Positions 1 to 64,000 of a DNA stretch of 64,000 nt are shown here, one piece after another. The notes beneath the pieces were generated by a model. That model ran no database searches, was not told where the DNA came from, and saw nothing but the letters and a program-made list of their open reading frames with translations. The translations under genes were made by a program, and so were the position numbers. Location: the NCBI GenBank assembly GCA_963797055.1, contig CAWCOD010000002.1, positions 491,598 through 555,597 on the forward strand, read 5' to 3'. The DNA comes from an uncultured Holophagae bacterium. Its GTDB lineage: Bacteria; Acidobacteriota; Thermoanaerobaculia; Thermoanaerobaculales; Sulfomarinibacteraceae. How positions within the stretch are numbered: the first letter of the stretch is position 1; each line of letters begins with the position of its first letter.

Positions 1-207
1 CTTCACCTTCCCTCACTCTCACCTCTCGAGGACTGGCAGGACACGCCCCGCCGCAGGGCGGGTGAACCCGAATCAGGCCGCGTCGCGGCGGCATTCTGGA
101 TCTGGCATCCGGTATCCGCGGTGGGGGTTCGACACGAACTCGAGATTCGGGAACGGGAGGAGTGGAACGATCCCGGGCTGCGCTATGTTGATCGGAGCGG
201 AGAAGAA

Positions 208-879
208 ATGACGACCGAGTATGTGATCCGGATGAAAGAGGCGAGCCGGTACTACCACCGCGGCGACGAGGTCGTGCGCGCCCTGGACGGCGTGACCCTC
301 GAGGTCGCGGCCGGCGAGTCGGTGGCTCTTGTGGGTGCCTCTGGGTCGGGCAAGTCGACTCTGCTCAACCTGGTGTCGGCGGTGGACCGGCCTACCGGGG
401 GCCGAGTCGAGGTCTGCGGCGTCGACCTCGCCGCGGCGTCGGAGGCCGAGATGCTCGACCTCCGTCGTCACAGCATCGGGCTGGTCTTTCAGGCATTTCA
501 CCTGGTGCCCCATTTAACGGTGACGGAGAATGTCGCGCTCCCGCTCGCCCTCGATGGGCGACGCGACGATGCGCGGGTGGCTTCGCTGCTGGATCGGGTC
601 GGTCTCGGCCACCGCAGCCGTCATTTCCCGTCGGAGCTGTCCGGCGGCGAACAACAGCGGACCGCGCTCGCGCGCGCCCTGGTCCACCGGCCACGGGTCC
701 TGGTGGCCGACGAGCCGACGGGCAATCTTGACTCGAAGACCGGTGCCGCAGTGCTCGAGCTGATCGACGAACTCAAGCGGGAGGAGGGGGCCGCCCTGAT
801 CCTCGCCACCCACGACGAGCACGTGGCCGCCTCGTTGGACCGAACCGTCCACCTCCACGACGGAAAGATCGTCGAATGA
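208..879 (+). CDS. ABC transporter ATP-binding protein (MacB/LolD type)
   Basis: ORF 121..879. Walker A GASGSGKST, ABC signature LSGGEQQR, Walker B VLVADEPT. ATG 208 follows GGAGCGGAG and gives a typical N-terminus, so it is preferred over GTG 121. Confidence 0.9.
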   Translation: MTTEYVIRMKEASRYYHRGDEVVRALDGVTLEVAAGESVALVGASGSGKSTLLNLVSAVDRPTGGRVEVCGVDLAAASEAEMLDLRRHSIGLVFQAFHLVPHLTVTENVALPLALDGRRDDARVASLLDRVGLGHRSRHFPSELSGGEQQRTALARALVHRPRVLVADEPTGNLDSKTGAAVLELIDELKREEGAALILATHDEHVAASLDRTVHLHDGKIVE

Positions 880-962
880 CCTCAGATTTCAGATTTCAAA
901 TTTCGAGTTGGCCGGGCCGCACGGGCACAGCCCTCGGTCGAGTGTTTTTGGAACCCCAAACG

Positions 963-1012
963 AATCTGCAATCTGCAATCTGCAATCTGCAATTGATGGG
1001 TGGGTGGCCGGG
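963..1012. repeat. Tandem 7-mer array (AATCTGC x4) plus G-tract box
   Basis: AATCTGC x4 at 963..990, then GATGGGTGGGTGGCCGGG. Lies between the ABC ATPase stop and the permease start. Confidence 0.9.
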
Positions 1013-3550
1013 ATGGTCCTGAAGACCCTCCTTTGGCGTCCTCTGAAGCGTCGGCCGTGGCGTTTCCTGGTGACGGTCGTGGGCGTTGCCGCCGGGGTCG
1101 CGGCGGTCGTGGCCACTGTGGCTGCGAGCCGGGCTGCGGTGCGCGCCTTTTCAGAGGGTGTGGACGAGGTGGCGGGACAGGCCCGGATCGAGATCGGCAG
1201 GCCCGGTGGTGTGCCGACCTCCGTGCTCGCCCAGCTCCGCCCGCTTTCGCGCGATGCAGTGATCGTGCCGGTGGTGGAGGAGGTGGCGCTGCTGGTGGAG
1301 CTTGGCGACGGCGTGCGGGTGCTGGGTGTCGATCTCCTGGTGGACTCCCAGGTCCGACCCATGCTCGAGGAGGCCGCTGGCGATAAAGTGGTCGAGCTGC
1401 TCACGGGCCGGGGCGTCGTGCTGCCTACCGTCCTGGCCTCGGAGCTGGGGGTCGAAGCGGGGGACGCGGTGACCCTGTCGGCTCGCGCCCGAGCCGAGCC
1501 ACTGACGGTGGTCGCCACCCTCGACGTGGACCGGTTGTCGGCGGTGTGGGAGAGAGTGGTGGTGATGGACGTGGCGCTGGCCATGGAGCTCTTCGGGCGG
1601 GGTGACGAAGTGGATCGCATCGAACTTGTACCGCGCCCGGGAGTTTCGGAGGCCGAGCTGCGCCAGGGACTCGAGGGCCGACTTCCGGACGACGTGAACG
1701 TTCAGCCACCGTCGCGCCGGCGCGAGACCGCAGAGCAGATGGTGGCCTCGCTGCGATTCAATCTGGTGGCACTGTCCGCGATCTCGGTGCTGGTGGGCGC
1801 CGTGCTGGTGGCCACCACCCTGGCCACATCGGTGGTGCAGCGCCGCTACACCGTGGCACTGCTGCGTTCCCTCGGGGCGTCGCGCGGCCAGATTGCCGGC
1901 GCAGTGCTCGCCGAGGCTGGAGCGATTGGGCTGCTCGGCGGCGTGCTCGGTACCGCTGCTGGCCTTCTGGGGGCCCGTGCGGCGCTGACCAGCGTTCGGT
2001 ATTCGGTGACCGCGTTGCTGCGCACAAGTCTCGCCACCGACATCGAGGCGGAGCTGTGGCTGGTAGCCCTCGGTGTCGGTCTAGCACTGGCGGTGTCATT
2101 GGCAGCTGCGGTACTGCCGTTGGAGGAGGCGCTGCGGACACCGCCGCTCCAGGGCCTGGTGGATGCCGCCCCTCGCCGGATGCGCCTGCTCTCGCTGGCC
2201 TTGCACGGCGCGCTGCTGGCGGCAATGGCCGCCGCGGCCCTCTGGCTCATCGGTCAACCGGCGTGGTGGGGTCTGCCGATCGCCGCCATGGTCGCCTGTC
2301 TGGGGGTGATGGCCATGTTGCTGGTCGGAGCGAGCCCGCTGCTGGACCTGCTGGCACGATTCGGCTCCCGGACGGTGGGTCGACTGACCGGCGTGTCGGT
2401 TCGGCTCGCGTCGGCGGCGATTTCGGCGAGCCGGCGCCGGGCGGCGTGGGCCGGTGGAGCGGTCTCGGTGTCGGTGGCTTTGGCAGTGGCCATTGTGACC
2501 ATGGTGGGTTCATTTCGTGGAACCGTCGAACGATGGTCCGAAGAGGGGATGCGGGCCGACGTCTGGATGCGACCGTTGGCCATGGAGCGCGGCGTGCCCA
2601 CCGGTCAACTGGATCCTGCCATCGTCGACCTGGCGGTCGATTTGTTTGGCGACGAGGCGGTGGATCCCTTTTACGCCATCGACATCAGCTACCGGGGTCG
2701 ACCGGTGTCGTTCGCGGGGGCGGCCTTCGATGTGGTGGCCCGCCATGGCAGCGTTCCCTTCCCGGGCCGCGACTCGAGCGAGGTCTTCGCGCAAGCCTGG
2801 ACCGAACGCGGCGCGGTGGTCAACGAGCCCTTCGCCAACCGATTCGGGGTCGTCGAGGGAGATCGGCTGGTTCTCGACCTGCCCGGCGGCCCCTTCGAGA
2901 CCCACGTGGTCGGCGTGTTCTCCGACTACTCGCGCTCGCACGGTCTGGTGGTGGTGGACCGTTCGCAGTTTCTCGAGAGATTTCCTGGCCGGGGGCCCCT
3001 GGATATGGCGCTGTTCCTCCCCGACGATGTCGATGCGTTGGCGGCCCGGGATCGGATGCTGGACGCGGTCAGAGGCCGGTTTCTCATCGAAGCGTTCTCC
3101 AACCGCGAGCTCAAGACCGAAGTGCTGGCGGCCTTCGAGAAGACTTTCGCCATCACCACGGCACTTTCCATCGTGGCGGCCGTGGTGGCGGTGGTGGCGG
3201 TGTTGACCGTGCTGCTCACCTTGGTGGGGGAGCGCCGACGTGAGCTGGCCACCGTGCGGGCTCTGGGCGCCTCCCGTCGCCAGATCGGCACCATGGTCGT
3301 GGCCGAGGCCGGTCTGCTCGCGGTGGCAGCCACCGTCGCCGGCGTTGCGGCGGGCCTGGTCGTGGGCGTGATCCTCGTGGAGGTGGTCAACCTGCAGAGC
3401 TTTGGCTGGTCGCTCGATCTCGATCTGCCGTGGTCCGAGGTCCTCCGCATCGCTGGCTGGGTGGCCGTCGCGTGCGTGGCGGCCGGACTGGTGCCGGCGC
3501 TGGCCGCGTTGAGGCTCGAGCCGTCGGAGGTGCTCCGTGAAGAGCGTTGA
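1013..3550 (+). CDS. ABC transporter permease with duplicated FtsX-like modules
   Basis: ORF 908..3550. The internal ATG at 1013 (MVLKTLLWRPLKRRPW) avoids translating the upstream tandem repeat. Two FtsX-type modules (LRSLGASRGQIAGAVLAEAG and VRALGASRRQIGTMVVAEAG), each followed by TM helices. Downstream of the ATPase on the same strand. Confidence 0.88.
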   Translation: MVLKTLLWRPLKRRPWRFLVTVVGVAAGVAAVVATVAASRAAVRAFSEGVDEVAGQARIEIGRPGGVPTSVLAQLRPLSRDAVIVPVVEEVALLVELGDGVRVLGVDLLVDSQVRPMLEEAAGDKVVELLTGRGVVLPTVLASELGVEAGDAVTLSARARAEPLTVVATLDVDRLSAVWERVVVMDVALAMELFGRGDEVDRIELVPRPGVSEAELRQGLEGRLPDDVNVQPPSRRRETAEQMVASLRFNLVALSAISVLVGAVLVATTLATSVVQRRYTVALLRSLGASRGQIAGAVLAEAGAIGLLGGVLGTAAGLLGARAALTSVRYSVTALLRTSLATDIEAELWLVALGVGLALAVSLAAAVLPLEEALRTPPLQGLVDAAPRRMRLLSLALHGALLAAMAAAALWLIGQPAWWGLPIAAMVACLGVMAMLLVGASPLLDLLARFGSRTVGRLTGVSVRLASAAISASRRRAAWAGGAVSVSVALAVAIVTMVGSFRGTVERWSEEGMRADVWMRPLAMERGVPTGQLDPAIVDLAVDLFGDEAVDPFYAIDISYRGRPVSFAGAAFDVVARHGSVPFPGRDSSEVFAQAWTERGAVVNEPFANRFGVVEGDRLVLDLPGGPFETHVVGVFSDYSRSHGLVVVDRSQFLERFPGRGPLDMALFLPDDVDALAARDRMLDAVRGRFLIEAFSNRELKTEVLAAFEKTFAITTALSIVAAVVAVVAVLTVLLTLVGERRRELATVRALGASRRQIGTMVVAEAGLLAVAATVAGVAAGLVVGVILVEVVNLQSFGWSLDLDLPWSEVLRIAGWVAVACVAAGLVPALAALRLEPSEVLREER

Positions 3551-3570
3551 GGGTTCCCACCCGTCCGCGA

Positions 3571-3605
3571 GGTGGGAAGGTGGGAAGGTGAGAAGGAGAG
3601 GTGGG
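3571..3605. repeat. Tandem 8-mer array (GGTGRGAA), left arm of an inverted pair
   Basis: GGTGGGAAGGTGGGAAGGTGAGAAGGAGAGGTGGG. Its partner is at 3741..3774. Confidence 0.85.
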
Positions 3606-3740
3606 CGCGAACGCGAGTCCCCTGCGTGTTCGGCCTTCGGGGGGCCGCGTCGTCACGAAAGGCGATCCAGTCGCAGTTTTCTGGAGGTCCGGTCAGGGAC
3701 GCGCTGTGAAAACCAAGACCTTCAATCCGATCGCGTCGCC

Positions 3741-3774
3741 CTTTCACCTTCTCACCCCCTCACCTTCTCACCTT
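3741..3774. repeat. Tandem 8-mer array (TTCTCACC), right arm of an inverted pair
   Basis: CTTTCACCTTCTCACCCCCTCACCTTCTCACCTTG; the reverse complement is about 80% identical to 3571..3605. Confidence 0.85.
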
Positions 3775-3832
3775 GTGTCTCGGAGAGACCTGGCGCGCCC
3801 GGTCAACGCGCCCTCTGCCGTACCGGGCGAGT

Positions 3833-3985
3833 GGGGGCGCGCTGGGCGGGCGTGCCGTCCGCACACGCGTCGCGAACGCGGGGACCGGTGCCAGGCACCG
3901 TCGAAATCGAATCGGAGCACGAGATCGACACATCTGTGGCGGTGCCTGGCACCGACATGGAGATCGCGAATGCGATGGTGGCGGT
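3833..3985 (+). repeat. Dispersed repeat family A, copy 1
   Basis: GGGCGGGCGTGCCGTCC module, then GGTGCCAGGCACC (3887..3899), a 41-nt conserved spacer and GGTGCCTGGCACC (3941..3953), then GACATGGAGATCG. Overlaps the attH-like start. Confidence 0.85.
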
Positions 3986-5088
3986 ACGTTGGCAGATCGA
4001 TGCTCGCCGTGCTGCTCACGGTCAGCTGCACTACGGCCGTGGCCACGGGTGCGGAGGGGGTCGATTGGGAACGGATCACCGGTCCTCCGGAGATCGATCT
4101 TCCACGGGATCACGGGGCGCACCCGGAAGTCCAGACCGAGTGGTGGTATCTCACGGCGAACCTCACGGGCACCGATGGCAACCGGTACGGCGTTCAGGTG
4201 ACGTTCTTTCGGAGCGGCCTCGACGCCTCGCCGCCGCAGCCGGACTCATCCCCGCTGCGGGCGCGTCAGGCGCTTGCGGCGCATCTGGCGGTGGTGGATG
4301 TGGAGCGGGGCGCGTTCCGCCACGCCGAGCGGGTCCGCCGCGCCGACGGCGGATTTGCCGGCTTCGCCACCGACGACCTGGGAGTCTGGCTGGGGGACTG
4401 GCAGCTCGAGCGGCGGGCCGACGACACCCTCGTGGCCGCGGCTTCCGACCGGGCGTCAGGAATCGGCGTGGAGCTCGAGTACCGGCCCGCCAAGCCGCTG
4501 GTCCGCCAGGGTGTCGACGGTTACTCGCAGAAGGGCTCCGACCCGGGCAACGCCTCGGCTTACCTGAGCTGGACGCGGCTCGAGGTGTCCGGGAGGCTCG
4601 TCCTCGACGGGCGCGAGGTGGAGGTCTCCGGTGCCGGCTGGTTCGATCACGAGTGGGGCACGTCCCAGCTCGGTGACGGCGTCGCCGGCTGGGACTGGTT
4701 CAGCCTCCGTCTCGACGACGGCTCGGAGCTGATGGTCTACCGGCTGCGCCGGGAGGACGGCTCCCCCGACCCCTATTCCTCCGGCACCCTTGTCCGAACC
4801 GACGGAACCACCCGCAGGTTGGCAGTGGACCAGGTGGTGCTGGAACCGACGGGATCATGGATCAGCCCGGAGACCGGTGGGTCGTACCCGTCGGGCTGGC
4901 GCATCGGAGTGCCGTCAGAAGGTCTCGACCTGACCGTCGAGCCGCTGCTGCCCTCGGCCGAGCTCGACGGCCGCGCCTCCACCGGGGTTGTCTACTGGGA
5001 GGGTCCGGTTGCGGTCACCGGGTCGCACACCGGGGAGGGCTACACCGAGCTCACCGGCTACGCGGGGAGCCTCGCCGGACGGTTCTGA
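3970..5088 (+). CDS. AttH-like lipocalin / CrtC (hydroxyneurosporene synthase) family protein, secreted
   Basis: ORF 3601..5088. Only the part from ATG 3970 looks coding (signal-like MLAVLLTVSCTTAVATGA). Family motif DHGAHPEVQTEWWYLTANLTGTDGNRYGVQVTFFR. The start is uncertain because 3833..3985 is a dispersed repeat copy; the alternative start is ATG 4000. Confidence 0.8.
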   Translation: MRWWRYVGRSMLAVLLTVSCTTAVATGAEGVDWERITGPPEIDLPRDHGAHPEVQTEWWYLTANLTGTDGNRYGVQVTFFRSGLDASPPQPDSSPLRARQALAAHLAVVDVERGAFRHAERVRRADGGFAGFATDDLGVWLGDWQLERRADDTLVAAASDRASGIGVELEYRPAKPLVRQGVDGYSQKGSDPGNASAYLSWTRLEVSGRLVLDGREVEVSGAGWFDHEWGTSQLGDGVAGWDWFSLRLDDGSELMVYRLRREDGSPDPYSSGTLVRTDGTTRRLAVDQVVLEPTGSWISPETGGSYPSGWRIGVPSEGLDLTVEPLLPSAELDGRASTGVVYWEGPVAVTGSHTGEGYTELTGYAGSLAGRF

Positions 5089-5089
5089 G

Positions 5090-5154
5090 CCCCGCCCACC
5101 CCCGCGCGATCGAAGATCGAAGAACAAAGATCGAAGATCCCGCGCCCACCCGGG
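5090..5154. repeat. C-tract box / 7-mer array (GAAGATC, GAACAAA) / C-tract box
   Basis: CCCCGCCCACCCCC, then GATCGAAGATCGAAGAACAAAGATCGAAGATCC, then CGCGCCCACCCGGG. Confidence 0.9.
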
Positions 5155-5156
5155 AT

Positions 5157-5210
5157 GGGGGCGCAATGGGCGGGCGTGCCGTTCTGGAGCGCATCGGATA
5201 CGCGCGGGCC
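5157..5210 (+). repeat. Family A, 5' module only (truncated copy)
   Basis: GGGCGCAATGGGCGGGCGTGCCGTTCTGGAGCGCATCGGATACGCGCGGGCC matches 5313..5364 and then breaks into a CCCGAG hexamer array. Confidence 0.8.
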
Positions 5211-5312
5211 CTATCCCGAGCCCGAGCCCGAGCCCGTTACCGGCTCCGTGCCCGGGCCGGATCAAAACGAAGAACAAAGAACAAAGATCCCCCACCCACC
5301 CGGATCTTGAAA

Positions 5313-5490
5313 GGGCGCGATGGGCGGGCGTGCCGTCCTGGAGCGCATCGGATACGCGCGGGCCGGTGCCAGGCACCGTCGAAATCGAATCGGAGCACGA
5401 GATCGACACATCTGCGGCGGTGCCTGGCACCGACATGAAGATCGGAATGCGAAGGGTGGCAACCTGCCGCCGGCAGCGGTTGTGGCCGTG
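5313..5490 (+). repeat. Dispersed repeat family A, copy 2 (most complete)
   Basis: All modules present. Perfect 13-bp arms at 5365..5377 and 5419..5431. Tail GGGTGGCAACCTGCCGCCGGCAGCGGTTGTGGCC is shared with 18252.. and 44700..44757. Confidence 0.9.
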
Positions 5491-5721
5491 GGCGGCGGTC
5501 AATTCGCAATTCGCAATTCGGATTGGTGTTGGCGGCCCGGGGGCCTGGTTGGTGCCAATTTGACAACTGCCGTTCCGAGCCCCACATTGATCTCAATAAC
5601 ATCTTCGAGATGAATGGGTAAATTTCAGAAGCGTTGATGGGTCTCGCGTCAGGGGTATGGCTGTGGGGTTGTTTCTGCGATTGATTCCTACAAACAAACG
5701 CGCGAGCGACATTGGAGAACG

Positions 5722-5835
5722 GCGCCTCCCTCGGAGGTGCCTGGCATCCCGATTCGCCGAGGTCGATGAGCGACCTGGCTCGTGGGGGCGAATCGGCGTG
5801 CCTGGCACCCTCACGGGAAGCGCGGCGGGAACATC
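5722..5835 (+). repeat. Dispersed repeat family B, copy 1
   Basis: GGAGGTGCCTGGCATCCCGATTCGCC, a variable loop, then GGCGAATCGGCGTGCCTGGCACCCTCACGGGAAGCG. Confidence 0.85.
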
Positions 5836-5951
5836 GGCGCGTCGAAAATGACACGTCCTGCCTGCTCCGTCGCGCCAGTTCTCCCTTCGCGCTCCCCGAG
5901 GTTACTCGCGGCCGGTGGCCGCGCCCACTGCCGCATCGGGTGGGTGGGCGG

Positions 5952-5984
5952 CAACTTTCAACTTTCGACTTTTCAACTTCCAAC
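5952..5984. repeat. 7-mer array (CAACTTT-like) after GGGTGGGTGGGCGG
   Basis: Box at 5938..5951. The array ends 15 nt before ATG 6000. Confidence 0.9.
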
Positions 5985-5999
5985 TCGAGAGGGGAGATC

Positions 6000-7667
6000 A
6001 TGAAAACGAAACACGTCGTGTTGTTGGCGGCGATTATTGTGTGCTGCTCAGGATTGGCGATGGCCCAGACCGAGTGGGTCGAATACCCGGACAACCCGGT
6101 CCTTGGGCCGGGTGATCCGGGGGCGTGGGACTCAGCTTACCGGGAGGTCCTCAACGTCGTGTCCGACGGCTCGATGTATCACCTGTACTTCTGGGGCACC
6201 GATGACGAGGACAACATCCCGGCCGCCATCGGCCATGCCACCTCATCAGACGGCGTGACGTGGACCATTGATCCCAACAACCCGGTATTGACCACGGGGG
6301 CCGAGGGGGAGTGGGACGAAGGCGGCATCGTTAATTTCGCAGTGATTTACGACAACGCCGAGTTCCACGTGTGGTACGCAGGGTGGATCGACGACTGGAA
6401 CTCTGGCGTCGGGTATGCCACCTCGCCCGACGGCAGCACGTGGACGAAGTACTCGGGGAACCCGGTCCTCGGCCACGGGTCTGCCGGGTCGTTCGATGAG
6501 AGCGGCGTTTTCCCTCGCAGCGTGATTTTCGACGGGGGAACCTACCGGATGTGGTACACGGGAGTGGACGTGCCCGATTTCTTCTTTACGATCGGTTACG
6601 CCGAATCCCCCGACGGGATCTCGTGGACAAAGCACCCGGGCCCGGTCCTCGGACCGGGATCGGGTTGGGACTCCTGGGACGTGTGGGGTCCGTCGGTCAT
6701 CTTTGACGGGTCGATCTACCACATGTGGTACACGGGATCCGAGCTTGTCGAGGGCTGGGTGTTCCCCGGGGGAATCGGCTACGCCGCCTCGGCGGACGGC
6801 ATCGAGTGGACGAAGTACCCGGACAATCCGGTGTTCGTTTTAGACGAGAGGCTAGTGAGTTATGGGAGTGTCGTGTTTGACGGCTCGGCCTACCGGATGT
6901 GGTATATGGATGGGGTCGTCGAGGGACCACCGGCGGAGATCGCGTACGCCACCTCCGACTGTTGCGCCCCCCCGATTTTCCGGCAGACCATCCCAGCGGC
7001 GGCGCTGGCATCGGGCGCTCAGGGATCCTTCTACCAGACCGATTTGGACCTCAACAACGCCGGTGACCAGCCGGTGGAGTACGAGTTCTGGTGGCTGCCC
7101 CGGGGCGAGACCAACACCGAGCCGACCAGGTCGGAGACCTTCAGCCTCGGTGCGGGCATGAGCGTGCGCTACGCCAATGTGCTGTCCGAGGTCTTCGGCC
7201 TTGAGCCCAACTCCTTCGGGGCGCTGTCGATTCTGTCGTCGAGCCCGGATCTGCTGGCCATGAGCCGGACCTACAACAACCCCGAGGGCGAGGACGCGGG
7301 CACCTTCGGCCAGGCCATTCCGGCGGTGCCACCGAGCGACTTCATCCAGACCGGCGAGCGACGGAGAATCCTCTTCGCCAGCGAGCACGAGGACCTGCGG
7401 TTCAACGTGGGCTGCCAGAGCGGCAGCGGCGAAGGGACCATGATCGTCAACCTCGAGCTCTTCGATGACGAGGGCACGTCGTTGGAGCAGACCATGATGA
7501 TCCTCAGGGCCTGGGGCAACGACCAGCTCAACCGGATCTTCCAGGACTACATGCCGGTGAACGGCTACGTCGATGTCTGGACCACCTTGCAGAACAAGAG
7601 CTTCTACTGCTACGGATCGGTGCTCGACAACGTGACCAGTGATCCGACGACGGTGCTGCCGCAGTGA
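6000..7667 (+). CDS. Secreted GH43/GH130-like beta-propeller protein with conserved C-terminal domain of unknown function (paralog 1)
   Basis: ORF 5712..7667. ATG 6000 follows RBS GAGAGGGGAG and gives signal peptide [23 protein letters not shown]. Five to six blade repeats (DG..YHMWY ... IGYA.S.DG..WTK...NPVL). The C-terminal ~230 aa ([24 protein letters not shown] ... [16 protein letters not shown]) is shared with 8048..9717 and 18796..20439. Confidence 0.85.
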
Positions 7668-7880
7668 GCCAGGGAGCAGGGCAGCGCTCCCATCGGAGGC
7701 GCGGCGGGCAGTCCCGAGCTCGACCGAGGCCGACCAACGACCTGTCATCGTCGGAGGAGCGAAATCGCGGCGTGCCTGGCACCCTCATGGGAAGCGCGGC
7801 GGGAACATCGGCGCGACGAAAATGACACGTCCTGCCTGCTCGCGTCGCTGCCCGTTCTCCCTTCGCGCTCTCCGAGGTTG

Positions 7881-7954
7881 CCAGGTACGCGCATTGTGCG
7901 GCCCCATCGACATCGCCCGGCCGTCGCCAGTTGTTCGCACAATGACGTACCTGG
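7881..7954. repeat. Hairpin element family E, copy 1
   Basis: CCAGGTACGCGCATTGTGCGGCC, about a 30-nt loop, then GTTCGCACAATGACGTACCTGG. It is inserted in the paralog-2 leader relative to the paralog-1 leader. Confidence 0.8.
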
Positions 7955-8000
7955 CACGCCCGATCATCGCGCCCACTGCCAGATCCAAGTGGGAGCGCGG

Positions 8001-8032
8001 CAACTTTCAACTGTCAACTTTCAACTTCCAAC
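8001..8032. repeat. 7-mer array (CAACTTT-like) in the paralog-2 leader
   Basis: CAACTTTCAACTGTCAACTTTCAACTTCCAAC; homologous to 5952..5984. Confidence 0.9.
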
Positions 8033-8047
8033 CCGAGAGGGGGAGTC

Positions 8048-9717
8048 ATGAACGCGACACGAGTGACGTTATTGGCGGTGATTCTGTGTGCTCATTGTCG
8101 CGGTGGCGTCGGCGCAGACCGAGTGGGTTGAAAATCCGGTCGATCCGGTGCTCGGGACGGGTGAGCCGGGGTCCTGGGACTACATCCGACTGCCGGCTGA
8201 GGTCGTCCTGGTTGACGGCACCTACCACCTCTTCTTCGGCGGTCAGCCGGAGGGTGACCGATCGCCTATTCGACGCTCTTCAGTTGGGGCACGCGACGTC
8301 GTCGGATGGTGTGACCTGGGAGATCGACCCGGCCAACCCGGTTCTGACTCTTGGAGGGGCGGGTGAATGGGACTCCGCGACCCTCCTGCCGGGAGCCATC
8401 GTCCACGATGGGAACGGATTTCACCTGTGGTACCACGGGAGCAACCCGACGGAGATACCTACCTCAGCGCGGTCGGTTATGCGACTTCGCCGGATGGCTC
8501 AAACTGGGTGAAACACGACGGCAACCCGATCATGGGCGAGGGACTGCCCGGGACCTACGACGACGGAGGTGTGCTGCCTCGCACGGTGATCGTCCGAGAC
8601 GGACTCTACCAGATGTGGTACACCGCGATTCATCGCTCGGACAACGAGTATGATTGGCGAATCGGCTACGCCGTCTCGGACGACGGTCTGGACTGGACCC
8701 GGCACCCTGTCCCGGTGCTGGAACCAGGTGTCGGGTGGGAGCAACTGATCGTCTTTGCTCCTCATGTGAGATTCGAGAGGTCGCAGTACCACATGTGGTA
8801 TAGCGGCTCCAATGGCGGGACCTTCAATATCGGATATGCTGTCTCGTCAGACGGCATCGAGTGGACCAGGTATTGGGACAACCCCGTCGTGTCCCGAGAC
8901 CCCTCGATTGCGGCCGAGCTCCCGTTGATTGTCCTCAACCCGGACACCCAGACATACGAGATGTGGTACCGAAACCTGGTCAATCTCAGCATCTACCGAG
9001 CCGTGTCGAACTGCTGTGCCACGGTGCATCTGTTGATCATTCCGGCCGCCGCAGTGGCCTCGGGCGCTCAAGGGTGCCTTCTACCAGACCGACGTGGACC
9101 TCAACAACGCCGGTGAGCAGCCGGTGGAGTACGAGTTTCTGTGGTTGCCCAGGGGCGAGACCAACACCGACCCGATGACCTCGGAGCCCTTCAGCCTCGG
9201 CGCTGGCATGAGCGTTCGGTACGCCAACGTGTTGTCCGAGGTCTTCGGTCTCGAGCCCAACGCCTTCGGTGCCGTCGGCATTCTTGTCCTCGAGCCCGGA
9301 TCTTCTGGCCATGAGCCGGACCTACAACATACCGAGGGTGACGGATCTGCCGGGACCTTCGGCCAGGCGATTCCGGCCATCCCACCGAGCGACTTCATCC
9401 AGACCGGAGAGCGGCGGCGGATCCTGTTCGCCAGCGAGAACGAGGATTTGCGGTTCAACGTGGGCTGTCAGAGCGGCGGTGACGGAACCATGGTGGTCAA
9501 CCTCGAGCTCTTCGACCACGAGGGCAGCTCGTTGGGGACAGAGATGATGATCCTCAGGGCCTGGGGCAACGACCAGATGAATCGGATCTTCCAGGACTAC
9601 ATGCCGGTGAACGGCTACGTGGACGTGTGGACCACAGACGCCGACAGAAGCTTCTACTGCTACGGCTCGGTGCTGGACAACGTGACCAGCGACCCGACGA
9701 CGATTTTGCCGCAGTGA
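8048..9717 (+). pseudogene. Frameshifted paralog 2 of the secreted beta-propeller / C-terminal-domain protein
   Basis: Homologous sequence is spread over ORFs 7639..8511, 8088..8366, 8367..9116 and 9094..9717. ATG 8048 follows the same leader and RBS as paralog 1. Frame changes near 8090, 8265, 8455 and 9080, plus a compensating pair near 9285 and 9335. Confidence 0.8.
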
Positions 9718-9737
9718 ACAAGGGAGCAGGGGGCAGG

Positions 9738-9925
9738 GCGCGTCCCTCGGAGGTGCCTGGCATCCCGATTCGCCGAGGTCGACAAGACCGATTCGTCCCG
9801 CTGGAGCGAATCGGCGTGCCTGGCATCCTCACGGGAAGCGCAGTCGGAGAATCGGCGCGTTGAAGTCGGTAGATCGAACCGAATGAGAGGAATTTGTGGT
9901 GCGGCCGTCTCGGCTGCAATCACAA
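9738..9925 (+). repeat. Dispersed repeat family B, copy 2 (long form)
   Basis: Same stem modules plus a 3' extension (GGAGAATCGGCGCGTTGAAGTCGG ... TTGTGGTGCGGCCGTCTCGGCTGCAAT). Confidence 0.9.
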
Positions 9926-9931
9926 CGGAAC

Positions 9932-9972
9932 CAAGATCGAAGAACAAAGATCGAAGATCCCCCACCCACCCA
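9932..9972. repeat. 7-mer array (GAAGATC/GAACAAA) plus CCCCCACCCACCC box
   Basis: Same array type as 5108..5140 and 5265..5303. Confidence 0.9.
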
Positions 9973-10005
9973 GGACCGACGAGAAGATTCGGGGTGGGCG
10001 GAGGA

Positions 10006-13000
10006 TCAGTTCTCGATCCGGACGGAAACCGCCTTGGACACCCCGGGCTCCTCCATGGTGATGCCGTAGAGCACATCGGCACGGGCCATGGTGCGCCGAT
10101 TGTGGGTGATCAGCACGAACTGGGTGTGGTCGGTCATGGCGGCGATCAGATCAGCTAGCCGCTCCACGTTGGCGTCGTCCAGCGGCGCGTCGACCTCGTC
10201 GAGGATGCAGAAGGGCGACGGCTTGATGCGGAATAGCGATATGAGCAGCGACAGCGCCGTCAGCGCCTTTTCTCCGCCGGACAGGAGTTGGACCGACTGG
10301 GTCTTTTTGCCGGGGGGCTGGGCGGTGATGTCGATGCCGGATTCCAGAGGATTGTCCTCGTCCACCAGTTGGAGGGTGGCGCTGCCACCGCCGAACAGGG
10401 TGTTGAAGGTCTCGTGGAAGACCGTGTTCACCTGCTCCAAAGTGGTGACGAAGCGCTCGGTGCAGTAGGCATCGATCTCGCGAATCGTGGCGTCGAGTTT
10501 ACGCAGCGCCTCGACAAGATCCTTGCGTTGAGTGGATAGGAACTCGGACCGTTGCGTGAGCTCGTCCACCTCCTGGAGGGCGAGCAGATTGACGGGTCCG
10601 ACCTTGTCGATCCTGAGCCGCAGGTCGTCGATTTTTTCTTGGAGCTGCTCCGGTTCGGCGCCGTCGTCGGGCTCGAGCTGGGCGAGGGCCTCCGGAGTGG
10701 TATCGAGATCCGCCGCCGCCGACTCCCTCAGGCGATTCCATTCGGCATCGAGGCGGGTGAGATCCATCTGGACCTCGTGCAACGACTCCCTCGCGCGATC
10801 GTGCTCCTCGCGGCGCTGTCGGACCTCCTTGTCGAACCGCTCCACCTGAGCCGCCACCTGGTCGATATTCTCACCAAGCCGCCGTTCCCGGTCGCGGGCC
10901 GATGCCAGCATGCCCTGTTCCTCGGCCAATCGGGTCCTCGACGTCACCACTTCCTGCTCGGTTCGGGTCAACTCGCCGGTGAGCCGTTCCACGTCGGCTT
11001 CGAGTTTGGCGATGCGCTCGTCCAGTCGTTGGCCTTCGCCCGCCAGCCGGTCGGTTTCGCTGCGGGCGGCCTCGGCTCGCTCTTCGGCCAGTCGTTCCTC
11101 GGCCCGCCAACGATCGAGTCGGCGCAGGGCCTCGGCGGTCTCATCGCGGTGCCCGTCGAGACTCGCCGTGGCGTCATCCACCGCCTGTTCGAGCTCGGCC
11201 GTTCGAGTTTCGAAAGCACTGACCTCCGACTGGAGAATCTCGCGCCGTTTGGATAGTTCGGCCTGCTGCGTCCTGCTGCGTTCGCTCTCGGCGGCCACCG
11301 ACTCGAACTCGTTCTTGAGTCGCGACACATCCTGGCCGAGGGATTGCTCGACGGCGGTGGCGCGGCCCCGATCCTGCTCGGCCTGGAGGAGAAGGTTGTC
11401 CAGCTCACCGAGTTCGCTGTTTACCTCCACGAGCTGTGATGCTAGCGAACGGTGGAGGGCGGATGCCGTGTTCTCCCGACCTTCCATGGCCGCGATTTCG
11501 GCCGCGAGGTGCTGGCGGTCATCGCGCAGGGCGAGCGCACCGTGGACGCGGGCTCCGGCGGTGGGTGGTTCCTGGGTGAGGCCTCGCCAGATGACACCAT
11601 CCGGCCCGACAAAGATTGCCTGCGGGTGCTGTTCTGCGAGGGATCGCGCGTTCGTCGGACTGGAGCAGATGAATGCCGGGGGAAGGATCCGCGTGATCCA
11701 GAGCAGATCCTCGGCCGTGATTCCGGCGTGGTCGAACAGGGACTCGGCGCCTTCTGGTGTCTTGAGGATCGGGGGAGAGGGCGCGTTCGACGTGACGGCC
11801 AGTCGGAGTCGCCCGTCGAGATCGGCCACCGCTTTCAGCTGCTTCGTGGACAGGCCCTCACACCGGATCACCGGAAGCTCGAGCCAGTCGGACCACACCC
11901 GGTCGAGCAACCCGGTCTGGTCCTTTCTGGGGCTCAGGTAGTCGCTCAGTTGTCCGTCGAGCATGTCCGAGGGAAGGCACTCGGTGAGCTGCTCGGACAG
12001 TGCGGAGTGGCGGGCCAGCTCACGTTCGACGCCAGCCAGGCGGTGGCGCAAATTCCACAGTTCCTGCCCCAGACTCTCGGCCTCGTTCCTGGAGGTCCTG
12101 GCCTCCTCTTGCAGACCCGTTCGGCGTTCCACGAGACCTCGCCGCCGCAGTTCGAGTTCCTCCACGGCCGCGGTGGCGTGCTGGCTGTCCTCGGCCGCAG
12201 CCCGGTATCTGGCGTCGGATTCGGCGAGGCGGCCGTCCAGCGTGGTGCTCTCGTGTTCCAGTTGCTCGAGGGAGTAGCTCAAACGATCCTGTTCACGCTC
12301 GAGCTCGCCAAGCAGATTGCGATTTGAAGTGAGCGACGAGATGGCCCGGAGCAGTTCCTGGCGCCGCTGAGTTGCCTGATTCTCGGTCTCCTGGAGCAGA
12401 CCGCGGGCCGTGGCCTCGGCTTCGGTCGCTTCCTCCACCGTCTTCCGGATGGTGGCCAGCGCCTCTTCCAGGGTCGATTGCCGTTCGGCAGCGTCGTCGA
12501 TGCGTTCGGAGAGCTCAGCCCGGTTCGAACTCAGCGTGGTGCCGTCGACTCGGGCCCTGGCGACCGACTCTCTGAGGTTGTCGATCAGATCGGCCGACCG
12601 CTCCAGGAACGCCTCCATGCGTTCTCGGGAGGTCATGAGGTCGGCGACCTCGGTGCGGGCTCCCTCCACCTCGGTGCGGGTGGTCTCGAGGTTGGCCCGG
12701 GCCTGGGTCAGATCCGCCTCGGAGCTGCCGAGGCTGGCGGCGGCAGCCACCACCTCGTTTTCGATCTGGGCTCGATGACGCGAACCCTCCCGACGGGATG
12801 TGTCGAGCTCGCGAGACGACAGGATCAGCAGAGTGCGGATGGTGTCCTTGAGCTCGTCCTGGAGGCGCTGGTGGCGCCTTGCCTGGCCGGCCTGCCGTTT
12901 CATCTGACGCAGCGACCGGTCCACCTCCGAGATCACATCGTCGAGCCTGATGAGGTTCTGGCGTGTGTGCTCGAGCTTGAGTTCGGCATCGTGCTTGCGC

Positions 13001-13524
13001 CTCTTGTAGCGTGTGATTCCGGCTGCTTCTTCGATCAGCGCTCGGCGGTCGGTGGGACGAGCCGACAGCACTTGACCCACTCGTCCCTGCTCGATGATCG
13101 AGTAGTCGCGGGTGCCCAGCCCAACGGACAGGAGCTCGTCCCGGACGTCCGCCAACCGGGCCGTTCTGCCGTTGAGACGGTACTCCGATGGGCCGGATTT
13201 GTAGACACGGCGCCGTATCTCGAGCTCGCCGTCGGTCTCCTTCCAGTGGCCGTCGTCGGAATTGAGGGTGAGAACCACCTCGGCCGCTCCGGCGGGAGAC
13301 CGGCGCGTCGCGCCGGAAAAAACCACCTCGCCCATCTGTTTGAGGCGGAGAATGGTCGGGCTCTGTTCGCCGAGCACCCACAGGATGGCGTCCACCAGAT
13401 TGGACTTGCCGCAGCCGTTGGGTCCGATGATGGCCGACACGTCGCTGGGGAAGGCAAGGTCCACCTGATCCGGAAACGACTTGAATCCGGACAATCTGAG
13501 CGATTTGAGACGTACACGTGCCAT
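10006..13524 (-). CDS. smc: Chromosome segregation protein SMC
   Basis: 1172-aa ORF. N-terminal Walker A GPNGCGKSN, long coiled coils, C-terminal signature LSGGEKALTALSLL and Walker B FCILDEVDAPLD. Confidence 0.97.
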   Translation of the reverse strand: MARVRLKSLRLSGFKSFPDQVDLAFPSDVSAIIGPNGCGKSNLVDAILWVLGEQSPTILRLKQMGEVVFSGATRRSPAGAAEVVLTLNSDDGHWKETDGELEIRRRVYKSGPSEYRLNGRTARLADVRDELLSVGLGTRDYSIIEQGRVGQVLSARPTDRRALIEEAAGITRYKRRKHDAELKLEHTRQNLIRLDDVISEVDRSLRQMKRQAGQARRHQRLQDELKDTIRTLLILSSRELDTSRREGSRHRAQIENEVVAAAASLGSSEADLTQARANLETTRTEVEGARTEVADLMTSRERMEAFLERSADLIDNLRESVARARVDGTTLSSNRAELSERIDDAAERQSTLEEALATIRKTVEEATEAEATARGLLQETENQATQRRQELLRAISSLTSNRNLLGELEREQDRLSYSLEQLEHESTTLDGRLAESDARYRAAAEDSQHATAAVEELELRRRGLVERRTGLQEEARTSRNEAESLGQELWNLRHRLAGVERELARHSALSEQLTECLPSDMLDGQLSDYLSPRKDQTGLLDRVWSDWLELPVIRCEGLSTKQLKAVADLDGRLRLAVTSNAPSPPILKTPEGAESLFDHAGITAEDLLWITRILPPAFICSSPTNARSLAEQHPQAIFVGPDGVIWRGLTQEPPTAGARVHGALALRDDRQHLAAEIAAMEGRENTASALHRSLASQLVEVNSELGELDNLLLQAEQDRGRATAVEQSLGQDVSRLKNEFESVAAESERSRTQQAELSKRREILQSEVSAFETRTAELEQAVDDATASLDGHRDETAEALRRLDRWRAEERLAEERAEAARSETDRLAGEGQRLDERIAKLEADVERLTGELTRTEQEVVTSRTRLAEEQGMLASARDRERRLGENIDQVAAQVERFDKEVRQRREEHDRARESLHEVQMDLTRLDAEWNRLRESAAADLDTTPEALAQLEPDDGAEPEQLQEKIDDLRLRIDKVGPVNLLALQEVDELTQRSEFLSTQRKDLVEALRKLDATIREIDAYCTERFVTTLEQVNTVFHETFNTLFGGGSATLQLVDEDNPLESGIDITAQPPGKKTQSVQLLSGGEKALTALSLLISLFRIKPSPFCILDEVDAPLDDANVERLADLIAAMTDHTQFVLITHNRRTMARADVLYGITMEEPGVSKAVSVRIEN

Positions 13525-13655
13525 CCGTGCGACAAGGTATCAAAGCGAGACCTCGGTTGAAAGGCCAAAGTCCGGCGAATGTGACCGCGACCGCACGAAA
13601 CGGCGGATATGCACCCCGTGCGTGCTGAACTGGGGTAAAAAGTCGAAGGTCGAAC

Positions 13656-13706
13656 GTTAGCCCGCACTTCTCACCGAGTGTCTGCTGCGGGCGGCGATCG
13701 CGAATC
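13656..13706 (+). repeat. Dispersed repeat family C, copy 1
   Basis: CCCGCACTTCTCACCGAGTGTCTGCTGCGGGCGGCGATCGCG is the reverse complement of 45400..45441. Confidence 0.8.
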
Positions 13707-13844
13707 GTGCTCCTCAACGTAGTGCGACTACGCCTGCGTCGCCCGATCCGCTAAAAACCACATCTGACCACCCTCGCCGCCCCGTGACGAAACCCGGTGT
13801 GAAGTGCGGGTTAGAATGTTCCCCGCCCACCCGGAACGAAAAAG

Positions 13845-13990
13845 CGCAACAGGCGGGCGTGCCGTCCTCACGCGCGCCGCGAGCGCGCGGGCCGGTGCCA
13901 GGCACCGTCGAAATCGCATCGGAGCATGAGATCGATACATCTGCGGCGGTGCCTGGCACCGACATGGCGATCGGAATATGAGGTGGGCTC
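13845..13990 (+). repeat. Dispersed repeat family A, copy 3
   Basis: Arms at 13894..13906 and 13948..13960; same spacer with a few substitutions. Confidence 0.85.
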
Positions 13991-14082
13991 ACTCGGGGAG
14001 CGCCAGGGGGAGATGGGCGCGATGAAGTTCGGTCATCGATCTCATAGCGTTCGTCGCGCCCTGGCCGTCAGTGCGCTCCCCG

Positions 14083-14185
14083 TCGAGGATGCCAGGCACG
14101 CCGATTCGCCTGAAGTTCACGGGCACATCGACGCACGATGGCGAATCGGGATGCCAGGCACCTCCGAGGAACGCGCCCTCTTCCG
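14083..14185 (-). repeat. Dispersed repeat family B, copy 3 (inverted, short)
   Basis: Reverse complement of the core stems, with a different loop. Confidence 0.8.
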
Positions 14186-14258
14186 TTCCGGATGGGCAGG
14201 GGATAACGTTTCAACGTTGAACGTCTGCACCCTCCACTCTTTCCGCACCGTCCCCACC

Positions 14259-14284
14259 GGGCGGGCGGGCGGGCGGGTGGGTGG
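14259..14284 (+). other. Canonical G-quadruplex-forming tract in the PNP leader
   Basis: GGGCGGGCGGGCGGGCGGGTGGGTGG: six G3 tracts with 1-nt loops on the sense strand, ending about 22 nt before ATG 14307. Confidence 0.6.
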
Positions 14285-14306
14285 CGTCCTATGCTACATT
14301 TCGGCC

Positions 14307-15143
14307 ATGGGCACAGTCTTCGATCCCGATTCGCTGACGCAGATCGCCGCACTGTTCGGCGAGCGCTATCGTACGGGTACAGTCCGGGCGCTCATGGTGG
14401 CCGGTTCCGGACTCACCCTCGATGTCCCAGGCTGGGAGGCAACCGAGGAAGTCGAACTCGCGGATGTCTTCCCCTTCGAGATGCACGAACTCCTTGGTCA
14501 CCGTCAGACGGTCACCCTGTGGCGGCGGGGCTCGGAGACCATCCTCGCACTCAACGGGCGTTTCCACCTCTACCAGGGGTACACCCCGGAGCAGGTTGTG
14601 GCCCCGGTCAGACTCGCCGGATTGCTGGGCGCGGAGGTGATGATCGCCACCAACGCCACGGGCGCCCTCGATCCCGAGCTTCGGGCAGGGTCGCTGGTTG
14701 TGGTATCGGACCACATCAACCTGCAGGGGGCCAACCCGCTGGTGGGTGAGTGGGGGCTCGGATTTGGGCCGCAGTTTCCGGACATGAGTGAGTCCTATGA
14801 TCCCGAACTTCGTCGGCTGGCTGTCGCTGCGGCTGCGGAAAGCGGCTTCGAGGTTCGTGAGGGCGTGTACGCAGCCGTGCTCGGACCGTCCTTCGAGACA
14901 CCGGCCGAGGTCCGTATGCTCGGCCTCTTGGGTGGGACAGTGGTTGGCATGTCCACCGTGCCGGAGGTGATCGCCGCGAGGCAGATGGGGCTCAGGGTCT
15001 TGGTCATCTCACTGGCCACGAATCCGGGGGCGGGGCTGGTGGATAGGCCGTTGACCCACCTCGAGGTCATCGAAGCCGGTGAGGCTGCCAGGGAGAATCT
15101 CAAACACCTGCTCGGCCTCCTCGTTCAGAGAATCTTCGATTGA
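14307..15143 (+). CDS. Purine nucleoside phosphorylase (PNP/MTAP family)
   Basis: ORF 13926..15143. The 5' part is repeat sequence, and ATG 14307 gives MGTVFDPDSL. Motifs GRFHLYQGY, FPDMSESYD, GPSFETPAE and VGMSTVPEV. Confidence 0.9.
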   Translation: MGTVFDPDSLTQIAALFGERYRTGTVRALMVAGSGLTLDVPGWEATEEVELADVFPFEMHELLGHRQTVTLWRRGSETILALNGRFHLYQGYTPEQVVAPVRLAGLLGAEVMIATNATGALDPELRAGSLVVVSDHINLQGANPLVGEWGLGFGPQFPDMSESYDPELRRLAVAAAAESGFEVREGVYAAVLGPSFETPAEVRMLGLLGGTVVGMSTVPEVIAARQMGLRVLVISLATNPGAGLVDRPLTHLEVIEAGEAARENLKHLLGLLVQRIFD

Positions 15144-15246
15144 CGACGGGTTTTGCGTCGCGAGGGTCGAGTATCGAGTCGACCTCTTCTAAGCGAATCG
15201 GTCGAGTGGGGGAATGCACAACTCGTGATGTGTTATTAGGAGTAGG

Positions 15247-15900
15247 GTGGAGGTAGGGGTGTTTTTAGACGTTTTCCCAACCGGTCCGATTCAGGCCAAC
15301 TGCGTATTGATTGGTGACGAGAAGGCCGGGGTTCTGGCTGTCATCGACCCGGGCGAGGAGGCCGATCGGATCTGTGACCGCATCGCGGCCAGCGGGCTCG
15401 ACCCGGTCGTCGTACTCCACACCCACGGCCATGTGGATCATGCCGGCGGCACCGCCGAGTTGATGCGCCGACTGGGGGACGGAGTTCCCGTTGGCCTTCA
15501 TCCCGAGGAACTCGACCTGTACCGCGGGCTCGCCATGCAAGGGCGTCTCTTCGGTGTCGAGACTGAAACGCCGCCGCAGCCTACCAAGTGGTTGAAACAC
15601 GGCGACAGAATACCGGTGGGCGGGCTCGAGCTGGAGGTGCGGCACACCCCAGGTCACTCACCAGGTGGAGTGTCATTCGTGGTCCACGGGAACTCGCAAC
15701 CTATCGTGGTGGTGGGGGATCTGCTTTTCGCCGGGTCCATTGGCCGTACGGACCTGTTCGGCGGGTCGTATCACATTCTCGAGCGGTCAATCAGAGAGCA
15801 GATTTACGTGTTGCCGGACGACACCAGAGTGATCAGCGGTCACGGACCGGACACCACCGTCGGCCGCGAGAAGGCCGCAAATCCTTTTGTCAGGGGCTGA
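15247..15900 (+). CDS. MBL-fold metallo-hydrolase (glyoxalase II-like)
   Basis: 217-aa ORF with HTHGHVDHAGG (HxHxDH), then HTPGHSPGG and GDLLFAGSIGRTD. Confidence 0.9.
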   Translation: MEVGVFLDVFPTGPIQANCVLIGDEKAGVLAVIDPGEEADRICDRIAASGLDPVVVLHTHGHVDHAGGTAELMRRLGDGVPVGLHPEELDLYRGLAMQGRLFGVETETPPQPTKWLKHGDRIPVGGLELEVRHTPGHSPGGVSFVVHGNSQPIVVVGDLLFAGSIGRTDLFGGSYHILERSIREQIYVLPDDTRVISGHGPDTTVGREKAANPFVRG

Positions 15901-15903
15901 TCG

Positions 15904-15936
15904 GTCAAAAAACAGAGGAGTTTGCAGTTTTTTGAC
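15904..15936. terminator. AT-rich perfect hairpin after the MBL hydrolase gene (weak terminator candidate)
   Basis: GTCAAAAAAC, a 13-nt loop, then GTTTTTTGAC: a perfect 10-bp inverted repeat 4 nt after the stop at 15900. It lacks a GC-rich stem. Confidence 0.3.
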
Positions 15937-16067
15937 GGTCGTCACATTGCATCACGGTCGCAGTCTGGCAGAATGGCTGCGACCGCAGCGGCGAACCGCC
16001 GAATCGGCGAACTATCCACAGGACATTCCATTGACCGGGTGGTGCTCGGACGAAGGGAATCCGTCAA

Positions 16068-18134
16068 ATGTCAGTCAATAAAACATTTCGCATGGCAATT
16101 GCCGCAATTATGATCGTCGGCGGATTTTCCGGTGGGGACCTCCTCGCAGCGTCCCCGGCCGAGCGAATCTGGTCCCAGGCGCCGGCTTCATCCCTCGATC
16201 CCACAGCTGACAGGGCGATCATCCCGTTGAGATTTCAACCGGTCATCCTGGACCGTGCCGCCTTGGATGCCGAGTTGCGTCGAGCGCCAAACGAGATGGC
16301 TGAGAATGCCCAGGCCCTTGCCGTGGTGGTGCCTCTGCCCACCCCCGATGGTGGAATCGCGTACTTCAGGGTGGTGTCGTCGCCGATCATGGAGCCCGAG
16401 TTGGCCGCCCGGTATCCCCAGATTCAGACCTTCCGCGGCCAGGGGATCGACGATCCCAGCGCCACGGTGAGGATGGACCGCACCCTTCACGGATTCCACG
16501 CCATGGTGATGTCCTCCTCCGGGAGCTATTTTGTAGACCCCTACGCCAGGGGAGATGTGGACACCCACATCGTCTACTCCAGGTCCGATCTGGTGAATCC
16601 CCACGCAGGGGTCTTCAGCTGCGGCGTACCCTCTGACCAGGAGGGTGGCGGTGGCGAGGGAACCACTGAGGGCATGGAACTCTCAGGCGCATCGCTGAGG
16701 AGCTACCGGCTTGCCGTGGCGGCCACCGGGGAGTACACCGCCTTCCATGGTGGGACCGTTCCGGACGGCATGGCGGCCATCGTGACCGCGATCAACCGGG
16801 TCAACCAGATCTACGAGCGCGAAGTGGCGATTCGCATGATGTTGGTGGCCAACAATGACCTCGTGGTCTATACCAACGGTGCGAGCGATCCCTACTCCAA
16901 CTCCAACGGATACGCCATGCTCGGCCAGAATCAGAGCAATCTGGACGCCGTCATCGGCTCCGCCAACTACGACATGGGCCACGTCTTCTCCACCGGTGGT
17001 GGTGGCATCGCAAATCTTCGCGCGGTCTGCAACAACAGCTACAAGGCGCAGGGAGTCACCGGATTGCCGAGCCCCGTCGGCGATCCCTTCTACGTGGATT
17101 ATGTAGCCCACGAGATGGGCCACCAGTGGGGCGCCAACCACACCTTCAATGGTAATGAAGGCGGCGTGTGGTGGCGGCAACCGCAACCCGTCCACGGCCT
17201 ACGAGCCGGGCAGCGGATCAACCATCATGGCCTATGCCGGCCTCTGCGGCATCCCACAACACCCAGTACTTCAGCGACGACTATTTCCACGGAGCCAGTT
17301 TCTCGGAAATCGTCTCCTACAGTACGCGCGGGCGTCGGCAACAGCTGCGCTGCGGAGACAGCCACCGGCAACTCGCCGCCGCTCGTTGAGGCGGGTGACG
17401 CATTCACCATCCCGGTGTCGACCCCATTCGCGCTCTGCGGTTCGGCGGTGGACCCAGATGCCGATGTCCTGACCTACGGCTGGGAGGAGTTTGATCTCGG
17501 GCCCGCGGGTCATCCCAACACGCCGAGCGGAAACGCGCCGATCTTCAGGAGCTTCGACCCGGTGAACTCGCCAGAGCGGCTCTTTCCGAAGGCGTCCGAC
17601 ATCGTCAACAACGTGCAGACAAAGGGTGAAATCCTGCCGAGCTATGCCCGGAACCTGAACTTCCGATTGACCGCGCGGGACAACTTGTCGGGTGGCGGTG
17701 GGGTCGACTTCGACACCACCAGTCTCGCGGTCTCCGATGCCGGCGGCCCGTTCGTGGTGACCTCGCCGGACAGCGCCGTGACCTGGACCGGCGGCACCAC
17801 CCAAGTCGTGAGTTGGGACGTGGCCGGCACCGACCTGGCGCCCATCAGCTGTGACAGCGTGGATATCGCCCTGTCGCTGGACGGCGGCTGGAACTTCCCG
17901 CTGGTCCTGCTCAGCGACACTCCGAATGACGGCTCTCAGGCGGTGATGATGCCCGACCTCCAATCCGCCACGAGTCGCGTCCGGGTGAGCTGCCACGGCA
18001 ATGTCTTCTTCGATATCTCCAATACCAACTTCACGTTGACCGGCTCGGGCGCCATGTTTTTTCCGAGGGCACCGATGGCTGCGGCGGCGGCTGGGGGGCG
18101 TGGACCTCGGTCGTTCAGTAGGGCAAGGCAGTAG
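16068..18134 (+). CDS. Secreted reprolysin-like (M12B-type) zinc metalloprotease with an internally frame-scrambled segment
   Basis: Signal-like N-terminus [19 protein letters not shown]. Zinc motif [13 protein letters not shown]. Between about 17160 and 17335 the family-like sequence moves through the other two frames ([28 protein letters not shown] in ORF 17149; [21 protein letters not shown] in ORF 17168) and then returns. A further possible shift lies at the T6 run near 18055. Confidence 0.8.
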
Positions 18135-18196
18135 GCAGGAGCCCCCGCCCACAAGGGGCGGGGCCGCGACGGGCGGGCGTGCCACTTCTGACACCT

Positions 18197-18247
18197 TTAA
18201 GTTGAAAGTTGAACGTTAAACGTTGAACGTTCCCACCCTCCCTCCCG
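18197..18247. repeat. 7-mer array (GTTGAAC/GTTAAAC) plus CCCACCCTCCCTCCCGG
   Basis: TTAAGTTGAAAGTTGAACGTTAAACGTTGAACGTT followed by the C-tract box. Confidence 0.85.
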
Positions 18248-18251
18248 GATC

Positions 18252-18425
18252 GTGAGAGGGGGCAACCTGCCGGCGGCAGCGATTGTGGCCTGGGCCGGGA
18301 GGGATGTGGCGGGAGTTGATCCGGCCACTGGCCACTCGCTGGTGACGGCTGGTCACCGCGGCCGGCTTGTCACGGCGAAGCCCGAAGGGCGGAGCCGGAA
18401 GGCCGCGAGTAACCTCGGGGAGCGC
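18252..18425 (+). repeat. Dispersed repeat family F, copy 1
   Basis: GGGGGCAACCTGCCGGCGGCAGCGATTGTGGCC ... CTGGTGACGGCTGGTCACCGCGGCC ... GGCCGCGAGTAACCTCGGGGAGCGC. Confidence 0.8.
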
Positions 18426-18435
18426 GGTTGGGAGA

Positions 18436-18640
18436 AGGCGCGTCCCTCGGAGGTGCCTGGCATCCCGATTCGCCAACGTCGACAAACCGACTCGTCCCGT
18501 TGGAGCGAATCGGCGTGCCTGGCATCCTCACGGGAAGCGTGGCTGGAGAATCGGCGCGTTGAAATCGGCACCTGAAACCGAACGAGAGGGGCATTGTGGC
18601 GGAGCCGTCCCGGCTGGGATTCTGGCCGCGATTGAGCGCG
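18436..18640 (+). repeat. Dispersed repeat family B, copy 4
   Basis: About 107 nt identical to 24744..24850. Confidence 0.9.
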
Positions 18641-18795
18641 CGATGAGATTCCGCTGATGCTGTCATCCTGAGCGAGCGAAGCGACGGAGGATGTGAGTTG
18701 GAGGATCGATCCGCAGGAAAACCGCAGCCTAACCTCAGGCAACTCGGCTTCCGGGGCGCCACCTTTTAGACGAGAGAGTCCAAAAGGAGGAAGTC

Positions 18796-20439
18796 ATGGG
18801 TGGAAGACGAGTTGTGGTGGTGTTGGCGATTGGGGTGTGCTGTGCGGGAATCGCAATGGGGCAAACGGACTGGGTCGACAACCCGGACAATCCGGTCATC
18901 GAGTCGGGTGAGTCCGGATCGTGGAATGCAGGCGGGAACTGGGGCACGGCCGCCTTCTTTGACGGATCGACCTACCACATGTGGTTCACCGGGGAGGACC
19001 AAAACGGGTATTGGTCCGGCGTCGGCCACGCCACCTCACCCGATGGCGTCGAATGGACCATGGATCCGGCCAACCCCGTAGTTTCCGCCGGCGAATCCGG
19101 GGAGTGGGACGACTCCTACGTTATTTCGGGGGCGGTGATCCACGACGGGACCCAGTTCCACATGTGGTACTCGGGCTCCGGCGGTGCCGAGGAATCGCTC
19201 GGCTACGCCACTTCGCCCGACGGCAGTATGTGGACCAAACACGACGGCAATCCTGTCATGGATGCTGGGGCGTCCGGCACGTGGGACGACTTATGGGTCG
19301 GGCCCTCCTCGGTCATTGCAGACGGCGAGAACCTCCAGATGTGGTATTGGGGCTCCAACGGGTCTGTCGGGAGTATCGGGTATGCCGAATCGCCGGACGG
19401 GATCGATTGGACCAAGCGCCAGGAGCCGGTCCTCGAACCGCAGGAAATCCCCGGGGGGGCCTGGGACGCGCAGACTCTCTACGGCCCGCTCGTCATTTTC
19501 AACCCACTCAACCCACCCATGTACCAGATGTGGTACGGAGGGCACGATTCGGACAACCCCCTTGTCGGCTATGCCTTCTCGAGCGACGGCATCGAGTGGA
19601 CGCGACACCGTGACAATCCGGTCATCGAAGCCGGCCATCCCGTTGTTCTCTTTGACGGGTCCGACTATCACATGTGGTACGCCTACAAAGATGGTGGCTG
19701 GCAAATGTCCTACGCCACCTCTGACTGCTGCCCCGGTGTGGCTGGTCTGACGCACATGCAGACCATCCCGGCTGCGGCGGTGGCCTCGGGCGCCGAGGGG
19801 GCCTTCTACCAGACCGACGTAGACCTCAACAACCCCGGTGAGCAGCCGACGGAGTACAAGTTCATGTGGCTTCCCCGCGGTGAAACCAACTCCGACCCCA
19901 TGGCGTCGGAGTCCTTCAGTCTCGGCGCCGGCATGAGCGTGCGCTATGCCAATGTGCTGTCCGAGGTCTTCGGGCTCGAGCCCAACTCCCTCGGGGCGTT
20001 GTCCATTCTGTCATCGAGCCCCGATCTGCTGGCCATGAGCAGGACCTACAACAGTCCCGAGGGCGAGGAGGCGGGCACCTTTGGCCAGGCCATTCCAGCG
20101 GTTGCGCCCGTTGATTTCATTACAACCGATGAGAGGCGGAGGATTCTCTTCGCCAGCGAAAACGATGATCTGCGTTTCAACGTGGGCTGCCAAAACGGCG
20201 GAGATCTCAGCATGGTGGTCAACCTCGAGCTCTTCGACTCCGAGGGCTCGTCGTTGGAAAGCACAATCATGCTCCTTAGGGCTTGGAGCAACGATCAGTT
20301 CAACCGTGTGTTTGGTGATTACCAGCCGGTCAACGGCTATGTCGATGTGTGGACCACAAACGCTGGCAAGAGCTTCTATTGCTACGGATCGGTGCTGGAC
20401 AACGTGACCAGCGACCCGACGACGATTTTGCCGCAATGA
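18796..20439 (+). CDS. Secreted GH43/GH130-like beta-propeller protein with conserved C-terminal domain (paralog 3)
   Basis: 547-aa ORF after RBS AAAGGAGGAAG. Signal peptide MGGRRVVVVLAIGVCCAGIAMGQ. Same blade motif (STYHMWFTG, VGHATSPDGVEWT). The C-terminal domain is nearly identical in parts to paralog 1 ([39 protein letters not shown]). Confidence 0.9.
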   Translation: MGGRRVVVVLAIGVCCAGIAMGQTDWVDNPDNPVIESGESGSWNAGGNWGTAAFFDGSTYHMWFTGEDQNGYWSGVGHATSPDGVEWTMDPANPVVSAGESGEWDDSYVISGAVIHDGTQFHMWYSGSGGAEESLGYATSPDGSMWTKHDGNPVMDAGASGTWDDLWVGPSSVIADGENLQMWYWGSNGSVGSIGYAESPDGIDWTKRQEPVLEPQEIPGGAWDAQTLYGPLVIFNPLNPPMYQMWYGGHDSDNPLVGYAFSSDGIEWTRHRDNPVIEAGHPVVLFDGSDYHMWYAYKDGGWQMSYATSDCCPGVAGLTHMQTIPAAAVASGAEGAFYQTDVDLNNPGEQPTEYKFMWLPRGETNSDPMASESFSLGAGMSVRYANVLSEVFGLEPNSLGALSILSSSPDLLAMSRTYNSPEGEEAGTFGQAIPAVAPVDFITTDERRRILFASENDDLRFNVGCQNGGDLSMVVNLELFDSEGSSLESTIMLLRAWSNDQFNRVFGDYQPVNGYVDVWTTNAGKSFYCYGSVLDNVTSDPTTILPQ

Positions 20440-20610
20440 TAGCGAGCGAGCAGGGAGCAGGAGGCAGGGAACAGCGCTCACAAACCCGGTGAGATATGCG
20501 GGCTAGAGGGCCGACCCCGGGAGATAAACCCTCGGGCCGAATCGAGCCTTCGGAAAGCGGCCGTGACGGCGGCACTCTAACGCCGCGCCTGGTAGGTGGC
20601 TGGAGGTCCC

Positions 20611-23600
20611 ATGGCCAGCGTGATCCAATTCCGCACACGACGTTCGCAGGTCGGCGTGGCAACAACGCGCCGGGTTGTGGGTCGTGCGGCGACGCCATAC
20701 AATGATCCCAGAGTGTCCGTTCAACTTGCGACGATCATCCAGAACGGTGAGCCGTTTCTCATCGGAGAATGGCTTTTGGAGCCGATGCTCAACCGGCTGA
20801 CGCGGGGCGAGACCACGGTCCAGCTCGAGCTCAAGGCCATGGACGTGCTGCTTTGCCTCGCCGAGCATGCCGGGGAGGTGATGGGCAAGCACGATCTCCT
20901 CGATGAGGTGTGGCAGACCGAGTTCGTCTCCGACAACACCCTGCAGCGGAGGATCGCTGAGCTGAGAGAGGCTTTCGGCGACAACGCCTCAAGGCCCTGC
21001 TACATCGAGACCATTCGCAAGCGCGGCTACCGCCTGATTGCCGAGGTGGTTGCGGTGACCACGGCCGGCGAGATCGCGATGGCGATCCCCGAGACACCCG
21101 TCCCTCCTGACGAGGAGCGCAACCCGTACCCGGGTCTGGCTGCCTTCACCGAGATCGACGCCGACCGATTCTTCGGCCGGACCATCGAGGTCGCGGCTCT
21201 GTGGCGCAAAATCACCTCTCGGCGCCTGCTGGCCGTGATCGGTCCTTCGGGCATCGGCAAGAGCTCACTGCTGCGCGCCGGAGTCGCCTCCCGAGCCCCG
21301 CCCGGCTGGCGGGTGGTGGTCTTCACCCCGGGCGAAGTGCCGGTGCTGTCGCTGGCACGGGCTTTAGCTCCCGACCACTCCGGCGATCCGGACGCTGTGG
21401 CGCGACTGGTGGGTTTCACCGATCCGGACACCGCTTTGGCCGTAATCTCCAGGTGGCGGGGGAACTTCCAGCAAGCGGTTCTCGTGGTCGACCAGTTCGA
21501 GGAGCTATTCACTCTCAGCACGCCCGAAGTGCAGACGGGCTTCATCGAACTGCTGCGACGGCTGGTGGACGCTGCCGACGTGCACGTTGTGCTGGTTATG
21601 CGGGACGACTTCGTCTATCAATGCCAGCCGTTCTCGCAGATCACACCGATTTTCAAAGACCTGACACCGCTGGGCCCACCCAGCGGCGAGGCTTTGCGGC
21701 GGGCCCTCAGGGAGCCGGCGGCGCGGCAGCTCTACCGGTTCGAAAGCGAACGCCTGGTGGACAGAATGGTCGCAGAAGTCGAGGACGAGCGGGGTGCCCT
21801 GCCCATGCTCGCCTTTGCCGTGCATCGACTGTGGGAGGAGCGGGATTGCGAGCAGCGGGTCCTCACGGAGGAGGCGTACAACCGCATCGGCGGTGTGTCC
21901 GGCGCCCTGGCCCTTCATGCCGAATCGACCCTTGACCGGATCGGCGCGGAGCGGTTGCCCATCGTACGCGAGGTCTTCCGCAATCTGGTCACCGCAGAGG
22001 GTACCCGGGCGGTCCGCGTGGTGGGCGAACTTCTGTCCGTCTTCGATGTGGGTGACCGTGAATCCGCCGCCGAGACCCTGGGTGAACTCATCGACGCCCG
22101 TCTCTTGACCTCCTTTGAGGGGGAAACGGATGAGATTGTTGACGTTCGGCAGAGCAACCGGGTCGAGATCATCCACGAATCGCTGTTGCGTGCATGGCCG
22201 AGACTGGTGCGCTGGCAAACCCGGGACGCAGACGCCGCGCAGCTCCGGGACCAACTTCGCCAGGCGGCGCGTGTATGGCACGAACACGGACGCCACGAAG
22301 ACAGGTTGTGGATCGGAACCGCGTTTCGAGAGTTCCAGCTGTGGAGGGAGAGCTACCCGGGTGGTTTGACCGAGACCGAAGAAGGCTTTTCCGAAGCGAT
22401 GAAATTACACGCGAACCGCCGCAGACGCAGACGCCGACTCGCGGCCACGGCGTCATTCGCCATTCTACTGGTTGTTCTCGCTGTCGTCGGCCTGTCCCGT
22501 CAGCGGGCGGTCACCGAGGCCAGACGTGCGGAAGCGGCCAAGCTGTTGGCGATTGGCCAGAGCGAGATCGACATCTATCCGACCGCCGCCCTGGCGTGGG
22601 CCATGGCCAGTCTCGGGCTGGCTGACACCCAGGAGGGGCGATTGCTGGCGATGCGCGCCATACAAAAAGGTCCTCCGGTATCGGTGTGTCCTCGAGATTC
22701 AATTCGGTTGTTGGGTATCGTAGATCTCGCCATCAGCCCGAACGGCACGTGGATCGTCGGCAGCGGAGATCGCCTGGAACTCAGACGCCGTGACGGCAGT
22801 GAGCCGATCCTTGTGTCCCACCCAGAAGAGGCGATGGAGTCTGGCCGGACGTACGATGAGGTTCTGGCGGGATTCATTTCCGACGCGGTCTTGCTTACCG
22901 AAAAACGAGGGGAACACTACTGGTGGGCGATACCTCAGGTGGAGCGACCCATGCAGCTCCGTCGCGATAGGGGATCACTTGGCGAGGTACAGAGCGACGG
23001 GTACTTCAGTTTCTCGAAAGCCGGTGATCAGGTCTCAATCCATCGGTGGCCTTCGGACGGGGGCCCCGGGCGATTGGTGGGGTCCATGGATCCATGGGGT
23101 CCAAGTGATATTGACGACACAGGGTCAATGATGGCGTACGCCAGAGAAAATCTCCTTTTCGTGCGGTCACTGGAAGATTGGGACCGTCCGCCGCTGCGGA
23201 TCGGGGAGCACGAACACTCCGTGCAGTTCGTGGCTTTTCATCCTGACGGAGACAACCTGGCTGTCGCGGACAATTCAGGCGCGGTGAGGCTTTGGTCCAT
23301 ATCCAGCGGCCCGCCACAGCTGTTGCGCTCGATCACTCTCGGTGGTGTCCCTCACGGAACACTCGTTTACAGCCCCACGGGAAGGTGGCTCGCCGGGGCA
23401 GACAACGAAAACGGAACACAGCTGTTCGACCTGGCGGCACCCAATGGATCAGCCCCTCTGATGTTGAGAAGGTCGGACGAATCGGCGGTGGTGTCTCTCG
23501 ACTTTCACCCCGATGAGAACTGGTTGGTCACCGCGAATTTCAACAGTTTTGGGTTCTGGCCTTTAACTCACAGATTCGCCACGGTTCTGGACCAAGCCGG

Positions 23601-24684
23601 TGGCCGCGTGCAGGACGTGAAGTTCACGCCGAATGGCGAGTGGCTGGTGACGGTGACTGCGGAGAGCCGAGGATCACGACGAGCCGGCCAGCTTTGGGTC
23701 TGGCCGATGAAGGAACACAACAACCGGAAACCCAGGGTACTGTTTGAATCTCCCTCGCTCTACGGAGCCGATCTCGGCATCGACCCCATCGGCAGGTACG
23801 TCGCGATAGCGACCCAAGAGGGATCGGTGTATCTCGTTCCGCTCGACGGGGGTCCAGCGCGTGAATTTCGCGGGCCCGGGTGGGCGGTAGGAAATCACCT
23901 CCTGGCGTTCAGCCCTGATGGTCGGCGGTTCGCTGCCGTGGGCAGGCGTTTTGGCGGTAAGTTCACCATTTGGGTATGGGATGTGGATTCCGACGAGGGG
24001 CGGGCTGTTGGCACCGTCGAGGGCTCGTCGGCTTCACTCAGTTTTGTGGATGACAACCGGATCCGCTGGACCGGAAACAGCATTGAAACCGAGGGCAGAG
24101 GCGGGGGCGAAAAGATCTTCGATATCGAGAAAGGCCATGTCGAGGTCGTTGCGGAGGGGGGAACCGAACTCAGGCGCGCCGTGAGTTCGGCAGGCGATTT
24201 TGTCGTCACGACTGACTGGGTGAGCGGGACCTTCGGCCGGCCAAAGAACGAGATCAACTGGAAGAACCTCGTGAGCGGTGAAACGCGTCGGATCCGATCA
24301 CATGGCGAAAGTCCCTACGCGATCGCGCTCGATCCGACTGATCGATTGATCGTCTCGGGGAGTTTCGACGACGATCTGATACGGGTTGGTCCGGTGTCCG
24401 GCGGCGCACCCCATTTGCTATTTGGCCACGACGACCGGGTCCTGTCAGTGGCAGTCTCCCCGGATGGGCGGTGGATTGCATCGGCCAGCAACGACTCTAC
24501 GGTTCGACTCTGGCCGATGCCCGACATGTCGAAACCGCCGCTCCACACCCTCCCCCTTAACGAACTCATCACAACGCTGAAGGCGCTCACCAATCTCCGC
24601 GTTGTCCGGGACGAAGAAACCTCCACCGGCTGGAAACTCGACGTCGGACCTTTCCCCGGCTGGGAGACGGTTCCGGAGTGGTAG
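20611..24684 (+). CDS. Membrane-anchored wHTH (OmpR/CadC-type) / P-loop STAND-like NTPase / WD40 beta-propeller regulator
   Basis: ORF 20596..24684; ATG 20611 follows GGAGG. Winged helix (VQLELKAMDVLLCLAEHAGEVMGKHDLLDEVW ... YIETIRKRGYRLI). Walker A VIGPSGIGKSSLLRAG and Walker B VLVVDQFEE. One TM helix after an RRRRRR run (FAILLVVLAVVGL). C-terminal WD40 repeats (HDDRVLSVAVSPDGRWIASASNDSTVRLW). Confidence 0.9.
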   Translation: MASVIQFRTRRSQVGVATTRRVVGRAATPYNDPRVSVQLATIIQNGEPFLIGEWLLEPMLNRLTRGETTVQLELKAMDVLLCLAEHAGEVMGKHDLLDEVWQTEFVSDNTLQRRIAELREAFGDNASRPCYIETIRKRGYRLIAEVVAVTTAGEIAMAIPETPVPPDEERNPYPGLAAFTEIDADRFFGRTIEVAALWRKITSRRLLAVIGPSGIGKSSLLRAGVASRAPPGWRVVVFTPGEVPVLSLARALAPDHSGDPDAVARLVGFTDPDTALAVISRWRGNFQQAVLVVDQFEELFTLSTPEVQTGFIELLRRLVDAADVHVVLVMRDDFVYQCQPFSQITPIFKDLTPLGPPSGEALRRALREPAARQLYRFESERLVDRMVAEVEDERGALPMLAFAVHRLWEERDCEQRVLTEEAYNRIGGVSGALALHAESTLDRIGAERLPIVREVFRNLVTAEGTRAVRVVGELLSVFDVGDRESAAETLGELIDARLLTSFEGETDEIVDVRQSNRVEIIHESLLRAWPRLVRWQTRDADAAQLRDQLRQAARVWHEHGRHEDRLWIGTAFREFQLWRESYPGGLTETEEGFSEAMKLHANRRRRRRRLAATASFAILLVVLAVVGLSRQRAVTEARRAEAAKLLAIGQSEIDIYPTAALAWAMASLGLADTQEGRLLAMRAIQKGPPVSVCPRDSIRLLGIVDLAISPNGTWIVGSGDRLELRRRDGSEPILVSHPEEAMESGRTYDEVLAGFISDAVLLTEKRGEHYWWAIPQVERPMQLRRDRGSLGEVQSDGYFSFSKAGDQVSIHRWPSDGGPGRLVGSMDPWGPSDIDDTGSMMAYARENLLFVRSLEDWDRPPLRIGEHEHSVQFVAFHPDGDNLAVADNSGAVRLWSISSGPPQLLRSITLGGVPHGTLVYSPTGRWLAGADNENGTQLFDLAAPNGSAPLMLRRSDESAVVSLDFHPDENWLVTANFNSFGFWPLTHRFATVLDQAGGRVQDVKFTPNGEWLVTVTAESRGSRRAGQLWVWPMKEHNNRKPRVLFESPSLYGADLGIDPIGRYVAIATQEGSVYLVPLDGGPAREFRGPGWAVGNHLLAFSPDGRRFAAVGRRFGGKFTIWVWDVDSDEGRAVGTVEGSSASLSFVDDNRIRWTGNSIETEGRGGGEKIFDIEKGHVEVVAEGGTELRRAVSSAGDFVVTTDWVSGTFGRPKNEINWKNLVSGETRRIRSHGESPYAIALDPTDRLIVSGSFDDDLIRVGPVSGGAPHLLFGHDDRVLSVAVSPDGRWIASASNDSTVRLWPMPDMSKPPLHTLPLNELITTLKALTNLRVVRDEETSTGWKLDVGPFPGWETVPEW

Positions 24685-24743
24685 CCGTCTGCCGGCCCAA
24701 AGCGAAGTGCGGAATCCTCATCCCCCACCCATCCGCGAGGGGA

Positions 24744-24985
24744 GAAGGCGCGTCCCTCGGAGGTGCCTGGCATCCCGATTCGCCAACGTCGACAAACCGA
24801 CTCGTCCCGTTGGAGCGAATCGGCGTGCCTGGCATCCTCACGGGAAGCCCGCTCGGAGAATCTGCGCGTTGAAGTCGGCAGATTGAACCCAACGAGGTGG
24901 ATTTTGTGGCGCAGGCCTCTGGCCTGCATTCACTCAATCAATCAACGCCAGAATTGCAGGCGGGACGCCTGCGCTACAAAGGCGT
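24744..24985 (+). repeat. Dispersed repeat family B, copy 5
   Basis: Identical core to copy 4; the 3' extension diverges. Confidence 0.9.
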
Positions 24986-25000
24986 TCCGGATGGGCGGTT

Positions 25001-25053
25001 CTGAACCCTGAACCCTGATCCTAAACTCGGGCTCGGGCTCGGGCTCGGGCTCG
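25001..25053. repeat. 7-mer (CTGAACC) and 6-mer (GGGCTC x5) arrays
   Basis: CTGAACCCTGAACCCTGATCC, then TCGGGCTCGGGCTCGGGCTCGGGCTCG. The complementary CCCGAG array is at 5215..5235. Confidence 0.85.
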
Positions 25054-25124
25054 CCAGTCCCCCCCTCCACACACTCCACACCGGGGCGGGCAGCCGGGCG
25101 GGTCCACACTCTCCACACTTCGAC

Positions 25125-25153
25125 AAAAAAACCGGGGCGCCGAAACGCCCCGG
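25125..25153 (-). terminator. Rho-independent terminator downstream of the DHOD-like gene
   Basis: On the minus strand, an 8-bp GC stem (CCGGGGCG..CGCCCCGG) is followed by T7-T8, about 30 nt after the stop at 25182. Confidence 0.7.
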
Positions 25154-25181
25154 TTCGATGAGTACTCTTTGTGACCCGGAA

Positions 25182-26174
25182 CTACATCTCCCAGCTGTCG
25201 AGCATCCGCATGTAGTTGGCCCGTGAGAAGGCCTTGGGGTTGGGGGTGCGGGCCAGGTTCATGGAACCCTGCATCTGGCGGATCGACTCGTAGTCGTGTT
25301 CCTTCATCCAGAATTCGATGGCTTCCAGGGTCCGCGCAATGTGCTCCGGCCCGTGGATCAGGAGGGCGGAGACCATCTGGACGGCGTTGGCGCCGGTCAT
25401 GACGGCTTTGATGACATCCACCGCGTTGTGGGCACCACCGGTGGCGCCCAGCGACAGGTCGAGCTGGCTCGACAGGATGGCCAACCAGCGCAGCCGGAGC
25501 CTCAATTCGTCGGCGGTGGACAACCGGAGGTTGGGAACCACGTCCAGGTCCTCGATGTCGATGTCCGGTTGGTAGAACCGGTTGAAGATCACGAGCCCGT
25601 CCGCTCCCGCGTCCTGAAGCTTCTTGCCCAGGTTGGGGATTGAGGAGAAGAAGGTGGACAGCTTGACGGCCACCGGGATCTTCACGTCGGCCTTTACCGA
25701 ACCGACGATATCGATGGTCCGTTGTTCGACCTCGTCGCCCGTCTCGACGGTCTCGATGGGCATGTAATAGACGTTGAGCTCGAGGCCATCGGCGCCCGCG
25801 TCTTCCATTTTCTTGGCATAGGAGGTCCAGCCGCCCGGAGTGGTGCCGTTCAACGACCCGAAGACCGGAATGTCGACGGCGGCTTTGACCGCCTCGAGGT
25901 GACCGAGGTACTGGTCCGGGCCCACGTGGTAGCCCTCGGGGTTGGGAAGGTAGGACGAGGCTTCGGCGAAGCCGGCTCCCGCCGACTCGATCTCCATCTG
26001 GGTCTGCACCGCGGCCAGAATTTCTTCTTCAAAAAGTGACGGCAGCACGATGGCAGAGGCTCCCGCCTCCGCCAGTTCGCGCACCGTATCCACGTTTGTT
26101 CCCAGTGGACAGGCACCGACCATGATCGGGTTGGCGAGCTCGAATCCGAGGTAGCTACTTTTGAGATCCATCAT
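25182..26174 (-). CDS. Dihydroorotate dehydrogenase-like TIM-barrel protein
   Basis: 330-aa ORF with class-1 DHOD/DHPD-like sequence (NPIMVGACPLG, GADGLELNVY, GADGLVIFNR). Lies 19 nt downstream of nifJ on the same strand. Confidence 0.85.
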   Translation of the reverse strand: MMDLKSSYLGFELANPIMVGACPLGTNVDTVRELAEAGASAIVLPSLFEEEILAAVQTQMEIESAGAGFAEASSYLPNPEGYHVGPDQYLGHLEAVKAAVDIPVFGSLNGTTPGGWTSYAKKMEDAGADGLELNVYYMPIETVETGDEVEQRTIDIVGSVKADVKIPVAVKLSTFFSSIPNLGKKLQDAGADGLVIFNRFYQPDIDIEDLDVVPNLRLSTADELRLRLRWLAILSSQLDLSLGATGGAHNAVDVIKAVMTGANAVQMVSALLIHGPEHIARTLEAIEFWMKEHDYESIRQMQGSMNLARTPNPKAFSRANYMRMLDSWEM

Positions 26175-26192
26175 GGGCTCCTTTCCGCCCGA

Positions 26193-27896
26193 TCAGTTGG
26201 CATCGCCGGAAGTGTCATCCGACCCGAACTGAAGTCCGGCCAGCTGCTTGTAGTAGTCGAATCGGCTCAACGCGGCCTTCTGCGCCTGGGCCAGAAGTTC
26301 CTTCGATCGCTCCGGATTGACCTTTTGCAACATCCTGAAGCGGGTTTCGGAGAGCGCGAAGTCCGTGAACGGGACCTTTGGTGCCTTCGAATCCATTTTC
26401 AGTGGATTCTCGCCCACCGCCGTACGCCGCGGATCGAAGCGGTAGAGCGGCCAGAAGCCGCACTCCACGGCCGTCTTCTGGTGTTCGAGGCCGTCGCCAA
26501 GGTTGAAGCCGTGGGCGATGCAGTGCGAGTAGGCGATGATGATCGACGGGCCGGGGTAGGAGTCGGCCTCGAGAAAGGCTCGAACGGTCTGGTTGTCCTT
26601 GTAGCCGAAGGCCACCTGGGCCACGTAGACGTGGCCGTAGGCCATGGCCATCATGCCCAGGTCCTTTCGCTGCACGTCCTTGCCGCCCATGGCGAATTTG
26701 GCGGTGGCTCCGAGCGGTGTTGCCTTGGAGGCCTGACCGCCGGTGTTGGAGTAGACGCCGGTGTCGAGTACCAGCAGGTTGACGTCCCGTTTCATGGCGA
26801 GCACGTGGTCGAGGCCGCCGTAGCCGATGTCGTACGCCCAGCCGTCACCGCCGACGGCCCACACGCTCTTTCGGACCAGGTAGTCGGCCAGGTGGTCGAG
26901 CTCGCGGGCCTCCGGTCGGTCGATTCCGGCCAGCTTGGTGCGCATGGCGGCCACCCGTTCGCGCTGGGTCGCCACACCGGCCTCGTCGTTCTGATCGGCG
27001 GTGAGCAGCTCGTCGAGGAACTGGTCGCCGAGCTCGGATGACAGTTGTTTGAGGACGTTCACGGCGCGCTCGCGGGTCTGGTCCACCGCCAGCCGGAAGC
27101 CGAGGGAGAACTCGGCGGTGTCTTCGAAGAGGGAGTTGTTCCATGCCGGTCCCCGCCCGTCGGCGTTGACGGCGTAGGGGGTGGTGGGCAGGTTGCCGCC
27201 GTAGATCGATGAGCAGCCCGTGGCGTTGCCGATCAGGGTGCGGTCGCCGAAGAGCTGGGTGAGGAGCTTGACGTACGGGGTCTCGCCGCAGCCCTCGCAG
27301 GCCCCAGAGTACTCGAAGAGGGGCTGGAAGAACTGCGATCCCTTGACGTCGATCTTGAGCTTGGTGCGATCTACCTCGGGCAACCCGAGGAAGAAGTCGT
27401 AATTGACGGCCTCCGGCTCTCTGAGCGGCATCTGAAGGGTCATGTCCAAGGCCTTGTGTTTGGGGTTGGACTTGTCGCGCGCCGGGCAGACCTTGACGCA
27501 GAGAGTGCAGCCGGTGCAGTCCTCCGGAGCCACCTGGATGGTGTACTTCGAGCCGACAAAGTCCTTGGCCTTGTAGTCCACCGACTTGAACGTGGGCGGA
27601 GCGTCAGCCAGGAGTGACGGATCGTAGACCTTGGCGCGGATCGCGGCGTGGGGGCAGACCAGCGCGCACTTGTTGCACTGGATGCAGAGTTCCTCGTCCC
27701 ACACCGGGATGTCGATGGCGATGTTGCGCTTCTCCCACTGAGTGGTGGCGGTGGGCCACGTGCCGTCCGGTGGGAAGGCGCTGACCGGCAGCAGATCGCC
27801 CTTGCCGGCAATCATCAAGGCCGTGACCTTCTTGACCAGATCGGGGGCCTCGTCCGACACGATGGGCGGTCTGACCTTTGGTGGCGGTGACCGCAT
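26193..27896 (-). CDS. nifJ: Pyruvate:ferredoxin (flavodoxin) oxidoreductase NifJ, C-terminal part (split by frameshift)
   Basis: Ferredoxin-type clusters CIQCNKCALVCPHAAI and CTGCTLCVKVCP. TPP-binding region GGDGWAYDIGYGGLDH. Joins the upstream fragment near 27870. Confidence 0.9.
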   Translation of the reverse strand: MRSPPPKVRPPIVSDEAPDLVKKVTALMIAGKGDLLPVSAFPPDGTWPTATTQWEKRNIAIDIPVWDEELCIQCNKCALVCPHAAIRAKVYDPSLLADAPPTFKSVDYKAKDFVGSKYTIQVAPEDCTGCTLCVKVCPARDKSNPKHKALDMTLQMPLREPEAVNYDFFLGLPEVDRTKLKIDVKGSQFFQPLFEYSGACEGCGETPYVKLLTQLFGDRTLIGNATGCSSIYGGNLPTTPYAVNADGRGPAWNNSLFEDTAEFSLGFRLAVDQTRERAVNVLKQLSSELGDQFLDELLTADQNDEAGVATQRERVAAMRTKLAGIDRPEARELDHLADYLVRKSVWAVGGDGWAYDIGYGGLDHVLAMKRDVNLLVLDTGVYSNTGGQASKATPLGATAKFAMGGKDVQRKDLGMMAMAYGHVYVAQVAFGYKDNQTVRAFLEADSYPGPSIIIAYSHCIAHGFNLGDGLEHQKTAVECGFWPLYRFDPRRTAVGENPLKMDSKAPKVPFTDFALSETRFRMLQKVNPERSKELLAQAQKAALSRFDYYKQLAGLQFGSDDTSGDAN

Positions 27897-29775
27897 CGGG
27901 GATCGTTACCTCGTGGAGGTTGGCCAACGTGCCGTCCACGGCGTTGAAGTTGAGCTGGACGATCTCGTCGCCCTTCATGCCGTAGGTCTTCTTAATGGCG
28001 TCCTTGATCTTGGCGATCGCCTCGTCCCGCGGCAGGATGCCGGAGATGGCGAAGAAACAGGTCTGCATGATGGTGTTGGTCCGCCGACCCATGCCCGTGT
28101 CGCGGGCGACCTGAGTGGCGTCGATGCAGTAGACCTTGAGTCCCTTCTCGATGATCGACTCCTGGACTTCGCGCGGAAACTCGTCCCAGATGGCGTCGGG
28201 GCCGTAGGGAGAGTTCACCAGGAAGGTCGCGCCGGGTTGGGCGAACTCGAGCATGTCGAGCTTCTCGACAAAGACCCACTGGTGGCACGCGACGAACTTC
28301 GCCTTCCGGATCAGGTAGGTGGAGCGGATCACGTCCGGCCCGAACCGGAGATGCGAAATGGTCACCGCGCCGGCCTTTTTTGAGTCGTAGACGAAGTAAC
28401 CCTGAGCAAAGTTGTCGGTCTCCTCGCCGATGATCTTGATGGAGTTCTTGTTGGCGCCCACCGTGCCGTCGGCGCCGAGTCCGAAGAACACACCGCGGAA
28501 AACGTCGTCCGAGGCGATGGTGAAATCGTCGTCCATCTCCAGCGACAGGTGGCTGACGTCGTCGACGATACCCACCGTGAAGTGGTTTTGGGGACGGTCA
28601 GCGGCCAAATTGTCGAAGATGGCCTTGATCATGCAGTCGTTGAACTCCTTGGACGACAGGCCGTAGCGACCGCCCACCACCACCGGGTCCGCCGCGAACG
28701 GGCTCGAGCCGTCGGCTCTGGCCTCGACCAGGGCCGTGACCACGTCCATGTAGAGGGGTTCGCCGATGGAACCGGGCTCCTTGGTACGGTCCATGACCGC
28801 GATCTTCTTGGTGGTCTTTGGCAGGGCGTCGATGAAGTGTTTGATCGAAAACGGCCGGTAGAGCCGGACCTTGAGCACTCCCACCTTCTCGCCGTGGGCG
28901 TTCATCCAATCGACCATCTCGTGGACGGCCTCGGCGCCCGAACCCATGATGATGACCACGTTCTCGGCCTCGGGGTCGCCCACGTAGTCGAAGAGCCTGT
29001 ACTGGCGGCCGACATGGGCGGCGAAGGCGTCCATAGCGTCGATGACGTGACCGGGGCAGGCGTCGTAGAAGCCGTTGATGGCCTCGCGCGCCTGGAAAAA
29101 GGTGTCGGGATTCTGAGCCGTGCCGCGGATCACCGGATGATCCGGAGATAGGGCGCGTTCACGGTGGGCGCGGACCAGATCGTCGTCGATCAGGTGCCGA
29201 AGGTCGTCATCCTCGAGGTACTCGATCTTGGACACCTCATGGGAGGTCCTGAAACCGTCGAAGAAGTGCAGGAAGGGGATTCGGCTGCTCAAACTCGCCA
29301 TTTGGGCGATGCAGGCGAGGTCGTGGGCCTCCTGCACCGAATTGGACGACAGCAGGGCCCAGCCGGTCTGACGGCAGGCGTTGATGTCCGAATGGTCGCC
29401 GAAAATGGACAGGGCGTGAGTCGCCAGAGTGCGAGCCGAAACGTGGAACACCGCGGAGGTGAGTTCGCCCGCGATCTTGTACATATTCGGGATCATGAGC
29501 AGCAGACCCTGCGACGCGGTGAAGGTCGTGGTCAAAGCTCCGGCCTGCAACGAGCCGTGCACCGCACCGGCGGCGCCTGCCTCCGATTGCATCTCGATCA
29601 CATCGGGGACCGTTCCCCATATGTTGGTTCTCCCCTGAGCGGACCACTCGTCGGCGAACTCACCCATATTTGACGACGGAGTGATGGGGTAGATTGCGCA
29701 GACATCATTTATCCGATGAGCGACGGACGAGGTGGCCTCGTTGCCGTCGATCATGACCATTCGTCTTTGTGCCAT
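27604..29775 (-). CDS. nifJ: Pyruvate:ferredoxin (flavodoxin) oxidoreductase NifJ, N-terminal part (split by frameshift)
   Basis: MAQRRMVMIDGNEATSSVAHRINDVCAIYPITPSS is a typical PFOR N-terminus. Homology ends near VTATKGQT (about 27875), and the rest of this ORF down to 27604 is out of frame. The two parts sum to about 1190 aa, the normal NifJ length. Confidence 0.9.
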   Translation of the reverse strand: MAQRRMVMIDGNEATSSVAHRINDVCAIYPITPSSNMGEFADEWSAQGRTNIWGTVPDVIEMQSEAGAAGAVHGSLQAGALTTTFTASQGLLLMIPNMYKIAGELTSAVFHVSARTLATHALSIFGDHSDINACRQTGWALLSSNSVQEAHDLACIAQMASLSSRIPFLHFFDGFRTSHEVSKIEYLEDDDLRHLIDDDLVRAHRERALSPDHPVIRGTAQNPDTFFQAREAINGFYDACPGHVIDAMDAFAAHVGRQYRLFDYVGDPEAENVVIIMGSGAEAVHEMVDWMNAHGEKVGVLKVRLYRPFSIKHFIDALPKTTKKIAVMDRTKEPGSIGEPLYMDVVTALVEARADGSSPFAADPVVVGGRYGLSSKEFNDCMIKAIFDNLAADRPQNHFTVGIVDDVSHLSLEMDDDFTIASDDVFRGVFFGLGADGTVGANKNSIKIIGEETDNFAQGYFVYDSKKAGAVTISHLRFGPDVIRSTYLIRKAKFVACHQWVFVEKLDMLEFAQPGATFLVNSPYGPDAIWDEFPREVQESIIEKGLKVYCIDATQVARDTGMGRRTNTIMQTCFFAISGILPRDEAIAKIKDAIKKTYGMKGDEIVQLNFNAVDGTLANLHEVTIPDAVTATKGQTAHRVGRGPRSGQEGHGLDDCRQGRSAAGQRLPTGRHVAHRHHSVGEAQHRHRHPGVGRGTLHPVQQVRAGLPPRRDPRQGLRSVTPG

Positions 29776-29811
29776 GAAAAACCTCCGGGGCGTGCATTCA
29801 CATGGGGACCC

Positions 29812-29830
29812 ACGTGAACGAATTCACAAC
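29812..29830. promoter_or_regulatory. Candidate Rex-type operator upstream of nifJ
   Basis: The palindrome GTGAA-CGAA-TTCACAA lies about 40-55 nt upstream of the nifJ start. It resembles the Rex consensus TTGTGAA-N4-TTCACAA. Confidence 0.3.
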
Positions 29831-29961
29831 GGGTAGCATACTCGCCGTGGAGGGACCTTGCAAGGAGGGTTTGGGCGAGATCCGATCTCGGACCAAGCGC
29901 CATTGTGCGGGTGATTCTCGGCTCTTGGGATATCGTGTTACGGACTCCGATTGCCGGGGTC

Positions 29962-30456
29962 CTATTTGTTGTCGAGTTCTTTCTCGGCTCGGCGCCGGCC
30001 AAGCCAGATGTTGATCGGATTGTCCCGCGAAAAGAACGAAACCACGGGTGGCCGGCGACGGCCGATATCGTTCAATATGCGGTGGATCCGACGGTTCTTC
30101 GGTTGGATCCTGAGGCCGGCCTTGAGGTGTTCGATGGCGCTGCCCCGGTCATTCCGCTCCAGATAGACCAACGCCAGGTTGGTGTGGTGGTTTGGATCCA
30201 TGAATTGGCTCTTGAGCGAAATGTTGCAGTACTTGGCGGCCTCGGCGTACCGCCTCTTGACCACGGCGACGCACACTCCGTAGTAGGACGAGGACTTGCT
30301 GAGCACCGGTTTATCGCTCACGTCATGGCTTGACAGCTGGGGCAGGCACTCCTCGAAGATCTCCATGGCTTCGGCGAAGCGGTCGTCCTTGGTCAATTCG
30401 ACCGCTTGGGCGACCTGCTCGTGGAGAAGGTACTTGTTTTCGGAGCTCTCAGTCAT
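29962..30456 (-). CDS. TPR-like helical repeat protein
   Basis: ORF 29962..30546; ATG 30456 (MTESSENKYLL) follows GGTGGAAAC. Helical repeat sequence (FAEAMEIFEECL, YAEAAKYCNISL, GSAIEHLKAGLRIQP). Locally lower GC. Confidence 0.6.
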   Translation of the reverse strand: MTESSENKYLLHEQVAQAVELTKDDRFAEAMEIFEECLPQLSSHDVSDKPVLSKSSSYYGVCVAVVKRRYAEAAKYCNISLKSQFMDPNHHTNLALVYLERNDRGSAIEHLKAGLRIQPKNRRIHRILNDIGRRRPPVVSFFSRDNPINIWLGRRRAEKELDNK

Positions 30457-30620
30457 GTTTCCACCAGTGTGGCCAGATTGTACCAGCGACATAGAATTCC
30501 TCCAACAGCTTGCTGTCGTGGCGGACCCTGCGCCCTGATCTGTCACTCATAAGGTGGTCTTCCAGGCGGAATTGGATACACCGCCTCAGCAGAGGAGGCT
30601 CTTTGGGGCCTTCGGCGGAT

Positions 30621-31445
30621 TCAGTTCGCGGCTTCCTTCCACGCCCGGCTATGGCGCTGTACGATCTCGAGAAGACCTCGCCTCACTCCGTCCGAACCGC
30701 TCAGCACGTTGCCCGTGGCGAGGTAATCGTCTCCCCCGTCCATATCGGAGATTGAGCCTCCGGCCTCTTCCACCAACACAGCACCCGCGGCAATGTCCCA
30801 CGGCGAAAGCTGAAACTCGAAGAAACCGTCGACGATGCCGCAGGCGGTGTAGGCCAGATCGAGGGCGGCCGCGCCAGGTCGTCGGATGGCCTTGCAGTCG
30901 AGGAACACGTCGCGGAAAATGGCCAGGTAGGGGTCGAGCATGCCATGCGCCTTGAATGGGAAACCGGTGGCGACCATCGCGCCCGAAAGAGATTCCCGGC
31001 TCGAGACGCGGCAGCGGACGCCGTTCCACCACGCGCCGATCCCCCGAGCCGCGCGAAACACGTCGCCCTTGACCGGATCAATGATCACCCCTGCTTGGAT
31101 CCGGTCCTCGGCGGTCACCGCCACCGAAACTGCGAAGTGGGGCATCCCATGAACGAAATTGGTCGTTCCGTCGAGAGGGTCCACGATCCAGGTGGGGTCG
31201 GAGCTGGTTCGGGCCGACCACCCGGTCTCTTCGGAGAGGATGTTGTGGCTGGGGAATCGGTGGCCGATGGCGGCCAGAATCGCCGACTCTGACGCCCGGT
31301 CCGCGACCGTCACAAGATCGTTGCGGGCCTTTTCCGAGACCTGATCTGAAGTCAGCCTGCGGAAATGGGGCATCAGCTGGTCGGCCCCAGCCTGGGCCAC
31401 CGCTTCCACCGCGACGAGCAACTCAGGAGTGGGATGGAATTCCAA
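30621..31445 (-). CDS. suhB: Inositol monophosphatase family protein (SuhB-like)
   Basis: 274-aa ORF with LSEETG, WIVDPLDGTTNFVHG and WDIAAG motifs. Confidence 0.9.
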   Translation of the reverse strand: MEFHPTPELLVAVEAVAQAGADQLMPHFRRLTSDQVSEKARNDLVTVADRASESAILAAIGHRFPSHNILSEETGWSARTSSDPTWIVDPLDGTTNFVHGMPHFAVSVAVTAEDRIQAGVIIDPVKGDVFRAARGIGAWWNGVRCRVSSRESLSGAMVATGFPFKAHGMLDPYLAIFRDVFLDCKAIRRPGAAALDLAYTACGIVDGFFEFQLSPWDIAAGAVLVEEAGGSISDMDGGDDYLATGNVLSGSDGVRRGLLEIVQRHSRAWKEAAN

Positions 31446-31485
31446 TATTCACCTCAATGTTCATCCTGTTGGAAGGAGCGGGTTT

Positions 31486-31749
31486 ATGGTGCGAATTTTT
31501 GACACCGCGGTTGCGGGATTCGACGAGCGATGCGTGCTCATGCTTGATGTCACCTGTCAGACCCTGCAATCTGATCCCGACCTCCGACTGTGTGAGGGAC
31601 TCCGACTGATCGAGGCCACCCGGACTGCGGTGGCACGACTCGCACCGGCGTCATTGGACGCCTTTGAGGAACAGGTTCTGCCGCAAATGCGGATGATCCT
31701 CCTGGAGAGATTCGGAGTCACCGAGCTGCCGGCCCAACCGATCAACTAG
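31486..31749 (+). CDS. Hypothetical small protein
   Basis: ORF 31429..31749; ATG 31486 lies 8 nt after GGAAGGAG. No recognisable domain. Confidence 0.5.
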   Translation: MVRIFDTAVAGFDERCVLMLDVTCQTLQSDPDLRLCEGLRLIEATRTAVARLAPASLDAFEEQVLPQMRMILLERFGVTELPAQPIN

Positions 31750-32191
31750 CCTCTGCCACCTCGGACCACTCGGGCAGCGAGTGCAGATCCTCCGGTGTCA
31801 GGTTCGCCTCCAACTCCACGATGACCTCATCGCCCTCCACCAGGACATATCCGGGGATGAGCGCGGTGCGGCGTTCCCCAACACCCGGTTGGACGCCTTG
31901 GAGATCGAGAGTTGCCCGTCGGGAAAGTTTTTCCATCCCGTCGGCACCCCGGACGACGACCAGCACGGTGAGCTGATTCAGCGGTTCCGTCCCCTGGTTC
32001 GCCACCTGGACGTCCACGATCAGCGTGGGATCTCCGGCGCCATCGATGCGGCTGGTGGCACCGGCGGGGAAGATCTCGTGCCGCGAACGAAGATAGGCGA
32101 GTCGCTGTTCGGGCGTCTCCTCTTCTCCGCAGGAGATCAAGAGGGGCGCCAGCATTCCGACCAGGACGAGGAGCATCGCGAGCCGTTTCAT
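31742..32191 (-). CDS. Lipoprotein of unknown function
   Basis: ORF 31742..32497. The upstream part is repeat sequence. ATG 32191 gives MKRLAMLLVLVGMLAPLLISCG, a signal peptide with a lipobox. Confidence 0.7.
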   Translation of the reverse strand: MKRLAMLLVLVGMLAPLLISCGEEETPEQRLAYLRSRHEIFPAGATSRIDGAGDPTLIVDVQVANQGTEPLNQLTVLVVVRGADGMEKLSRRATLDLQGVQPGVGERRTALIPGYVLVEGDEVIVELEANLTPEDLHSLPEWSEVAEAS

Positions 32192-32265
32192 AATTGCCTC
32201 CAGAGGGGGGAAGTGTAGCACCGTGGGGATCAGGGAGCAGGGGTCGGCCCCCTCCCTTTGCCCCC

Positions 32266-32307
32266 AAATTCGGAATTCGAAATTCGGAATTCGGCCCACC
32301 CGCCCGG
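32266..32307. repeat. 7-mer array (AATTCGG/AATTCGA) plus CCCACCCGCCCGG box
   Basis: AAATTCGGAATTCGAAATTCGGAATTCGG followed by CCCACCCGCCCGG. Confidence 0.9.
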
Positions 32308-32373
32308 ATTCTTCGACTCGCGGCCGCGCCGCTCGCTCAGAATGACAGGGGGTGGGATGAATCCAAATCGTGT

Positions 32374-33267
32374 ATGTTGCGGATCGTGTCAAGGACCACC
32401 CGACTCCTGCTGCTCGCGGCCTGTTTGCTGTGGGCGGTGTCGTTTGTTGCCACCAAGGTGGCCTTGGAGGTGGTTCCTCCGCTGACCGTCGTCTCACTCA
32501 GGCTGCTGATCGCCGCGACCTGTTTCCTGCCGCTGCTGCTGACCGGCGATCGCAGAAGGCAGCTGGCCAACCCTGTGATTCTGAAACAGCTCTTCGCGCT
32601 GAGCCTTTTCGGCGCAGGCCTCCACTACGCCATTCAGACCGTTGGTCTTCAGCTCACCACCGCCTCCAACGCGTCGCTCTACGTGGTTACCGGTCCCATC
32701 TCGATCCTCGTTCTGTCGGTTGTGATGCTGGGCGAGCGGCTCACCGTTCGAAAGGTGCTCGGTGTGGGCATCGCCATCGTGGGTGTATTGGTTGTCATGG
32801 GCATCGGGACCGTCACCGGTTTCGAACTTCGCGAACATGTCCTCGGCGATCTGATGGTGCTCACCAGTGTGGTCCTGTGGGGTTGTTTCACGGTCTTCGG
32901 CAAGAAGCTCACGGATCGACTCGGGGCATTGACGGTGATCGCCTCTGTGACCGTCATCGGAGCGATGTGGATGGCTCCGATCGGCTGGTTGGAGATGCGT
33001 TGGAAAGGATTCAACCTGGCGGCGGTTCATGACGAGGGTTGGATCGCGATCGGATTTCTCGGTGCCGGTTGCACCTTCTTCGCGACCCTCCTGTACTTCA
33101 TGGCTCTCGAGCGCACCGAATCCCAGAAAGTGGGTGTCTACCTGTATACGATCCCACCGATGACGGCTGTCTTCGCAGCGCTCATGCTCGGTGAACGCAT
33201 CACGATGAATCTGGTGTTGGGGTCGGTGCTTGTAGTGGCGGGCGTTTTTCTCACGGAACGCGGCTGA
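32374..33267 (+). CDS. EamA/DMT family transporter
   Basis: ORF 32194..33267; ATG 32374 (MLRIVSRTTRLLLLAACLLWAVSFVATK). About ten TM helices arranged as two EamA-like halves. Confidence 0.85.
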   Translation: MLRIVSRTTRLLLLAACLLWAVSFVATKVALEVVPPLTVVSLRLLIAATCFLPLLLTGDRRRQLANPVILKQLFALSLFGAGLHYAIQTVGLQLTTASNASLYVVTGPISILVLSVVMLGERLTVRKVLGVGIAIVGVLVVMGIGTVTGFELREHVLGDLMVLTSVVLWGCFTVFGKKLTDRLGALTVIASVTVIGAMWMAPIGWLEMRWKGFNLAAVHDEGWIAIGFLGAGCTFFATLLYFMALERTESQKVGVYLYTIPPMTAVFAALMLGERITMNLVLGSVLVVAGVFLTERG

Positions 33268-33329
33268 TCGAACCCCACGCTGTTCGGGTGCCGGCGGGAT
33301 TTTCAAATTTCCAATTTCGAATTCTCGTC

Positions 33330-33995
33330 CTACCCGTCAGCCGGACAAAATCTCTTCAGGATCCGACTGACGTAGTCCTGGGTCTCGCGATAGGGTGGAA
33401 TTCCGTCGTATCGTTCCACAGCCGCCGCGCCGGCGTTGTAGGCGGCCAGCGCGAGGGGCAGAGACTCGAAGCGGTCGAGCATGAGCCTGAGGTGGCTCGC
33501 GCCGCCCCGGAGATTCTCCGTGGGATCGAAGACATCTCGCACCCGGTGATCGGCCGCGGCGGAGGGCATCAGCTGGGTGAGGCCCATTGCTCCTGCGCGA
33601 GACACCGCGTTTGGATCGAAGGCCGATTCGGCTTGGACCAGGGTCGCCAGTAGCCACGGGTGGAGGTTGGCGGTCTTTGCGGCGTCTTCGATGGGCTCCT
33701 GGAACGGTACCCACTCGGGAAGCGGTTCGTCCGACCACCTCGGCGAACAATGGACCGACGGCACGGGTTCCGGAGGCGAGGCGACCTCGTCGGCGACGAC
33801 CCGGTCGATGCGGATGGCCGGAACGACCATCGTACCTCCGTCAACCAGGCGGAGTACGATACGGTCCTCGTCGAGAAAGGCGTCCTCCACTTTGAGGATG
33901 CGGCCGTCCACGAAGACCGCGATTTTCGCATCGGCCGAAAGAGCGGTGGACAATCCGATGACCAGGACGACGACAGTGATGAACAGGAATTTCAT
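33330..33995 (-). CDS. Lytic transglycosylase (SLT domain), secreted
   Basis: ORF 33330..34109; ATG 33995 gives signal peptide MKFLFITVVVLVIGLSTALSADA. SLT motif ESAFDPNAVSRAGAMGLTQLMPSAA. Confidence 0.88.
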   Translation of the reverse strand: MKFLFITVVVLVIGLSTALSADAKIAVFVDGRILKVEDAFLDEDRIVLRLVDGGTMVVPAIRIDRVVADEVASPPEPVPSVHCSPRWSDEPLPEWVPFQEPIEDAAKTANLHPWLLATLVQAESAFDPNAVSRAGAMGLTQLMPSAAADHRVRDVFDPTENLRGGASHLRLMLDRFESLPLALAAYNAGAAAVERYDGIPPYRETQDYVSRILKRFCPADG

Positions 33996-34067
33996 CGAGC
34001 GGGCAGCGGGCAGGAAGCAGGGGGCAGTCGGGGTTGGAGGTGCGGTCGGATTGAACCACCCTCTCCG

Positions 34068-34096
34068 CTCCCTGCTCCCTGCTCCCTGCTCCCTGG
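34068..34096. repeat. 7-mer array (CTCCCTG x4)
   Basis: GCTCCCTGCTCCCTGCTCCCTGCTCCCTGG, between the xerD stop and the SLT gene start. Its complement GGGAGCAGG recurs at 7670, 9720, 20450 and 32230. Confidence 0.85.
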
Positions 34097-34118
34097 CGAC
34101 ATCAAACATACCGTCCTC

Positions 34119-35012
34119 TCAAGCCCTGGGGTGTTTTTCATCGTACAGCCGCCGCAGGCGCTCGCGGGCGACGTGGGTGTAGATCTCAGTCGTCGTCAAC
34201 GAGGAATGACCCAACATCATCTGTACGGACCGTAGGTCGGCTCCGTGCTCCACCAGATGGGTCGCAAAGCTGTGCCGTACCACATGGGGACTCAACTGGG
34301 ACTGGATTCCGGCGGCCAACCCGTGGTTGCGGAGGATTTTCCAAAATCCTTGGCGAGTCAGCCTTTTGCCTCGGTGGTTGAGAAAGAGTTCCGGCACCCG
34401 GTGTCGATCCAACTCTGGACGCGCTCCCGCCAGGTATTTCTCGATCCAGGCCACGGCGCCACCGCCCAGAGGAACAAGCCGTTCCTTGCTGCCCTTGCCC
34501 AGCACTCTGACGAATCCCGGATCGAGGCGCACCCGGTCGATGGTCAGCCCCACCAGCTCCGAGACCCTGAGACCGGTGGCGTACAGGGTTTCCAACATGG
34601 CCCGGTCTCTCATGCCCAGCGGCGTGTCGGTGTCGGGTGCGGCGAGCAGGCTGTCGATCTCGTCGGGCGTGAGGGCGTGGGGAACGGTGCGCCACAAGCT
34701 CGGCGACGAAAGATCGCTGGTGGGGTCGATGGCCAGGACTCCGGTGCGTACCAGGTACTTGTGGAAGCCCCGGATGGAGGACAGGGCGCGGGCCGATGAC
34801 CGGGCCGACAGACCTGCGTCACGCCGCGATCCGAGATAGCCACGAAGGGCCGCTCGGTCCACGGAATCGACGGCGAGTTTTTCGTCGGCCAGCCAAGCTG
34901 TGTATTGACGAATATCCCGGGCGTAGGATTCAACGGTCCTCGGACTCAAGTTCCGCTCCAACGCCAAGTGGGCGATGTAGTCCGCGAGGTGGTCGTCGAT
35001 GGTGGGTGCCAC
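34119..35012 (-). CDS. xerD: Site-specific tyrosine recombinase XerD
   Basis: ORF 34119..35129; GTG 35012 avoids the repeat-derived 5' part. MLETLYATGLRVSELVGL, GKGSKERLVPLG, HVVRHSFATHL and LGHSSLTTTEIYTHVARERLRRLYDEKHPRA match XerD closely. Confidence 0.9.
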   Translation of the reverse strand: MAPTIDDHLADYIAHLALERNLSPRTVESYARDIRQYTAWLADEKLAVDSVDRAALRGYLGSRRDAGLSARSSARALSSIRGFHKYLVRTGVLAIDPTSDLSSPSLWRTVPHALTPDEIDSLLAAPDTDTPLGMRDRAMLETLYATGLRVSELVGLTIDRVRLDPGFVRVLGKGSKERLVPLGGGAVAWIEKYLAGARPELDRHRVPELFLNHRGKRLTRQGFWKILRNHGLAAGIQSQLSPHVVRHSFATHLVEHGADLRSVQMMLGHSSLTTTEIYTHVARERLRRLYDEKHPRA

Positions 35013-35043
35013 GGGTCTATGGTAACCGCCGCCCGCCCGGTGT

Positions 35044-35137
35044 GGAACGGTTGAACGTTCAACGTTCTCCTCCGCCCACCCGCCCAATTGCAGATTGCAG
35101 ATTGAAAATTGCAGATTCCGTCCCCCCACCCGCCCGG
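35044..35137. repeat. Composite: GAACGTT array / CCGCCCACCCGCCC / ATTGCAG array / CCCCCCACCCGCCCGG
   Basis: Two different 7-mer arrays, each followed by a C-tract box, immediately upstream of xerD. Confidence 0.9.
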
Positions 35138-35242
35138 AGGGAGAGGTCGCGATGATCGGACGTGCCGTCCTCGAGAGTCAAAAGTCGAAATTCGAAAGTC
35201 CCCGCCCTCCCACCCGAGGAGTGGGCGCAACGGGCGGGCGTG

Positions 35243-35317
35243 CCGGGTATAACGTTGTGCGGCCAAATGCCCTCGAGCGGTCATCAATCGTCAGGGCCGC
35301 ACAACGTTAATACCGGG
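35243..35317. repeat. Hairpin element family E, copy 2
   Basis: CCGGGTATAACGTTGTGCGGCC, about a 30-nt loop, then GGCCGCACAACGTTAATACCGGG. Same architecture as copy 1, with both arms changed together. Confidence 0.8.
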
Positions 35318-35369
35318 CAACCTCGGGGAGCGCGCTGGGAGAATCGGCGCGATCAATCGAGGCAAAAAG

Positions 35370-35545
35370 GCAGCCGAGACGGTTGCTCCACAATGTTCTC
35401 TTCGTTGGGTTCGATATACCGATTTCACCGCGCCGATTCTCCGGCCGCGCTTCCCGTGAGGATGCCAGGCACGCCGATTCGCTCCAGCGGGCCGAATCGG
35501 TTTGTCGACCTCGGCGAATCGGGATGCCAGGCACCTCCGAGGAAT
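35370..35545 (-). repeat. Dispersed repeat family B, copy 6 (inverted, long form)
   Basis: Reverse complement of the 9738..9925 architecture, including the extension. Confidence 0.85.
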
Positions 35546-35781
35546 GACTTTCTCCCAACGCGCTCCTCGGGGGGGCGGGTGAGTTTCGAAACTCGAAATT
35601 CGAAATCAACACCTGGGTCCGTAAAAGCGTATAGCTTATAGCCCGGGTGGGTGAGGAAGCGAGTCCGAGCCCCGAATCCCGAGCCCCGATCGGAGTATCA
35701 GCGGACGGAAGAGTCGGAACCCATTGTCCGGGCGGAAGCATCGCCCCCTGAATTTGGTTTGCCCAGGAGGGAGAGCAACGA

Positions 35782-37875
35782 GTGAATCCGGTCACACCCA
35801 CGGTTCTGTCACGGTTGGAGCGGCTCCACGAGTCCATTGTGCGGGTAATCCGCGGCAAGTCGGAACTGGTGGACTCGCTGATGGCGGCTCTGATCGCCCG
35901 GGGCCACGTTCTGCTCGAAGACGTGCCCGGAGTGGGCAAGACGACCCTCGCCCAGGCCCTCGCGCGTTCGCTGGACCTCGATTTTCATCGCATCCAGTTC
36001 ACATCCGACACCCTGCCCTCAGACATCATCGGGATCTCGGTCTACCGTCAGAACAGGGGTGACTTCGAGTTCATGCCCGGACCGCTGTTCGCCAACGTGG
36101 TACTGGCCGACGAGATCAACCGAGCGGCCCCACGGACCCAATCGGCGTTATTGGAGGCCATGAGCGAGAAGGCCGTGACCGTTGACAAGACCCGTCACGA
36201 GCTTGCCGTGCCGTTCCTGGTTGTGGCGACCCAGAATCCTATCGAATCAACCGGCACCTATCCTCTGCCCGAGAGTCAGTTGGACCGATTCCTGATGAGG
36301 CTCTCCATGGGTTACCCCGGCCGAGGGGAGGAGCTCGAGTTGCTTCGTACCGGAGGCACCGAGCCGGAGCTCGAGCAGTTGCAGCCTGTGCTCACGGCTG
36401 GCGAGGTGTTGGAGCTGCAGCACGAGGTGTCCGACGTCCACGTCAGCGACGAGTTGCGCCGCTACCTGATGGACGTTGTGGAACGAACACGATCGCACGA
36501 GGCGCTGGCGTTGGGGGTTTCCACTCGAGGGACTCTCGCGTGGCAGCGATGCGCCCAGGCGCTTGCCCTCGTCAAGGGACGACCGTTCGTGATTCCGGAT
36601 GACCTGCAGGAGACCTCCGAGGCGGTGTTGGCCCATCGCGTTCTGTTGGCCGATCCCCTTGTGGACGACGGATGGGAGCGGAGTCGACGGGAGCGGGCGG
36701 TGATTCGCTCGATTCTGGAGAGCGTTGTCCCGGTGCCCACGGTGATGAAAGCAGCGGGAGTTCGGGAGTCGGGAGCCCGGACTCGGATGGTCTCGAGGAC
36801 CGTGGTTCGACGGCCCAATGTGCCGAGTCCCGGCTCCCGAGCTCCCGAATCCCGCCTTCCAGAAGACCGCCATGAGCTCGGCTCGACGCCTTCCGAGGGT
36901 TTCAGACTCAAGTTGACACGTTGGGGTGGGCTCTTCCTCCTTTCGATGCTTATCCTCGGGTTTGCCGCCGTCAACACAGGCAACAACGCACTGATGGCTC
37001 TCTTCGGCCTCGCTCTGGCCAGCTACGCCGTGTCCGGCGTCTGGTCACGGCAGGTCCTGGGCGGAATCGAGGTCCGGGCCGCCGCACCAAGAGAGATTTT
37101 TGCGGGCCGCCCGGCAATGGTGGATGTGGAGCTGCGCAACGGATGCCGGCTGTTGCCCGCTTATGGGATCGTGCTGCGTGATCGGTTGGGACGGGTCCTG
37201 CTGACCGAAGGGCTTCTGACGGCCTCTGGCGTGAGCCAACACAGCATCGAGCTTCAATTTGCGGACCGGGGTTGGACTGCGATCGGCCCGTGGACGCTCG
37301 AGGTCGTTTTGCCGCTCGGTTTTTTTGTCAAGTCGAAGGTCGTGATGGACCGGCGCGAGGTGCTGGTGTACCCAAGGTTGTTGCCGAAGACTGCAATGAC
37401 ATCCGAGGGTCGTGACCGTGGCCGGTACACAGAGAACTTCGATGACCGCGGTCGGGAGGGCGAGGTGGTTCAACTCCGCACCTTCCGCGAGGGCGACGAC
37501 ACCCGACAGATGCACTGGAAGCAGACCGCGCGGCAACAACAGCCGATCGTGACCGACCGCCAGCGGCGTGCTTCCGATCCTGTCTTCTTTGTCGTCGATC
37601 CGCGGCTGAGCGACGTCGCCGACCCGGTTCTCAGGGACCGGTTCGAGACCATGCTGTCGGAGGTGGCCACAGGCGTTGTCCGCCGTCTGGAGAGAGGTGC
37701 CGAGGTGGGTCTCGTGGTGGGAGATGAAGTATTTCCGCCCGAACGATCGACGCAGCGCGCGGCCCGCCTGCTCCGTCCACTCGCCGAGGTCGAGCCGCGC
37801 CGGCCCGATGCTCCTCCGCCGCGCAGGGTGACCGCTCGGTTGTCTCGCCACCACAGCGTCGGGGGTGGAGCGTGA
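35782..37875 (+). CDS. MoxR-type AAA+ ATPase and DUF58 protein in one uninterrupted ORF
   Basis: 697-aa ORF. Residues 1-320 are MoxR-like (PGVGKTT, VLADEINRAAPRTQSALLEAM). Residues from about 370 are DUF58-like (LFLLSMLILGFAAVNTGNNALMALFGLALA, FREGDDTRQMHWKQTAR). There is no stop between the parts. A possible internal DUF58 start is ATG 36745, in the context CGGTGATGAAA. Confidence 0.8.
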   Translation: MNPVTPTVLSRLERLHESIVRVIRGKSELVDSLMAALIARGHVLLEDVPGVGKTTLAQALARSLDLDFHRIQFTSDTLPSDIIGISVYRQNRGDFEFMPGPLFANVVLADEINRAAPRTQSALLEAMSEKAVTVDKTRHELAVPFLVVATQNPIESTGTYPLPESQLDRFLMRLSMGYPGRGEELELLRTGGTEPELEQLQPVLTAGEVLELQHEVSDVHVSDELRRYLMDVVERTRSHEALALGVSTRGTLAWQRCAQALALVKGRPFVIPDDLQETSEAVLAHRVLLADPLVDDGWERSRRERAVIRSILESVVPVPTVMKAAGVRESGARTRMVSRTVVRRPNVPSPGSRAPESRLPEDRHELGSTPSEGFRLKLTRWGGLFLLSMLILGFAAVNTGNNALMALFGLALASYAVSGVWSRQVLGGIEVRAAAPREIFAGRPAMVDVELRNGCRLLPAYGIVLRDRLGRVLLTEGLLTASGVSQHSIELQFADRGWTAIGPWTLEVVLPLGFFVKSKVVMDRREVLVYPRLLPKTAMTSEGRDRGRYTENFDDRGREGEVVQLRTFREGDDTRQMHWKQTARQQQPIVTDRQRRASDPVFFVVDPRLSDVADPVLRDRFETMLSEVATGVVRRLERGAEVGLVVGDEVFPPERSTQRAARLLRPLAEVEPRRPDAPPPRRVTARLSRHHSVGGGA

Positions 37876-39860
37876 CGGCCGGTGCCTTCTATCGGAGGCT
37901 GGCGGGGCTGCTCCTGCTGTGGTCCCTTCTCCCTCTGCCTTTCCTGTACATCGTGATGCCACCGTTTTGGATTACGGCCGGGATTGTCGCTCTGGCGTTG
38001 ATCTTGGTCCCGTCGTGGTCGCCGAAGCTGGAGCCGTGGGCCCTCAATCTGATTGCGGTTCTGATCGTGATCGGGGTTGTGGCCGCGGGCGGGATTCGAG
38101 TCGGGCCTCTCCGCCCCCTCGGTCATCTACTGCTCCTGCTGACCGCGGTTCGGGTGAGCCAGATCATCGACCGACGCTCGTTCCTCAAGGCCCTGCCGGC
38201 GATCTTCCTGGTGTGGGTTGTTTCCCTGACGTCGTCGACCCACGTGACGGCCCTTGTCTACTTTGCGGTGTCGGCCGTGGTCTGGTGGTGGACGGGCATG
38301 GAAATCCAATTGGCCGCAGTGGCGGTGGACGATGGCGTTCCCGCGGCTTCCGTCCGACCGAGGCACGCGCTGGTGGCCGCCGTCGTGGCCCTTGCGCTGG
38401 CGGTGCCGGTGTTCGTTTCGGTGCCCAGGCTGCGCTCGCCGTGGCTCGCCGGGAGCGGAGGCGTGCGGAGCGTGACGGGTTTCTCGAGTCGTGTGGAGCT
38501 TTCCGGAATCGGCACCATTCAGGAGTCTCAGGAGCGCGTGCTGGTGGTGCGATCGGTCAACGGTGAGCCCATCAGACCGGAATGGATGAGGCTGCGGGCA
38601 ACCGCCTTCGAGAGGATGACGGTGGAATCCTGGGCGCCGCGGCCTCCGGACCGTTCCGTTCGGCCGCGAAGCGGACTGATATGGCTGACGGAAGGAGACG
38701 AGGACATGGGCGACGCCGCCCAGTTGGAGATCGAACTCGACCGGCCGGACGAGTTCCTCTTCCTGCCCGGCGGTGCGATCGCCGTCGATGTTCCCGAGCC
38801 CGTTCGAATCGATCCGGCGGGGGGAGTCGTCCTCGTGTCGCCGGGGACCGGACCGCTTCATTACACCGTGTGGGTCTCTCGGACAGCTGTCCAACAACGT
38901 CTTGTCCCGCCCCCGAACGGCGGATTGGAGTTCGAGCCGGCCCCGGAGGTGCGCGCCCTGGCCATTCGGATCGCCGCCGGAGCCGCCACCGCCGAAGCCC
39001 GCGCTGCGGCCGTGGAAGCGTACCTCCAAAACGAGTACACCTACTCCATGACAGGGTTGGGGAGGATCGGTCCGGATCCGGTGAGTTGGTTCCTTCTCCG
39101 ATCCAGATCAGGCCACTGCGAGTACTTCGCCGGTGGGATGGCGGTGATGATGGGCGCGCTCGGCGATCCGGCACGAATGGTCGGAGGATACAGCGGTGGC
39201 GATCTGTCTCAGACCGGTGATGAGGTGGTGGTTCGCCAGGCCAATGCACATGCCTGGGTTGAGGTCTGGCTGGGACCGCGGCTGGGCTGGGGAGTCTTCG
39301 ATCCAACTCCGGCCGTCAACCTCCCGCGGCTCAATAAGGTGAATTTGGGAGACCGGTTGCGTTTTGCCTGGGAGAACATCCAGGCGGGTTGGGATAAGTA
39401 TGTCCTGACCTTCGGTGTTGCGGAGCAGATGCAGTTGCTGACCGCTGCTGGCGATCGTCTGGCGGCGGCGCTGAGTTCGTGGCGCCGGCGGGATACGGCG
39501 ATCGTTGTCGGAGCGCTGGCCCTGCTCTGGTTGACGTGGCGGGCGGTGAGGTGGTTTTTGCGCCGTACAAGCGGCGGGCGATCCGCGGGCCCCGCGTCTC
39601 CGGCATCACGGTCGATACGGCGACTGGTGCGTCGTCTTGAACGTTCAGGCGTCACGGTTCCTGTGGGAGCGACGGTCCGTTGGATCGGCCAGGCCGCGAC
39701 TCGCCGGTGGCCGTCGGCGTCCCAGCCGGCTGCCGACCTGGTGTGGCTGGCGGAGCGAGAGCTCTACTCAGAAGACGGGTCGGTCTACGGCCCGGTCGAG
39801 GTCCGCCGGGTCTGGTCCGACCTGCGCCACGCCATTCGCGACTCTCGCCGAGATTTTTGA
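37872..39860 (+). CDS. Transglutaminase-like membrane protein
   Basis: GTGA start/stop overlap with the upstream ORF. N-terminal TM helices. Catalytic core SGHCEYFAGGMAVMMGALGDPARMVGGY ... NAHAWVEVWL ... GVFDPTP. Confidence 0.9.
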   Translation: MTAGAFYRRLAGLLLLWSLLPLPFLYIVMPPFWITAGIVALALILVPSWSPKLEPWALNLIAVLIVIGVVAAGGIRVGPLRPLGHLLLLLTAVRVSQIIDRRSFLKALPAIFLVWVVSLTSSTHVTALVYFAVSAVVWWWTGMEIQLAAVAVDDGVPAASVRPRHALVAAVVALALAVPVFVSVPRLRSPWLAGSGGVRSVTGFSSRVELSGIGTIQESQERVLVVRSVNGEPIRPEWMRLRATAFERMTVESWAPRPPDRSVRPRSGLIWLTEGDEDMGDAAQLEIELDRPDEFLFLPGGAIAVDVPEPVRIDPAGGVVLVSPGTGPLHYTVWVSRTAVQQRLVPPPNGGLEFEPAPEVRALAIRIAAGAATAEARAAAVEAYLQNEYTYSMTGLGRIGPDPVSWFLLRSRSGHCEYFAGGMAVMMGALGDPARMVGGYSGGDLSQTGDEVVVRQANAHAWVEVWLGPRLGWGVFDPTPAVNLPRLNKVNLGDRLRFAWENIQAGWDKYVLTFGVAEQMQLLTAAGDRLAAALSSWRRRDTAIVVGALALLWLTWRAVRWFLRRTSGGRSAGPASPASRSIRRLVRRLERSGVTVPVGATVRWIGQAATRRWPSASQPAADLVWLAERELYSEDGSVYGPVEVRRVWSDLRHAIRDSRRDF

Positions 39861-39955
39861 ATTTTGAATTTTGAATGCTACGACCTTCCAGCCCGACGAC
39901 CCCCCCCGGGCGGGTGGGGGCATTCAAAATTCAGAATTGAGAATTGAGAATTCAG
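39852..39955. repeat. Composite: TTGAATT array / CCCCCCCGGGCGGGTGGGGG / inverted GAATTGA array
   Basis: The left array overlaps the transglutaminase stop codon. The right array is partly its reverse complement. Confidence 0.9.
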
Positions 39956-40063
39956 TTCCGGGGATTCAATTTCAGAAATATCGGGTCGTGTTGTACGTAT
40001 CTCTTGAGTGAGGCCCGCGTTGCGGGAACGGGCTGCTGCTTGTTCGTCGTTGGGAGGCACTCT

Positions 40064-41383
40064 ATGATGGTGGCCATGCAACCCCTTGTCCGATTTGCTG
40101 TGGTGTCGATTTGCCTCTGTGCGCTGGTGCCGGTTGCCAGTGCTGGCGACGTTCTCCACATTCGAGTCGAGGACACCATTCAACCGGCCTCTCAGAACTT
40201 CATCGAACGAGCCCTTGCAGAGGCCGAGGCGGCGGACGCGGAGCTCGTCGTCATGGAGCTGGACACGCCGGGCGGGCTGCTGGACTCGACCCGCGAAATT
40301 ACCAGCGCCATCACCTCGAGCATCGTACCGGTGGTGGTCTTCGTGACTCCGGCGGGAGCGCGGGCCGCATCGGCGGGGTTCTTTATTCTGCTGTCCGCCG
40401 ATATCGCGGCCATGTCTCCCGGGACCAACACCGGAGCCGCTCACCCGGTGGGAGGTCAAGGCGAGAACCTGCCGGATGATGTTCGGGAAAAGGTGACCAG
40501 CGACGCCTCGGCCATGATCAAGTCATTTGCGGAACAGCGGGGCCGAAATGTGGACCTCGCCATCGAGGCGGTGGAAGAGAGTTCCTCGTTCACCGCGGAG
40601 CAGGCACTGGAGGATGGGCTCATCGATCTCGTCGCCCACAATGTGGAGGATTTGCTCGATCAGCTGAAAAGTGGTGAGGTCACCCGATTCGACGGAACGA
40701 CCGAGGTCATGGACCTGGAATCTCCGGTCATCCGGAGGATCGAGCCGACCTTCGCCGACCGGTTGTTCTCGGTGCTGGCCAACCCCAACGTGGCTTACCT
40801 CCTGATGGCGCTGGGCGCGCTGGGCTTGTACGTCGAGATCACCCACCCGGGAGGGATTCTCCCGGGGGTCATAGGGGTGGTATTTCTGCTGCTCGGTTTG
40901 TACTCGATCTCGGTGCTGCCGATCAGCTGGGCGGGGGTTGCTCTGATCTTCGTCGCCCTTGTCCTGTTTCTGTTGGAGGTCAAGGTCGCCAGTTACGGGC
41001 TGCTGACCATCGGCGGACTCATCTGCTTTGTTCTGGGGTCTCTCATGTTGTTTGATTCGCCAATTCCGGACATGCGCGTGTCACTCGGTGTGATCCTGCC
41101 AACGGCCATCGTGTTGGCAGCGGTGACGAGTTTTCTGCTGAGCCGCGTCCTGGTGACCCACAGGATGCAACCCATGACCGGGGTCGAGGGCATGGTCGGC
41201 AAGATCGGGACCGTACTTGCAGACATCGATCCCATTGGCAAGGTGCTCGTGAACGGTGAGTACTGGGACGCCCGGACCTCCGGTGTGGTGATTCCTGCCG
41301 GCGACTCGGTGCGGGTCGTGGCGGTCGGTGACAAACAGATTGATGTCGAGCCCGCGGCTGAAGCGGGTGAAGGGAGCTCATGA
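40064..41383 (+). CDS. NfeD family membrane-bound ClpP-class serine protease
   Basis: ORF 39944..41383; ATG 40064 gives a signal sequence. ClpP-like domain ([48 protein letters not shown]), TM block and C-terminal NfeD OB-fold region. Confidence 0.88.
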
Positions 41384-42144
41384 TGGGATTTATCGGATCG
41401 GGTCTCGGGCTTGCGGTCTTCTTCCTGGTCTTCGTGTTCTTCAAGTGGATCAACATCCTCAACGAGTACGAACGCGGCGTGATCTTCCGACTTGGGCGGG
41501 TGCTCAAGGAGGCGAAGGGGCCGGGCCTCGTGATCGTCATGTGGCCCATCGATCGCATGGTCAAGGTGAGCCTGCGGACGGTCGTCCACGACATTCCGCC
41601 GCAGGACGTGATCACCCGCGACAATGTCTCGGTCAAAGTCAACGCGGTGGTCTATTTTCGGGTCATGAACCCGATCAAGACAGTGGTGGAGGTAGAGAAT
41701 TATGTCTACGCCACATCTCAGCTCGCCCAGACCACCCTTCGTTCGGTGCTCGGTGAGGTGGAGTTGGACGATCTCCTGACCAAACGTGAGGAACTCAACG
41801 TCCGCCTGCAGGAGATCATCGATCAGCACTCCGACCCTTGGGGCGTCAAGGTTTCCATGGTGGAGGTCAAGCACGTCGACCTGCCGCCGGACATGCAGCG
41901 GGCGATGGCCAAACAGGCCGAGGCCGAGCGTGAGAAACGCGCCAAGATCATCCACGCCGAAGGTGAATTCGTGGCGTCCCAGAAGCTGGCGGACGCGGCC
42001 GACGTCATGGTGGACCACCCGATCGCGCTCCAGTTGCGATATCTCCAGACACTGACCGAGATCTCCACCGAGAACGCATCCACCATCGTCTTCCCCGTGC
42101 CGCCAACCATGCTCACGGGACTGTTCGGCACGGGCGACAAGTGA
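41380..42144 (+). CDS. SPFH/band 7 (stomatin-like) protein
   Basis: ATGA overlap with nfeD. N-terminal TM helix. [11 protein letters not shown] ... [20 protein letters not shown] ... [17 protein letters not shown]. Confidence 0.92.
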
Positions 42145-42190
42145 GGGGACCGGTGGTTGGAACACGGCGCCGTTCTCTGAGGGAGGATTG

Positions 42191-42754
42191 ATGGCTCCCT
42201 CCTACTACGTGATCGAGCTGACGGCGCGCTGGTTGACCATACTGCTGGTGGCGCTGGCTCTGGTCATGGTGCTCGCCTTCGCCTTTGGCTACGGCGCGGC
42301 CTGGTCGGTGCTGGCCGCGCGGGAGGCGGGGCCTCGGGAAGCTGCCGTGGTGGCGGCCACCCCCACCCCGACCCCGGTGGAGGTGGTGATCGAGAGCCCG
42401 GCCGAGGAACCCACCCCTCGGGCCGTGCCCACCAAACCGCCCACCGCGACCCCGGTGCCCCCCAAGGCCACGCCGAAACCCAAGCCCACCCAGCCGCCCA
42501 AGGAGAAGCTGGACGACTTTTGGGTTCAGGTTCTGGCCTCCGGCAACCAGACCTCGGTGGAGAAGGCGCGCGCGAGATTGGCCGAGTCGGGATTCACCAG
42601 GGACCGTCAGCGGGTGGTGACCGCCGCGGGGCCCGGAGGAAATGAGCTCTACAAGCTGCGCGTTGGACCTTTCCCGGATCGTTCATCCGCCGAGCGCGTG
42701 GCGGAGCGGATGAAGTCCTCCGAATTTCCAGACGCGTGGGTGGTGGCTCCGTGA
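42191..42754 (+). CDS. SPOR domain protein
   Basis: N-terminal TM helix, Pro/Thr-rich linker and C-terminal SPOR-like FWVQVLASGNQTSVEKARARLAESGF ... YKLRVGPFPDRSSAERVAERMK. Confidence 0.8.
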   Translation: MAPSYYVIELTARWLTILLVALALVMVLAFAFGYGAAWSVLAAREAGPREAAVVAATPTPTPVEVVIESPAEEPTPRAVPTKPPTATPVPPKATPKPKPTQPPKEKLDDFWVQVLASGNQTSVEKARARLAESGFTRDRQRVVTAAGPGGNELYKLRVGPFPDRSSAERVAERMKSSEFPDAWVVAP

Positions 42755-43632
42755 GTTTTGGCGGTCAGGTCGGACGATCACAACTTCCAGAGTGGATCCG
42801 TGGCCGCAAGATGCGGCTCGGCGAGCTCCACGAGATCAAGCGCCGGATGCGCTCCGGTGGGCTTCACACGGTGTGCGAGGAGGCGCGCTGTCCAAACCGG
42901 ACGGAGTGCTTCGCCCACGGAACCGCCACATTTTTGATCAACGGCAGAGTCTGCACGCGGAACTGCTCCTACTGCTCCATCGCCCACGGTCGGCCTCAGG
43001 CGGTCGACCCGGATGAACCCAGGCAGCTGCTCGAGGCAGTGATCGCCATGGACCTCGACCACGTCGTGATCACCGCGGTGGACCGTGACGATCTGCCCGA
43101 TGGCGGAGCGGCTGGGTTTGTAGAGTGCATCAACAGGCTCAAGGGCCTCGACCGGCCGCCGAAAATCGAGGTTCTGACGCCCGACTTCAGGGGCGACTTG
43201 AACGCCGTTGACCGCATCATCGACTCGGTGCCCGATGTCTACAACCACAACGTGGAAACCGTTCCCAGCCAGTACCGTCGGGTCCGCCGTTCGGGCCGCT
43301 ACCAATGGGCGTTGGAGGTGCTTCGCCGGGTGACCGAGCGATCCCCTGAGATGCTTCGGAAATCGGGGCTGATGGTCGGACTGGGAGAGACCGAAGACGA
43401 GGTGGTTGGTGTGCTGGCGGACCTTGCCGCGGCCGGATGCCAGTTGGTGACCATTGGGCAGTACCTCCAACCGACACCGGAGCAGGTTCCGGTGGAACGG
43501 TACTGGCACCCCGATGAGTTCAGCGAGCTCGAGGCCGCCGGTCGGGACCTTGGGCTCGAGGTCTTTGCAGGGCCCTTTGTGCGCTCCTCCTATCGTGCCG
43601 AGGAGGCCTTCCTCCGAGTCGTGGGATCGTGA
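42751..43632 (+). CDS. lipA: Lipoyl synthase
   Basis: ORF 42736..43632; GTG 42751 overlaps the upstream stop (GTGA). CEEARCPNRTEC auxiliary-cluster motif and CTRNCSYC radical SAM motif. Confidence 0.93.
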   Translation: MSFGGQVGRSQLPEWIRGRKMRLGELHEIKRRMRSGGLHTVCEEARCPNRTECFAHGTATFLINGRVCTRNCSYCSIAHGRPQAVDPDEPRQLLEAVIAMDLDHVVITAVDRDDLPDGGAAGFVECINRLKGLDRPPKIEVLTPDFRGDLNAVDRIIDSVPDVYNHNVETVPSQYRRVRRSGRYQWALEVLRRVTERSPEMLRKSGLMVGLGETEDEVVGVLADLAAAGCQLVTIGQYLQPTPEQVPVERYWHPDEFSELEAAGRDLGLEVFAGPFVRSSYRAEEAFLRVVGS

Positions 43633-43695
43633 GGTCGGGTCCACCGACAGCTCAAAATCGAGCCTGTCGCTTGTCGGTTCACCAAGGGAGAGCAA

Positions 43696-44292
43696 GTGAA
43701 ACGGCTTCTCAGCAAACTCGGGTTGAAATCTGCGGGATTCCGGCGTCGTCACTTTCAACGCCGTGAGGTGTTCAGGTCGGATTACCAGATCCTGTCTTCC
43801 AGCCTGCTGCGCCGGCTCGATTTCGAATCCGTCATCGACATCGGTTGCGCCAATGGGTTTCTGGTACTGGCATTTCACGAAGCGGGGAAATCGGTGACGG
43901 GAATCGAGCGGTCAGGCGATGTCGTAGAGGTCCTGCCGCCGGCCCTGCTTCCTCTGGTGCAGATCGGTGATTTCAGCGATGCCCAAACCGTTTCCGATCT
44001 CGTGTGCTGTGTCGAGGTGGCCGAGCACATCCCGCCGGAGAGGAGTCAGGAGCTGGTACGCAAGGTCTCAGACCTGGCCAGGCAATGGATTTTCTTCACC
44101 GCGGCGCCGCCGGGACAGGGAGGGCGCGGACACATCAACTGCCGAGACCACAGCGAGTGGCTCCATTGGTTTGATGGCAGGGGCTGGGTGCTCGAGGAGG
44201 AACTGACCACGGCGGTGCGGAGCGATCTGGAACAGGTTGAAAACGCACCCTGGCTGCGGACCAATTGCATGGTCCTTGGCCGTAAGGCGTAA
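43696..44292 (+). CDS. Class I SAM-dependent methyltransferase
   Basis: 198-aa ORF, GTG start after GGGAGAG. Motif I VIDIGCANGFLVLAF. Confidence 0.75.
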   Translation: MKRLLSKLGLKSAGFRRRHFQRREVFRSDYQILSSSLLRRLDFESVIDIGCANGFLVLAFHEAGKSVTGIERSGDVVEVLPPALLPLVQIGDFSDAQTVSDLVCCVEVAEHIPPERSQELVRKVSDLARQWIFFTAAPPGQGGRGHINCRDHSEWLHWFDGRGWVLEEELTTAVRSDLEQVENAPWLRTNCMVLGRKA

Positions 44293-44384
44293 GCCGTTTC
44301 CCCGCCCGACCCATAACAGTTCCGGGTTCCGGGTTGACCGCCGCCCGCCCAGAGTTGAGAGTTCAGGCCCTCCCGCCCGGAGCG

Positions 44385-44545
44385 GCTTTGTGGTGCGGCC
44401 GTCTCGGCTGTAATTCTGGCCTTGACTGAATGGGCGAATGCAGGCCGGAGGCCTGCTCCACAATGGCTCTTCTCGTTGGGTTCAATCTACCGACTTCAAC
44501 GCGCCGATTCTCCGACTGCGCTTCCCGTCGATCCGATTTTGACGG
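44385..44545 (-). repeat. Family B 3'-extension module fused to a family A arm
   Basis: TTGTGGTGCGGCCGTCTCGGCTGTAAT ... GCGCCGATTCTCCGACTGCGCTTCCCG, then GACGGTGCCTGGCACCGG. Confidence 0.75.
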
Positions 44546-44589
44546 TGCCTGGCACCGGCCCGGGGGTATGGAAAGACCCTCTTGATTTC

Positions 44590-44757
44590 AGCGCGCCCCT
44601 CTCCCCGCAGCGCTCCCCGAGGTTACTCGCGGCCGGTGGCCGCGGTGACCAGCCGTCACCAGCGGGTGGCCGTAAGGCCTCTGATCCTGCGTACAGGATC
44701 GGACATGGCCGCCGCACACGGCCACGGCCACAACCGCTGCCGCCGGCAGGTTGCCCC
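44590..44757 (-). repeat. Dispersed repeat family F, copy 2 (inverted)
   Basis: Reverse complement shares the same three modules with 18252..18425. Fragments also occur at 5450..5490 and 5893..5930. Confidence 0.8.
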
Positions 44758-44850
44758 CTTAGACATTATTGGGACCTCACGGGATGAATTTGCCAGCACC
44801 TTGGTTCCCAACAATGTCAAAGACGGCACGCCCGCCAGACGCGCCCTCCT
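44755..44850 (+). repeat. Dispersed repeat family D, copy 1
   Basis: CCCCCTTAGACATTATTGGGACCTCACGGGATGAATTTGCCAGCACCTTGGTTCCCAACAATGTCAAAGACGGCACGCCCG is the reverse complement of 54890..54990. Confidence 0.8.
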
Positions 44851-44854
44851 CCCT

Positions 44855-44934
44855 CCGGGTGGGCGGGGGAATCTTTAATCTTTAGTCTGCAATCTGCAAT
44901 CTGGATGCAATTCGCAATTCGCAATCCGTAATGG
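44855..44934. repeat. CCGGGTGGGCGGGGG box plus mixed 7-mer arrays (AATCTTT, CAATCTG, CAATTCG)
   Basis: Box at 44855..44869, then about 65 nt of 7-mer repeats. Confidence 0.9.
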
Positions 44935-45072
44935 ACGGGAGGGGGGTTTCCAGAGCCCCCCCACCCTTCGGGCGGGTGGGGGTGTTCAATGCTCCTTGTT
45001 CCTTGCTCTTTTTCCGAGGGTGTGTGGGCGGAGAATGCGATACCATGGAAGGTACCCCTCTCGAGGGAAACG

Positions 45073-45396
45073 ATGATGATGGCCGAAGATCGCGTCGCGT
45101 GTCAGAACCCGGATCCGGAAAAGCAAGGAACCCGGATTCTACGCTGGAAGTACGAACTGGTGACCGACGCCATCTTCAGCGCTCTGGCCAAACGGCCTGG
45201 AGGATTCCCGTTCCGGGATCTCCCGACCTACGTGCGATCCTGCCTCACCCGTGAAGACGCGGAGAGTCTCGGCTCGGTGTCCTGGTACACAACCGTGGTC
45301 AAGCTGGACCTGGAAGCGCGGGGCAGGATCGAACGCATACCCGACTCGAAATTGCAGCTGTTACGGGTGGCTGGTGACCAGGGGTTCGCCAGTTAG
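45073..45396 (+). CDS. Hypothetical small protein
   Basis: ORF 44989..45396; ATG 45073 (MMMAEDRVACQNPDPEK). The composition looks coding. No domain I can name with confidence. Confidence 0.55.
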   Translation: MMMAEDRVACQNPDPEKQGTRILRWKYELVTDAIFSALAKRPGGFPFRDLPTYVRSCLTREDAESLGSVSWYTTVVKLDLEARGRIERIPDSKLQLLRVAGDQGFAS

Positions 45397-45447
45397 CCCG
45401 CGATTCGCCGCCCGCAGCAGACACTCGGTGAGAAGTGCGGGTTAGGG
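45392..45447 (-). repeat. Dispersed repeat family C, copy 2
   Basis: CGCGATTCGCCGCCCGCAGCAGACACTCGGTGAGAAGTGCGGG; inverted relative to copy 1. Confidence 0.8.
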
Positions 45448-45484
45448 TCCATCATGCGGAGCCAGATGTCCTCGTCTGAAGATG

Positions 45485-46822
45485 TCAGTTCAAGTACCCA
45501 AGTGACTCGAGCTGTTCCCGCGTTCCGGGATCGAGTCCCACCGACGGTGAGGTCATGGGATCGAGCCGTGGCCGGGTTTCGCGCCACGTTGCGAGTTCCT
45601 CTGCCAAGGCCTCGACGGTGGCCGGATGATCCCGTACGACATTATGTTTTTCACCGCTGTCATTCTCGAGGTCGAAGAGCTTGAAATTTGTCCATTTCCC
45701 GTTGGCGATCAACTTCCACCGCCGGGAGCGGACGCTGTAGATCTGGGTTCCGTACTGGGAGAAGACCCGCTGGTGCTGATCTTCCTCCGGCGGTTTGAGA
45801 AGATCTCGCCCCTCCATGATTCGAGGCGTATCGAGGCCGGCCCAAGCCAAAATCGTCGGAGCGATATCGACCGTACTGACGAGCGCCGGGTCGACCGTGC
45901 CGGCGGGCACGTTGGTTCCCCAGATGATGAGCGGGACGTGGATCAGCTCTTCAAATAGCGACCCACGGTGAAGCAGTCCTCCGTGGTCTCCGAATTCCTC
46001 GCCGTGGTCGGCGGTGATGATGACCAGAGCGTTATCCAAAAAACCGATGTCGGCGAGATCCTGAAAGAGGAGTCTCAAGGCGTCGTCCGTGTGTCGGATG
46101 CCTCGATCGTAGAGCGAAGCGAGACACTCGAAATCCTCGGGGGAGAGCTGGTCTCCGGCGTTGGCCTGGATGGGGACCATTGTTTCGGCAACCGGCTCGA
46201 TGGAGCACGTGTCAGGGCCGTAAAGGCCATCGTAGGAATCAGGGCTTTCGTAGGGGGAATGGACCTCATAGGTGTGGAACAGGGCAAATACGGGGCACTG
46301 TCCGGACATCAACTGCTGAAGGGTCCCGACGAGAGTCTCGGTGCCCTGTTCGACGGTCCTGGGTTGGTCCTCGAAGACGTCGAATCCCCTGGAAAACCCG
46401 AACTCGTCACCCATGTAACCACCCCCGGTCACGGCCGCCGTGGCCCATCCGTTGCGGCCGAGGATGTCCTGGAGAGTTTCCACTTCCGCCGGCAACCGGA
46501 GGTCCGGGGAGTGGCTGGTTTCGTCTGAAATGCCCACTCGATGGGTTTCCTGGTGGAGAGACGTCAACATTGTGGTGTGGGATGGCGGCGTTCCGTGCGT
46601 ATTGACGAAGGCGAGAGGGTACCTGGTCCCCTGTGACGCCAATTCGTCCAGAAATGGCGACGTGTCTCGCCCGTATTTCCAGGAACCGAGGTGGTCAGCT
46701 CGGAGGGCGTCGATCGAGATGAGCAGGACATTGCGGGGAGAGGGGGGTGTGGATTGCCCATCACAGCCTGCGGAAGCGATGACTGTGGCAAGCGCAATTG
46801 CTATCACGGTGATGCGTTGCAC
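45485..46822 (-). CDS. Sulfatase-like (alkaline phosphatase superfamily) lipoprotein
   Basis: ORF 45485..47119; GTG 46822 follows GGAGGG and gives VQRITVIAIALATVIASAGC (lipobox). NVLLISIDALRADHLG metal-binding motif. THGTPPSHTTMLTS occupies the position of the CxPSR sulfatase motif. Confidence 0.8.
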   Translation of the reverse strand: MQRITVIAIALATVIASAGCDGQSTPPSPRNVLLISIDALRADHLGSWKYGRDTSPFLDELASQGTRYPLAFVNTHGTPPSHTTMLTSLHQETHRVGISDETSHSPDLRLPAEVETLQDILGRNGWATAAVTGGGYMGDEFGFSRGFDVFEDQPRTVEQGTETLVGTLQQLMSGQCPVFALFHTYEVHSPYESPDSYDGLYGPDTCSIEPVAETMVPIQANAGDQLSPEDFECLASLYDRGIRHTDDALRLLFQDLADIGFLDNALVIITADHGEEFGDHGGLLHRGSLFEELIHVPLIIWGTNVPAGTVDPALVSTVDIAPTILAWAGLDTPRIMEGRDLLKPPEEDQHQRVFSQYGTQIYSVRSRRWKLIANGKWTNFKLFDLENDSGEKHNVVRDHPATVEALAEELATWRETRPRLDPMTSPSVGLDPGTREQLESLGYLN

Positions 46823-46953
46823 AGACACCCTCCAATCGGACTCAGGTAGTTTACCCGATAGCCCTGAAAGGCGGAGTTCGTGACTCGGGGCTCGGATTGG
46901 CAGGCGGACTCGTGCACGGGCACGGGCGCGGAGACGGGTCCACGCCGTCCGCA

Positions 46954-47049
46954 CCCGGGCGGGTGGAATCCGCAATTCACAATTCGCAATTCGCAATTCG
47001 CAATTCGAAATACGTATTACGTAATACGAAATGGTCGGGTGGGCGGGGG
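46954..47049. repeat. CCCGGGCGGGTGG / CAATTCG x5 and TACGTAA arrays / GGTCGGGTGGGCGGGGG
   Basis: Lies between the sulfatase-like gene and tmk, with a G-tract box on each side. Confidence 0.9.
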
Positions 47050-47063
47050 TTATACTCCCCCCC

Positions 47064-47699
47064 ATGCCACGTGGATGGTTCATCACATTCGAGGGCGGTG
47101 AGGGCACCGGAAAGAGCACTCAGATCGAACGGCTGGCAGGTCAACTGCGAAGCGCCGGGCGAGAGGTGGTGGTCACCCGGGAGCCGGGTGGGACTCCCAT
47201 TGCCGAAGCGGTGCGAGTCATACTGCTCGATCCTCGGTTCCAACCGGACGGCGTGGTGGAGGCCTTTCTCTATCAGGCGGCCCGGCGCGACCACGTGGAG
47301 ACCGTCGTGCGGCCGGCGGTGGAGCGCGGTGCGGTGGTGCTGAGCGATCGATTCGCCGACTCTTCGCTGGTCTACCAGGGACTGGCGCGGGGGGTGGGCT
47401 GGGATGAGGTGGAGCGCCTCAACATTCTGGCCACCGGGGGCCTGCAACCGGACCTTACAGTCGTTTTCGATCTCGACCCGCGGATCGGACTGGATCGGGC
47501 CCGGGGTCGGAACCTGGGCGGGAGCGGGAGTGAGAGTCGGCTCGACGAGGAGCCTCTGGCCTTCCACGAGCTGGTGCGGGCCGGGTTTCTCGAGCTCGCA
47601 GGCCGGTTTCCGGAGCGGGTGCGAGTCATCGACGCCGGCGGTGGTCCGGATGATGTCTTTGGTCGGCTGCTGGCTGCCCTGCCGGAGGGTTTGGCGTGA
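47064..47699 (+). CDS. tmk: Thymidylate kinase
   Basis: ORF 47031..47699; ATG 47064. P-loop FITFEGGEGTGKST, and DRFADSSLVYQG. Confidence 0.93.
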   Translation: MPRGWFITFEGGEGTGKSTQIERLAGQLRSAGREVVVTREPGGTPIAEAVRVILLDPRFQPDGVVEAFLYQAARRDHVETVVRPAVERGAVVLSDRFADSSLVYQGLARGVGWDEVERLNILATGGLQPDLTVVFDLDPRIGLDRARGRNLGGSGSESRLDEEPLAFHELVRAGFLELAGRFPERVRVIDAGGGPDDVFGRLLAALPEGLA

Positions 47700-48604
47700 G
47701 CTGGTGGCCGCCCGAGGTGATGGATCGTGAGCGATGGGGCCCATCGGTGGACGACGTCCTCGACCGGGTTGCGCGAGCTCGGCGCAAGGGGCGATTCCCG
47801 CAAGCGTTGCTCTTCGCCGGTCCTGCCGGCATGGGTCGTGAGCTGGCCGCCGTGGAGACCGCTGTGATGCTTGCCTGCGCGGACACCGATGCCCCGTGGA
47901 GCGAGGGCTCGTGCGCCGACAGGGTTCGGGCCGGTCACCACCCCGATGTCATGGCCGTTCTGCCGCAGGGTGCCGCCAAAAAGATCAAGATTGAACAGAT
48001 TCGGGAGGTTGTGGACAGCGCCCCGTCACGGCCGTACGAAGGGCGGCGGCGGGTCTGGATTCTTGATGGTGTGGAGACCGGCGGCCTGATTCCGGCCGCG
48101 GCGAATGCCTTCCTGAAGGTTCTCGAAGAGCCTCCGGAGCATGTGCGATTCTTGCTCTTGGCGGCCAACCCGACCGCCGTTCTGCCGACGATTCGGTCCC
48201 GCTGCCAACAGCTCTCCCTGCCGGGAACGGCGGCCGTCGCCCGCGGACTGGGTTTCGATGTGGCGCCGGGATTGGCCGGACCGGTCCTGGCCGGGCTCGA
48301 CCTGGACCGCTCCGTGGTCGATGCAAGGCGCGCCCTGCGCGAGGCTTTGGCCGGCGAGGTGCGGGGGCTGGTGCGGCTTCCGCAGCTGGTGCCGGAAGGT
48401 ATTGCGGGCACCGAGTTCGTCGCCGCGGTGGCCCTCGAGGAGGCGGGAAACGGCACCGATGTGGAGGACGGTTACGAGTTCTCCCGGTTGGCGGCGGATC
48501 TCCTGACGGCGGAACGAAGGGTTTTGGCGGTCGGGCTCAACCGCGACCGCCAGCTGCTGGCCACGCTCATGCGGTGGTTCCGCGAGCTTCCCCCGCGCGC
48601 ATAG
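47696..48604 (+). CDS. holB: DNA polymerase III delta-prime subunit
   Basis: Start/stop overlap with tmk. FAGPAGMGRELAA, AANAFLKVLEEPPEHVRFLLLA and LPTIRSRCQ. Confidence 0.85.
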   Translation: MSWWPPEVMDRERWGPSVDDVLDRVARARRKGRFPQALLFAGPAGMGRELAAVETAVMLACADTDAPWSEGSCADRVRAGHHPDVMAVLPQGAAKKIKIEQIREVVDSAPSRPYEGRRRVWILDGVETGGLIPAAANAFLKVLEEPPEHVRFLLLAANPTAVLPTIRSRCQQLSLPGTAAVARGLGFDVAPGLAGPVLAGLDLDRSVVDARRALREALAGEVRGLVRLPQLVPEGIAGTEFVAAVALEEAGNGTDVEDGYEFSRLAADLLTAERRVLAVGLNRDRQLLATLMRWFRELPPRA

Positions 48605-49218
48605 GCCGTCTCGATTTCTGCGATTGACTGACCCGGCCGGCGGCGGCTCGCTTCCAGCTTCGCGCTCGGCCCTTCGCCGTGACAGATCGCTCGCCCCGGG
48701 AGTTTCCCCGGCGGCGGCGAGCTGTGCTCGCCCCCCGCTCTCGGTGACCCCACCCCTCCGAACACGAGTGTTCGTCGGTGTGGGATCACCTCGATCGGGC
48801 GCGGACTGCGTCCGCGCCGCCGAGCATGGTGTGGTGAGTAGCCCCTTCACTCTTTGTTGGGTTTCATCGCGCCAAGCGCCGCCCCTCTCGCCGCGTGTAT
48901 CACCCGCGCCTGCGTCGGGATGACCAGACGGTCTATCCCTCCTTGTCGCGGGCTCACACTGCACCGAGAGGGACACCTTTGGCGCGATACGCTGTGCTGG
49001 GCACATCGGGGCCCAGGTGCTTCCGAGGGGAGGGAGTCGGCCCGTGCTCAGCCAATGACGGCTTCGCACTGAGGCTCGAGTTCGCTTACGGGCTTCTGCT
49101 GCGGCCCGCGATGGAGGGCCATCTGGGCCGCATTCGCGAACCATCTGGCCATCCCTCGCGGCCCTCGCGACGAAGCCCTTCGCTCGTCGAGCCGCCGACC
49201 ATGCTCGATCGTTTTGCC

Positions 49219-49307
49219 GGTGCCAGGGCCGACACTTTTGGCACTCTTGTCATGTCATGACATAGATCCACGTGACTCAAGCGGTCGTAAGTGTCGGCCC
49301 TGGCACC
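49219..49307. repeat. 19-bp perfect inverted repeat hairpin built on the split GGTGCCAGG/CCTGGCACC core
   Basis: GGTGCCAGGGCCGACACTT, a 51-nt lower-GC loop containing TGTCATGTCATGACA, then AAGTGTCGGCCCTGGCACC. Confidence 0.85.
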
Positions 49308-49339
49308 GGGACCTGGCACGGGACCCGACGCGCCCATCT

Positions 49340-49530
49340 CCCAACCGCGCTCCCCGCGGTTGCCACCCTCGCATTCCGATCTCCATGTCGGTGCCAGGCA
49401 CCGCCGCAGATGTAGCGACCTCGTACTCCGATTCGATTTCGACGGTGCCTGGCACCGGCCCGCGCGTATTGGATGCGCTCCAGAACAGCACGCCCGCCCA
49501 TCGCGCCCCTCACTCCTGGTGGGTGGGGGA
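49340..49530 (-). repeat. Dispersed repeat family A, copy 4 (inverted)
   Basis: Reverse complement of the 5313..5490 consensus. Arms at 49390..49402 and 49444..49456. Confidence 0.85.
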
Positions 49531-49624
49531 TCTTCGTCCTCCATTCGGTAACGGCAACGATAACGGGCTCGGGCTCGGAGACGGAGTCGGGGTTGGGCCG
49601 TATACACTTTCAACACCATCTACA

Positions 49625-49737
49625 GCGGGCGGGCGGGGAATCTGCAATCTGCAATCTGCAATCTGTAATCTATCGCAATTCGAAATGGGCGGGTGGGGGT
49701 TCTCAAAGCCCTATAGCCCGGGCGGGTGGGTGGCGGC
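49625..49737. repeat. GCGGGCGGGCGGGG / AATCTGC x4 array / GGGCGGGTGGGGG / CCCGGGCGGGTGGGTGGCGG
   Basis: Three G-tract boxes and one array, ending 30 nt before the SSS transporter start. Confidence 0.9.
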
Positions 49738-49768
49738 TACAATAGCGCCGCACCTGGAGGGCACCCCA

Positions 49769-51250
49769 ATGGGAGAGACATTCGTACCCTGGCTCCTGTT
49801 CCTCGTCTACGTCCTGACGATCATCGGCCTGACCTGGTGGAATCGCCGCAAGTCGTCGACGATGAGTGATTTTGCCGTCGGCAGTCGGAGCGTTCCGCCG
49901 TTTTTTGTCGGCCTGTCCCTGGCGGCCAATATGACGTCCGTGGCCACCTTCGTGATCAACCCGGGGTTGGTGCACGCGTATGGTTGGGCCGGTGTCATGG
50001 GTTATGGGGTTGCGGCGCCGCTGGGGATCTTTCTGGGCCTGATCGTGATGACCAAGAAGTTCCGCCGAGTTGGCGAACAGGTCACCGCTCTGACGATCCC
50101 CCAATGGATTGGCGACCGTTACGGCGACCGAAGGCTGACGGTCTTTTTTGCCGTTGTGAGTCTGCTCCAGGTCACCTTCCTGGTGCTCATCGTCACCGCG
50201 GTCTCGTTGGTTCTGATGGCGGTGCTCGAACTCCCCATGTTGATCGCTCTCACCATCGTGATCGGATTCACCTTTGCGTACATCTTCTTTGGTGGGGCGA
50301 GCGTCCACGTATGGTCCAACAGCGTCCAGGCCATCACCATGGTGGTCGTGGCCGGTCTATTGGTCGCCTCAGGATCCGAGTTCTTCGCCGACGGCGTCGG
50401 CGGCTTTTTCGAACGACTGGCAGCGGTGGGGCCGTACTATGCCGATGTCACAAATCCGGACAGCCTCCTGTTCCGTGATCTGTTCGAAGTCCTGGTGGCC
50501 AACTTCATTATTGGCATCGCGATCATCATGCAGCCCCACATCATGTCGAAGGCGCTGTATCTGAGGTCGGAACGGGACGTCAATCGCTACCTGATCACGG
50601 CCATGGTGGCCGGCACGATCTTCACCTCGGTCTTGCTCGTCGGTCTTTTCGCCCAACTGACCCTCGGTGGCGATATCGCACCCGACCATGTGGTGGCGAC
50701 CTACATCGCCACCGACTTCGCCCCCGGTTTGCGGGCCCTGATCATGCTGGGTGTCTTGGCGGCGGGCTTCTCGACCCTCGAAGGGGTGATTCTCGCGCTG
50801 TCGACCATCTTCGCCAATGATCTCTACGCCCCGTTGGCCGGCTTCGCCGGAGTTGATATCGATCGAATCACCGCCCGTCTTCTGCCGGTGGGTCGGATCT
50901 TTCTGGTGGCCCTGGCGCCGATCACCTTCGTGCTGGCCAGGGATCAGATCCTGGATCCTTCTCTGTCGGTGGCGATTTTCGCGCAGAACGGCATATATGG
51001 GCTCTTTGCGGCCACCTTCGCCCCGGTGCTGTTCGGCATGTTCAGCCAGCGGGCGACCAAGGGCCTGGCGTTGACCGCCGCGGTGGCGGCGCTGGTGATC
51101 CATTTCGGCATGTACTACGGCAAGATCACCATGTACCACAACAACCCGGCGGTACCCGCCGCCACGGCGCTCGTGGTGTCCACGTTGATCATGGCAGTCG
51201 GCGTCGCGTTTGCCAGGCCCGCTCAGGCTGAGGAGGGCGTTACACGTTAA
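49769..51250 (+). CDS. Sodium:solute symporter (SSS) family transporter
   Basis: ORF 49214..51250. The 5' 555 nt is repeat sequence. ATG 49769 gives MGETFVPWLLFLVYVLTIIGLTWWNRRK. About 13 TM helices. Confidence 0.85.
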   Translation: MGETFVPWLLFLVYVLTIIGLTWWNRRKSSTMSDFAVGSRSVPPFFVGLSLAANMTSVATFVINPGLVHAYGWAGVMGYGVAAPLGIFLGLIVMTKKFRRVGEQVTALTIPQWIGDRYGDRRLTVFFAVVSLLQVTFLVLIVTAVSLVLMAVLELPMLIALTIVIGFTFAYIFFGGASVHVWSNSVQAITMVVVAGLLVASGSEFFADGVGGFFERLAAVGPYYADVTNPDSLLFRDLFEVLVANFIIGIAIIMQPHIMSKALYLRSERDVNRYLITAMVAGTIFTSVLLVGLFAQLTLGGDIAPDHVVATYIATDFAPGLRALIMLGVLAAGFSTLEGVILALSTIFANDLYAPLAGFAGVDIDRITARLLPVGRIFLVALAPITFVLARDQILDPSLSVAIFAQNGIYGLFAATFAPVLFGMFSQRATKGLALTAAVAALVIHFGMYYGKITMYHNNPAVPAATALVVSTLIMAVGVAFARPAQAEEGVTR

Positions 51251-51318
51251 ACGTTAAAAGTCAGACGTTTAAAGCCGAACGCTCAACGCAGGCTCTCTCG
51301 AAGATTCCCTTCGCGAAT

Positions 51319-51365
51319 CCGGGTGGGCGGGCGGAACGTTGAACGTGCAACGTTCAACGTGTAAC
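51319..51365. repeat. CCGGGTGGGCGGGCGG plus GAACGTT/CAACGTG array
   Basis: Box, then AACGTTGAACGTGCAACGTTCAACGTGTAAC. A related ACGTTAA array is at 51243..51290. Confidence 0.9.
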
Positions 51366-51373
51366 TCAGGACC

Positions 51374-53119
51374 CTACCGTCGTCGGATCAATCCATACCG
51401 CGTGGCGCAGTCGATCCGGACCTCCAGCGGAGTCGGTACGCGTACGTGGCGTATGTGGCGGCTCTCCCAGATCGAAGGCTGTTGGTCGAGCCAATCCCAA
51501 TCGATTCGGCCCGAGCCGTCGTGCTCCACGGACATGTAGAGCACCCGGTTGCTGAGCAGGCGATGAAAGAAATGAGTGCCGTGACTGAGCATGGTCGGGG
51601 CATCCGGCAGCGTTGCCTCGACGATCACCCGGGCCGCCGAGATCTGGCCCCACGCCACGGGCACGCCGAATCGGTCATCGGTGGTCCCCCATCGACCGAG
51701 GCCGATAAAGATCCCTCGTCGGTTCTCCTCCACAAGCCCCCGGTTGACGGCGTCGAGCTCCGACACCATCGCCCGCGTGGAACCCCGATCGAAATTCTGA
51801 GGGCGTGTGTAGACGATGTCGGTGAGGTCATCGCGTGACCCGTGACCGAGGCAGTTGTCCGACGCCACAACGATGTCGGAACCCTCGAGATCGACCTCCT
51901 CCACCGGTGATCGCTCTCCGGGTGTGAGCATGGGTCGAACCTGAAGGAAGGCCACCTCCATGGGCAGGGCCCGCTTGGGATCGAGATTGACTGCAACCTC
52001 GATTTCTGCTTCGCCGTTGAGCGCGTTGCACGAGAGTTCGAGGAGGTTCTCCATCAGTGGGGTGAACGGTATGGACCGAGATTCGAGCAGGGGAGCGAAG
52101 GTCAGGACGCGGGGACCCCGACCGCTGATCCCGGACCGAAGCTGGTCGGACGACGCGTCATAGGTCGAGGCGAGGTGGGTCAGGGTGCCGTCGGCCTCGG
52201 CGTCGGACAGGCTCTGCCGGAGCAGGCAGGCCGACTCCCGCATCGGGTCAGGTGGCGGTGGATCGCCCACATTGACCGCCCAGAACCTGGTCTGCGTGTA
52301 CTTGAGCAGGTCGGCGTTGCTCTTGAATGGAGGCGGGGCGAGCGGCCGGTGGGGGCAGTAGCTCCAGATGTGTTCGCCGTCGGAGATGGTCTTTCCGAGA
52401 CCGAGGGCGAGCGACACGACGCCGTCCTCGCGTTTGTTTCCCGGCACCGGATAGTGATTGTAGGATCTGGCGAGGGCCGACAGGGTCGGATAAAAGCGCT
52501 TTCCATATTGGCGGCCCGTGATCTCTTGGAGGACAACGGCCATCTTCTCGTCGTCGTCGCCGAATCCTGCCGCCCTCCGCGACACGACGGCGCTGCTGAA
52601 AAACGCCGAGGCCCAGGCGAGCTTGATCGCCCCCGAAAGACGACGGTACCGGGCATCATCGCTTTGCTCGGTATTCGGGATCATCTTCGAGGTGTAGACG
52701 CAGGCGAACGCTCGCTGGTGGACTTCCTCGAGATAGCTCGAAGGGCGAACCGCAAGCGGGTTTCGCAGGACGGTGAGCACGCTTCGGAGTTTCTGCCGAA
52801 TTTCTTCTGACTGATTCGCCCGCTGGAACTCCTTGGCGATCTGATTATCCGAGAGCCCTTCGTGCACCGTGTTCCAGAGGTGGTTTCGGTCCATGAACTC
52901 CAGAAAGACATCGACGGCGACCACAACCGCCCGCGGTACCAGCACCGTCACGCCCTCGAACTGGTCTGGATCGAAACGGGAGAGGATCTCCCTTTCGATC
53001 TGTAGCAGACCCAAGGCCTTGCCGCCGAGACTTCCGCTTCCCAGCCGAGCGATGGTGTGGTCGGTGCCGAAGGTCTCGGCGTCGAATTCGGGCGTGTCTG
53101 AATCCACGGTTGTGTTCAT
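51374..53119 (-). CDS. PEP/pyruvate-binding (PPDK_N-like ATP-grasp) domain protein
   Basis: ORF 51374..53149; ATG 53119. IARLGSGSLGGKALGL is typical of the PPDK/PpsA N-terminal domain. No phosphohistidine swivel domain or PEP-utilising C-terminal domain is recognisable. Confidence 0.75.
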   Translation of the reverse strand: MNTTVDSDTPEFDAETFGTDHTIARLGSGSLGGKALGLLQIEREILSRFDPDQFEGVTVLVPRAVVVAVDVFLEFMDRNHLWNTVHEGLSDNQIAKEFQRANQSEEIRQKLRSVLTVLRNPLAVRPSSYLEEVHQRAFACVYTSKMIPNTEQSDDARYRRLSGAIKLAWASAFFSSAVVSRRAAGFGDDDEKMAVVLQEITGRQYGKRFYPTLSALARSYNHYPVPGNKREDGVVSLALGLGKTISDGEHIWSYCPHRPLAPPPFKSNADLLKYTQTRFWAVNVGDPPPPDPMRESACLLRQSLSDAEADGTLTHLASTYDASSDQLRSGISGRGPRVLTFAPLLESRSIPFTPLMENLLELSCNALNGEAEIEVAVNLDPKRALPMEVAFLQVRPMLTPGERSPVEEVDLEGSDIVVASDNCLGHGSRDDLTDIVYTRPQNFDRGSTRAMVSELDAVNRGLVEENRRGIFIGLGRWGTTDDRFGVPVAWGQISAARVIVEATLPDAPTMLSHGTHFFHRLLSNRVLYMSVEHDGSGRIDWDWLDQQPSIWESRHIRHVRVPTPLEVRIDCATRYGLIRRR

Positions 53120-53178
53120 GGATGCAGCCTCGCGCTGCCGGCGCGCCATGTCAATACTCAGTTCATGAAATTCAGGGC

Positions 53179-53207
53179 TTGACGTGGTCTTCGGGGTGGA
53201 ATAAATT
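53179..53207 (+). promoter_or_regulatory. Sigma70-like promoter candidate for the radical SAM gene
   Basis: TTGACG, a 17-nt spacer, then TAAATT. It sits in a locally AT-richer divergent intergenic region about 90 nt upstream of ATG 53299. Confidence 0.35.
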
Positions 53208-53298
53208 GAGAAACAGTTGCATTTTCGGGGTAGCGACGATGCGAGACTGTGGATCGTGCCGCGTTCATCGCGGGGGCGGCAGCCGCCCAGGGGTTAGG

Positions 53299-54733
53299 AT
53301 GAAATCGATACGAGTTCTGTTCGTCAATGCGGTCAACCCGTATGTGGAGGCCCAGAATCGCTATCCGGCGCTGGGTCTGGGATATCTCATCGCCACCCTC
53401 CGGCGGGAGTTCGGTGATCGGGTCCAGATGCAGCTCATCGAGGACGATGTCGAGGAAACCTTGCGCGACATGGCGGCCCGACCTGCTCGCCATTTCATCG
53501 GTTTCGCAGAACTTCAACCTCGCCAAGGCCTATGCGTGTTTGGGGCGCGCCGCGGGTGTTCCTGTCGTCGTTGGCGGGTACCACGTCACCGAGCTTCCCA
53601 ATTCCCTCACCGCTGAAATGGACGTCGGAGTCATTGGTGAAGGCGAGCACGCCATCTGCGAGCTGGTCCAGCTCTTCCTCGACGAGGGCGGACTGCCACA
53701 GGACAAGCTGGCGGAGATCGCAGGACTGGTGTTCCGAACCAACGGAGAGACTGTCCTCACTCCGCCGCGAGAGGTCATTGGGAAAAACGGCAAGACCCTC
53801 GACGAGCTGCCCATGCCGGACCGATCCATGATGAGGGTCCGACCCCACTCCAACATGCTGACCTCGCGGGGCTGTCCCTACAACTGCACCTTCTGCGCAT
53901 CGACTCGTTTCTGGCCCAACATCCGCTATTTCTCTCCCGAGGCCATGATCGAGGAGGTCAAACACCTGCGCGACAACTACGGTGTCCGCTACATCACGTT
54001 TCACGATGATCTCTTCATCGCCAACGTCAAGCGGCTCGAGGGATTTCACGAGCTGGTGTTGCGCGAGGGTCTGCCCAAACAGGGATTCCGCTTCTCGTGC
54101 GCCTCTTCGGCCACCAGGATCACCGATGACATGGCACGGATGCTCAAGGAGATGAACTTCGTGTCGGTCTCCATGGGCCTGGAGTCCGGCAATCAAGAGG
54201 TGCTGACCAGACTCAAGGGCCGGGCCTTCAAGGTGGACACCAACGAGAACGCCGTTCGGACCCTCCATTCGCACGGCATCCACCCCCACGCCTCCTTCAT
54301 CATCGGTGAACCCCAGGAGACCCTGGAACAGATGGAGGAGACCTACCAGTTCATCAAGCGCAACCCGTTGTCGCTGGTGAACATCTACGTGTTGACTCCT
54401 CTCCCCGGGACGCCGGTCTGGCACGACGCCAAGGCCAAGGGTCTGGTTTCGGACGATATGGACTGGGACCTCCTCAACATTTCCTTCGAGTTGGATTGGC
54501 AGCGGGTCATCCTGGTCTCTGACGTCGTTGACCGTCAGGACCTTCACGGCATGTATCAGCGATTGCGCCGGCTCCGGCTGGTCAAGTACGGCAAGGCGCT
54601 GGCCACCCACCCGTTCCAGATGGATCTCGCCGAGTACGGCAGGGCCAAGGCCGTGGAGTGGGCCTACCGGCTGAAGACCGCCGTGACCGCAAGGGGCGGA
54701 CCCATCAACTCCGGGTTGAAGAAGGTGTCGTAG
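53299..54733 (+). CDS. B12-binding domain radical SAM protein (frameshift near 53475)
   Basis: The N-terminus MKSIRVLFVNAVNPYVEAQNRYPALGLGYLIATLRREFG lies in the frame of ORF 53110. It continues as RPDLLAISSVSQNF ... VVVGGYHVT in ORF 53327..54733. Radical SAM motif CPYNCTFC. Confidence 0.85.
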
Positions 54734-54800
54734 CCCCCCCGCCCGCCCGACCAATTGCAGATTGCAGATTGCGAATTGCGGATTCCGCCCACCCGCCCGG
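54734..54800. repeat. CCCCCCCGCCCGCCCG / ATTGCAG array / CCGCCCACCCGCCCGG
   Basis: Same array type and box arrangement as 35072..35137. Starts at the stop codon of the radical SAM gene. Confidence 0.9.
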
Positions 54801-54889
54801 ATCGTGAGAGGTTGTGATGGGCGGGCGTGCCGTCCAAGGGAGTTGAAAGTCCAAAGTCAACAGTTGAATGTCCCCACCCGCCCAACCGA

Positions 54890-54990
54890 AGCGAAAGGGC
54901 GCATTGGTCGGGCGTGCCGTCTTTGACATTGTTGGGAACCAAGGTGCTGGCAAACTCATCCCGTGGGGTCCCAACAATGTCTAAGGGGGC
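54890..54990 (-). repeat. Dispersed repeat family D, copy 2
   Basis: Inverted copy of 44755..44850. Confidence 0.8.
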
Positions 54991-55210
54991 TCCCTCGGGG
55001 AGCGCCTCGGGGAGATGGGCGCGACGAAGGAACTGAAATCCATGATTGAACTCGGATTCCTGTCGCGCCCATACGCTCCAGGGAGATTGGCGCGCGGAAA
55101 CCGACGAACCGAACCGAACGCGCGGGAGTTGTGGTGCGGCCGTCTCGGCTGCATTTTTGGTTTGATTGACCGCACGAAAGCAGGCCAGAAGCCCGCTCCA
55201 CAGCGATGAA

Positions 55211-56192
55211 TCAACGCCCTCCCGGCTTCGCACCGACGATGAGCCATTTGTGGCGGCTGAGATCGGTTCGGGTGAGGTCGGTCAAGCCGGCGTCGCTCAT
55301 CCATGAGCGGATCGTGGACTCTGTGTAGGTGTCTCCGAAGGAGCGCATGTTGATAGCAAAAAGAGTGCCGAAGAGGTTCTCGCGTTGCTGCTCGTCGATC
55401 CGGAAGTCCACAACCGCGAGCCGACCGCCCGGGGCGAGCGCTTCGGCCGAACGCCGAACCATCTCGGCCGCCCGGAGGTGGCCTCTCCTGGTGCAACACG
55501 TTGGCGATCAACACCAGGTCGTAACCGTTGCCGTAGTCGGTGGTCAGGTAGTCGCCCCCGAGAAAGGAGATCCTGCTCCTCGAAGGCCGACCCCTCGAGT
55601 TCGAGCGCGGCCAAGGCGGGTGACGGCCGGGGTGTCGAGCACCGTGGCGTGAAGTCGAGGGTTTTCTGACGCACAGGGCTATGGAGTACTGGCCGAACCC
55701 GCCGCCCACATCGAGCATGGAGGACACTCCAGTGGTGTCGATGGCTGATGCCGTCCGCCTGGCAATCTCTGCGCCGATGGCTCGCATGGCGGCTCCGAAA
55801 CGGCGCGCGCTTTCGGGGTCCCTCGCCCCCGACTGCCACGGTTCGCCGTGCAGCCACGGCTCGAGGTTCCGACCCCAGCCGTCGTACATGTCGTGGGAAT
55901 GCTCGAAAAACGGCGTGATGTCGTTTGGTCCTGCGGTGAAGTGGGGCGCGAGTCCGCCCACGACGCTGTAGGTGTCGCCGTCCGCGGTGAGGAGCCCCAT
56001 GGCGTGAAGGGATCGGATCAGTTTTCCGGTCGCGTAGGGGTCGAGCTTCAGGTCATCTGCCACCCGATCAGGTGTCGTGGCGGATTCGGCGAGCCGGCGC
56101 AGAATGCCCACCCGGCCGGCCACCGTCACCACGCGGTGTTGCGCAAAGGTCCACAAGAGGTCCTGAAGATCTTCGACGGTCATTTCCGCCAT
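55211..56192 (-). pseudogene. O-methyltransferase (class I SAM-dependent), multiply frameshifted
   Basis: The N-terminal dimerisation/wHTH region and motif I LDVGGGFGQYS are in ORF 54981..56192. ENPRLHATVLDTPAV reads in a second frame. ISFLGGDYL ... LVLIANVLHQE is back in the first frame. The C-terminus (RLAVVDFRIDEQ ... KWLIVGAKPGGR) is in ORF 55211..55462. Confidence 0.75.
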
Positions 56193-56284
56193 CGCTTTTA
56201 CCTCCGTCCGGTCATATGGTTCACACTACCATCGACCGGTTCGGCGAGCTTTTTCCGCCGGAGCGCCATGTGATGGCGCGATGA

Positions 56285-56400
56285 TCGGAGGTGCCTGGCA
56301 TCCCGATTCGCCAAGGTCGAAAATAGTACCTTCTCGTTGAGCCGAATCGGCGTGCCTGGCAGCCTCACGGGGAGTCCGCTGAGAATTGGGGCGCGACGAA
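56285..56400 (+). repeat. Dispersed repeat family B, copy 8
   Basis: Core stems with a unique AT-richer loop (AAGGTCGAAAATAGTACCTTCTCGTTGAGCC). Confidence 0.85.
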
Positions 56401-56435
56401 GCCGCCAAGGCGTCAATGACCGAACATCCGTCCCC

Positions 56436-56645
56436 TCAGCGCGCCCCTCTCCCCGCAGCGCTCCCCGAGGTTGCCACCCTCGCATTCCGATCTCCATGTC
56501 GGTGCCAGGCACCGCCGCAGATGTAGCGACCTCGTGCTCCGATTCGATTTCGACGGTGCCTGGCACCGGCCCGCGCGTATTGGATGCGCTCCAGAACAGC
56601 ACGCCCGCCCATCGCGCCCTCCTCCGATCCGGGTGGGCGGGGGAA
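56436..56645 (-). repeat. Dispersed repeat family A, copy 5 (inverted)
   Basis: Near-identical to 49340..49530 over about 190 nt. Arms at 56501..56513 and 56555..56567. Confidence 0.9.
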
Positions 56646-56712
56646 TCTGCAATCTGCAATCTGCAATCTGCAATCTGCAATCTGCAATTCGCAATTCGCA
56701 ATTCGTAATTCG
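56629..56712. repeat. CCGGGTGGGCGGGGG plus the longest array (AATCTGC x5, then AATTCGC/AATTCGT x4)
   Basis: Box at 56629..56643; about 68 nt of 7-mer repeats, ending about 18 nt from the stop of the EAL gene. Confidence 0.92.
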
Positions 56713-56729
56713 TGTGTGGGTGAGAGGGG

Positions 56730-58916
56730 TTACGCCAACCCGGCGTCCTGGAGCGAACGGTGCATGGACGCGACGCGGTCGTGGAGCTGGCGGTAGAGCA
56801 TCATCACCGACGGGTACTCCCGCTCGCCGAGAAAGAACGCGAGGCTGTCTCCATCGGCGTGGAGACATCGGTAGGCGTCAATGATGGAGGTGGCTGAGTC
56901 CTTGGGTAGGAGGGGCACGATCCTCTCACTGAGCCACTCGACGGCGTCGTCCACCGCCGCCGAGGGCCGAGGAGCGTCATCGTGGTGGTCGAGCCGCACC
57001 GCCTCCACCAGCCCCCGGACCCAGTCCAGTGAGGGCGCCCTGGCGGTGTTGAGTGCCGCGCACACGCGGTCCAGTGTCGCGCCGAGATCCAGCTCCTCCT
57101 CGGCGACGACGCCGTCGAGATAGCCTCGAGCGAGGAGGTTTCGGAGCTGTTTGAAGAACAGTGAGCTGCGAAAGACGAGTTCGTTCTTGTCGCCGACCTG
57201 GGAGAGCACCGCCAGGAGTTCCTCGTTGAGGATTTCCGCACCCTTCATGAAGCTCGGAAACGGCACGCCGATGGTGTGGTGGAAGTGACCGAGTGCGATG
57301 TATCGCTCCCGCAACTGGTCCTCGTCGTCGGACATGGACTCGATGAAGCTGGCGCGCTGGCGCTCCACGAGGTTGCGGATCTGCTCTGAATCCCGAAAGA
57401 AGGAGCGGAAGTGGTCGTTGGAGAGTATGCGGTCGTAAAAGGCGTTGAATGCCTTGTCCAGATAGGGGGTGATCTGTTCCAGTGCAGGTCGATTGAAGGC
57501 TGGTGTAGGCAGGGTCTGGGGACGCTCCCGGTACCCCTCCACCAGCCCGGGCAGCGACAGCGGCATATCAAAAAGCCGGCCCTGACCGAGGTCGACGCCG
57601 ATGGTCCGGAGTCGCTCCAGTACCCCCTCTGATTCCACGTGCTCGGCAACAACTTTGAGGTCCAGACTCTTCGCGAGGTTCGCGATCGCCAATACGACCT
57701 TGTACGCCTCAGGGGAGTGCTCGATCTCTCGGACCAGCGAGCCATCGAGCTTGAGGTGCGAAATCACCTTTGACACCGCCAAATCGGACACCGTCTTGAG
57801 GGATGAATACCCGGTGCCGAAGTCGTCCACAGCAAACTTTATGTCGTGTTGGGTGTGGAGCTCCTGGATGATGTCGAGGTGTTCGACGATCGCCTGCTCG
57901 GTCAACTCGAGAACCACGACCATGCCGAGACCCTCGCCGCGCAGCCGGTTCATCGTCGTACTCATGAGATCACGAAAATCAGCCGACAGCAGGGACACAG
58001 GAGAGACGTTGATGAAGAGGTGGCCGGTGACCCCAACGACCTCCTGGGCGGCATCGTTCAATCGGGCGAAGACCTGCGAATCCAGCTCGACGATCTCGCC
58101 GAGTTGATAGACCGAATCGATGAATTCGGTGGCCGTCATCAGTCCGTCGTCGGTTCGGATCCTGGCGAGGACCTCGACGTTGTACAGATTGCGGGTCGCC
58201 AGCTCGATGACCGGTTGGAAATGGACCTCCACAGCGCCTCGGCGCAGGGCATCCATGATCCGACCCGCCTTGGCTTCGCGCTGACGCACCGAGGTGCGCC
58301 ACTGCCGGTGGTCCATGTCCCCGCGCAGAATGACCGGCTCCAGATGGGACGGGCGAGTCCTGAGCTGGGAGTATCCGAGGATCTTGAGCACCTCGGTGGC
58401 GTCGAGGTCGTCATCCCCGGGCACCTCCAGCGAGACCATGGCCACCCGGGGGGCCACCGATCTGCGGTGACGGTTGAGGGCCACCGAGTTGCAGGCTCGT
58501 TGCAGGCGGTGGACGATCTCGGACATGGTCTGGGAGTCCGAACTGCCGTGAAGGATGACGAACTGTGCTCCCGCGATCTGGGCGATCCGTGCGTCGGGAT
58601 CCAACCCCCGGAGCACGACCTCGGTTGTGGCCTGGATCAACTCCTGGAGCACGTCGCCGATGTCGAATCCGTAGATCTGGTTCACCACGGCCAGGTTGGT
58701 CAGAATGCCGGCGGTTACCGTGAGACCCTCGGTGCCGATCCGTCGGTCGAGGGAATCCATCAGCTCGGCCTTCCCGGTCACCATCCGATGACCCTCGGAA
58801 CCGAGCTTCCTGAGGTTTTGAGGGCTCGCGAAACCCTTCTCCACGAGCTCGAGCAGCGCGAGCCGAACCGGCTCGCTCAGACCCGTCCTCGGCATCGAAG
58901 AATGGGCTTCAGTCAT
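56730..58916 (-). CDS. Degenerate GGDEF / EAL phosphodiesterase with C-terminal globin-coupled-sensor-like domain
   Basis: ORF 56730..59402; ATG 58916 (MTEAHSSMPR). The GGDEF position reads GAQFV. EAL domain motifs: EVLARI, DDFGTGYSSLK, KLDGSLV, GQGRLF. Then a protoglobin-like segment (FYDRILSNDHFRSFF ... RYIALGHFHHTIGVPF). Confidence 0.8.
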   Translation of the reverse strand: MTEAHSSMPRTGLSEPVRLALLELVEKGFASPQNLRKLGSEGHRMVTGKAELMDSLDRRIGTEGLTVTAGILTNLAVVNQIYGFDIGDVLQELIQATTEVVLRGLDPDARIAQIAGAQFVILHGSSDSQTMSEIVHRLQRACNSVALNRHRRSVAPRVAMVSLEVPGDDDLDATEVLKILGYSQLRTRPSHLEPVILRGDMDHRQWRTSVRQREAKAGRIMDALRRGAVEVHFQPVIELATRNLYNVEVLARIRTDDGLMTATEFIDSVYQLGEIVELDSQVFARLNDAAQEVVGVTGHLFINVSPVSLLSADFRDLMSTTMNRLRGEGLGMVVVLELTEQAIVEHLDIIQELHTQHDIKFAVDDFGTGYSSLKTVSDLAVSKVISHLKLDGSLVREIEHSPEAYKVVLAIANLAKSLDLKVVAEHVESEGVLERLRTIGVDLGQGRLFDMPLSLPGLVEGYRERPQTLPTPAFNRPALEQITPYLDKAFNAFYDRILSNDHFRSFFRDSEQIRNLVERQRASFIESMSDDEDQLRERYIALGHFHHTIGVPFPSFMKGAEILNEELLAVLSQVGDKNELVFRSSLFFKQLRNLLARGYLDGVVAEEELDLGATLDRVCAALNTARAPSLDWVRGLVEAVRLDHHDDAPRPSAAVDDAVEWLSERIVPLLPKDSATSIIDAYRCLHADGDSLAFFLGEREYPSVMMLYRQLHDRVASMHRSLQDAGLA

Positions 58917-59006
58917 GACATATTCAATGTACCCGACGGGCTGGAAAACGATGGCGCCGCCGTGTGGCGGGCCATACACGAGGGTGTTTTCTTGGGGTCG
59001 AACGTG

Positions 59007-59330
59007 ATGGTCGGTACAATTCGTGCCATGCAGCGGGCCGGAACACGACGGGAGCAGATCACCACGCGATTGCGAGAGTCGGTGGTCGACTTCCAACAGC
59101 TTCGGCTTGATTTCGAGCTGACGGTCAGCGCCTTGGAGGAAGACCTGCGCCACGTGGAGCGGAGCGTGCGGCCCCGCGGCGAAAGGCTCGAGATCGAACC
59201 CGCGCGGTGCATCGCCTGCGATTTCCGGTTCACCAAACGCGCGCTGCACCCGCCGGGCCGTTGTCCTCAGTGCCGCGAGCACCGCAGTTGCCGGGCCCTG
59301 GTTTCGTGTCCGGTGAGCTTCGCACTCTGA
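59007..59330 (+). CDS. Hypothetical coiled-coil / zinc-ribbon protein
   Basis: The terminal 107 codons of ORF 57846..59330 lie outside the antisense EAL gene. CIAC-X13-CPQC zinc-ribbon pattern after a helical segment. The start is uncertain (ATG 59007 or 59028). Confidence 0.4.
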   Translation: MVGTIRAMQRAGTRREQITTRLRESVVDFQQLRLDFELTVSALEEDLRHVERSVRPRGERLEIEPARCIACDFRFTKRALHPPGRCPQCREHRSCRALVSCPVSFAL

Positions 59331-59829
59331 GGCGAGGCCACGTCCATCGTGAGTCGTTTCCCATATACCTGGAGGAAGGACTGGTGCGGGCGGGAGTGTC
59401 AATGGGGGAGGAGGAGCTGGGGGCTCGGATGGAAAAGTCGAGATGCGAAATTCGAATTCTCCCGCTCGGGCCGTTGGGGAGAGTGTGGCCTCGTGTCAGG
59501 TCCAGGAACGAAGATCGAAGAATGAAGACCTCGGGCTCCTGAATCGAAACGAGAAAACCCACTCGACCATATCGACCGCCAATTTCTCATTTCCCATTTC
59601 CCCGTGCGGCCTGCCCAACCGGAGTGGCCGTGTGGTGCCGAAATGCGGGAATTCGCGTGGCACGCTCGGGTTGTTTATTAGGGAGTCCCGACCCGAATAC
59701 GTGATCGAGAGCATCGAGTCTGAAGAAATCGACGACTGGACACTGGCGCGGCGACATCCGGCGAGTAAGAATCTCCCGGGTGCTTTATGTGGATGGGCGT
59801 GCGCCTGCGCCGCGCCTGGAGTTTGTCCC

Positions 59830-60696
59830 ATGAGCCTCGCCGCGGGAGCAACGATCGGCCAGTACACGATCGTTAGGTCGCTCGGCTCGGGCGGCATGGG
59901 CGAGGTCTTCCGAGCCCAGGACGGACGGCTCGACCGTGAGGTCGCACTCAAGGTCCTGCCGAGAGAGTTCGCCAGCGACGACGAGCGGATGAGCCGTTTC
60001 GTGCGCGAAGCGAAGTCGGCGTCGGCTCTCAACCACCCGAACATTCTGACGATCTACGAAATCGGTGAAGCGAGCGGGTACCACTATCTGGCGACCGAAC
60101 TCGTTGTCGGGCGAACGCTGCGCGAGGTCATCGGGTCCGGCCCGTTGCCGGTGGGAGATTGCGTTGAGATCGCGGCGCAGGTCGCCGCAGCCCTCGCCGC
60201 CGCCCACGACGCCGGCATTGTCCACCGCGACATCAAGCCCGAGAACCTCATGGTCCGGGACGACGGCCTGGTCAAGGTGCTCGACTTCGGTCTTGCCAAG
60301 TGGCGCGACCCCCAGGCGACCGATGTCTTCGATTCGGAGGGACTGACGCTCGACACGCCTCACACCCGACCCGGCATGCTGCTCGGCACGGTTGCCTACA
60401 TGTCACCCGAACAGTCGCGCGGCAAACCGGTCGACGGGCGTACCGATCTGTGGAGCCTGGGCGTCGTGCTGTACGAGATGCTGACCGGCCGCCAGCCGTT
60501 CGAGGGAGATTCGTCGATCGATGTGCTCGCCGACATCCTCCGCCGTGACCCGCCGCCGCTCACCCTTCGTCGCGAGGAGGCTCCAGCCGAGCTCGCCGCC
60601 TTGGTCGGCTGGCTGCTTGCCAAGCGCCCCGCCGATCGTCCGGCATCAGCGCGCGAGCTCCGCTTGCGGCTCGAGGAGGCCCGAGACACGACTTGA
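59830..60696 (+). CDS. Serine/threonine protein kinase (catalytic domain)
   Basis: ORF 59443..60696; ATG 59830. GSGGMGEVFRA, VALKVL, HRDIKPENLMV, DFGLAK and AYMSPEQ. Confidence 0.88.
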   Translation: MSLAAGATIGQYTIVRSLGSGGMGEVFRAQDGRLDREVALKVLPREFASDDERMSRFVREAKSASALNHPNILTIYEIGEASGYHYLATELVVGRTLREVIGSGPLPVGDCVEIAAQVAAALAAAHDAGIVHRDIKPENLMVRDDGLVKVLDFGLAKWRDPQATDVFDSEGLTLDTPHTRPGMLLGTVAYMSPEQSRGKPVDGRTDLWSLGVVLYEMLTGRQPFEGDSSIDVLADILRRDPPPLTLRREEAPAELAALVGWLLAKRPADRPASARELRLRLEEARDTT

Positions 60697-60745
60697 CATT
60701 CCGGCCGCGCTCGAGCGCCCGTTGTCCGCCGCCGGGTCCTTATCC

Positions 60746-62167
60746 GTGCCGCCGCTCCACTCGAGCAGCTCGCACTCGGGCGTCCGCCACGCGATCGCAG
60801 TGCTGCCGTTCCGAAACCTGAGTACGGACCCCGAAAATGAGTACTTCTGCGACGGACTGGCGGAGGAGCTGCTCAACGCGCTGGCGAAGGTTGACGGATT
60901 ACGGGTGGCGGCACGTACCTCCGCCTTCGCCTTCAAAGGCAAGGAGGACAGCCTCAGCGAGATCGGCCGCGCGCTCGGCGTCACGACGGTCCTCGAAGGG
61001 AGCGTCCGCACATCGGGCAACCGCATGCGCATCGCGGTCCAGCTCGCCAACGCCGCTGACGGTTTCCACGTTTGGTCGGAGCGCTACGACCGGGAGATGA
61101 CCGACATCTTCGACGTTCAGGATGAGATCACCCTGTCGGTGGTGGATGCGCTCAAGATCAGGCTATTCGGCGATGAGAGGGTGGCGGCGCTGAAGCGCGG
61201 CACCGAGGACGCCGAGGCCTACCAGCTCTACCTCAAGGGCAGATATAAATGGAACCAGCGAACCGCGGCGTCACTGCGTGAGGCGGTCGAATTCTACCGA
61301 CGGGCGATCGCGCAGGACCCCGGATACGCGCTCGCATACGCCGGCCTCGCTGAGGCCTACGTACTGTTCGGGTGGCTGAGCGTCGGGCCTCCGCGTGAGA
61401 GCATGCCGCTGGCGCGGGCGGCGGCCCTCAGGGCGCTCGAACTCGATGACACCCTGGCCGAGGCGCACGCGGCGCTCGGGGTCTACCTCTCGTTCTTCGC
61501 CTGGGACCAACCCGCCTCGGAACGCGCCCTCCGCCGTGCGATCGAGCTCGAGCGGAGCTTTGCGACGGCGCACCACTGGCTAGGAAACATCCCGCTGCTC
61601 GCCATGGGACGCTGGGACGAGTCGCTCACCTCGATTCGGAGGGCCGCGGAGCTCGATCCCCTGTCGCCGAGCATCGCCTCGGACCTCGGCGTCACGCTCC
61701 TGTTCGCGCGCCGCTATGACGCGGCGATCTCGCAGTTTGAGATCACCCTGGGTCTGGATCCCGAGTTCTACGTCGCTCGTTACCACCTCGGGCAGGCCCT
61801 GCACTCGAGCGGTCACCCCGAGCTGGCCGTCACCGAGTATGAATGTTGCCGCGACTCCACCACAGACCCCTGGGTCCAGGCCCTGCTCGGCCGTTCGCTC
61901 GCCGCCGCAGGCCATCGCGACGAGGCGGTCCGCCACCGCGACGAGTTGCTTAAGGATGCGACCCGGCGCTACGTCCCCAACGTCGCCCTGGCGATCGCCC
62001 ACGCCGGGTTGGGTGAAAAAGACGAAGCTTTCCACTGGCTCCAACAAGACCTCACCGAACGTTCTCTCTACCCGCCCTTCTACGCCGTCGACCCGGTCTT
62101 CGACGAGCTGCGCGACGACCCCCGTTTCGACGAGCTCGTGCGCCGCGTCGACCAGGCGAGGCTCTGA
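60746..62167 (+). CDS. TolB-N-like / TPR repeat protein, probably the detached C-terminal part of the kinase
   Basis: ORF 60521..62167. Domain sequence begins at IAVLPFRNLSTDPENEYFCDGLAEELLNAL, followed by TPR repeats. There is no convincing start or RBS; GTG 60746 is a guess. Confidence 0.7.
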   Translation: MPPLHSSSSHSGVRHAIAVLPFRNLSTDPENEYFCDGLAEELLNALAKVDGLRVAARTSAFAFKGKEDSLSEIGRALGVTTVLEGSVRTSGNRMRIAVQLANAADGFHVWSERYDREMTDIFDVQDEITLSVVDALKIRLFGDERVAALKRGTEDAEAYQLYLKGRYKWNQRTAASLREAVEFYRRAIAQDPGYALAYAGLAEAYVLFGWLSVGPPRESMPLARAAALRALELDDTLAEAHAALGVYLSFFAWDQPASERALRRAIELERSFATAHHWLGNIPLLAMGRWDESLTSIRRAAELDPLSPSIASDLGVTLLFARRYDAAISQFEITLGLDPEFYVARYHLGQALHSSGHPELAVTEYECCRDSTTDPWVQALLGRSLAAAGHRDEAVRHRDELLKDATRRYVPNVALAIAHAGLGEKDEAFHWLQQDLTERSLYPPFYAVDPVFDELRDDPRFDELVRRVDQARL

Positions 62168-62188
62168 TTGCCGGTGAAGGAGAGCCTG

Positions 62189-62311
62189 ATGATTCCCAAG
62201 AACCGCGTTCCGACACATCCTGGAGAGATCCTCCTCAAGGAGTTTTTGATCCCCTTGGGATTCTGCCACGTCAAGTTTGCCGCCCCCATGGGCAGGGGCT
62301 GGGTCGCTTAA
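62189..62311 (+). pseudogene. HigA-type antitoxin N-terminal remnant
   Basis: 40-codon ORF after a strong RBS (GAAGGAGAG). MIPKNRVPTHPGEILLKEFLIPLG matches the HigA/VapI N-terminus. It ends where a tandem AATTCGA repeat begins. No HigB is nearby. Confidence 0.4.
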
Positions 62312-62332
62312 TTCGAAATTCGAAACCCGGAA

Positions 62333-63811
62333 CTACTCGTCGTCGGGTCTCCACCGCACCTTGAGGTTGCGGGCGGCACGGACCTCGTCCACGCGCCGGA
62401 CCGGGGTGTCGTGGGGCGCGGTCTTGACCAGGGACGGCTGTTCCTGAGCTTCCCGGGCGATGGCCAGCATGGCGTCGCAGAAGGCCTCCACCTCCTCCGG
62501 CGGCACGCTCTCGGCGGGCTCGATCATGAGCGCGCCGTGGACGATCAGCGGGAACGACATGGTGGGCGGATGAAAGCCGTAATCCAACAATCGCTTGGCG
62601 ATGTCGGTGTTGTGGACCTCGTTTTGAACCTGGATCGAGTCGTCGAAGACCACCTCGTGCATCGAGGGCGACTGGTACTTGAGATGGTAGCTCTCGGCCA
62701 GTCGATGACGCACCAGGTTGGCGTAGAGCACGGCCACATCGGACATCTCGCGCAGACCGTCGGCACCGAGGCTCTTGATGTAGGTGAGGGCGCGGACCAG
62801 GATCAGGAAGCTGCCGGCGAAGCCGCGCATGGCGCCGATGGAGGCTTCGTCCTGCCACAGCATCCTGAATTGGTCGCCGTCCCTGATGACTCTCGGCACC
62901 GGGAGGTGCGGCAGGAGAGCCGGGGAGACCGCCACCGGCCCGGCACCGGGACCTCCGCCGCCGTGGGGGGTGGAGAAGGTCTTGTGGAGGTTGATGTGCA
63001 TGGCGTCGGCGCCCATCAGGCCGGGCAGGGCACGGCCCACGAATGCGTTGAGGTTGGCGCCGTCCAAGTAGATGAAGCCGCCGCGGCCGTGGACCAGCTC
63101 CGAGATTTCCAGGATTTTGTGCTCGAAGACTCCGAGCGTGTTGGGAACCGTCAGCATGACAGCCGCCACCTGATCGGTCATCAATCGATCGAGGGCCTCC
63201 ATATCCACGGTGCCGTCGTCGGCCGACGGGATTTCCACGGCGTCGTAGCCGGCAAAGGCAGCTGTGGCCGGGTTGGTGCCATGGGCCGAGTCGGGGGCCA
63301 GGACGATGCGGCGAGACTCTCCCCGCGCCTCGAGGGCTTTCCGGATCATCAGGATGCCGGTGAGTTCACCGTGGGCGCCGGCCGCGGGCTGCAGGGTGAC
63401 ACCGGCCATGCCCGTGATCGTCTTCAGCGCCTCTTCGAGCTCCCACAAAAGGCGCAGGGCGCCCTGAACTTGATCATCGGATTGGAGCGGGTGGATGTCC
63501 GCAAAGCCCGGAAAACGGGCGGTCCGTTCGTTGATCCTGGGGTTGTACTTCATGGTGCACGAGCCCAGCGGATAAAGCCCCTCGTCCACGGCGTAGTTGA
63601 GTTGGCTCAGCCGGTGGAAATGCTGCACCACTTCGAGCTCACCCAGGTCCGGGATGTCCTTGTCTGGCTGCCTGAGGAGCTCGGCGGGCAGAATGTCGGA
63701 CGGATCGACGTCGGGAACATCCATGACGGGAAGCAGATGTCCTTGACGTTTGGTCCGGCCCTGATTCCGCTCGAAGAACAAGGGCTCGTTGCGGAGGGCT
63801 CGGCGTCTCAT
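62333..63811 (-). CDS. gcvPB: Glycine dehydrogenase (aminomethyl-transferring) subunit 2
   Basis: 492-aa ORF. PLP-lysine region INLHKTFSTPHGGGGPGAGP, and the typical N-terminus EPLFFERNQGR. Confidence 0.95.
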   Translation of the reverse strand: MRRRALRNEPLFFERNQGRTKRQGHLLPVMDVPDVDPSDILPAELLRQPDKDIPDLGELEVVQHFHRLSQLNYAVDEGLYPLGSCTMKYNPRINERTARFPGFADIHPLQSDDQVQGALRLLWELEEALKTITGMAGVTLQPAAGAHGELTGILMIRKALEARGESRRIVLAPDSAHGTNPATAAFAGYDAVEIPSADDGTVDMEALDRLMTDQVAAVMLTVPNTLGVFEHKILEISELVHGRGGFIYLDGANLNAFVGRALPGLMGADAMHINLHKTFSTPHGGGGPGAGPVAVSPALLPHLPVPRVIRDGDQFRMLWQDEASIGAMRGFAGSFLILVRALTYIKSLGADGLREMSDVAVLYANLVRHRLAESYHLKYQSPSMHEVVFDDSIQVQNEVHNTDIAKRLLDYGFHPPTMSFPLIVHGALMIEPAESVPPEEVEAFCDAMLAIAREAQEQPSLVKTAPHDTPVRRVDEVRAARNLKVRWRPDDE

Positions 63812-64000
63812 GAGACCCTCCCGAGTGCATCGATCAGGGCGTCGATGTCGGCGGCGGAGTTGGTCTCGGTGACCGCGACCAGGATGCCGTCAGGCCAGGA
63901 TCCTCCCCAGGTGTGTGACGGTACCCCGGCCAGCACGCCATGGACGGCCAACTGCCTGATCGCTTCGGAGCCGTTCACCGGACCGAGGAGCAGAAATTCG
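63808..64000 (-). CDS. gcvPA: Glycine dehydrogenase subunit 1, C-terminal end (partial at window edge)
   Basis: The minus frame reads ... GILVAVTETNSAADIDALIDALGRVS, with its stop overlapping the gcvPB start (ATGA). Confidence 0.8.
   Translation of the reverse strand, partial: EFLLLGPVNGSEAIRQLAVHGVLAGVPSHTWGGSWPDGILVAVTETNSAADIDALIDALGRVS

Follow-up and report, generated by a model that had tools for sequence, protein, structure and literature searches.

REPINs are doublets of REP sequences that form hairpins and are found together with RAYTs (Nunvar 2010, PMC2817692; Bertels & Rainey 2011, PMC3116915). The largest RAYT group, Group 1, has so far been described without REPs, with only a loose inverted-repeat motif, GGGGWSAS, to its name (PMC5581495; PMC6006769; PMC3733652). 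This motif is carried by the repeats of the TIRYT, or 'TIRtron', systems (Di Nocera 2013, PMC3733652). No REP-like sequences were reported for TnpA-Y1 transposases of subclass 2.1 (Quentin 2018, PMC6006769), and the 16-mers that flank Group-1 genes reach only about 12 occurrences genome-wide (Bertels 2017, PMC5581495). Subclass 2.1 (PMC6006769) is the same set of enzymes as RAYT Group 1 (PMC5581495), with Di Nocera's TIRYTs as their probable counterpart. In the RAYT/REPIN literature examined we found no biochemical test of an enzyme of subclass 2.1 or Group 1.

Here we analyse a repeat, family A, in a 64-kb window (the whole stretch of DNA under study), for which the initial annotation had offered three readings: a MITE, a REP-like DNA element or a multicopy structured sRNA. 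We consider it fairly probable that family A is a REPIN-like non-autonomous element set in an intergenic repeat mosaic, and that a Group-1 RAYT, with its gene at another place in the genome, uses the hairpin as substrate. The REP-like reading is supported by an inverted doublet of palindromes that is extragenic, over-represented and hairpin-forming, and further by the same 13-mer bracketing RAYT-type Y1 genes in other genomes. The spread of the doublet over many phyla, the kinship of its core with the palindromes around sister RAYTs and the turnover of copies among related Holophagae also speak for the REPIN-like view.

Copies and anatomy of family A

The window is an ordinary bacterial chromosome of 61-68% G+C, and the 13-mer at the heart of family A, GGTGCCWGGCACC, has 11 exact matches in it. 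With up to one mismatch allowed the number of matches rises to 20, against 0.14 expected (0 of 100 shuffles reached 20), and all 20 are intergenic on an ORF map drawn from codon bias and Pfam. The five copies and two fragments first described were recovered where they had been placed, every one of them between genes (Table 1). The full copies can be aligned over ~150-210 nt. The near-identity claimed for the two inverted copies, 4 and 5, amounts to 97% over 180 nt, with alignment carrying the similarity to ~215 nt, and the remaining copies show 81-93% pairwise identity. Duplication during assembly, raised as a doubt, can be dismissed, because the copies differ by at least 3% from each other and related copies are present in independent assemblies. 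Relatives of family A were found in Holophagae MAGs and one Thermoanaerobaculia MAG.

Table 1. Positions of family A and family B repeats in the window
Feature	Position	Strand	Composition
Family A copy 1	3813..3985	+	13-mers 3887-3899, 3941-3953
Family A copy 2 (flagged copy)	5291..5494	+	13-mers 5365-5377, 5419-5431
Family A copy 3	13820..14027	+	13-mers 13894-13906, 13948-13960
Family A copy 4	49329..49540	-	13-mers 49390-49402, 49444-49456
Family A copy 5	56436..56650	-	13-mers 56501-56513, 56555-56567
Family A fragment	5137..5210	+	C-rich/G-rich hairpin module and left modules only; no 13-mer
Family A fragment	44529..44569	-	one 13-mer (44544-44556), 15 nt spacer, GGCCCG flank
Family B reference copy	18430..18616	+	degenerate 13-mers GGTGCCTGGCATC ... 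CGTGCCTGGCATC
Family B copy	5714-5847		
Family B copy	7768-7821		
Family B copy	9737-9917		
Family B copy	24740-24926		
Family B copy	56285-56400		
Family B copy, inverted	14072-14184	-	
Family B copy, inverted	35367-35542	-	
Family B copy, inverted	44412-44528	-	

The conserved core of family A is a 67-nt doublet, GGTGCCAGGCACC - 41 nt - GGTGCCTGGCACC. Each 13-mer is a perfect 6+1+6 palindrome, and the claim that the two are exact reverse complements holds, at a distance of 41 nt, in five of five copies. Folding as one long hairpin, also foreseen, is borne out by prediction: as single-stranded DNA the doublet is predicted to form a hairpin of 15-18 bp (-27 to -29 kcal/mol, z -3.5 to -5.4) that is strong on either strand, and the flanking modules do not pair with each other in the predicted fold. 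The foot of the hairpin reads GCGGGCC before the first 13-mer and GACATGG after the 13-mer; the canonical REP foot GT[AG]G is absent, with neither GTAG nor GTGG at this position. To the right of the doublet, similarity fades after ~30-45 nt. The spacer is constant at 41 nt and has conserved positions, divergent relatives included, and a G-U/G-T pair lengthens the stem on one strand only in 13 of 14 variants, the 14th having U-A.

Two familiar signals that the doublet might resemble were considered and rejected. Directly after the hairpin come GACATGGAGATCGG on one strand and GGCCCGCGCG on the other, neither with a T-run, which speaks against an intrinsic terminator. TGGCAC, as in a sigma-54 promoter, lies inside the 13-mer, but inspection by eye found no TTGC at the -12 spacing, either in the window or across species.

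A mosaic of intergenic repeats

What surrounds the doublet is a collection of separate repeat units. Nine times in the window one meets the left module (CCCACCC...GGGCGGGCGTGCCGTCC), mostly without the doublet, and the 5157-5210 fragment ends exactly at the outer edge of the position expected for the first 13-mer. The module order described as common to all copies stands for copies 2, 4 and 5, whereas copies 1 and 3 have a divergent version of the second left module (73% identity). Family A is a mosaic rather than one fixed unit. Copy 5 adjoins an (AATCTGC)n heptamer array. The 44529-44569 fragment is fused directly to the family B piece at 44412-44528, family B being a second doublet family present at nine places in the window with one-mismatch 13-mers, GGTGCCTGGCATC / CGTGCCTGGCAYC. 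A search for direct junctions of left and right modules ("empty" junctions) found none. Given independent modules, fused fragments and a second doublet family, the intergenic regions of the window are BIME-like mosaics, and such repeats explain much of why the spaces between genes in this genome are so unusually long and full of repeats.

Among the genes between these repeats are those for MacB/FtsX, an attH/CrtC-like protein, SMC, PNP, a reprolysin-like peptidase, a STAND-WD40 NTPase, PFOR, MoxR, a sulfatase, DNA polymerase III delta', an SSF transporter, an EAL-protoglobin protein and GcvP. The initial annotation saw no transposase gene here, and this is correct for Y1 transposases (tblastn and profile search) and for 20 large ORFs examined with Pfam. 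Copy 3 separates the SMC and PNP genes, which are divergent. The overlap of copy 1 with the attH-like start codon, stated in the initial annotation, is plausible, since the right-hand module of that copy contains the likely start, ATG 3971, a probable Shine-Dalgarno sequence, GGAG 3959-3962, and, after this ATG, a signal-peptide-like N-terminus. Annotators should be warned that ORFs 3601-5088, 13926-15143 and 49214-51250 have N-terminal extensions from read-through of the repeats. That repeat-derived ORFs might belong to a known protein family was rejected, as Pfam gave no match for the 10 spurious ORFs that span repeats.

Turnover in related Holophagae

By its PNP, which shows 92-93% amino-acid identity to homologues on contigs of uncultured Holophagae MAGs, the organism stands beside these MAGs. 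Two syntenic Holophagae contigs (L200 and L201) were compared with the window site by site. Neither has copy 2 in the orthologous region between genes downstream of attH; a C-rich/G-rich hairpin stands there between inverted heptamer arrays, and in the window the family A body takes the place of the 3' heptamer arm, a replacement rather than a simple insertion. Copy 3 has a counterpart at the orthologous site of L200 but none in L201, where other repeats are found. The searches for target-site duplications and empty sites suggested earlier gave nothing: no duplication was seen at the boundaries of copies 4/5, nor at those of copy 2 against its relatives, and no clean empty site appeared in the comparison with L200 and L201. 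In copy 3 the window and L200 agree at every position (100% identity). Selection on this copy was considered and rejected, because a patchwork of 99-100% and ~82% identical segments extends over coding sequence as well; the identity reflects recombination or a strain mosaic.

Spread of the doublet among bacteria

Well beyond this lineage, the doublet was sought as the pattern 13-mer-N30-55-13-mer, with one genome per species. It matched more than 101 stretches of DNA, frequently several per genome, in Acidobacteriota, Planctomycetota, Actinomycetota, Bacillota (bacilli and clostridia), Alpha-, Beta- and Gammaproteobacteria, Desulfobacterota, Spirochaetota and Bdellovibrionota, and genomes with a multicopy pattern come from at least eight phyla. 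By our own estimate fewer than 0.1 such matches would arise by chance in the collection, even at 65% G+C, the pattern specifying 26 bases; the G+C content of the 101 listed loci runs from 35 to 76%. Only the 13-mer is common between species. The flanks are species-specific, and in about half of the cases among the loci listed they lengthen each 13-mer to a longer perfect palindrome. All-against-all clustering of the proteins encoded in the 101 listed loci left generic ABC ATPases as the only common families. Viral contigs gave 0 matches to the doublet, and a phage origin was rejected. In a Gammaproteobacteria MAG (L016), three 13-mers lie in frame inside an APH-family kinase gene, where they encode VPGT repeats.

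RAYT-type genes bracketed by the 13-mer

In only two of the 101 loci listed, from Metabacillus arenae (L072) and an uncultured actinobacterium (L025), tblastn and profile searches revealed an encoded Y1 transposase. Every 13-mer of these two loci lies within 125 nt of the Y1 gene, on both sides of it and as doublets. By our own estimate ~0.04 such sandwiches would be expected by chance in 101 loci of at most 8 kb each. The ORF between the two 13-mer clusters of M. arenae encodes a 184-aa Y1/HUH protein with the motifs NHLH and YIHLNP; the actinobacterial protein has NHVH, YIDLNP and a C-terminal HTH (HTH_17). Both match Pfam Y1_Tnp with E of about 1e-12, and their best NCBIfam match is REP_Tyr_transpos at 71 bits (L072) and 66 bits (L025), below the 80-bit cut-off. 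The signatures of subclass 2.1, taken from PMC6006769 (NHxH; Y[IV]xLNP), are present in these two proteins, which belong to genomes other than that of the window.

Sister enzymes are bracketed by kindred palindromes. Around the sister RAYTs P0011, P0139, P0136, P0130 and P0134, GGGGTCWGACCCC appears in the same doublet layout; relatives bracketed by this palindrome come from Rubeoparvulum, a Thermoleophilia MAG and further metagenomic or other assemblies. A Pseudoduganella lurida protein (P0202) is bracketed by GGGGACWGTCCCC. These doublets stand on both sides of the gene and measure ~67 nt centre to centre, and both of their cores fit the published TIRYT motif GGGGWSAS (PMC3733652; PMC6006769). 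Within one actinobacterial clade the stem flanks are constant, CAACTTTGCTTT / AAAGCAAAGTTG, while the core varies from GGGGTCWGACCCC (L197) through the hybrid GGGGCCAGGCACC (L189-192) to GGTGCCWGGCACC (L025). The M. arenae locus holds a second, decayed RAYT with the core variants GGTACCWGGTACC and GGTTCCTGGAACC. Altogether the variants seen are GGGGTC, GGGGAC, GGGGCC/GGCACC, GGTGCC, GGTACC and GGTTCC, and palindromes of the GGGGTC type were found in 0 of the 101 loci listed. Judged from these comparisons, the GGTGCCWGGCACC core is an evolutionary variant of the palindromes that bracket sister RAYTs. The 13-mer of the window therefore belongs, as one of several variants, to a class of palindromes, GGNNNC-W-GNNNCC, with a tie to these enzymes.

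A general association with Group-1 RAYTs was rejected, and the link is limited to particular clades, because the longer Group-1 RAYTs with a C-terminal HTH were accompanied by neither palindrome type in the 80 metagenomic loci examined. For the GGTGCC core the RAYT link comes from two genomes. In an alignment of 10 RAYTs inspected by eye, too few sequences for the purpose, nothing convincing was found among residues that might track the core type.

As a literature string, GGTGCCWGGCACC or its 11-nt core matches almost exclusively eukaryotic primers and similar sequences, and no bacterial paper was found with it; text searches with GGGGTCWGACCCC found no bacterial paper either. Searches for GGGGTCWGACCCC, GGGGWSAS and TIRYT turned up only two papers that were already known, whose supplements do not list the 13-mer. 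We found no prior description in the literature searched of the constancy of the core across phyla or of its grading into the GGGGWSAS type.

Weighing the explanations

A different view of the 13-mer, which we consider unlikely, takes it as the binding site of a conserved dimeric DNA-binding protein (nucleoid-associated, regulatory, or no more than the HTH tail of the transposase-like protein). The repeats would then owe their spread to recombination or gene conversion, not to Y1-mediated transposition, and their retention to a part in organising the chromosome or in regulation. Such a site would suit the perfect 6+1+6 palindrome, typical of dimer sites, the C-terminal HTH of the actinobacterial RAYT, the position of copy 1 directly 5' of a start codon and a core that is invariant across phyla at 35 to 76% G+C, canonical REPs being species-specific; the shuffling of modules is also what recombination would yield. 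However, no candidate protein was found, generic ABC ATPases being the only proteins widely common to the 101 listed loci, and the patchy, multicopy distribution resembles that of a selfish element. The in-frame insertions in a kinase gene are hard to square with regulatory sites, and the bracketing of RAYT genes by matching core variants points to co-evolution of enzyme and substrate.

The two remaining readings of the initial annotation find no support here. It is improbable that family A encodes, or forms a part of, a structured sRNA with many copies or an RNA hairpin that acts in cis on the mRNA stability, termination or translation of neighbouring genes. The hairpin is predicted to be strong on both strands, the stem extension through G-U/G-T on one strand (13 of 14 variants, U-A in the other) and the fixed 41-nt spacer with its conserved positions, shared by divergent relatives, are features an RNA might have, and the copy 1 doublet, whose second 13-mer ends at 3953, stops 5 nt before the probable Shine-Dalgarno sequence. 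Yet Rfam gave 0 matches at the gathering score for the whole window, and a permissive search of 5080-5760 returned only chance-level, sub-threshold miRNA-like hairpins. Across 14 variants the interior of the spacer shows no covariation, and a compensatory change was seen in 1 of 19 predicted pairs. The hairpin has no T-run after it, and the copies occur in either orientation, 5' of genes, 3' of genes and between divergent genes; across phyla it is the 13-mer that is conserved, not a unit of RNA size. A classical MITE, the remnant of a DDE-type insertion sequence that has suffered an internal deletion, ends in inverted repeats and is moved by a full-length IS elsewhere, seems highly improbable. 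Family A does resemble one in its length of 150-200 nt, its multicopy and intergenic nature, its inverted 13-mers and the near-identity of two copies, but these 13-mers are internal rather than terminal and each is itself a palindrome, the sequences outside the doublet are independent modules, and neither copies 4/5 nor copy 2 show a target-site duplication at their boundaries. The sole type of transposase found beside 13-mers is Y1/HUH, and no related DDE insertion sequence was seen.

If family A is a REPIN-like element, as we favour, its doublet hairpin would be the substrate of a domesticated IS200-like Y1/HUH enzyme (RAYT Bertels Group 1, TnpA-Y1 subclass 2.1 or 'TIRYT'), the gene for which would be present in one or two copies elsewhere in this genome. 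The enzyme would recognise the apical 13-nt palindrome and cut the foot of the hairpin on single-stranded DNA, for instance at a replication fork. The doublet could then be copied or moved into other intergenic sites, and the adjoining modules would afterwards be reshuffled through recombination between copies. As no such gene lies within the window, we infer the presence of a RAYT in this genome, its binding and cleavage of the hairpin, and the origin of the copies through its action.

A further step is tentative: GGTGCCWGGCACC may be one 'specificity allele' of a pan-bacterial set of 13-nt palindromes, GGNNNC-W-GNNNCC, that form the hairpin apex recognised by Group-1 RAYTs. Were this true, Group-1 RAYTs would have cognate REPIN-like populations after all, and the determinant of recognition would be apical instead of a 5' guide tetranucleotide. 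A few discrete cores would recur across phyla, switching via hybrid intermediates, and the whole would amount to a readable code between enzyme and substrate for a family of domesticated transposases. The doublets in at least eight phyla, the bracketing of genes and the hybrid core leading towards GGGGWSAS make the 13-nt palindrome a concrete, testable candidate substrate for the widespread, uncharacterised HUH enzymes of Group 1, and the fixed cores provide a simple sequence tag with which such elements can be found in any genome.

Comparison with known systems

Like the BIMEs of E. coli, the repeats of the window form intergenic clusters in which few REP types and short linker modules are variably combined, here the doublet, family B, the C-rich/G-rich hairpin module and the heptamer arrays. 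The sequences of BIMEs are unrelated to those of the window, and tandem heptamer arrays are no BIME feature. The in-frame 13-mers of the L016 kinase gene recall Rickettsia palindromic elements and intragenic REP insertions; such in-gene 13-mers were seen only in that other genome, whereas all copies in the window are extragenic.

With REPINs and their RAYTs, family A shares two short inverted palindromic units that are separated by a short spacer and form one long hairpin, an extragenic and over-represented occurrence, several related families per genome, and units that bracket a single- or low-copy Y1/HUH gene in the manner of a REPtron (here in L072 and L025). It differs from REPINs in having no 5' GT[AG]G foot and in being conserved at the apex of the hairpin rather than at the foot. 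Moreover, its core is identical in many phyla, whereas canonical REPs are species-specific, and the enzymes near the 13-mer belong to Group 1 / subclass 2.1, not to the REPIN-associated Groups 2 and 3.

The repeats of TIRYTs offer a further parallel. The transposases adjacent to the 13-mer have subclass 2.1 motifs, with a C-terminal HTH in the actinobacterial clade, GGGGTCWGACCCC or GGGGACWGTCCCC, both in agreement with GGGGWSAS, flank their sister RAYTs, and the repeats occur as dimers and clusters in moderate abundance. Unlike TIRYT repeats, the window core GGTGCCWGGCACC reads GGTGCCWG and does not fit GGGGWSAS, and in contrast to the 16-mers flanking Group-1 genes the repeat of the window is dense, with its 11 exact 13-mers in 64 kb.

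Possible recombination between repeats

A 6.1-kb segment (18617-24739), with genes for a 1362-aa Trans_reg_C-nSTAND1-WD40 NTPase and a glycoside-hydrolase-like beta-propeller paralogue, has no counterpart where L200 and L201, two contigs from related Holophagae assemblies, are syntenic with the window. Since it is bracketed by two direct copies of family B, the second doublet family (18430-18616 and 24740-24926; 95% identity across 141 nt), whereas L200 and L201 each carry a single copy at this site, the arrangement suggests that the segment was inserted or deleted via recombination between the repeats.

Identity to L200 alternates between high and low patches across 13819-18122 (L200 9516-13805). 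Two patches, 13819-14218 and 15919-16818, the latter within a reprolysin-like gene, are 99-100% identical, and the remainder is ~80-85% identical; this is the pattern that recent inter-lineage recombination or a strain-mosaic assembly would leave.

The window holds three beta-propeller paralogues with weak GH130/GH32 matches, all containing internal repeats of ~180 nt. The middle paralogue appears to be broken into two or three ORFs, perhaps because of a frameshift or because it is a pseudogene.

Coordinates of repeat modules and associated genes
Feature	Sequence	Positions
Period-7 arrays	Window	963-993, 5108-5139, 5500-5520, 5952-5985, 8001-8032, 9928-9959, 18201-18231, 32266-32294, 35087-35117, 39855-39876, 39922-39955, 46967-47011, 49639-49671, 54754-54784, 56644-56712
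Hairpin-like module	Window	3813-3860, 5137-5184, 5291-5338, 13820-13867, 18236-18283, 35123-35170, 35201-35248, 54788-54835, 54875-54922
Longest ORF, attH-like	Window	3601-5088
Longest ORF, PNP	Window	13926-15143
Longest ORF, SSF	Window	49214-51250
Beta-propeller paralogues	Window	5712-7667, 8088-9717, 18796-20439
In-frame 13-mer units, kinase gene	L016	500-545, 820-875

Repeats and coding sequences

For the attH-like, PNP and SSF genes, the longest ORF begins within or upstream of a copy of the REPIN-like family A. Homologues and Pfam domains start 120-220 codons later, and automatic gene calls would therefore include repeat-derived N-terminal extensions. The gammaproteobacterial MAG locus L016 has the 13-mer 13 times within 8 kb. 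An APH-family (SrkA-like) kinase gene there includes three in-frame GGTGCCWGGCACC units, through which the protein gains EEVPGTEAVPGTFGTVPGTS, and the spacer of one doublet at this locus contains GGGGACTGTCCCC. On L052, a Planctomycetota MAG contig, nine exact 13-mers and further near-exact ones form a head-to-tail array (520-1090) with spacings alternating between 57 and 67 nt, which is a tandem amplification and not a set of dispersed doublets.

Other repeats and a possible second REP system

A 37-nt stretch unrelated to families A and B recurs, inverted and 100% identical, at two distant intergenic sites (13661-13697 and 45405-45441). Short period-7 tandem arrays are numerous in the window, mostly within or adjoining intergenic regions, with units such as AATCTGC, AATTCGC, GATCGAA, CAACTTT, GTTGAAC and ATTCAGA. 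Several directly adjoin a C-rich hairpin module beside family A, and in L200 and L201 two such arrays flank this hairpin as its inverted arms. The separate hairpin-like module, CCCACCCRCCCGG - loop - GGGCGGGCGTGCC, occurs in nine copies. The Holophagae genome may host a second REP system, as this module resembles the C-rich/G-rich REPs of acidobacterial Y1 transposases, e.g., GGTGCCCCATCC...GGGTGGGG (Quentin 2018, Table S1).

Follow-up and report, generated by a model that had tools for sequence, protein, structure and literature searches.

The window (the whole 64 kb stretch of DNA that was analysed) contains three paralogous genes, here called g1, g2 and g3, in which a propeller is followed by a C-terminal domain (CTD). 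The relevant features are the following:

5704..5872, + strand: dispersed intergenic repeat copy upstream of g1 (repeat families D10, D11, D15)
6000..7667, + strand: g1, intact, 555 aa, from ORF and translation
6000-6065, + strand: g1 signal peptide, aa 1-22, read directly from the sequence
6066-6965, + strand: g1 propeller, aa 23-322, five-bladed, GH130-like, with SDCC at its end and a short linker to the CTD
6987..7664, + strand: g1 CTD, aa 330-555, 226 aa
6987-7298, + strand: half A of the g1 CTD, aa 330-433, beta-sandwich repeat
7299-7664, + strand: half B of the g1 CTD, aa 434-555, beta-sandwich repeat
7768-7841, 9720-9890 and 18420-18589: related repeat copies, so that all three paralogues are flanked
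8048..9717, + strand: g2, paralogue with six single-base frameshifts, from three-frame translation and a blastx frame map
about 9039..9714, + strand: g2 CTD, with +1, +1 and -1 indels in the DNA alignment
18796..20439, + strand: g3, intact, 547 aa, with signal peptide (aa 1-22), propeller, SDCC junction and CTD
19762..20436, + strand: g3 CTD, aa 323-547, 81% identical to the g1 CTD by tblastn

The ORF list and translations returned the gene coordinates given in the preliminary description, all on the + strand. The proposed domain order was borne out for each gene (signal peptide, GH130-like propeller, CC junction, CTD), and every motif quoted was found, including SDCC/SNCC, (T/I)IPAAA and the C-terminal (V/I)LPQ. 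In the translations, the 22-residue signal peptide of g1 ends at a cleavage site between AMA and QT, and that of g3, MGGRRVVVVLAIGVCCAGIAMG, at one between AMG and QT. Inspected by eye, both have the features of type I signal peptides, with basic residues near the N-terminus, a hydrophobic core and cleavage at an AxA-type site. In the full-length AlphaFold2 (AF2) model of g1, residues 3-16, within the signal peptide, form a helix, and Q23, T24 and W26 are invariant among 69 homologues. As read from their sequences, g1 and g3 are predicted to be Sec-exported proteins.

The metalloprotease and the regulator previously noticed in the same region were both recovered: ORF 16068..18134 encodes a reprolysin-like M12B metalloprotease, and ORF 20596..24684 a protein combining Trans_reg_C, nSTAND1 and WD40 domains. 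An exact 26-mer of the dispersed intergenic repeat is present in 7 copies in the window, where 0 are expected, and the repeat is a possible recombination substrate.

The reading of g2 as a decayed gene holds in part. Its frame is broken six times, with switches at about 8085, 8265, 8450, 9075, 9270 and 9330, but the damage consists of single-base indels only, and once the frame is corrected its CTD has a dN/dS (0.15-0.17) no different from that of the intact copies. Three frameshifts are also present in the nearby metalloprotease gene, and similar fragmentation is seen in several homologues from long-read MAGs; assembly indel errors are therefore as plausible an origin for the state of g2 as very recent pseudogene formation.

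Family assignment of the propeller was analyzed by profile and structure searches. The g1 propeller scores 34.8 bits with GH130 (PF04041, cut-off 26 bits), over 53 residues only, and 35.3 bits with GH32N (PF00251), also a weak and partial match; g3 scores 16.8 bits with PF04041, under the cut-off. All propeller matches to Pfam span just 50-100 residues, those to PDB sequences are weak, and scores against NCBIfam equivalogs fall far under their cut-offs (67 against 450 bits, 26 against 550 bits). The full-length g1 model (pLDDT 87.6, pTM 0.80) was compared by Foldseek, and the best structural matches of its propeller are GH130 enzymes, with target-normalised TM of 0.62-0.74 and rmsd of 4-6 A. 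The catalytic signature of GH32 is formed by the motifs WMNDPNG, RDP and EC. All three are absent from the g1 and g3 translations, and a GH32 propeller was rejected. The strongest conserved motif is an Asp-box-like G(Y/H)A(T/E)SxDGxxWT, found once per blade, and homologues carry the JGI label "predicted GH43/DUF377 family glycosyl hydrolase".

The CTD had been described as lacking a named family, and profile and sequence searches agree: nucleotides 6987-7664 match no Pfam or NCBIfam family at E<=1 and no PDB sequence, so that the domain does not map to a well-characterised family. Likewise, no Pfam or NCBIfam model spans the CTD region of eight distant full-length family members. The AF2 model of the CTD, of high confidence (pLDDT 92.3), is all-beta, with about 17 strands arranged in two beta-sandwich halves. 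When half A was compared with half B by hhalign on a broad alignment, a probability of 84.5% was obtained (E 7e-6, 84 columns). This profile comparison shows the halves, of ~110 aa each, to be homologous, the result of an ancient internal duplication. A cluster of invariant polar residues (N24, T95, Q109, R138, N140, Q180, D214, D219) is retained in relatives as distant as about 30% identity. The close subfamily conserves the cysteine pair C143/C208, and its proteins end, almost without exception, with the CTD and its strongly conserved terminus DNxTSDPTT(I/V)LPQ-COOH. As a domain family the CTD is new, though its kind is familiar.

The family is very large. For the CTD, 194 close homologues were found, and an exhaustive search put the family at 3,587 or more clusters (50% identity) with E<=1e-3, or 1,812 with E<=1e-10. 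It is expanded in Acidobacteriota MAGs of the Holophagae and Thermoanaerobaculia, with at least 8-9 loci per genome. The domain occurs singly or as a tandem pair at the extreme C-terminus, where in most close members only 0-2 residues follow it. Across the wider family it is usually found as a tandem pair, and the upstream copy of a pair, though internal, retains the full terminal motif. In remote members the pair is N-terminal or internal. Partners were catalogued in 70 N-terminal regions from 78 genome loci: GH130/GH32N-like domains (22), LVIVD (19), PA (11) and PKD (4) were found, together with FGE-sulfatase, PHB-depolymerase esterase, GDSL esterase and FG-GAP domains. The CTD is also found on its own, and its homologues carry typical signal peptides. 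Its distribution is modular, the domain being fused to unrelated exported domains. One MAG (CAWDGW) with CTD proteins also encodes propeller-only paralogues, in which the signal peptide is still present. No recurrent neighbour gene is conserved within +/-4 kb of the 78 loci.

Carbohydrate binding, anchoring and secretion had all been proposed for the CTD; all three stay live, the evidence leaning to binding or retention. The predicted role is most likely a non-catalytic one of this kind. The fuller reading, that the CTD is an autonomous two-repeat extracellular binding or retention module of a very large unnamed family, whose tails are homogenised by conversion and selection, is put forward tentatively, as a real possibility. 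The signal peptides, the fold, the modular distribution, the internal duplication and the concerted evolution are taken as shown; ligand binding and the kind of ligand are what we infer. After export by Sec, the propeller or other partner domain would do the chemistry, and the CTD would bind a polymer, either a cell-envelope or matrix glycan or the substrate itself, so that the enzyme would remain on the surface of the cell or on its substrate; pairing in tandem would increase avidity. Binding is favoured over a signal because of the tandem pairs, the motif kept in internal copies, the N-terminal or internal position of remote copies, the invariant polar residues and the conserved C143/C208 pair, and because the propeller-only paralogues of CAWDGW still have signal peptides. 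Weighing against binding or retention are the weak fold matches of the modelled CTD to known binding modules (Foldseek E about 1e-4, TM <=0.27); in addition, the conserved extreme C-terminal motif is also what a sorting tag would look like, and a T9SS domain takes the same slot elsewhere.

An alternative is a lineage-specific secretion or surface-attachment signal, functionally analogous to the T9SS C-terminal domain, which would be recognised, and perhaps processed, by a putative machinery of these Acidobacteriota that delivers cargo onto the outer membrane or through it. The extreme C-terminal position with its 0-2 residue tail and near-invariant motif, the many unrelated exported cargoes at 8-9 or more loci per MAG, and the Por_Secre_tail or CHU_C domains of homologous propellers elsewhere would all suit such a signal, and the within-genome homogenisation described below fits a need to match one genome-specific receptor. 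We consider it unlikely, however: known sorting domains are smaller than the CTD, with its 226 aa and two sandwiches, by a factor of two to three, tandem duplication of the CTD is common and leaves the "terminal" motif intact in the internal copy, remote members carry it N-terminally or internally, the neighbourhood of the 78 loci (+/-4 kb) holds no conserved gene, and propeller paralogues with a signal peptide and no CTD exist in the same MAG.

It is more doubtful still that CTD and catalytic domain form one structural unit, the CTD resembling the C-terminal beta-sandwich of GH32/GH43 enzymes and contributing to active site, stability or oligomerisation instead of serving as an independent module. 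The top Foldseek matches of full-length g1 are indeed GH32 enzymes, with propeller and C-terminal beta-sandwich, over about 600 columns, and the pTM of 0.80 suggests a defined domain arrangement; but these alignments have an rmsd of about 19 A, and the CTD alone does not retrieve GH32/GH43 C-terminal domains in Foldseek. Moreover, the domain also follows LVIVD, PA, PKD, esterase and FGE-sulfatase domains or stands alone, propellers exist without it, and CTDs have been exchanged between propellers only about 50% identical.

The g1 CTD (aa 330-555) was searched by tblastn against the whole 64 kb window. Only two other copies were found, 81% (E 1e-123) and 79% (E 6e-113) identical, whereas the propellers are about 40-60% identical. 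The uneven conservation noticed earlier is evident in the DNA, where identity is far from uniform along the genes: propellers agree at about 50-60% of positions and CTDs at 80-95%, and in 60-nt windows identity rises from about 0.3-0.75 to 0.7-0.97, with a step exactly at the CC junction. The "long" nucleotide identities claimed are only of modest length: exact matches between copies extend to at most 47 nt (g2/g3), 38 nt (g1/g2) and 26 nt (g1/g3).

Gene conversion or strong constraint had been suggested as the cause, and dN/dS, mosaic sites and cross-genome grouping indicate that both are at work. The dN/dS of the CTDs is 0.15-0.21, and dS is 0.53-0.80 in the CTD against 1.1 in the propeller. 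Informative sites within the locus are mosaic, the nearest relative shifting along the CTD (permutation p about 0.003). In three independent genomes, propellers cluster by ortholog across genomes and CTDs by genome: the g1 propeller is nearest to its orthologues L006 (75%) and L005_2083 (72%), the g1 CTD to those of g2 (85%) and g3 (81%). The orthologues L006 and L005_2083 (L005a) share 93% of their propeller DNA and 75% of their CTD DNA; for L006 and its same-genome paralogue L004 the figures are 64% and 86%, a pattern for which constraint alone cannot account. At this locus, recurrent gene conversion between linked paralogues, added to purifying selection, maintains the likeness of the three CTDs, and each propeller diverges on its own. 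It is very improbable that their likeness results from purifying selection after an old whole-gene duplication without conversion, or from an assembly or polishing artefact between repeats: the low dN/dS, the indel problems in g2 and the metalloprotease gene and the shortness of the identical tracts (26-47 nt) would agree with it, but the CTD has the lower synonymous divergence as well, the nearest relative changes within it, the orthologue/paralogue contrast runs the other way, three MAGs from different samples all show this pattern, and repeat collapse would give near-100% identity, not the 75-86% observed overall.

Homogenisation within genomes could reflect co-evolution with a genome-specific partner instead of neutral conversion. 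A bolder extension, which we regard as improbable, is that Holophagae/Thermoanaerobaculia have an undiscovered pathway for secretion or cell-surface attachment whose cargo is tagged by the CTD, much as the T9SS C-terminal domain tags its own cargo; conversion would then homogenise the tag while the cargo evolves freely, because the tag would have to fit a genome-specific receptor or envelope glycan.

An unnamed family of thousands of members marks a large part of the exoproteome predicted for sediment Acidobacteriota. Its hosts (Holophagae, Thermoanaerobaculia, "Sulfomarinibacteraceae") are abundant, uncultured and implicated in polymer degradation. Defining the domain would improve the annotation of proteins now mostly called "hypothetical" or half-labelled "GH43/DUF377", and the domain offers a concrete way into the question of how these diderm bacteria retain or target extracellular enzymes. 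Concerted evolution restricted to the CTD is a clean natural case of conversion acting on one module of multidomain paralogues, and hints at a common genome-specific interaction partner.

Among known systems, the five-bladed propeller enzymes of GH130, GH43, GH32 and GH117 resemble the N-terminal domain only, by fold and weak sequence matches; the propellers of the window score far under equivalog cut-offs and have partial Pfam coverage. The only recurring Pfam family among CTD relatives is DUF5719 (PF18986), itself of unknown function, matched at E<=1 by 8 of 35 diverse family members (best E 1.8e-5). Membership was taken as a score of at least 26.2 bits over the 319-position model. P0273 and P0282, scanned separately, score 24.7-26.2 bits, the remote P0282 reaching the gathering cut-off; the CTD of the window does not match, and the matches of its relatives are partial and in inconsistent registers. 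Since different halves are matched in different proteins, this likeness suggests generic Ig-like repeat similarity rather than membership.

The T9SS C-terminal sorting domain (Por_Secre_tail PF18962, CHU_C PF13585) is, like the CTD, a beta-sandwich ending many unrelated exported proteins, restricted to particular lineages and multicopy within genomes, and it takes the place of the CTD behind homologous GH130-like propellers in other lineages. It is, however, a single sandwich of 70-100 aa, against 226 aa and two sandwiches, often doubled, for the CTD, whose hosts are Acidobacteriota MAGs and whose remote copies, unlike sorting domains, are N-terminal or internal. Neither model matches g1, g3 or the CTD, whereas the same pair of models does match, as a positive control, the propeller homologues P0324, P0326, P0330 and P0381; identity with this domain was rejected.

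Carbohydrate-binding modules were also considered: the CTD of the window has no CBM match in Pfam, and one remote family member matches CBM_6 under the cut-off (E 0.009). The best fold matches of the CTD, to tandem beta-sandwich proteins with binding or scaffold roles (RbmA, XepA, tandem CBM22, SGBP-B and sandwich domains of GH2 enzymes), are weak, with Foldseek E of about 1e-4 to 1e-2 and TM <=0.27, tandem CBM22 giving E 2e-3 and TM 0.24-0.27. Of these, RbmA of V. cholerae, the tandem CBM22 of Xyn10C and SGBP-B of Bacteroides share no sequence similarity with the CTD; all three are non-catalytic, act outside the cell, gain multivalency from tandem repeats, and are attached to, or act alongside, glycan-active enzymes.

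The three paralogues sharing a C-terminal domain (CTD), as claimed in the preliminary description, were found again by ORF listing, direct translation and TBLASTN, and all the motifs quoted there are present in the translations. The relevant features are:

6000..7667, forward strand: g1, first paralogue, intact ORF of 555 aa (ORF list, direct translation)
6987..7664, forward strand: CTD of g1, its last 226 residues
7626-7664, within g1: CTD residues 214-226, region of an invariant Asp-Pro pair
8048..9717, forward strand: g2, third copy, readable only via six frame changes
18796..20439, forward strand: g3, intact ORF of 547 aa (ORF list, direct translation)
6223-6837, 8279-8892 and 19016-19627: direct repeats of a blade motif, within each paralogue gene

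By using the g1 CTD as a TBLASTN query, two further copies, and no more, were detected in the 64 kb window, at 81% (E 1e-123) and 79% (E 6e-113) identity; the N-terminal parts of the three paralogues are only about 40-60% identical. The uneven conservation previously noted is evident in 60-nt windows, where DNA identity among the paralogues ranges between 0.3 and 0.75 along the propellers, whereas it reaches 0.7-0.97 from the SDCC junction through to the stop codon. The "long nucleotide identities" are modest, the longest exact runs common to the paralogues being 47, 38 and 26 nt.

Gene conversion or strong constraint had been proposed to explain this pattern, and the results support conversion. 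According to the Nei-Gojobori method, g1 and g3 show a dS of 1.11 and a dN of 0.44 in the propeller, and a dS of 0.63 and a dN of 0.13 in the CTD; in some 30-codon windows of this comparison, pS falls to 0.23. CTD sites shared by two copies but not by the third show strong clustering: g1=g3 prevails from about nt 177 to 341, g1=g2 from there to about nt 600 and g2=g3 over roughly the last 80 nt, a mosaic with p ~0.003 in a maximum-chi-square permutation test. The g1 propeller is nearest to its orthologues in other MAGs (75% for locus L006, 72% for L005_2083, here L005a), g2 and g3 being at about 50%; the g1 CTD is nearest to that of g2 (85%), followed by g3 (81%). The same inversion was seen in two other genomes, for a total of three, as reported below (L005b is L005_4001).

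DNA identity of propeller and CTD in pairs of CTD gene loci from other genomes
L006/L004, paralogues of one genome, separated by 13 kb: propeller 64%, CTD 86%
L005a/L005b, adjacent paralogues in one genome: propeller 64%, CTD 77%
L006/L005a, orthologues from different genomes: propeller 93%, CTD 75%

Purifying selection alone cannot leave the CTDs of orthologues more divergent than those of paralogues, and gene conversion can. Participation of paralogues is not universal, as the L037/L019 pair retains orthologous CTDs. An artefact, or a CTD similarity produced without any conversion, is essentially excluded. The comparative evidence is decisive in pointing to CTDs homogenised by conversion that recurs between linked paralogues and is confined to this domain, a clear example of concerted evolution limited to one domain. 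The observation of the preliminary description is confirmed, and its interpretation supported.

The second copy, g2, had been described as decayed. Its six frameshifts are there, but they need not mean a real pseudogene; the frame-corrected CTD shows a dN/dS of 0.15-0.17, similar to the intact copies. The lesions are single-base indels without exception, and two of them bracket 20 codons, the DNA between still encoding the peptide in its original frame. Three frame changes, at about 17100-17400, likewise interrupt the gene for a reprolysin-like (M12B) metalloprotease (16068..18134), whose segments, the last of them starting with GNSCAAE, lie in successive frames; several homologues from long-read MAGs are broken up like g2. 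On these grounds, consensus indel errors are at least as likely for g2 as very recent decay; the frame changes in the two genes suggest either local consensus errors of this kind or clustered pseudogenisation. At loci L012, L016, L018, L028, L061 and L071, all from related MFD long-read MAGs, frame changes interrupt the CTD-bearing genes or cut them short, which suggests a systematic assembly error in these GC-rich genomes, or frequent decay in the family.

All three paralogues are flanked by a dispersed intergenic repeat, whose copies are about 100-170 nt long and 70-97% identical. Seven exact copies of its 26-mer GGAGGTGCCTGGCATCCCGATTCGCC are present in the 64 kb, where 0 would be expected. 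Sites and longer copies are:

5733, 9749, 14140 (-), 18449, 24759, 35513 (-) and 56287: 26-mer
3831-3970, 5309-5448, 5704-5872, 7768-7841, 9720-9890, 13838-13977 and 18420-18589: longer copies

The repeat looks REP- or MITE-like; a scan of 3000..21000 against Rfam gave no match.

Both g1 and g3 start with a classical Sec signal peptide, with putative cleavage at AMA|QT and AMG|QT, respectively; QTxW, the N-terminus that this leaves on the mature protein, does not vary among 69 homologues. The following 300 residues or so show weak, partial Pfam matches to GH130 and GH32N, NCBIfam matches to GH130 mannoside phosphorylase and mannosidase models, with scores far under the equivalog cut-offs, and, at the sequence level, matches to GH117, GH130 and GH43 structures. 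GH32 signature motifs are absent from the propeller. The full-length AlphaFold model (pLDDT 87.6) superposes best on GH130 propellers (target-normalised TM 0.62-0.74, rmsd 4-6 A). In every blade, the Asp-box-like sequence G(Y/H)A(T/E)SxDGxxWT precedes NPV; this motif explains the short direct repeats seen in the DNA of each paralogue (families of 50-97 nt, spaced by about 180 nt). As far as the evidence goes, the N-terminal domain is a putative GH130-like five-bladed propeller, with no further assignment.

Proteins homologous to the g1 propeller, 2,642 of them at E<=1e-5, feature several kinds of C-terminal ending.

C-terminal endings of g1-propeller homologues
This CTD: total length about 550 aa
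T9SS sorting domain (Por_Secre_tail, CHU_C or FlgD_ig): about 410-510 aa
DUF11
MopE-type Cys-rich motif
ATS(D/T)CC junction plus short conserved tail F.DGFE.GDTS.WS..VP: about 335-341 aa

A signal peptide is present in the short-tailed form, which is found in a MAG also encoding CTD-bearing paralogues; export of this propeller by Sec therefore does not need the CTD. In five propeller-only proteins (P0431, P0344, P0347, P0356 and P0372), the ATS(D/T)CC junction is kept and the CTD is replaced by a recurrent, conserved tail of about 22 aa, (L/V)F.DGFE.GDTS.WS..VP. Inclusion of the SDCC junction in the CTD was rejected, because propeller-only paralogues retain it, and because, in the alignment of 70 homologue junctions, a Cys lies within 28 residues of the CTD start in only 45 partner regions, in partner-specific motifs: ATS(D/E)CC after GH130-like propellers, F(R/S)(E/D)C(G/A)G after LVIVD propellers. 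No junction Cys is present in partners of the PA, PKD or esterase type.

Close CTD homologues number 194 in an indexed search; an exhaustive one returned 3,587, 1,812 and 333 cluster representatives at E<=1e-3, 1e-10 and 1e-30, respectively, and 267 CTD stretches were confirmed in species-representative genomes. The best 78 loci are nearly all from MAGs of Holophagae, Thermoanaerobaculia/Thermoanaerobaculales, 'Sulfomarinibacteraceae' and unclassified Acidobacteriota, and single MAGs account for 8-9 of the top 80 loci alone. A Pfam scan of 70 N-terminal regions from the genome loci identified as partners GH130/GH32N-like propellers (22), LVIVD propellers (19), PA (11), PKD (4) and FGE-sulfatase (2) domains, as well as PHB-depolymerase, GDSL and alpha/beta-hydrolase esterases, FG-GAP, SBBP and Kelch; further partners, in distant members, are CARDB, LRR, Calx-beta, fn3, LamG and DUF4397. 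All these modules are of extracellular types. Stand-alone copies also exist.

Within 4 kb on either side of the 78 loci, no recurrent neighbour, such as a dedicated sortase or transporter, was found except CTD genes; an ArsR-like ORF lies near 7 of them. The remote member P0307 sits in a housekeeping context, and in the window the neighbours are housekeeping or unrelated genes (CrtC-like lipocalin, SMC, purine-nucleoside-phosphorylase-like, MBL hydrolase), with no sign of an operon around the paralogues. Just downstream of g3, the product of 20596..24684 (1,362 aa) combines an OmpR-type winged helix (Trans_reg_C) with an nSTAND1 NTPase, a predicted TM segment and WD40 repeats; nothing was found to tie it functionally to the paralogues.

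The CTD, which the preliminary description could not assign to a named family, has no match in Pfam-A, NCBIfam or PDB sequences, even at E<=1 or with profiles, and PDB searches with the close-family and broad CTD profiles returned nothing meaningful. Its AlphaFold model, built from a 49-sequence alignment, is confident and all-beta (pLDDT 92.3, pTM 0.86), with two sandwich-like halves, residues 1-97 and 109-223. Profile-profile comparison of the halves was significant with the diverse alignment (probability 84.5%, E 7e-6, 84 columns), and only with it, the close-family alignment giving E 0.37; W.TDL.v.NpG...SRTYN in the first half pairs with fRTNiG..N...SViDN in the second. The domain therefore arose by an ancient tandem duplication, its unit being an Ig-like repeat of about 110 aa. 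Polar residues N24, T95, Q109, R138, N140, Q180, D214 and D219 are invariant down to about 30% identity. So is the D219-P220 pair, six residues from the C-terminus, throughout the close and broad alignments; Asp-Pro bonds are cleavage sites in some self-processing modules.

We tentatively favour a non-catalytic binding or retention module, possibly acting through multivalency. This would fit the promiscuous fusion to exported domains, the tandem duplication, the Ig-like repeat fold, the conserved Cys pair and the invariant polar cluster. In close relatives, the CTD ends the protein (tail of 0-2 residues), present once or in tandem; a tandem pair is usual across the wider family, where it may also directly follow the signal peptide or lie internally, the longest of these proteins having 2,874 aa. 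A lineage-specific sorting or attachment tag, which we consider rather unlikely, would suit the strictly C-terminal position, the conservation of the terminus, the T9SS domain occupying the same slot in other lineages and the homogenisation within genomes; N-terminal or internal placement in remote members, and a "terminal" motif intact in internal copies, favour binding or retention. Were the CTD to mark cargo for an undescribed sorting pathway of Acidobacteriota, it would be of much greater interest. An integral GH32-like accessory sandwich, weakened by the diversity of partners, is improbable.

No relevant work came up in literature searches on Thermoanaerobaculia C-terminal domains, DUF5719 and sorting domains of Acidobacteriota. 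Pfam DUF5719, itself an uncharacterised family, gave sub-threshold matches in 8 of 35 remote members (best E 1.8e-5), in inconsistent registers, and none with the window CTD. The CTD is a real, large, unnamed family, of a familiar sort: an accessory beta-sandwich module on secreted proteins.

Follow-up and report, generated by a model that had tools for sequence, protein, structure and literature searches.

REP sequences, the repetitive extragenic palindromes of Enterobacteria and Pseudomonas, are imperfect palindromes of 20-40 nt with a short loop, and the BIMEs (bacterial interspersed mosaic elements) known from those bacteria bind IHF, DNA gyrase or DNA polymerase I. The known bacterial MITEs and modular repeats include the Correia (NEMIS) elements of Neisseria, the enterobacterial ERIC sequences and the pneumococcal BOX elements with their A, B and C modules; integron attC sites range in length from 57 to 141 nt. 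REPIN systems are defined by a single-copy RAYT partner. REPINs are REP doublets that form hairpins (Bertels and Rainey 2011, PMC3116915), and the definition of a REP includes an unpaired GTAG or CGTC tetranucleotide tag at one end (PMC3733652). Thermoanaerobaculia are not among the lineages with tagged REP repeats in that survey (PMC3733652). The stretch of DNA analysed here, 64,000 nucleotides from an uncultured Holophagae bacterium (hereafter the window), carries two hairpins, E1 and E2, which the first-pass annotation treated as a two-member family. That view is too narrow, as type E proves to be one subtype of a superfamily of units with constant flanks. We think it reasonably probable that hairpin E represents one subtype of a non-coding modular repeat of ~100 nt, REP/BIME-like or MITE-like, and not a regulator specific to the adjacent gene.

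Hairpin E1 lies at 7881..7954, on the minus strand in the L-to-R orientation of the family, with arms CCAGGTACGCGCATTGTGCGGCC / GTTCGCACAATGACGTACCTGG, a stem of ~19 bp that carries one bulged C, and a loop of ~33 nt. Hairpin E2, at 35243..35317 on the plus strand, has arms CCGGGTATAACGTTGTGCGGCC / GGCCGCACAACGTTAATACCGGG, a stem of ~20 bp in which an A bulges out and a G-G mismatch lies at the base, and a loop of ~32 nt. Each occupies a slot whose flanks, L (CGGGCGTGCC) and R (GGCAACCTCGGGGAGCGC), are constant, a frame that emerges once all copies are set in one orientation. The complete E1 unit spans 7865..7965 (minus), with its L flank GATCGGGCGTGCC at 7965-7953, then the hairpin, then its R flank GGCAACCTCGGAGAGCGC at 7882-7865. 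The complete E2 unit spans 35232..35333 (plus) and runs from the L flank, here given more fully as GGGCGGGCGTGCC, through the hairpin to R. The two match model R1 at 71.4 bits (E 7e-12) for E1 and 80.7 bits (E 1e-13) for E2, and near-identical copies of E2 are present on the metagenome contigs L105, L134, L125 and L146. Single-strand folding energies for E1 and E2 lie between -32.6 and -40.4 kcal/mol, with z-scores of -3.5 to -5.5 that were equalled by none of 200 dinucleotide shuffles on either strand. The window contains the common core, TTGTGCG-N(20-45)-CGCACAA, exactly two times, compared with 0.00 occurrences expected from shuffles. Re-reading of the sequence thus bears out both hairpins, with the coordinates and arms given to them in the first-pass annotation, and the core that it saw in both copies is not a product of chance.

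The same annotation held that the arms of the two copies had changed together with pairing preserved. This is true of four differing positions in the stems: a pair at GTAC/GTAT that is C-G in one copy and U-A in the other, a pair beside TTGTG that is A-U in one and G-C in the other, and two further differences in the variable box, where the bulge has moved by one base. It is not true of the third position of the outer arm, where CCAGG/CCTGG forms an A-T pair while CCGGG/CCGGG gives a G-G mismatch, unpaired in the computed fold; of 55 type-E copies, 9 have an A-U pair here and 46 have none.

Does this pairing persist when many more copies than two are compared? In a superfamily alignment of 83 distinct units (A1), RNAalifold identifies 21 pairs, and in 13 of these both sides have changed. 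Compensatory double changes are seen at 13 of 17 stem pairs over the family as a whole; four invariant pairs follow from the search pattern and are uninformative. The pair positions of A1 are standard-paired in 96.3% of cases, compared with 42-56% after sliding the 3' partner along by 1-3 columns. Double-change pair positions number 282, against 23-65 in the slid controls, and the covariation score is 0.455, against 0.06-0.11, a value reached in none of 500 shuffles. A second alignment (A4) comprises 55 distinct type-E copies, obtained from a metagenome scan with the type-E base pattern together with the genome loci. Here GGT...ACC and TTGTGC...GCACAA are constant, partly by construction of the pattern and filter, and the variation falls in a box of seven positions between these constant parts, where it is compensatory (89.6% paired, compared with 33-45% in controls; covariation 0.190, compared with 0.02-0.03; 103 double-change positions, compared with 7-22). 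At pair 21-78, for example, GC is found in 24 copies, UA in 11, AU in 10 and CG in 8, and two copies only are unpaired.

Close relatives show the same constraint over shorter divergence, the loop diverging at about the rate of the adjacent genes while the stem is unchanged. An E1 ortholog at L056:3694-3791 has 4 differences from E1 and a second E1-like copy has 8; all 12 of the pooled differences are in the loop, with none in 41 stem and flank positions. For the E2-like copies there are 15 differences, of which 13 are in the loop and the remaining 2 form a single compensatory pair (A-T to C-G). The imperfections of the stem are conserved as well: a U.G pair at 12-92 in 55 of the 83 superfamily units, a bulged base in the 3' arm, and, in type E, the G-G mismatch, kept by 46 of 55 copies. 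Since ten or more arm variants coexist in a genome, too many for one sequence-reading protein, it is probably the pairing itself that is maintained. We infer that the stem must pair within one strand, either RNA or DNA, and that its arm sequence is otherwise free. The reality of the hairpin and of its covariation is strongly supported, and the earlier proposal of a selected hairpin now draws on a far larger set of copies, whose arm changes are compensatory.

Outside the window, the genome collection was scanned with the flanks only (CGGGCGTGCC-N60-90-CCTCGGRGAGCGC), the hairpin not being assumed, and at least 97 loci were recovered. Among the matches listed, at least ~80 are true units, all of them from Acidobacteriota metagenome-assembled genomes labelled Holophagae, Thermoanaerobaculales or Candidatus Sulfomarinibacteraceae (class Thermoanaerobaculia); the remaining listed matches are chance occurrences in unrelated taxa and have no hairpin. 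In every true unit listed the slot is filled by a hairpin of 71-78 nt, and the L-to-R gap is held to this tight range within the N60-90 searched. The stem base reads GCC-GTCTTTGAC...GTCAAAGG-GGC or GCC-GGGTAT...ATACCG-GGC, and type E accounts for 13 of the 83 flank-defined units. The genes of the window are 83-85% identical to, and syntenic with, those of MFD09964.bin.1.27. A search of the accessible literature returned no account of such repeats in Thermoanaerobaculia, Holophagae or Sulfomarinibacter, and this family of roughly 100-nt structured intergenic repeats from uncultured Thermoanaerobaculia is apparently undescribed.

Comparison of the window with itself places each of the two hairpins inside a long intergenic repeat with at least a dozen occurrences, and the slot between L and R is variously filled. 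A sister unit at 54906..55005 (plus; 88.3 bits with model R1) has the same frame around a non-E hairpin, GACATTGTTGGGA / TCCCAACAATGTC, and another at 44736..44837 (minus; 56.9 bits) carries the same 74-nt hairpin type with a diverged R flank. At 13851..14003 (plus) the slot holds a 127-nt insert with the hairpin CGGTGCCAGGCACCG / CGGTGCCTGGCACCG, and further copies of this insert type, with its TGCCAGGCA-type hairpin, are found at 49347-49499 and 56458-56610, both on the minus strand. A second kind of unit, B, is represented at 35447..35539 (minus) by the hairpin CGGAGGTGCC-TGGCATCCCGATTCGC...GCGAATCGGCGTGCCTGGCA-CCTCACGGGAAGCGC, tail-to-tail with the E2 unit; other B units lie at 5732-5823(+), 9748-9841(+), 14073-14166(-), 18448-18540(+), 24758-24850(+) and 56286-56377(+). 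Their arms contain TGCCTGGCA and their flanks are L-like and R-like. B units match model R1, which was built from the main family, weakly (E 7e-5 to 0.013), and on this score unit B may be a distant relative within the same superfamily. A TGGCAT-N5-TTCGC segment in unit B is loosely sigma-54-promoter-like, although its -12 element does not match.

The units are embedded in intergenic mosaic blocks of 200-800 nt, usually tail-to-tail with the second hairpin type and with simple repeats and G/C-tract motifs around them. Such tail-to-tail arrangements of A and B units occur at five sites in the window (5732/5945, 7797/7962, 13851/14166, 35235/35539 and 56286/56610). On the L side of the frame stand G/C-tract motifs and a tract of simple repeats with units of 6-7 nt; the place of this tract is conserved across the family while its repeat unit varies from copy to copy. 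For E1 this is a CAACTTT-like heptamer repeat at 8001..8033 (plus), between the L side of the unit and the RBS and ATG (8048) of the gene referred to here as paralog 2; for E2 the equivalent tract, of GCAGATT units, lies at ~35088-35120. Tandem repeats of 6-7 nt were seen in the window at 947-996, 5950-5990, 8001-8033, 35088-35120, 39855-39943, 44854-44903, 46950-47036, 49623-49672, 51239-51365 and 56641-56727, with GCAATCT, CAACTTT, TGAATTT, AACGTT and others as their units. These tracts are often directly upstream of the RBS of a gene, and some complementary pairs of tracts are the arms of a further hairpin around CCCACCC...GGGTGGG. The mosaics lengthen intergenic regions from ~300 to ~750 nt, and structured repeats occupy about one tenth of the window, on a rough estimate from the mosaic-bearing spacers.

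In this organisation the family resembles REPs and BIMEs, which are likewise high-copy, intergenic, imperfect palindromes joined with conserved linkers into mosaics, found in every gene context and often in transcribed untranslated regions. The architecture is that of a BIME, with A and B units alternating in orientation and conserved scaffold motifs on both sides. The dimensions, however, are not those of a REP: the hairpin is 71-78 nt long, with a stem of ~17-20 bp and a loop of ~30 nt, compared with 20-40 nt. Neither is there a GTAG or CGTC tag, the stem base being GCC followed by RKYY; a CGTC occurs only where a subtype begins with GTC, and type E (GCCGGGTA, GCCAGGTA) has none. A further difference from REPs and BIMEs is that many compensatory stem variants coexist in one genome inside an invariant frame. 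With REPINs the units share a hairpin of ~100 nt made of two inverted arms and a less conserved spacer, populations of variants within a genome, and presence or absence between relatives. They differ from REPINs in having constant flanks outside the hairpin and in their arms (GTCTTTGACATTGTTGGGA, GGGTATAACGTTGTGCGG), which as read have no internal self-complementarity and are not small palindromes. The RAYT transposase partner of REP and REPIN systems was not found in the ~0.84 Mb sampled.

The likeness to MITEs lies in a size within the 70-300 nt class, in terminal inverted arms (here of ~20 nt, in a unit of 75-100 nt), in insertion within untranslated regions, where they fold, and in modular build. 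In known MITE families, however, the arm sequence is fixed, whereas here it varies freely under compensation. The units also differ from MITEs in that no target-site duplication accompanies them, and no parent insertion sequence with matching ends was found at the sampled loci.

How, then, do the hairpins come to differ from site to site? E1 had been said to behave as an insertion, as it is present in the leader of paralog 2 and absent from the homologous leader of paralog 1. The slot in the paralog-1 leader (5889..5945, minus) lacks a hairpin and has kept its R flank, giving a weak match to model R1 (18.4 bits), but it is not an empty site. In place of L and the hairpin it holds another module of 17 nt, ACTCGCGGCCGGTGGCC (5904-5920), with a junction, GGCCGCGAGTAACCTCGG, that recurs in other mosaics; a mini-palindrome, GCGGCC-GGT-GGCCGC, is present in this leader module at 5908-5922. 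The filled leader (7865-7965) therefore has 89 nt, comprising L flank and hairpin, where the hairpin-less one has 17 nt. No target-site duplication was found in the comparison of these two leaders, and since the L and R flanks are common to all copies an insertion target is unrecognisable. What survives of the insertion reading is the gain and loss of whole mosaics and the exchange of hairpins, and it is replaced by one of module exchange and mosaic turnover.

Turnover of whole mosaics is seen at several sites. The spacer between XerD and MoxR is 317 nt long and free of mosaic in L022, compared with ~750 nt in the window, and at 54738-55210 the spacer of the window is the longer one by ~325 nt. 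Conversely, L056 has an extra E1-like copy beside an SMC gene, at a place where the window has none. In L056, moreover, paralog 1 is preceded by an ordinary promoter region that carries no mosaic. The window has retained this promoter (~5556), but downstream of it the mosaic, the RBS and the first five codons are replacements, and a paralog is the probable source from which leader 1 was copied. Exchange of hairpins is seen at site 56458-56610, where the window has the 127-nt type and a relative has a 74-nt hairpin, with one flanking side ~99% identical over ~300 nt and the far flank similar. At ~3844-4000 the window again has the 127-nt type and contig L147 a type-E hairpin; the L flank is common to both, the canonical R flank is present in L147 only, and alignment over the remaining spacer is poor. 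L054 carries three units of ~192 nt in tandem, whose scaffolds are 87-100% identical and whose three hairpins are all different, one of them being type E.

Some further observations concern segments larger or smaller than a unit. One related genome (L060, L063, L082 and L097) contains at least 5 near-identical copies of a segment of more than 950 nt, which consists of the 3' end of a gene and a complete mosaic; this is a larger element with several copies or else a gene family carrying its mosaic. Five identical non-E hairpins in one genome were considered as evidence of transposition and rejected, as all lie inside this duplicated segment and are therefore uninformative on movement of the hairpin alone. 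Stubs at 54831-54860, in L010 and in L138 consist of the L flank and GTC(C/A)AAGGG(A/G)G, followed by the simple repeat; on their sequence they look like a stem base from which the hairpin interior has been deleted between short GTC direct repeats. Finally, a non-coding leader of ~300 nt (56180-56480, compared with L049) is ~99% identical, including the non-repeated stretch 56193-56285, while the adjacent coding sequence is ~81-85% identical. This difference points to strong constraint or recent exchange, and mosaic DNA conserved at ~99% beside genes at ~81-85% is not easily explained by a purely selfish repeat.

For the REP/BIME-like or MITE-like repeat that we favour, we propose that a unit would work, or be tolerated, solely when one of its strands folds. 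The folding strand would be either RNA, made as part of the untranslated ends of transcripts from neighbouring genes, or single-stranded DNA. The simplest route by which hairpins could swap between constant scaffolds would be recombination or gene conversion through the shared flanks. Homologous conversion across these flanks would yield the swap boundaries that are observed, so that the flanks would suffice to explain the exchange.

A different route would be a dedicated enzyme that recognises the single-stranded DNA fold, such as a HUH nuclease of the RAYT/TnpA type or a tyrosine recombinase acting as on attC, and that transfers hairpin cassettes after cutting at the stem base. The swaps that end exactly at GTGCC|...|GGC are what such an enzyme would produce, but recombination between identical flanks would give the same boundaries without any special enzyme. 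Other features that would suit it are the conservation of structure over sequence, with bulges and mismatches kept, the different hairpins on tandem scaffolds and the G.U pairs at the stem base that favour the fold of one strand in the superfamily. The likeness to attC sites extends to extrahelical bases, similar length and tandem arrays with differing variable parts. The units, however, lack the attC core motifs, there being no R'' (RYYYAAC) or R' (GTTRRRY) site at the stem base, and there is no integron integrase and no array of cassette ORFs in one orientation; ordinary chromosomal genes, housekeeping genes in both orientations among them, lie between the units. A tblastn search with IS200 TnpA and E. 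coli RayT, used as approximate queries, found no Y1 transposase at E<0.1 in the window and the first 97 loci (~0.84 Mb). The genes bracketed by inverted units at the sampled loci L010 and L094 encode TldD/PmbA-like or secreted proteins and no transposase, and the sole tyrosine recombinase in the window, which is XerD-like, adjoins E2 only. Nor was an empty scaffold found, L abutting R directly in none of the loci examined. Together with the lack of a target-site duplication, this leaves discrete mobility of the hairpin unsupported, and we regard an enzyme of this kind as unlikely.

In a broader form, the units could be parts of an unrecognised system of folded single strands, either interchangeable hairpin cassettes moved by a structure-specific nuclease or recombinase, or a multi-copy scaffold RNA with variable 30-nt loops. 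Such a system would be consistent with the different hairpins on tandem scaffolds, with the exact swaps at orthologous sites and with a mosaic more conserved than its genes; we nevertheless hold it to be decidedly unlikely.

If the folded strand were RNA, a unit might be a free-standing small RNA gene, its conserved scaffold (L, stem and R) displaying a ~30-nt variable loop that might serve, for instance, as guide or antisense sequence. The constancy of the flanks and variability of the loop would suit such a gene, as would the strand preference of the superfamily. When folded as RNA, the L-to-R strand has a mean energy of -42.3 kcal/mol, compared with -37.1 kcal/mol for the reverse, and is the more stable in 78 units, compared with 9; model R1 scores 70-95 bits on the forward strand and 35-50 bits on the reverse. 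The greater stability is due to the U.G pairs at the stem base, however, and about three inherited positions account for the asymmetry. Type E, in which G-C replaces the U.G pairs, does not show it, and each strand is the more stable about equally often. Unit orientation is independent of the neighbouring genes, as expected for a free-standing gene, and the L-to-R strand is not consistently the one transcribed with them. Against a small RNA gene, a scan around both copies found no sigma-70-like promoter on either hairpin, and neither copy has an intrinsic terminator of G+C-rich stem and U tract, the stem being followed by GGCAACCTCGGGG. Searched over the whole window, Rfam gave no match at gathering score, and matches around E2 with E up to 10 (14-19 bits) are noise. 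Elsewhere in the ~0.84 Mb of sampled DNA, matches to the loop sequences do not exceed 14 nt. These results make a small RNA gene very unlikely.

The placing of E1 in the leader of paralog 2 by the first-pass annotation implied a cis-regulatory leader specific to the downstream gene. E1 does lie 87 nt upstream of the paralog-2 ATG, E2 is upstream of both XerD and MoxR, and the mosaic of window paralog 1 stands between the retained promoter and the ATG; in the paralog leaders of the window, a unit so placed between promoter and start codon would be transcribed. Across the family, however, units also lie downstream of genes, between convergent genes, in antisense orientation and beside unrelated gene families, and orthologous genes in relatives have no unit. 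With genes called by a simple caller based on third-position GC, 25 flanking arrangements are antisense-tandem, 23 convergent, 18 divergent and 10 sense-tandem. The antisense excess in tandem contexts (25 compared with 10) is weak, as it has no backing from tests of unit orientation against local GC skew (37 compared with 27, p=0.26) or against majority gene strand (27 compared with 30), neither of which gave a link. The neighbouring genes are ordinary: the paralogs, which encode GH130/GH32-like secreted proteins, a XerD-type recombinase, MoxR-DUF58, a radical SAM enzyme, a sulfatase and TldD/PmbA-like proteins. The occurrence of all four contexts, with ordinary and mixed neighbours, rules out a leader or terminator that serves a single gene family. 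The context counts largely refute gene-specific regulation, which we consider highly improbable.

Paralog 2 itself had been described as decayed. It is indeed frameshifted right after its start codon, but both paralogs are fragmented in a related assembly too (L056 1500-5700), so that an indel error of assembly is possible. Apparent frameshifts were noted in three genes of the window, namely paralog 2 (8048-9717), a pyruvate:ferredoxin oxidoreductase split into two overlapping ORFs (26193-29775) and a metalloprotease with an out-of-frame stretch (16068-18134), and part of this apparent gene decay may reflect indel errors of long-read assemblies.

That the hairpins are neutral palindromes, their arms kept complementary by within-strand template switching or arm-to-arm conversion without selection on folding, is extremely improbable, since although such processes can homogenise long inverted repeats, and the L+GTC+AAGGG stubs look like slippage deletions of a hairpin interior, the imperfections are kept and not erased, the hairpin length is tightly fixed, and the stem stays unchanged beside a loop that diverges about as fast as the adjacent genes.

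We conclude that a modular intergenic repeat of the REP/BIME or MITE kind best accounts for hairpin E. Its combination of a fixed frame and a free stem sequence with fixed pairing, length and imperfections makes the family an unusually clean natural record of compensatory evolution, and the flank pattern provides a concrete handle for finding every copy. If there is no enzyme or RNA function behind the units, they still constitute a new repeat family, one to be masked in annotation and able to confound assembly. If there is such a function, they would represent a new folded-single-strand system in a poorly known class of uncultured sediment Acidobacteriota.

Follow-up and report, generated by a model that had tools for sequence, protein, structure and literature searches.

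Family B is an uncatalogued family of the known REP/BIME kind of intergenic palindrome, and its host lineage is the Thermoanaerobaculia, or 'Holophagae'-labelled, Acidobacteriota. The reading that we favor, and consider reasonably likely, is that of a dispersed, non-coding, hairpin-forming mosaic repeat of the REP/REPIN/BIME type in the intergenic DNA of marine-sediment Acidobacteriota, probably recognized by a protein as a single-stranded DNA hairpin. The match to this kind of element follows from its extragenic location, its hairpin with conserved imperfections, its strand specificity, the lack of target-site duplications, and its mosaic joins with other repeats. Taken with the Y1-linked hairpins of Acidobacteria, these REP-like features favor recognition of the folded strand by a sequence-specific protein. 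Family B does not appear to represent new biology.

Within the window (the whole 64 kb stretch of DNA analyzed here), the family-B unit is ~105 nt long and occurs as seven full copies and one decayed copy (Table 1), at a density of ~1 copy per 8 kb. The 26-nt left arm, GGAGGTGCCTGGCATCCCGATTCGCC, has seven exact matches (5733+, 9749+, 14165-, 18449+, 24759+, 35538-, and 56287+) and none in shuffled sequence. With up to three mismatches allowed, the right arm is found five times, the other two copies deviating solely at its 3' end. A profile search of the window returns the seven copies and the decayed one with no further match, in agreement with an earlier note that had counted at least eight, including part of one at 7765. 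That note had also described conserved arms around a less conserved middle, and pairwise identities among the copies bear this out, at 100% in the left arm, 93% in the right arm, and ~60% in the ~30-nt middle. The arm sequences that it gave are indeed conserved, except that the right arm begins with AGCGAATC rather than GGCGAATC in four copies. Similarly, two copies that it reported as identical over about 107 nt are identical over 109 nt (18430-18538 and 24740-24848). Its statement that the loops differ freely must be withdrawn: the middles are recognizably related in 5/7 copies and fall into subfamilies, and a TCCT loop is conserved in the short class described below.

Table 1. Positions of family-B copies, their parts, and adjoining features in the window
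Feature	Position	Strand	Evidence or remark
Family-B copy in question, one long imperfect hairpin	9738..9841	+	MFE -60.4 kcal/mol, z = -3.9; same stem from RNAalifold
First GTGCCTGGCA near-palindrome, left arm	9753..9762	+	26 window copies vs 0.2 expected
Variable apical region, without consensus structure	9775..9804	+	internal duplicate of left inner stem, CCGATTCG at 9788-9795
Second GTGCCTGGCA near-palindrome, right arm	9816..9825	+	repeats the first directly, at 63 bp distance
Long-form linker	9842..9895	+	contains GAGAATCGGCGCG, partial duplicate of right inner stem
Canonical REP hairpin with 5' GTGG foot (long-form 3' module)	9896..9918	+	GTGG-TGCGGCCG-TCT-CGGCTGCA
Family-B copy	5721..5824	+	arm match, fold, profile
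Decayed family-B copy	7685..7798	+	profile; degenerate left arm, intact right arm
Family-B copy, divergent apical region	14072..14179	-	arm match, fold, profile
Family-B copy, long form	18436..18541	+	arm match, fold, profile; REP at ~18596-18617
Family-B copy, long form	24746..24851	+	arm match, profile; followed by REP inverted doublet 24906-24927(+) / 24956-24977(-)
Family-B copy, long form	35446..35546	-	arm match, fold, profile; REP at 35370-35391(-)
Family-B copy	56274..56378	+	arm match, fold, profile; antisense to both neighboring genes
REPIN-like inverted doublets	24906-24977, 44390-44461, 55131-55201		-36 to -49 kcal/mol
GGCCGCGAGTAACCTCGGGGAGCGCG..GGGAGAA copies	5888-5906, 7864-7882, 18408-18426, 35316-35334, 44609-44627, 49346-49364, 56457-56475
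Family A palindrome pairs	3889/3942, 5367/5420, 13896/13949, 49392/49445, 56503/56556		both orientations
Heptamer arrays (examples)	963-993, 5108-5139, 5952-5985, 8001-8032, 18201-18231, 32267-32294, 46967-47011, 49639-49671, 56644-56712
Paralogous genes with internal ~180-nt repeats	~6096-7667, ~7900-9717, 18796-20439		YATSPDGxxWTK-type motifs; weak GH130/GH32N matches
16-nt inverted repeat GATCCCCCACCCACCC / GGGTGGGCGGAGGATC	9956-10007		overlaps stop of minus-strand SMC gene

All eight window copies are intergenic, including the one at 14072..14179, since the PNP_UDP_1 domain of the over-long ORF there starts only at residue 182. Their neighbors are ordinary chromosomal genes, encoding SMC, a XerC/D-like recombinase, MoxR, a reprolysin-like peptidase, an nSTAND-WD40 protein, and a PNP-family phosphorylase. 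The copies at 5721 and 7685 share an origin by tandem segmental duplication with paralogous GH130-like genes. As a separate observation, these genes belong to a set of three with internal repeats, the first two of which form the tandem duplication that carried the family-B copy along; the gene at ~7900-9717 is split into several pieces in the ORF list, possibly by a frameshift. The inverted repeat at 9956-10007 is terminator-like in form but lacks a T run; hairpins of this CCCACCC type are found repeatedly across the window (repeat family D7).

The copy in question has complementary arms of 36 nt each (9738-9773 and 9806-9841), such that the complementarity noted earlier is real and extends far beyond the GATTCGCC/GGCGAATC pairing to which it had been assigned. 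Every full copy folds into a single long imperfect hairpin (-51 to -69 kcal/mol, z = -3.1 to -5.4), in keeping with the earlier view that the element is non-coding. A short outer stem (GCGC.TCCC / GGGA.GCGC) and GAGG/CCTC together enclose two copies of the near-palindrome GTGCCTGGCAT, one in each arm, and inside these the inner stem CCGATTCGC/GCGAATCGG leads to a variable tip. GAGG pairs with CCTC, UGCC with GGCA, and GGCAU with GUGCC, and because GTGCCTGGCAT is near-palindromic, its two direct copies are also able to pair with each other. The stem carries a set of fixed imperfections, namely a bulged T (U), a T·T mismatch, a T·G wobble, and a C·C mismatch. In the long form, GAGAATCGGCGCG in the linker is able to pair alternatively with 9765-9776.

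Three other functions were considered for parts of this structure and rejected. An attenuator-like alternative pairing would involve four CCGATTCG/CGAATCGG segments, which are confined to one subfamily, and the orientation of the element relative to genes is random. The small ORF that might be read behind the SD-like GGAGG lacks a start codon, and the middle varies by indels that exclude coding. On inspection, the sigma-54 promoter candidate (TGGCAT-N5-TTCGC) has its GC one base out of register, and its second element is missing in the short class.

When a genome collection is scanned for two GTGCCTGGCA copies 35-65 nt apart, true family-B copies are found in a Holophagae-labelled MAG (L009, L070) and a Ca. 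Sulfomarinibacteraceae MAG (L118), while a variant of the family is found in Acidobacteriota MAGs (L055, L065). The Ca. Sulfomarinibacter lineage inhabits marine sediments (PMC8528874). When metagenomes are scanned with the two arms kept constant, the search recovers at least 120 marine-sediment contigs and, among the matches listed, 136 copies with 94 distinct inner sequences. These resolve into two classes. Class 2, with a core of 80-83 nt, is the type found in the window. In class 1, with a core of 64 nt, the same arms flank a 13-bp stem that is unrelated to the class-2 one and ends in a TCCT loop, which is kept in 91/98 class-1 copies among the matches listed. The two palindromes lie 45 bp apart in one class and 61-63 bp apart in the other. 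Comparison with Rfam, as suggested in the earlier note, yields no match at gathering score in the window, only chance-level matches for 9700-10010 at E up to 10, and none in three related loci; no Rfam family therefore matches the window or its relatives. In a search of the literature, the palindrome string turned up in eukaryotic primers and sequences only.

Evidence that pairing is maintained comes from class 1. Among the copies listed, 14 pairs of its inner stem have changes on both sides, a number reached in 0/500 shuffles, and pairing holds in 88.7% of cells, compared with 36-51% when the partners are slid. Compensatory change is plain at individual positions: one pair appears as AU in 44 copies, CG in 16, and GC in 6, and another as CG in 54 and UA in 25. 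The window-type stems of class 2 are invariant, with a double change in just 1/23 pairs, and because they never vary, the window-type copies themselves provide no covariation evidence. The stem covariation that was to be expected from the earlier note is thus seen in the class-1 relatives and not in copies of the window type.

The relatives also indicate which strand folds. Among the matches listed, there are 43 G·T combinations against 5 A·C, and at two positions of the outer stem U·G occurs more often than any other pair. In the class-1 copies listed, the given strand is the more stable in 86/93 when folded as RNA and in 69/93 when folded as DNA, with a mean advantage for the + strand of 4.1 kcal/mol as RNA versus 1.4 as DNA. 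The excess of G·T over A·C, together with this strand asymmetry in wobble and stability, argues that one particular strand folds.

Pairing is not all that appears to be kept. Identical arms are observed on the left in 142/147 and on the right in 137/147 of the matches listed; these are partly copies on which the search pattern did not impose the arm, although the invariance in relatives is in part a product of the pattern by which they were collected. The T·T mismatch is turned into a pair in only one of the copies listed. From such comparison of sequences, the arm sequence appears to be selected beyond pairing, and the conservation of the arms together with the T·T, C·C, and bulged T points to sequence-specific recognition of the folded strand and not to pairing alone. 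The earlier proposal of selection on a secondary structure therefore survives in part: the element is non-coding, it folds, and pairing is kept in relatives, but the arms are conserved in sequence as well.

With respect to genes, family B is indifferent. Among the matches listed, the flanking-gene contexts comprise 28 co-oriented tandem (>E>), 20 antisense tandem (<E<), 15 convergent (>E<), and 16 divergent (<E>) arrangements, based on crude GC3-based ORF gene calls, with a result that is stable across thresholds. Two sets of orthologous gaps (L196/L213/L159 and L155/L127/L122) hold a class-2 copy, a class-1 copy, or no copy, while a closer pair of loci (L147 and L182) has a family-B copy in common. 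We find no promoter-like or terminator-like site beside the copy in question and no copy-specific target-site duplication, the best flanking direct repeats being no longer than those of mismatched controls. From the near-random orientation, the occurrence in all gap types, the orthologous presence and absence, and the lack of an Rfam match, promoter, terminator, or target-site duplication, it follows that family B is not a gene-specific cis-regulator or a gene-linked riboswitch, leader, or attenuator. Relative to local GC skew, a replication proxy, 64 copies have negative and 40 positive orientation (p ~0.02), a weak signal that is confounded by coding bias and has the opposite sign in the window.

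The same gaps are informative on turnover. In L196 10600-11030, L213 1500-1900, and L159 6000-6350, orthologous divergent gaps between conserved genes have almost wholly different repeat content, and the orthologous divergent gaps L155 3250-3700, L127 10000-10400, and L122 150-560 likewise differ in their repeats. The intergenic DNA of this lineage turns over far faster than its genes.

The main rival to a protein-recognized DNA hairpin is a structured RNA, which we regard as rather unlikely. Here, family B would be a multicopy sRNA transcribed from a promoter of its own, or else a UTR hairpin acting in the transcript, with a 3'-end stabilizer, an RNase III site, and a protein sponge as variants; its SD-like GGAGG and its anti-SD-like UCCUC/CCUC might serve to mask or titrate ribosome-binding sequences. 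Much of the evidence above is shared by this explanation, including the inner-stem covariation and the G·U excess with its conserved U·G pairs, and the stronger strand asymmetry with RNA parameters and the conserved TCCT apical loop fit an RNA role equally well. Some copies also lie 25-80 nt upstream of start codons. Against it stands the relation to genes: orientation is near-random, with one window copy antisense to both neighbors, gene distance is variable, and presence or absence in orthologous gaps is independent of the gene. The lack of a conserved promoter or terminator, the lack of an Rfam match, and a density of ~1 copy per 8 kb weigh in the same direction.

The earlier note had offered a paired protein-binding site as its other interpretation, and a pair of duplex sites for a dimeric protein reading GTGCC(T/A)GGCAC, for instance a global regulator or nucleoid-associated protein, would make the hairpin incidental. 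This would explain why the palindrome occurs 26 times in the window when 0.2 occurrences are expected, why it forms the core of at least two otherwise unrelated families, as direct pairs in B and as inverted pairs 53 bp apart in A, and why its central base is fixed and not 'repaired' for pairing. It nevertheless fits poorly overall and is improbable, as the spacing of 45 versus 61-63 bp between classes is not helically phased while compensatory change preserves the complementarity of the intervening DNA, and a strand-asymmetric tolerance of wobble is meaningless for duplex binding. More improbable still is a classical MITE, that is, a deletion derivative of a DDE insertion sequence that moves by cut-and-paste via terminal inverted repeats. 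Although a size of ~100 nt, long inverted arms, and multicopy intergenic occurrence with presence/absence differences among related contigs are all reminiscent of a MITE, flanking direct repeats no longer than in mismatched controls indicate no target-site duplication, no transposase-bearing full-length element with family-B ends (GGAGGTGCCTGGCATCC-type termini) is found in 1.7 Mb, and the element ends are blurred, with flanks made of other shared modules. More generally, Correia/NEMIS, RUP, and other MITEs resemble family B in being small, multicopy, intergenic inverted repeats, and Correia/NEMIS and RUP-type elements can be co-transcribed and processed, but MITEs have defined termini and target-site duplications, neither of which is seen for family B.

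The protein-recognized REP-type hairpin that we favor has its closest counterpart in the REP/REPIN elements and RAYT (TnpA-REP) proteins of E. coli, Pseudomonas, and Stenotrophomonas. Like family B, these repeats are extragenic, reach high copy number, and lack target-site duplications, and both form ~100-nt hairpins from two conserved arms with a less conserved middle, conserved imperfections, compensatory pairing, and a strand-specific structure. The arrangement of two inverted units around a looser spacer is found here as 36-nt arms around a variable ~30 nt. Unlike REP/REPINs, the family-B core lacks the 5' GT[AG]G foot, which is present instead in the separate 3' module; its arms hold a near-palindrome as a direct repeat; and no RAYT gene is seen across the window and 1.7 Mb of related loci. 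At the base of the family-B hairpin there is no GT[AG]G foot on either strand, and there is no CnGA foot in the canonical position.

In its mosaic organization, family B resembles the BIMEs of enterobacteria, which are intergenic assemblies of REP units and other motifs in variable order and orientation, although the motifs of BIMEs are unrelated in sequence to family B and its partner modules. BIMEs are known to bind IHF, gyrase, or Pol I. The ERIC/IRU elements of Enterobacteriaceae (~127 bp, highly conserved between species, with size variants from internal insertions) are likewise long imperfect intergenic palindromes that occur in either orientation and in size variants; they differ from family B in sequence and host phylum, and ERIC copy number is usually lower. 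Like family B, ERIC/IRU elements are not known to have a transposase.

Family B shares its genome with canonical GT[GA]G REPs, among which its copies lie. The earlier observation that long forms add a 3' module is upheld by TTGTGG...GGCTGC in four copies (9749, 18449, 24759, and 35538). This module is an independent repeat consisting of GTGG, a 7-8 bp GC stem, and a TCT/TCC loop, and RAYT-associated REPs of the same form as this GTGG hairpin have been described (Quentin et al. 2018, PMC6006769 Table S1). In the window, it occurs as three singlets (9896-9918, ~18596-18617, and 35370-35391) and as three inverted doublets that form REPIN-like long hairpins, one of which is fused to a family-B long form. 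The 25-nt REP unit is also present in related loci (L009, L239, L151, L232, L224, and L144).

Other modules join family B in similar fashion. Mosaic joins are observed with GTGG-REPs in four copies, with the GCGCTCCCCGAGGTTGCC module in at least five, with family A in two, and with heptamer arrays; a GCCGCGA...GGGAGCG module is among the partners, and GGCCGCGAGTAACCTCGGGGAGCGCG..GGGAGAA, with seven copies in the window, often adjoins family B. The GTGCCTGGCA core is common to families A and B. Family A itself consists of two 15-bp perfect palindromes, CGGTGCC(A/T)GGCACCG, exactly 53 bp apart with a conserved 38-nt spacer. We also note some twenty intergenic tandem arrays of 7-nt units (AATCTGC, AATTCGC, CAACTTT, GATCGAA, ATTGCAG, and others), usually beside CCCACCC/GGGTGGG hairpins. 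In the metagenome relatives, similar arrays (GGATTTC, GGAATTA) lie 45-100 nt upstream of family B in fixed orientation.

Within the Acidobacteriota, high-copy hairpins tied to Y1 transposases are documented: class 3 TnpA-Y1-associated hairpins occur in Acidobacteria and Planctomycetes, with ~600 atypical copies in Solibacter usitatus (PMC6006769), where CnGA-GCCGCGACCGTAAGGGAGCGG hairpins flank class 3 TnpA-Y1 genes (PMC6006769 Table S1). Family B shares their phylum and high copy number, but its hairpin does not match the CnGA-GCCGCGACCGTAAGGGAGCGG unit. Judged by eye, it is instead an adjoining module (CGGAGCCGGAAGGCCGCGAGTAACCTCGGGGAGCGCGG) that resembles this unit, with GCCGCGA...GGGAGCG in common and a CGGA foot in one copy. 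The GGCCGCGAGTAACCTCGGGGAGCGCG..GGGAGAA module is likewise reminiscent of the Solibacter usitatus hairpins.

These parallels suggest how family B may be propagated. The functional form would be the folded single strand of one particular strand, with the invariant arms and fixed imperfections serving as the recognition surface of a sequence-specific protein by which the element is copied or maintained. The likeliest candidate would be a single-copy Y1/HUH enzyme (RAYT / TnpA-Y1-type) encoded elsewhere in the genome, which may work on DNA hairpins formed at the replication fork without generating target-site duplications. Copies would also spread passively by segmental duplication, and a transcribed-through hairpin would probably be a generic RNA stem with a secondary role. 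Motif regexes and tblastn with IS200 and RayT sequences detect no Y1/HUH transposase gene in the window and 1.7 Mb of related loci, so the proposed enzyme is one that we purely infer. The two weak matches in this search are antisense to real genes and were rejected. There is also an outside chance that the arms, with their GTGCCTGGCAT duplex, T·T and C·C mismatches, and bulged T, are recognized by a hairpin-specific enzyme distinct from both the GTAG-type RAYTs and the known IS transposases.

Beyond this phylum, GTGCCTGGCAC lies centrally or at the tip of long palindromes, each specific to its genome, and of tandem arrays of 18-48 nt in the genome collection (loci L001-L119), in Planctomycetota, Actinomycetota, Chloroflexota, Bacillota, Bifidobacterium, Pseudomonadota, and Pseudoduganella, although the search pattern imposed 10/11 of its bases, and palindromic extension is expected of any hairpin repeat. 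No neighboring gene is shared among these cross-phylum loci, and a scan of a viral collection for the palindrome pattern gives only two matches. By a rough estimate, comparable counts could arise for an average 10-mer that lies within repeats, and we therefore make no claim of over-representation. If this breadth is not an artefact of the way in which the sequences were gathered, it would point to a widely distributed, undescribed palindrome-processing system.

The intergenic DNA of these abundant but uncultured marine-sediment Acidobacteriota is packed with modular repeats. Knowing family B averts mis-annotation, as several over-long ORFs run through its copies, and it explains assembly breaks in MAGs. 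It also provides a lineage marker, with insertion polymorphisms for strain tracking. Finally, the existence of two classes with identical arms and unrelated inner hairpins offers a clean test of whether REP-type machinery reads the sequence of the arms or the pairing of the stem.
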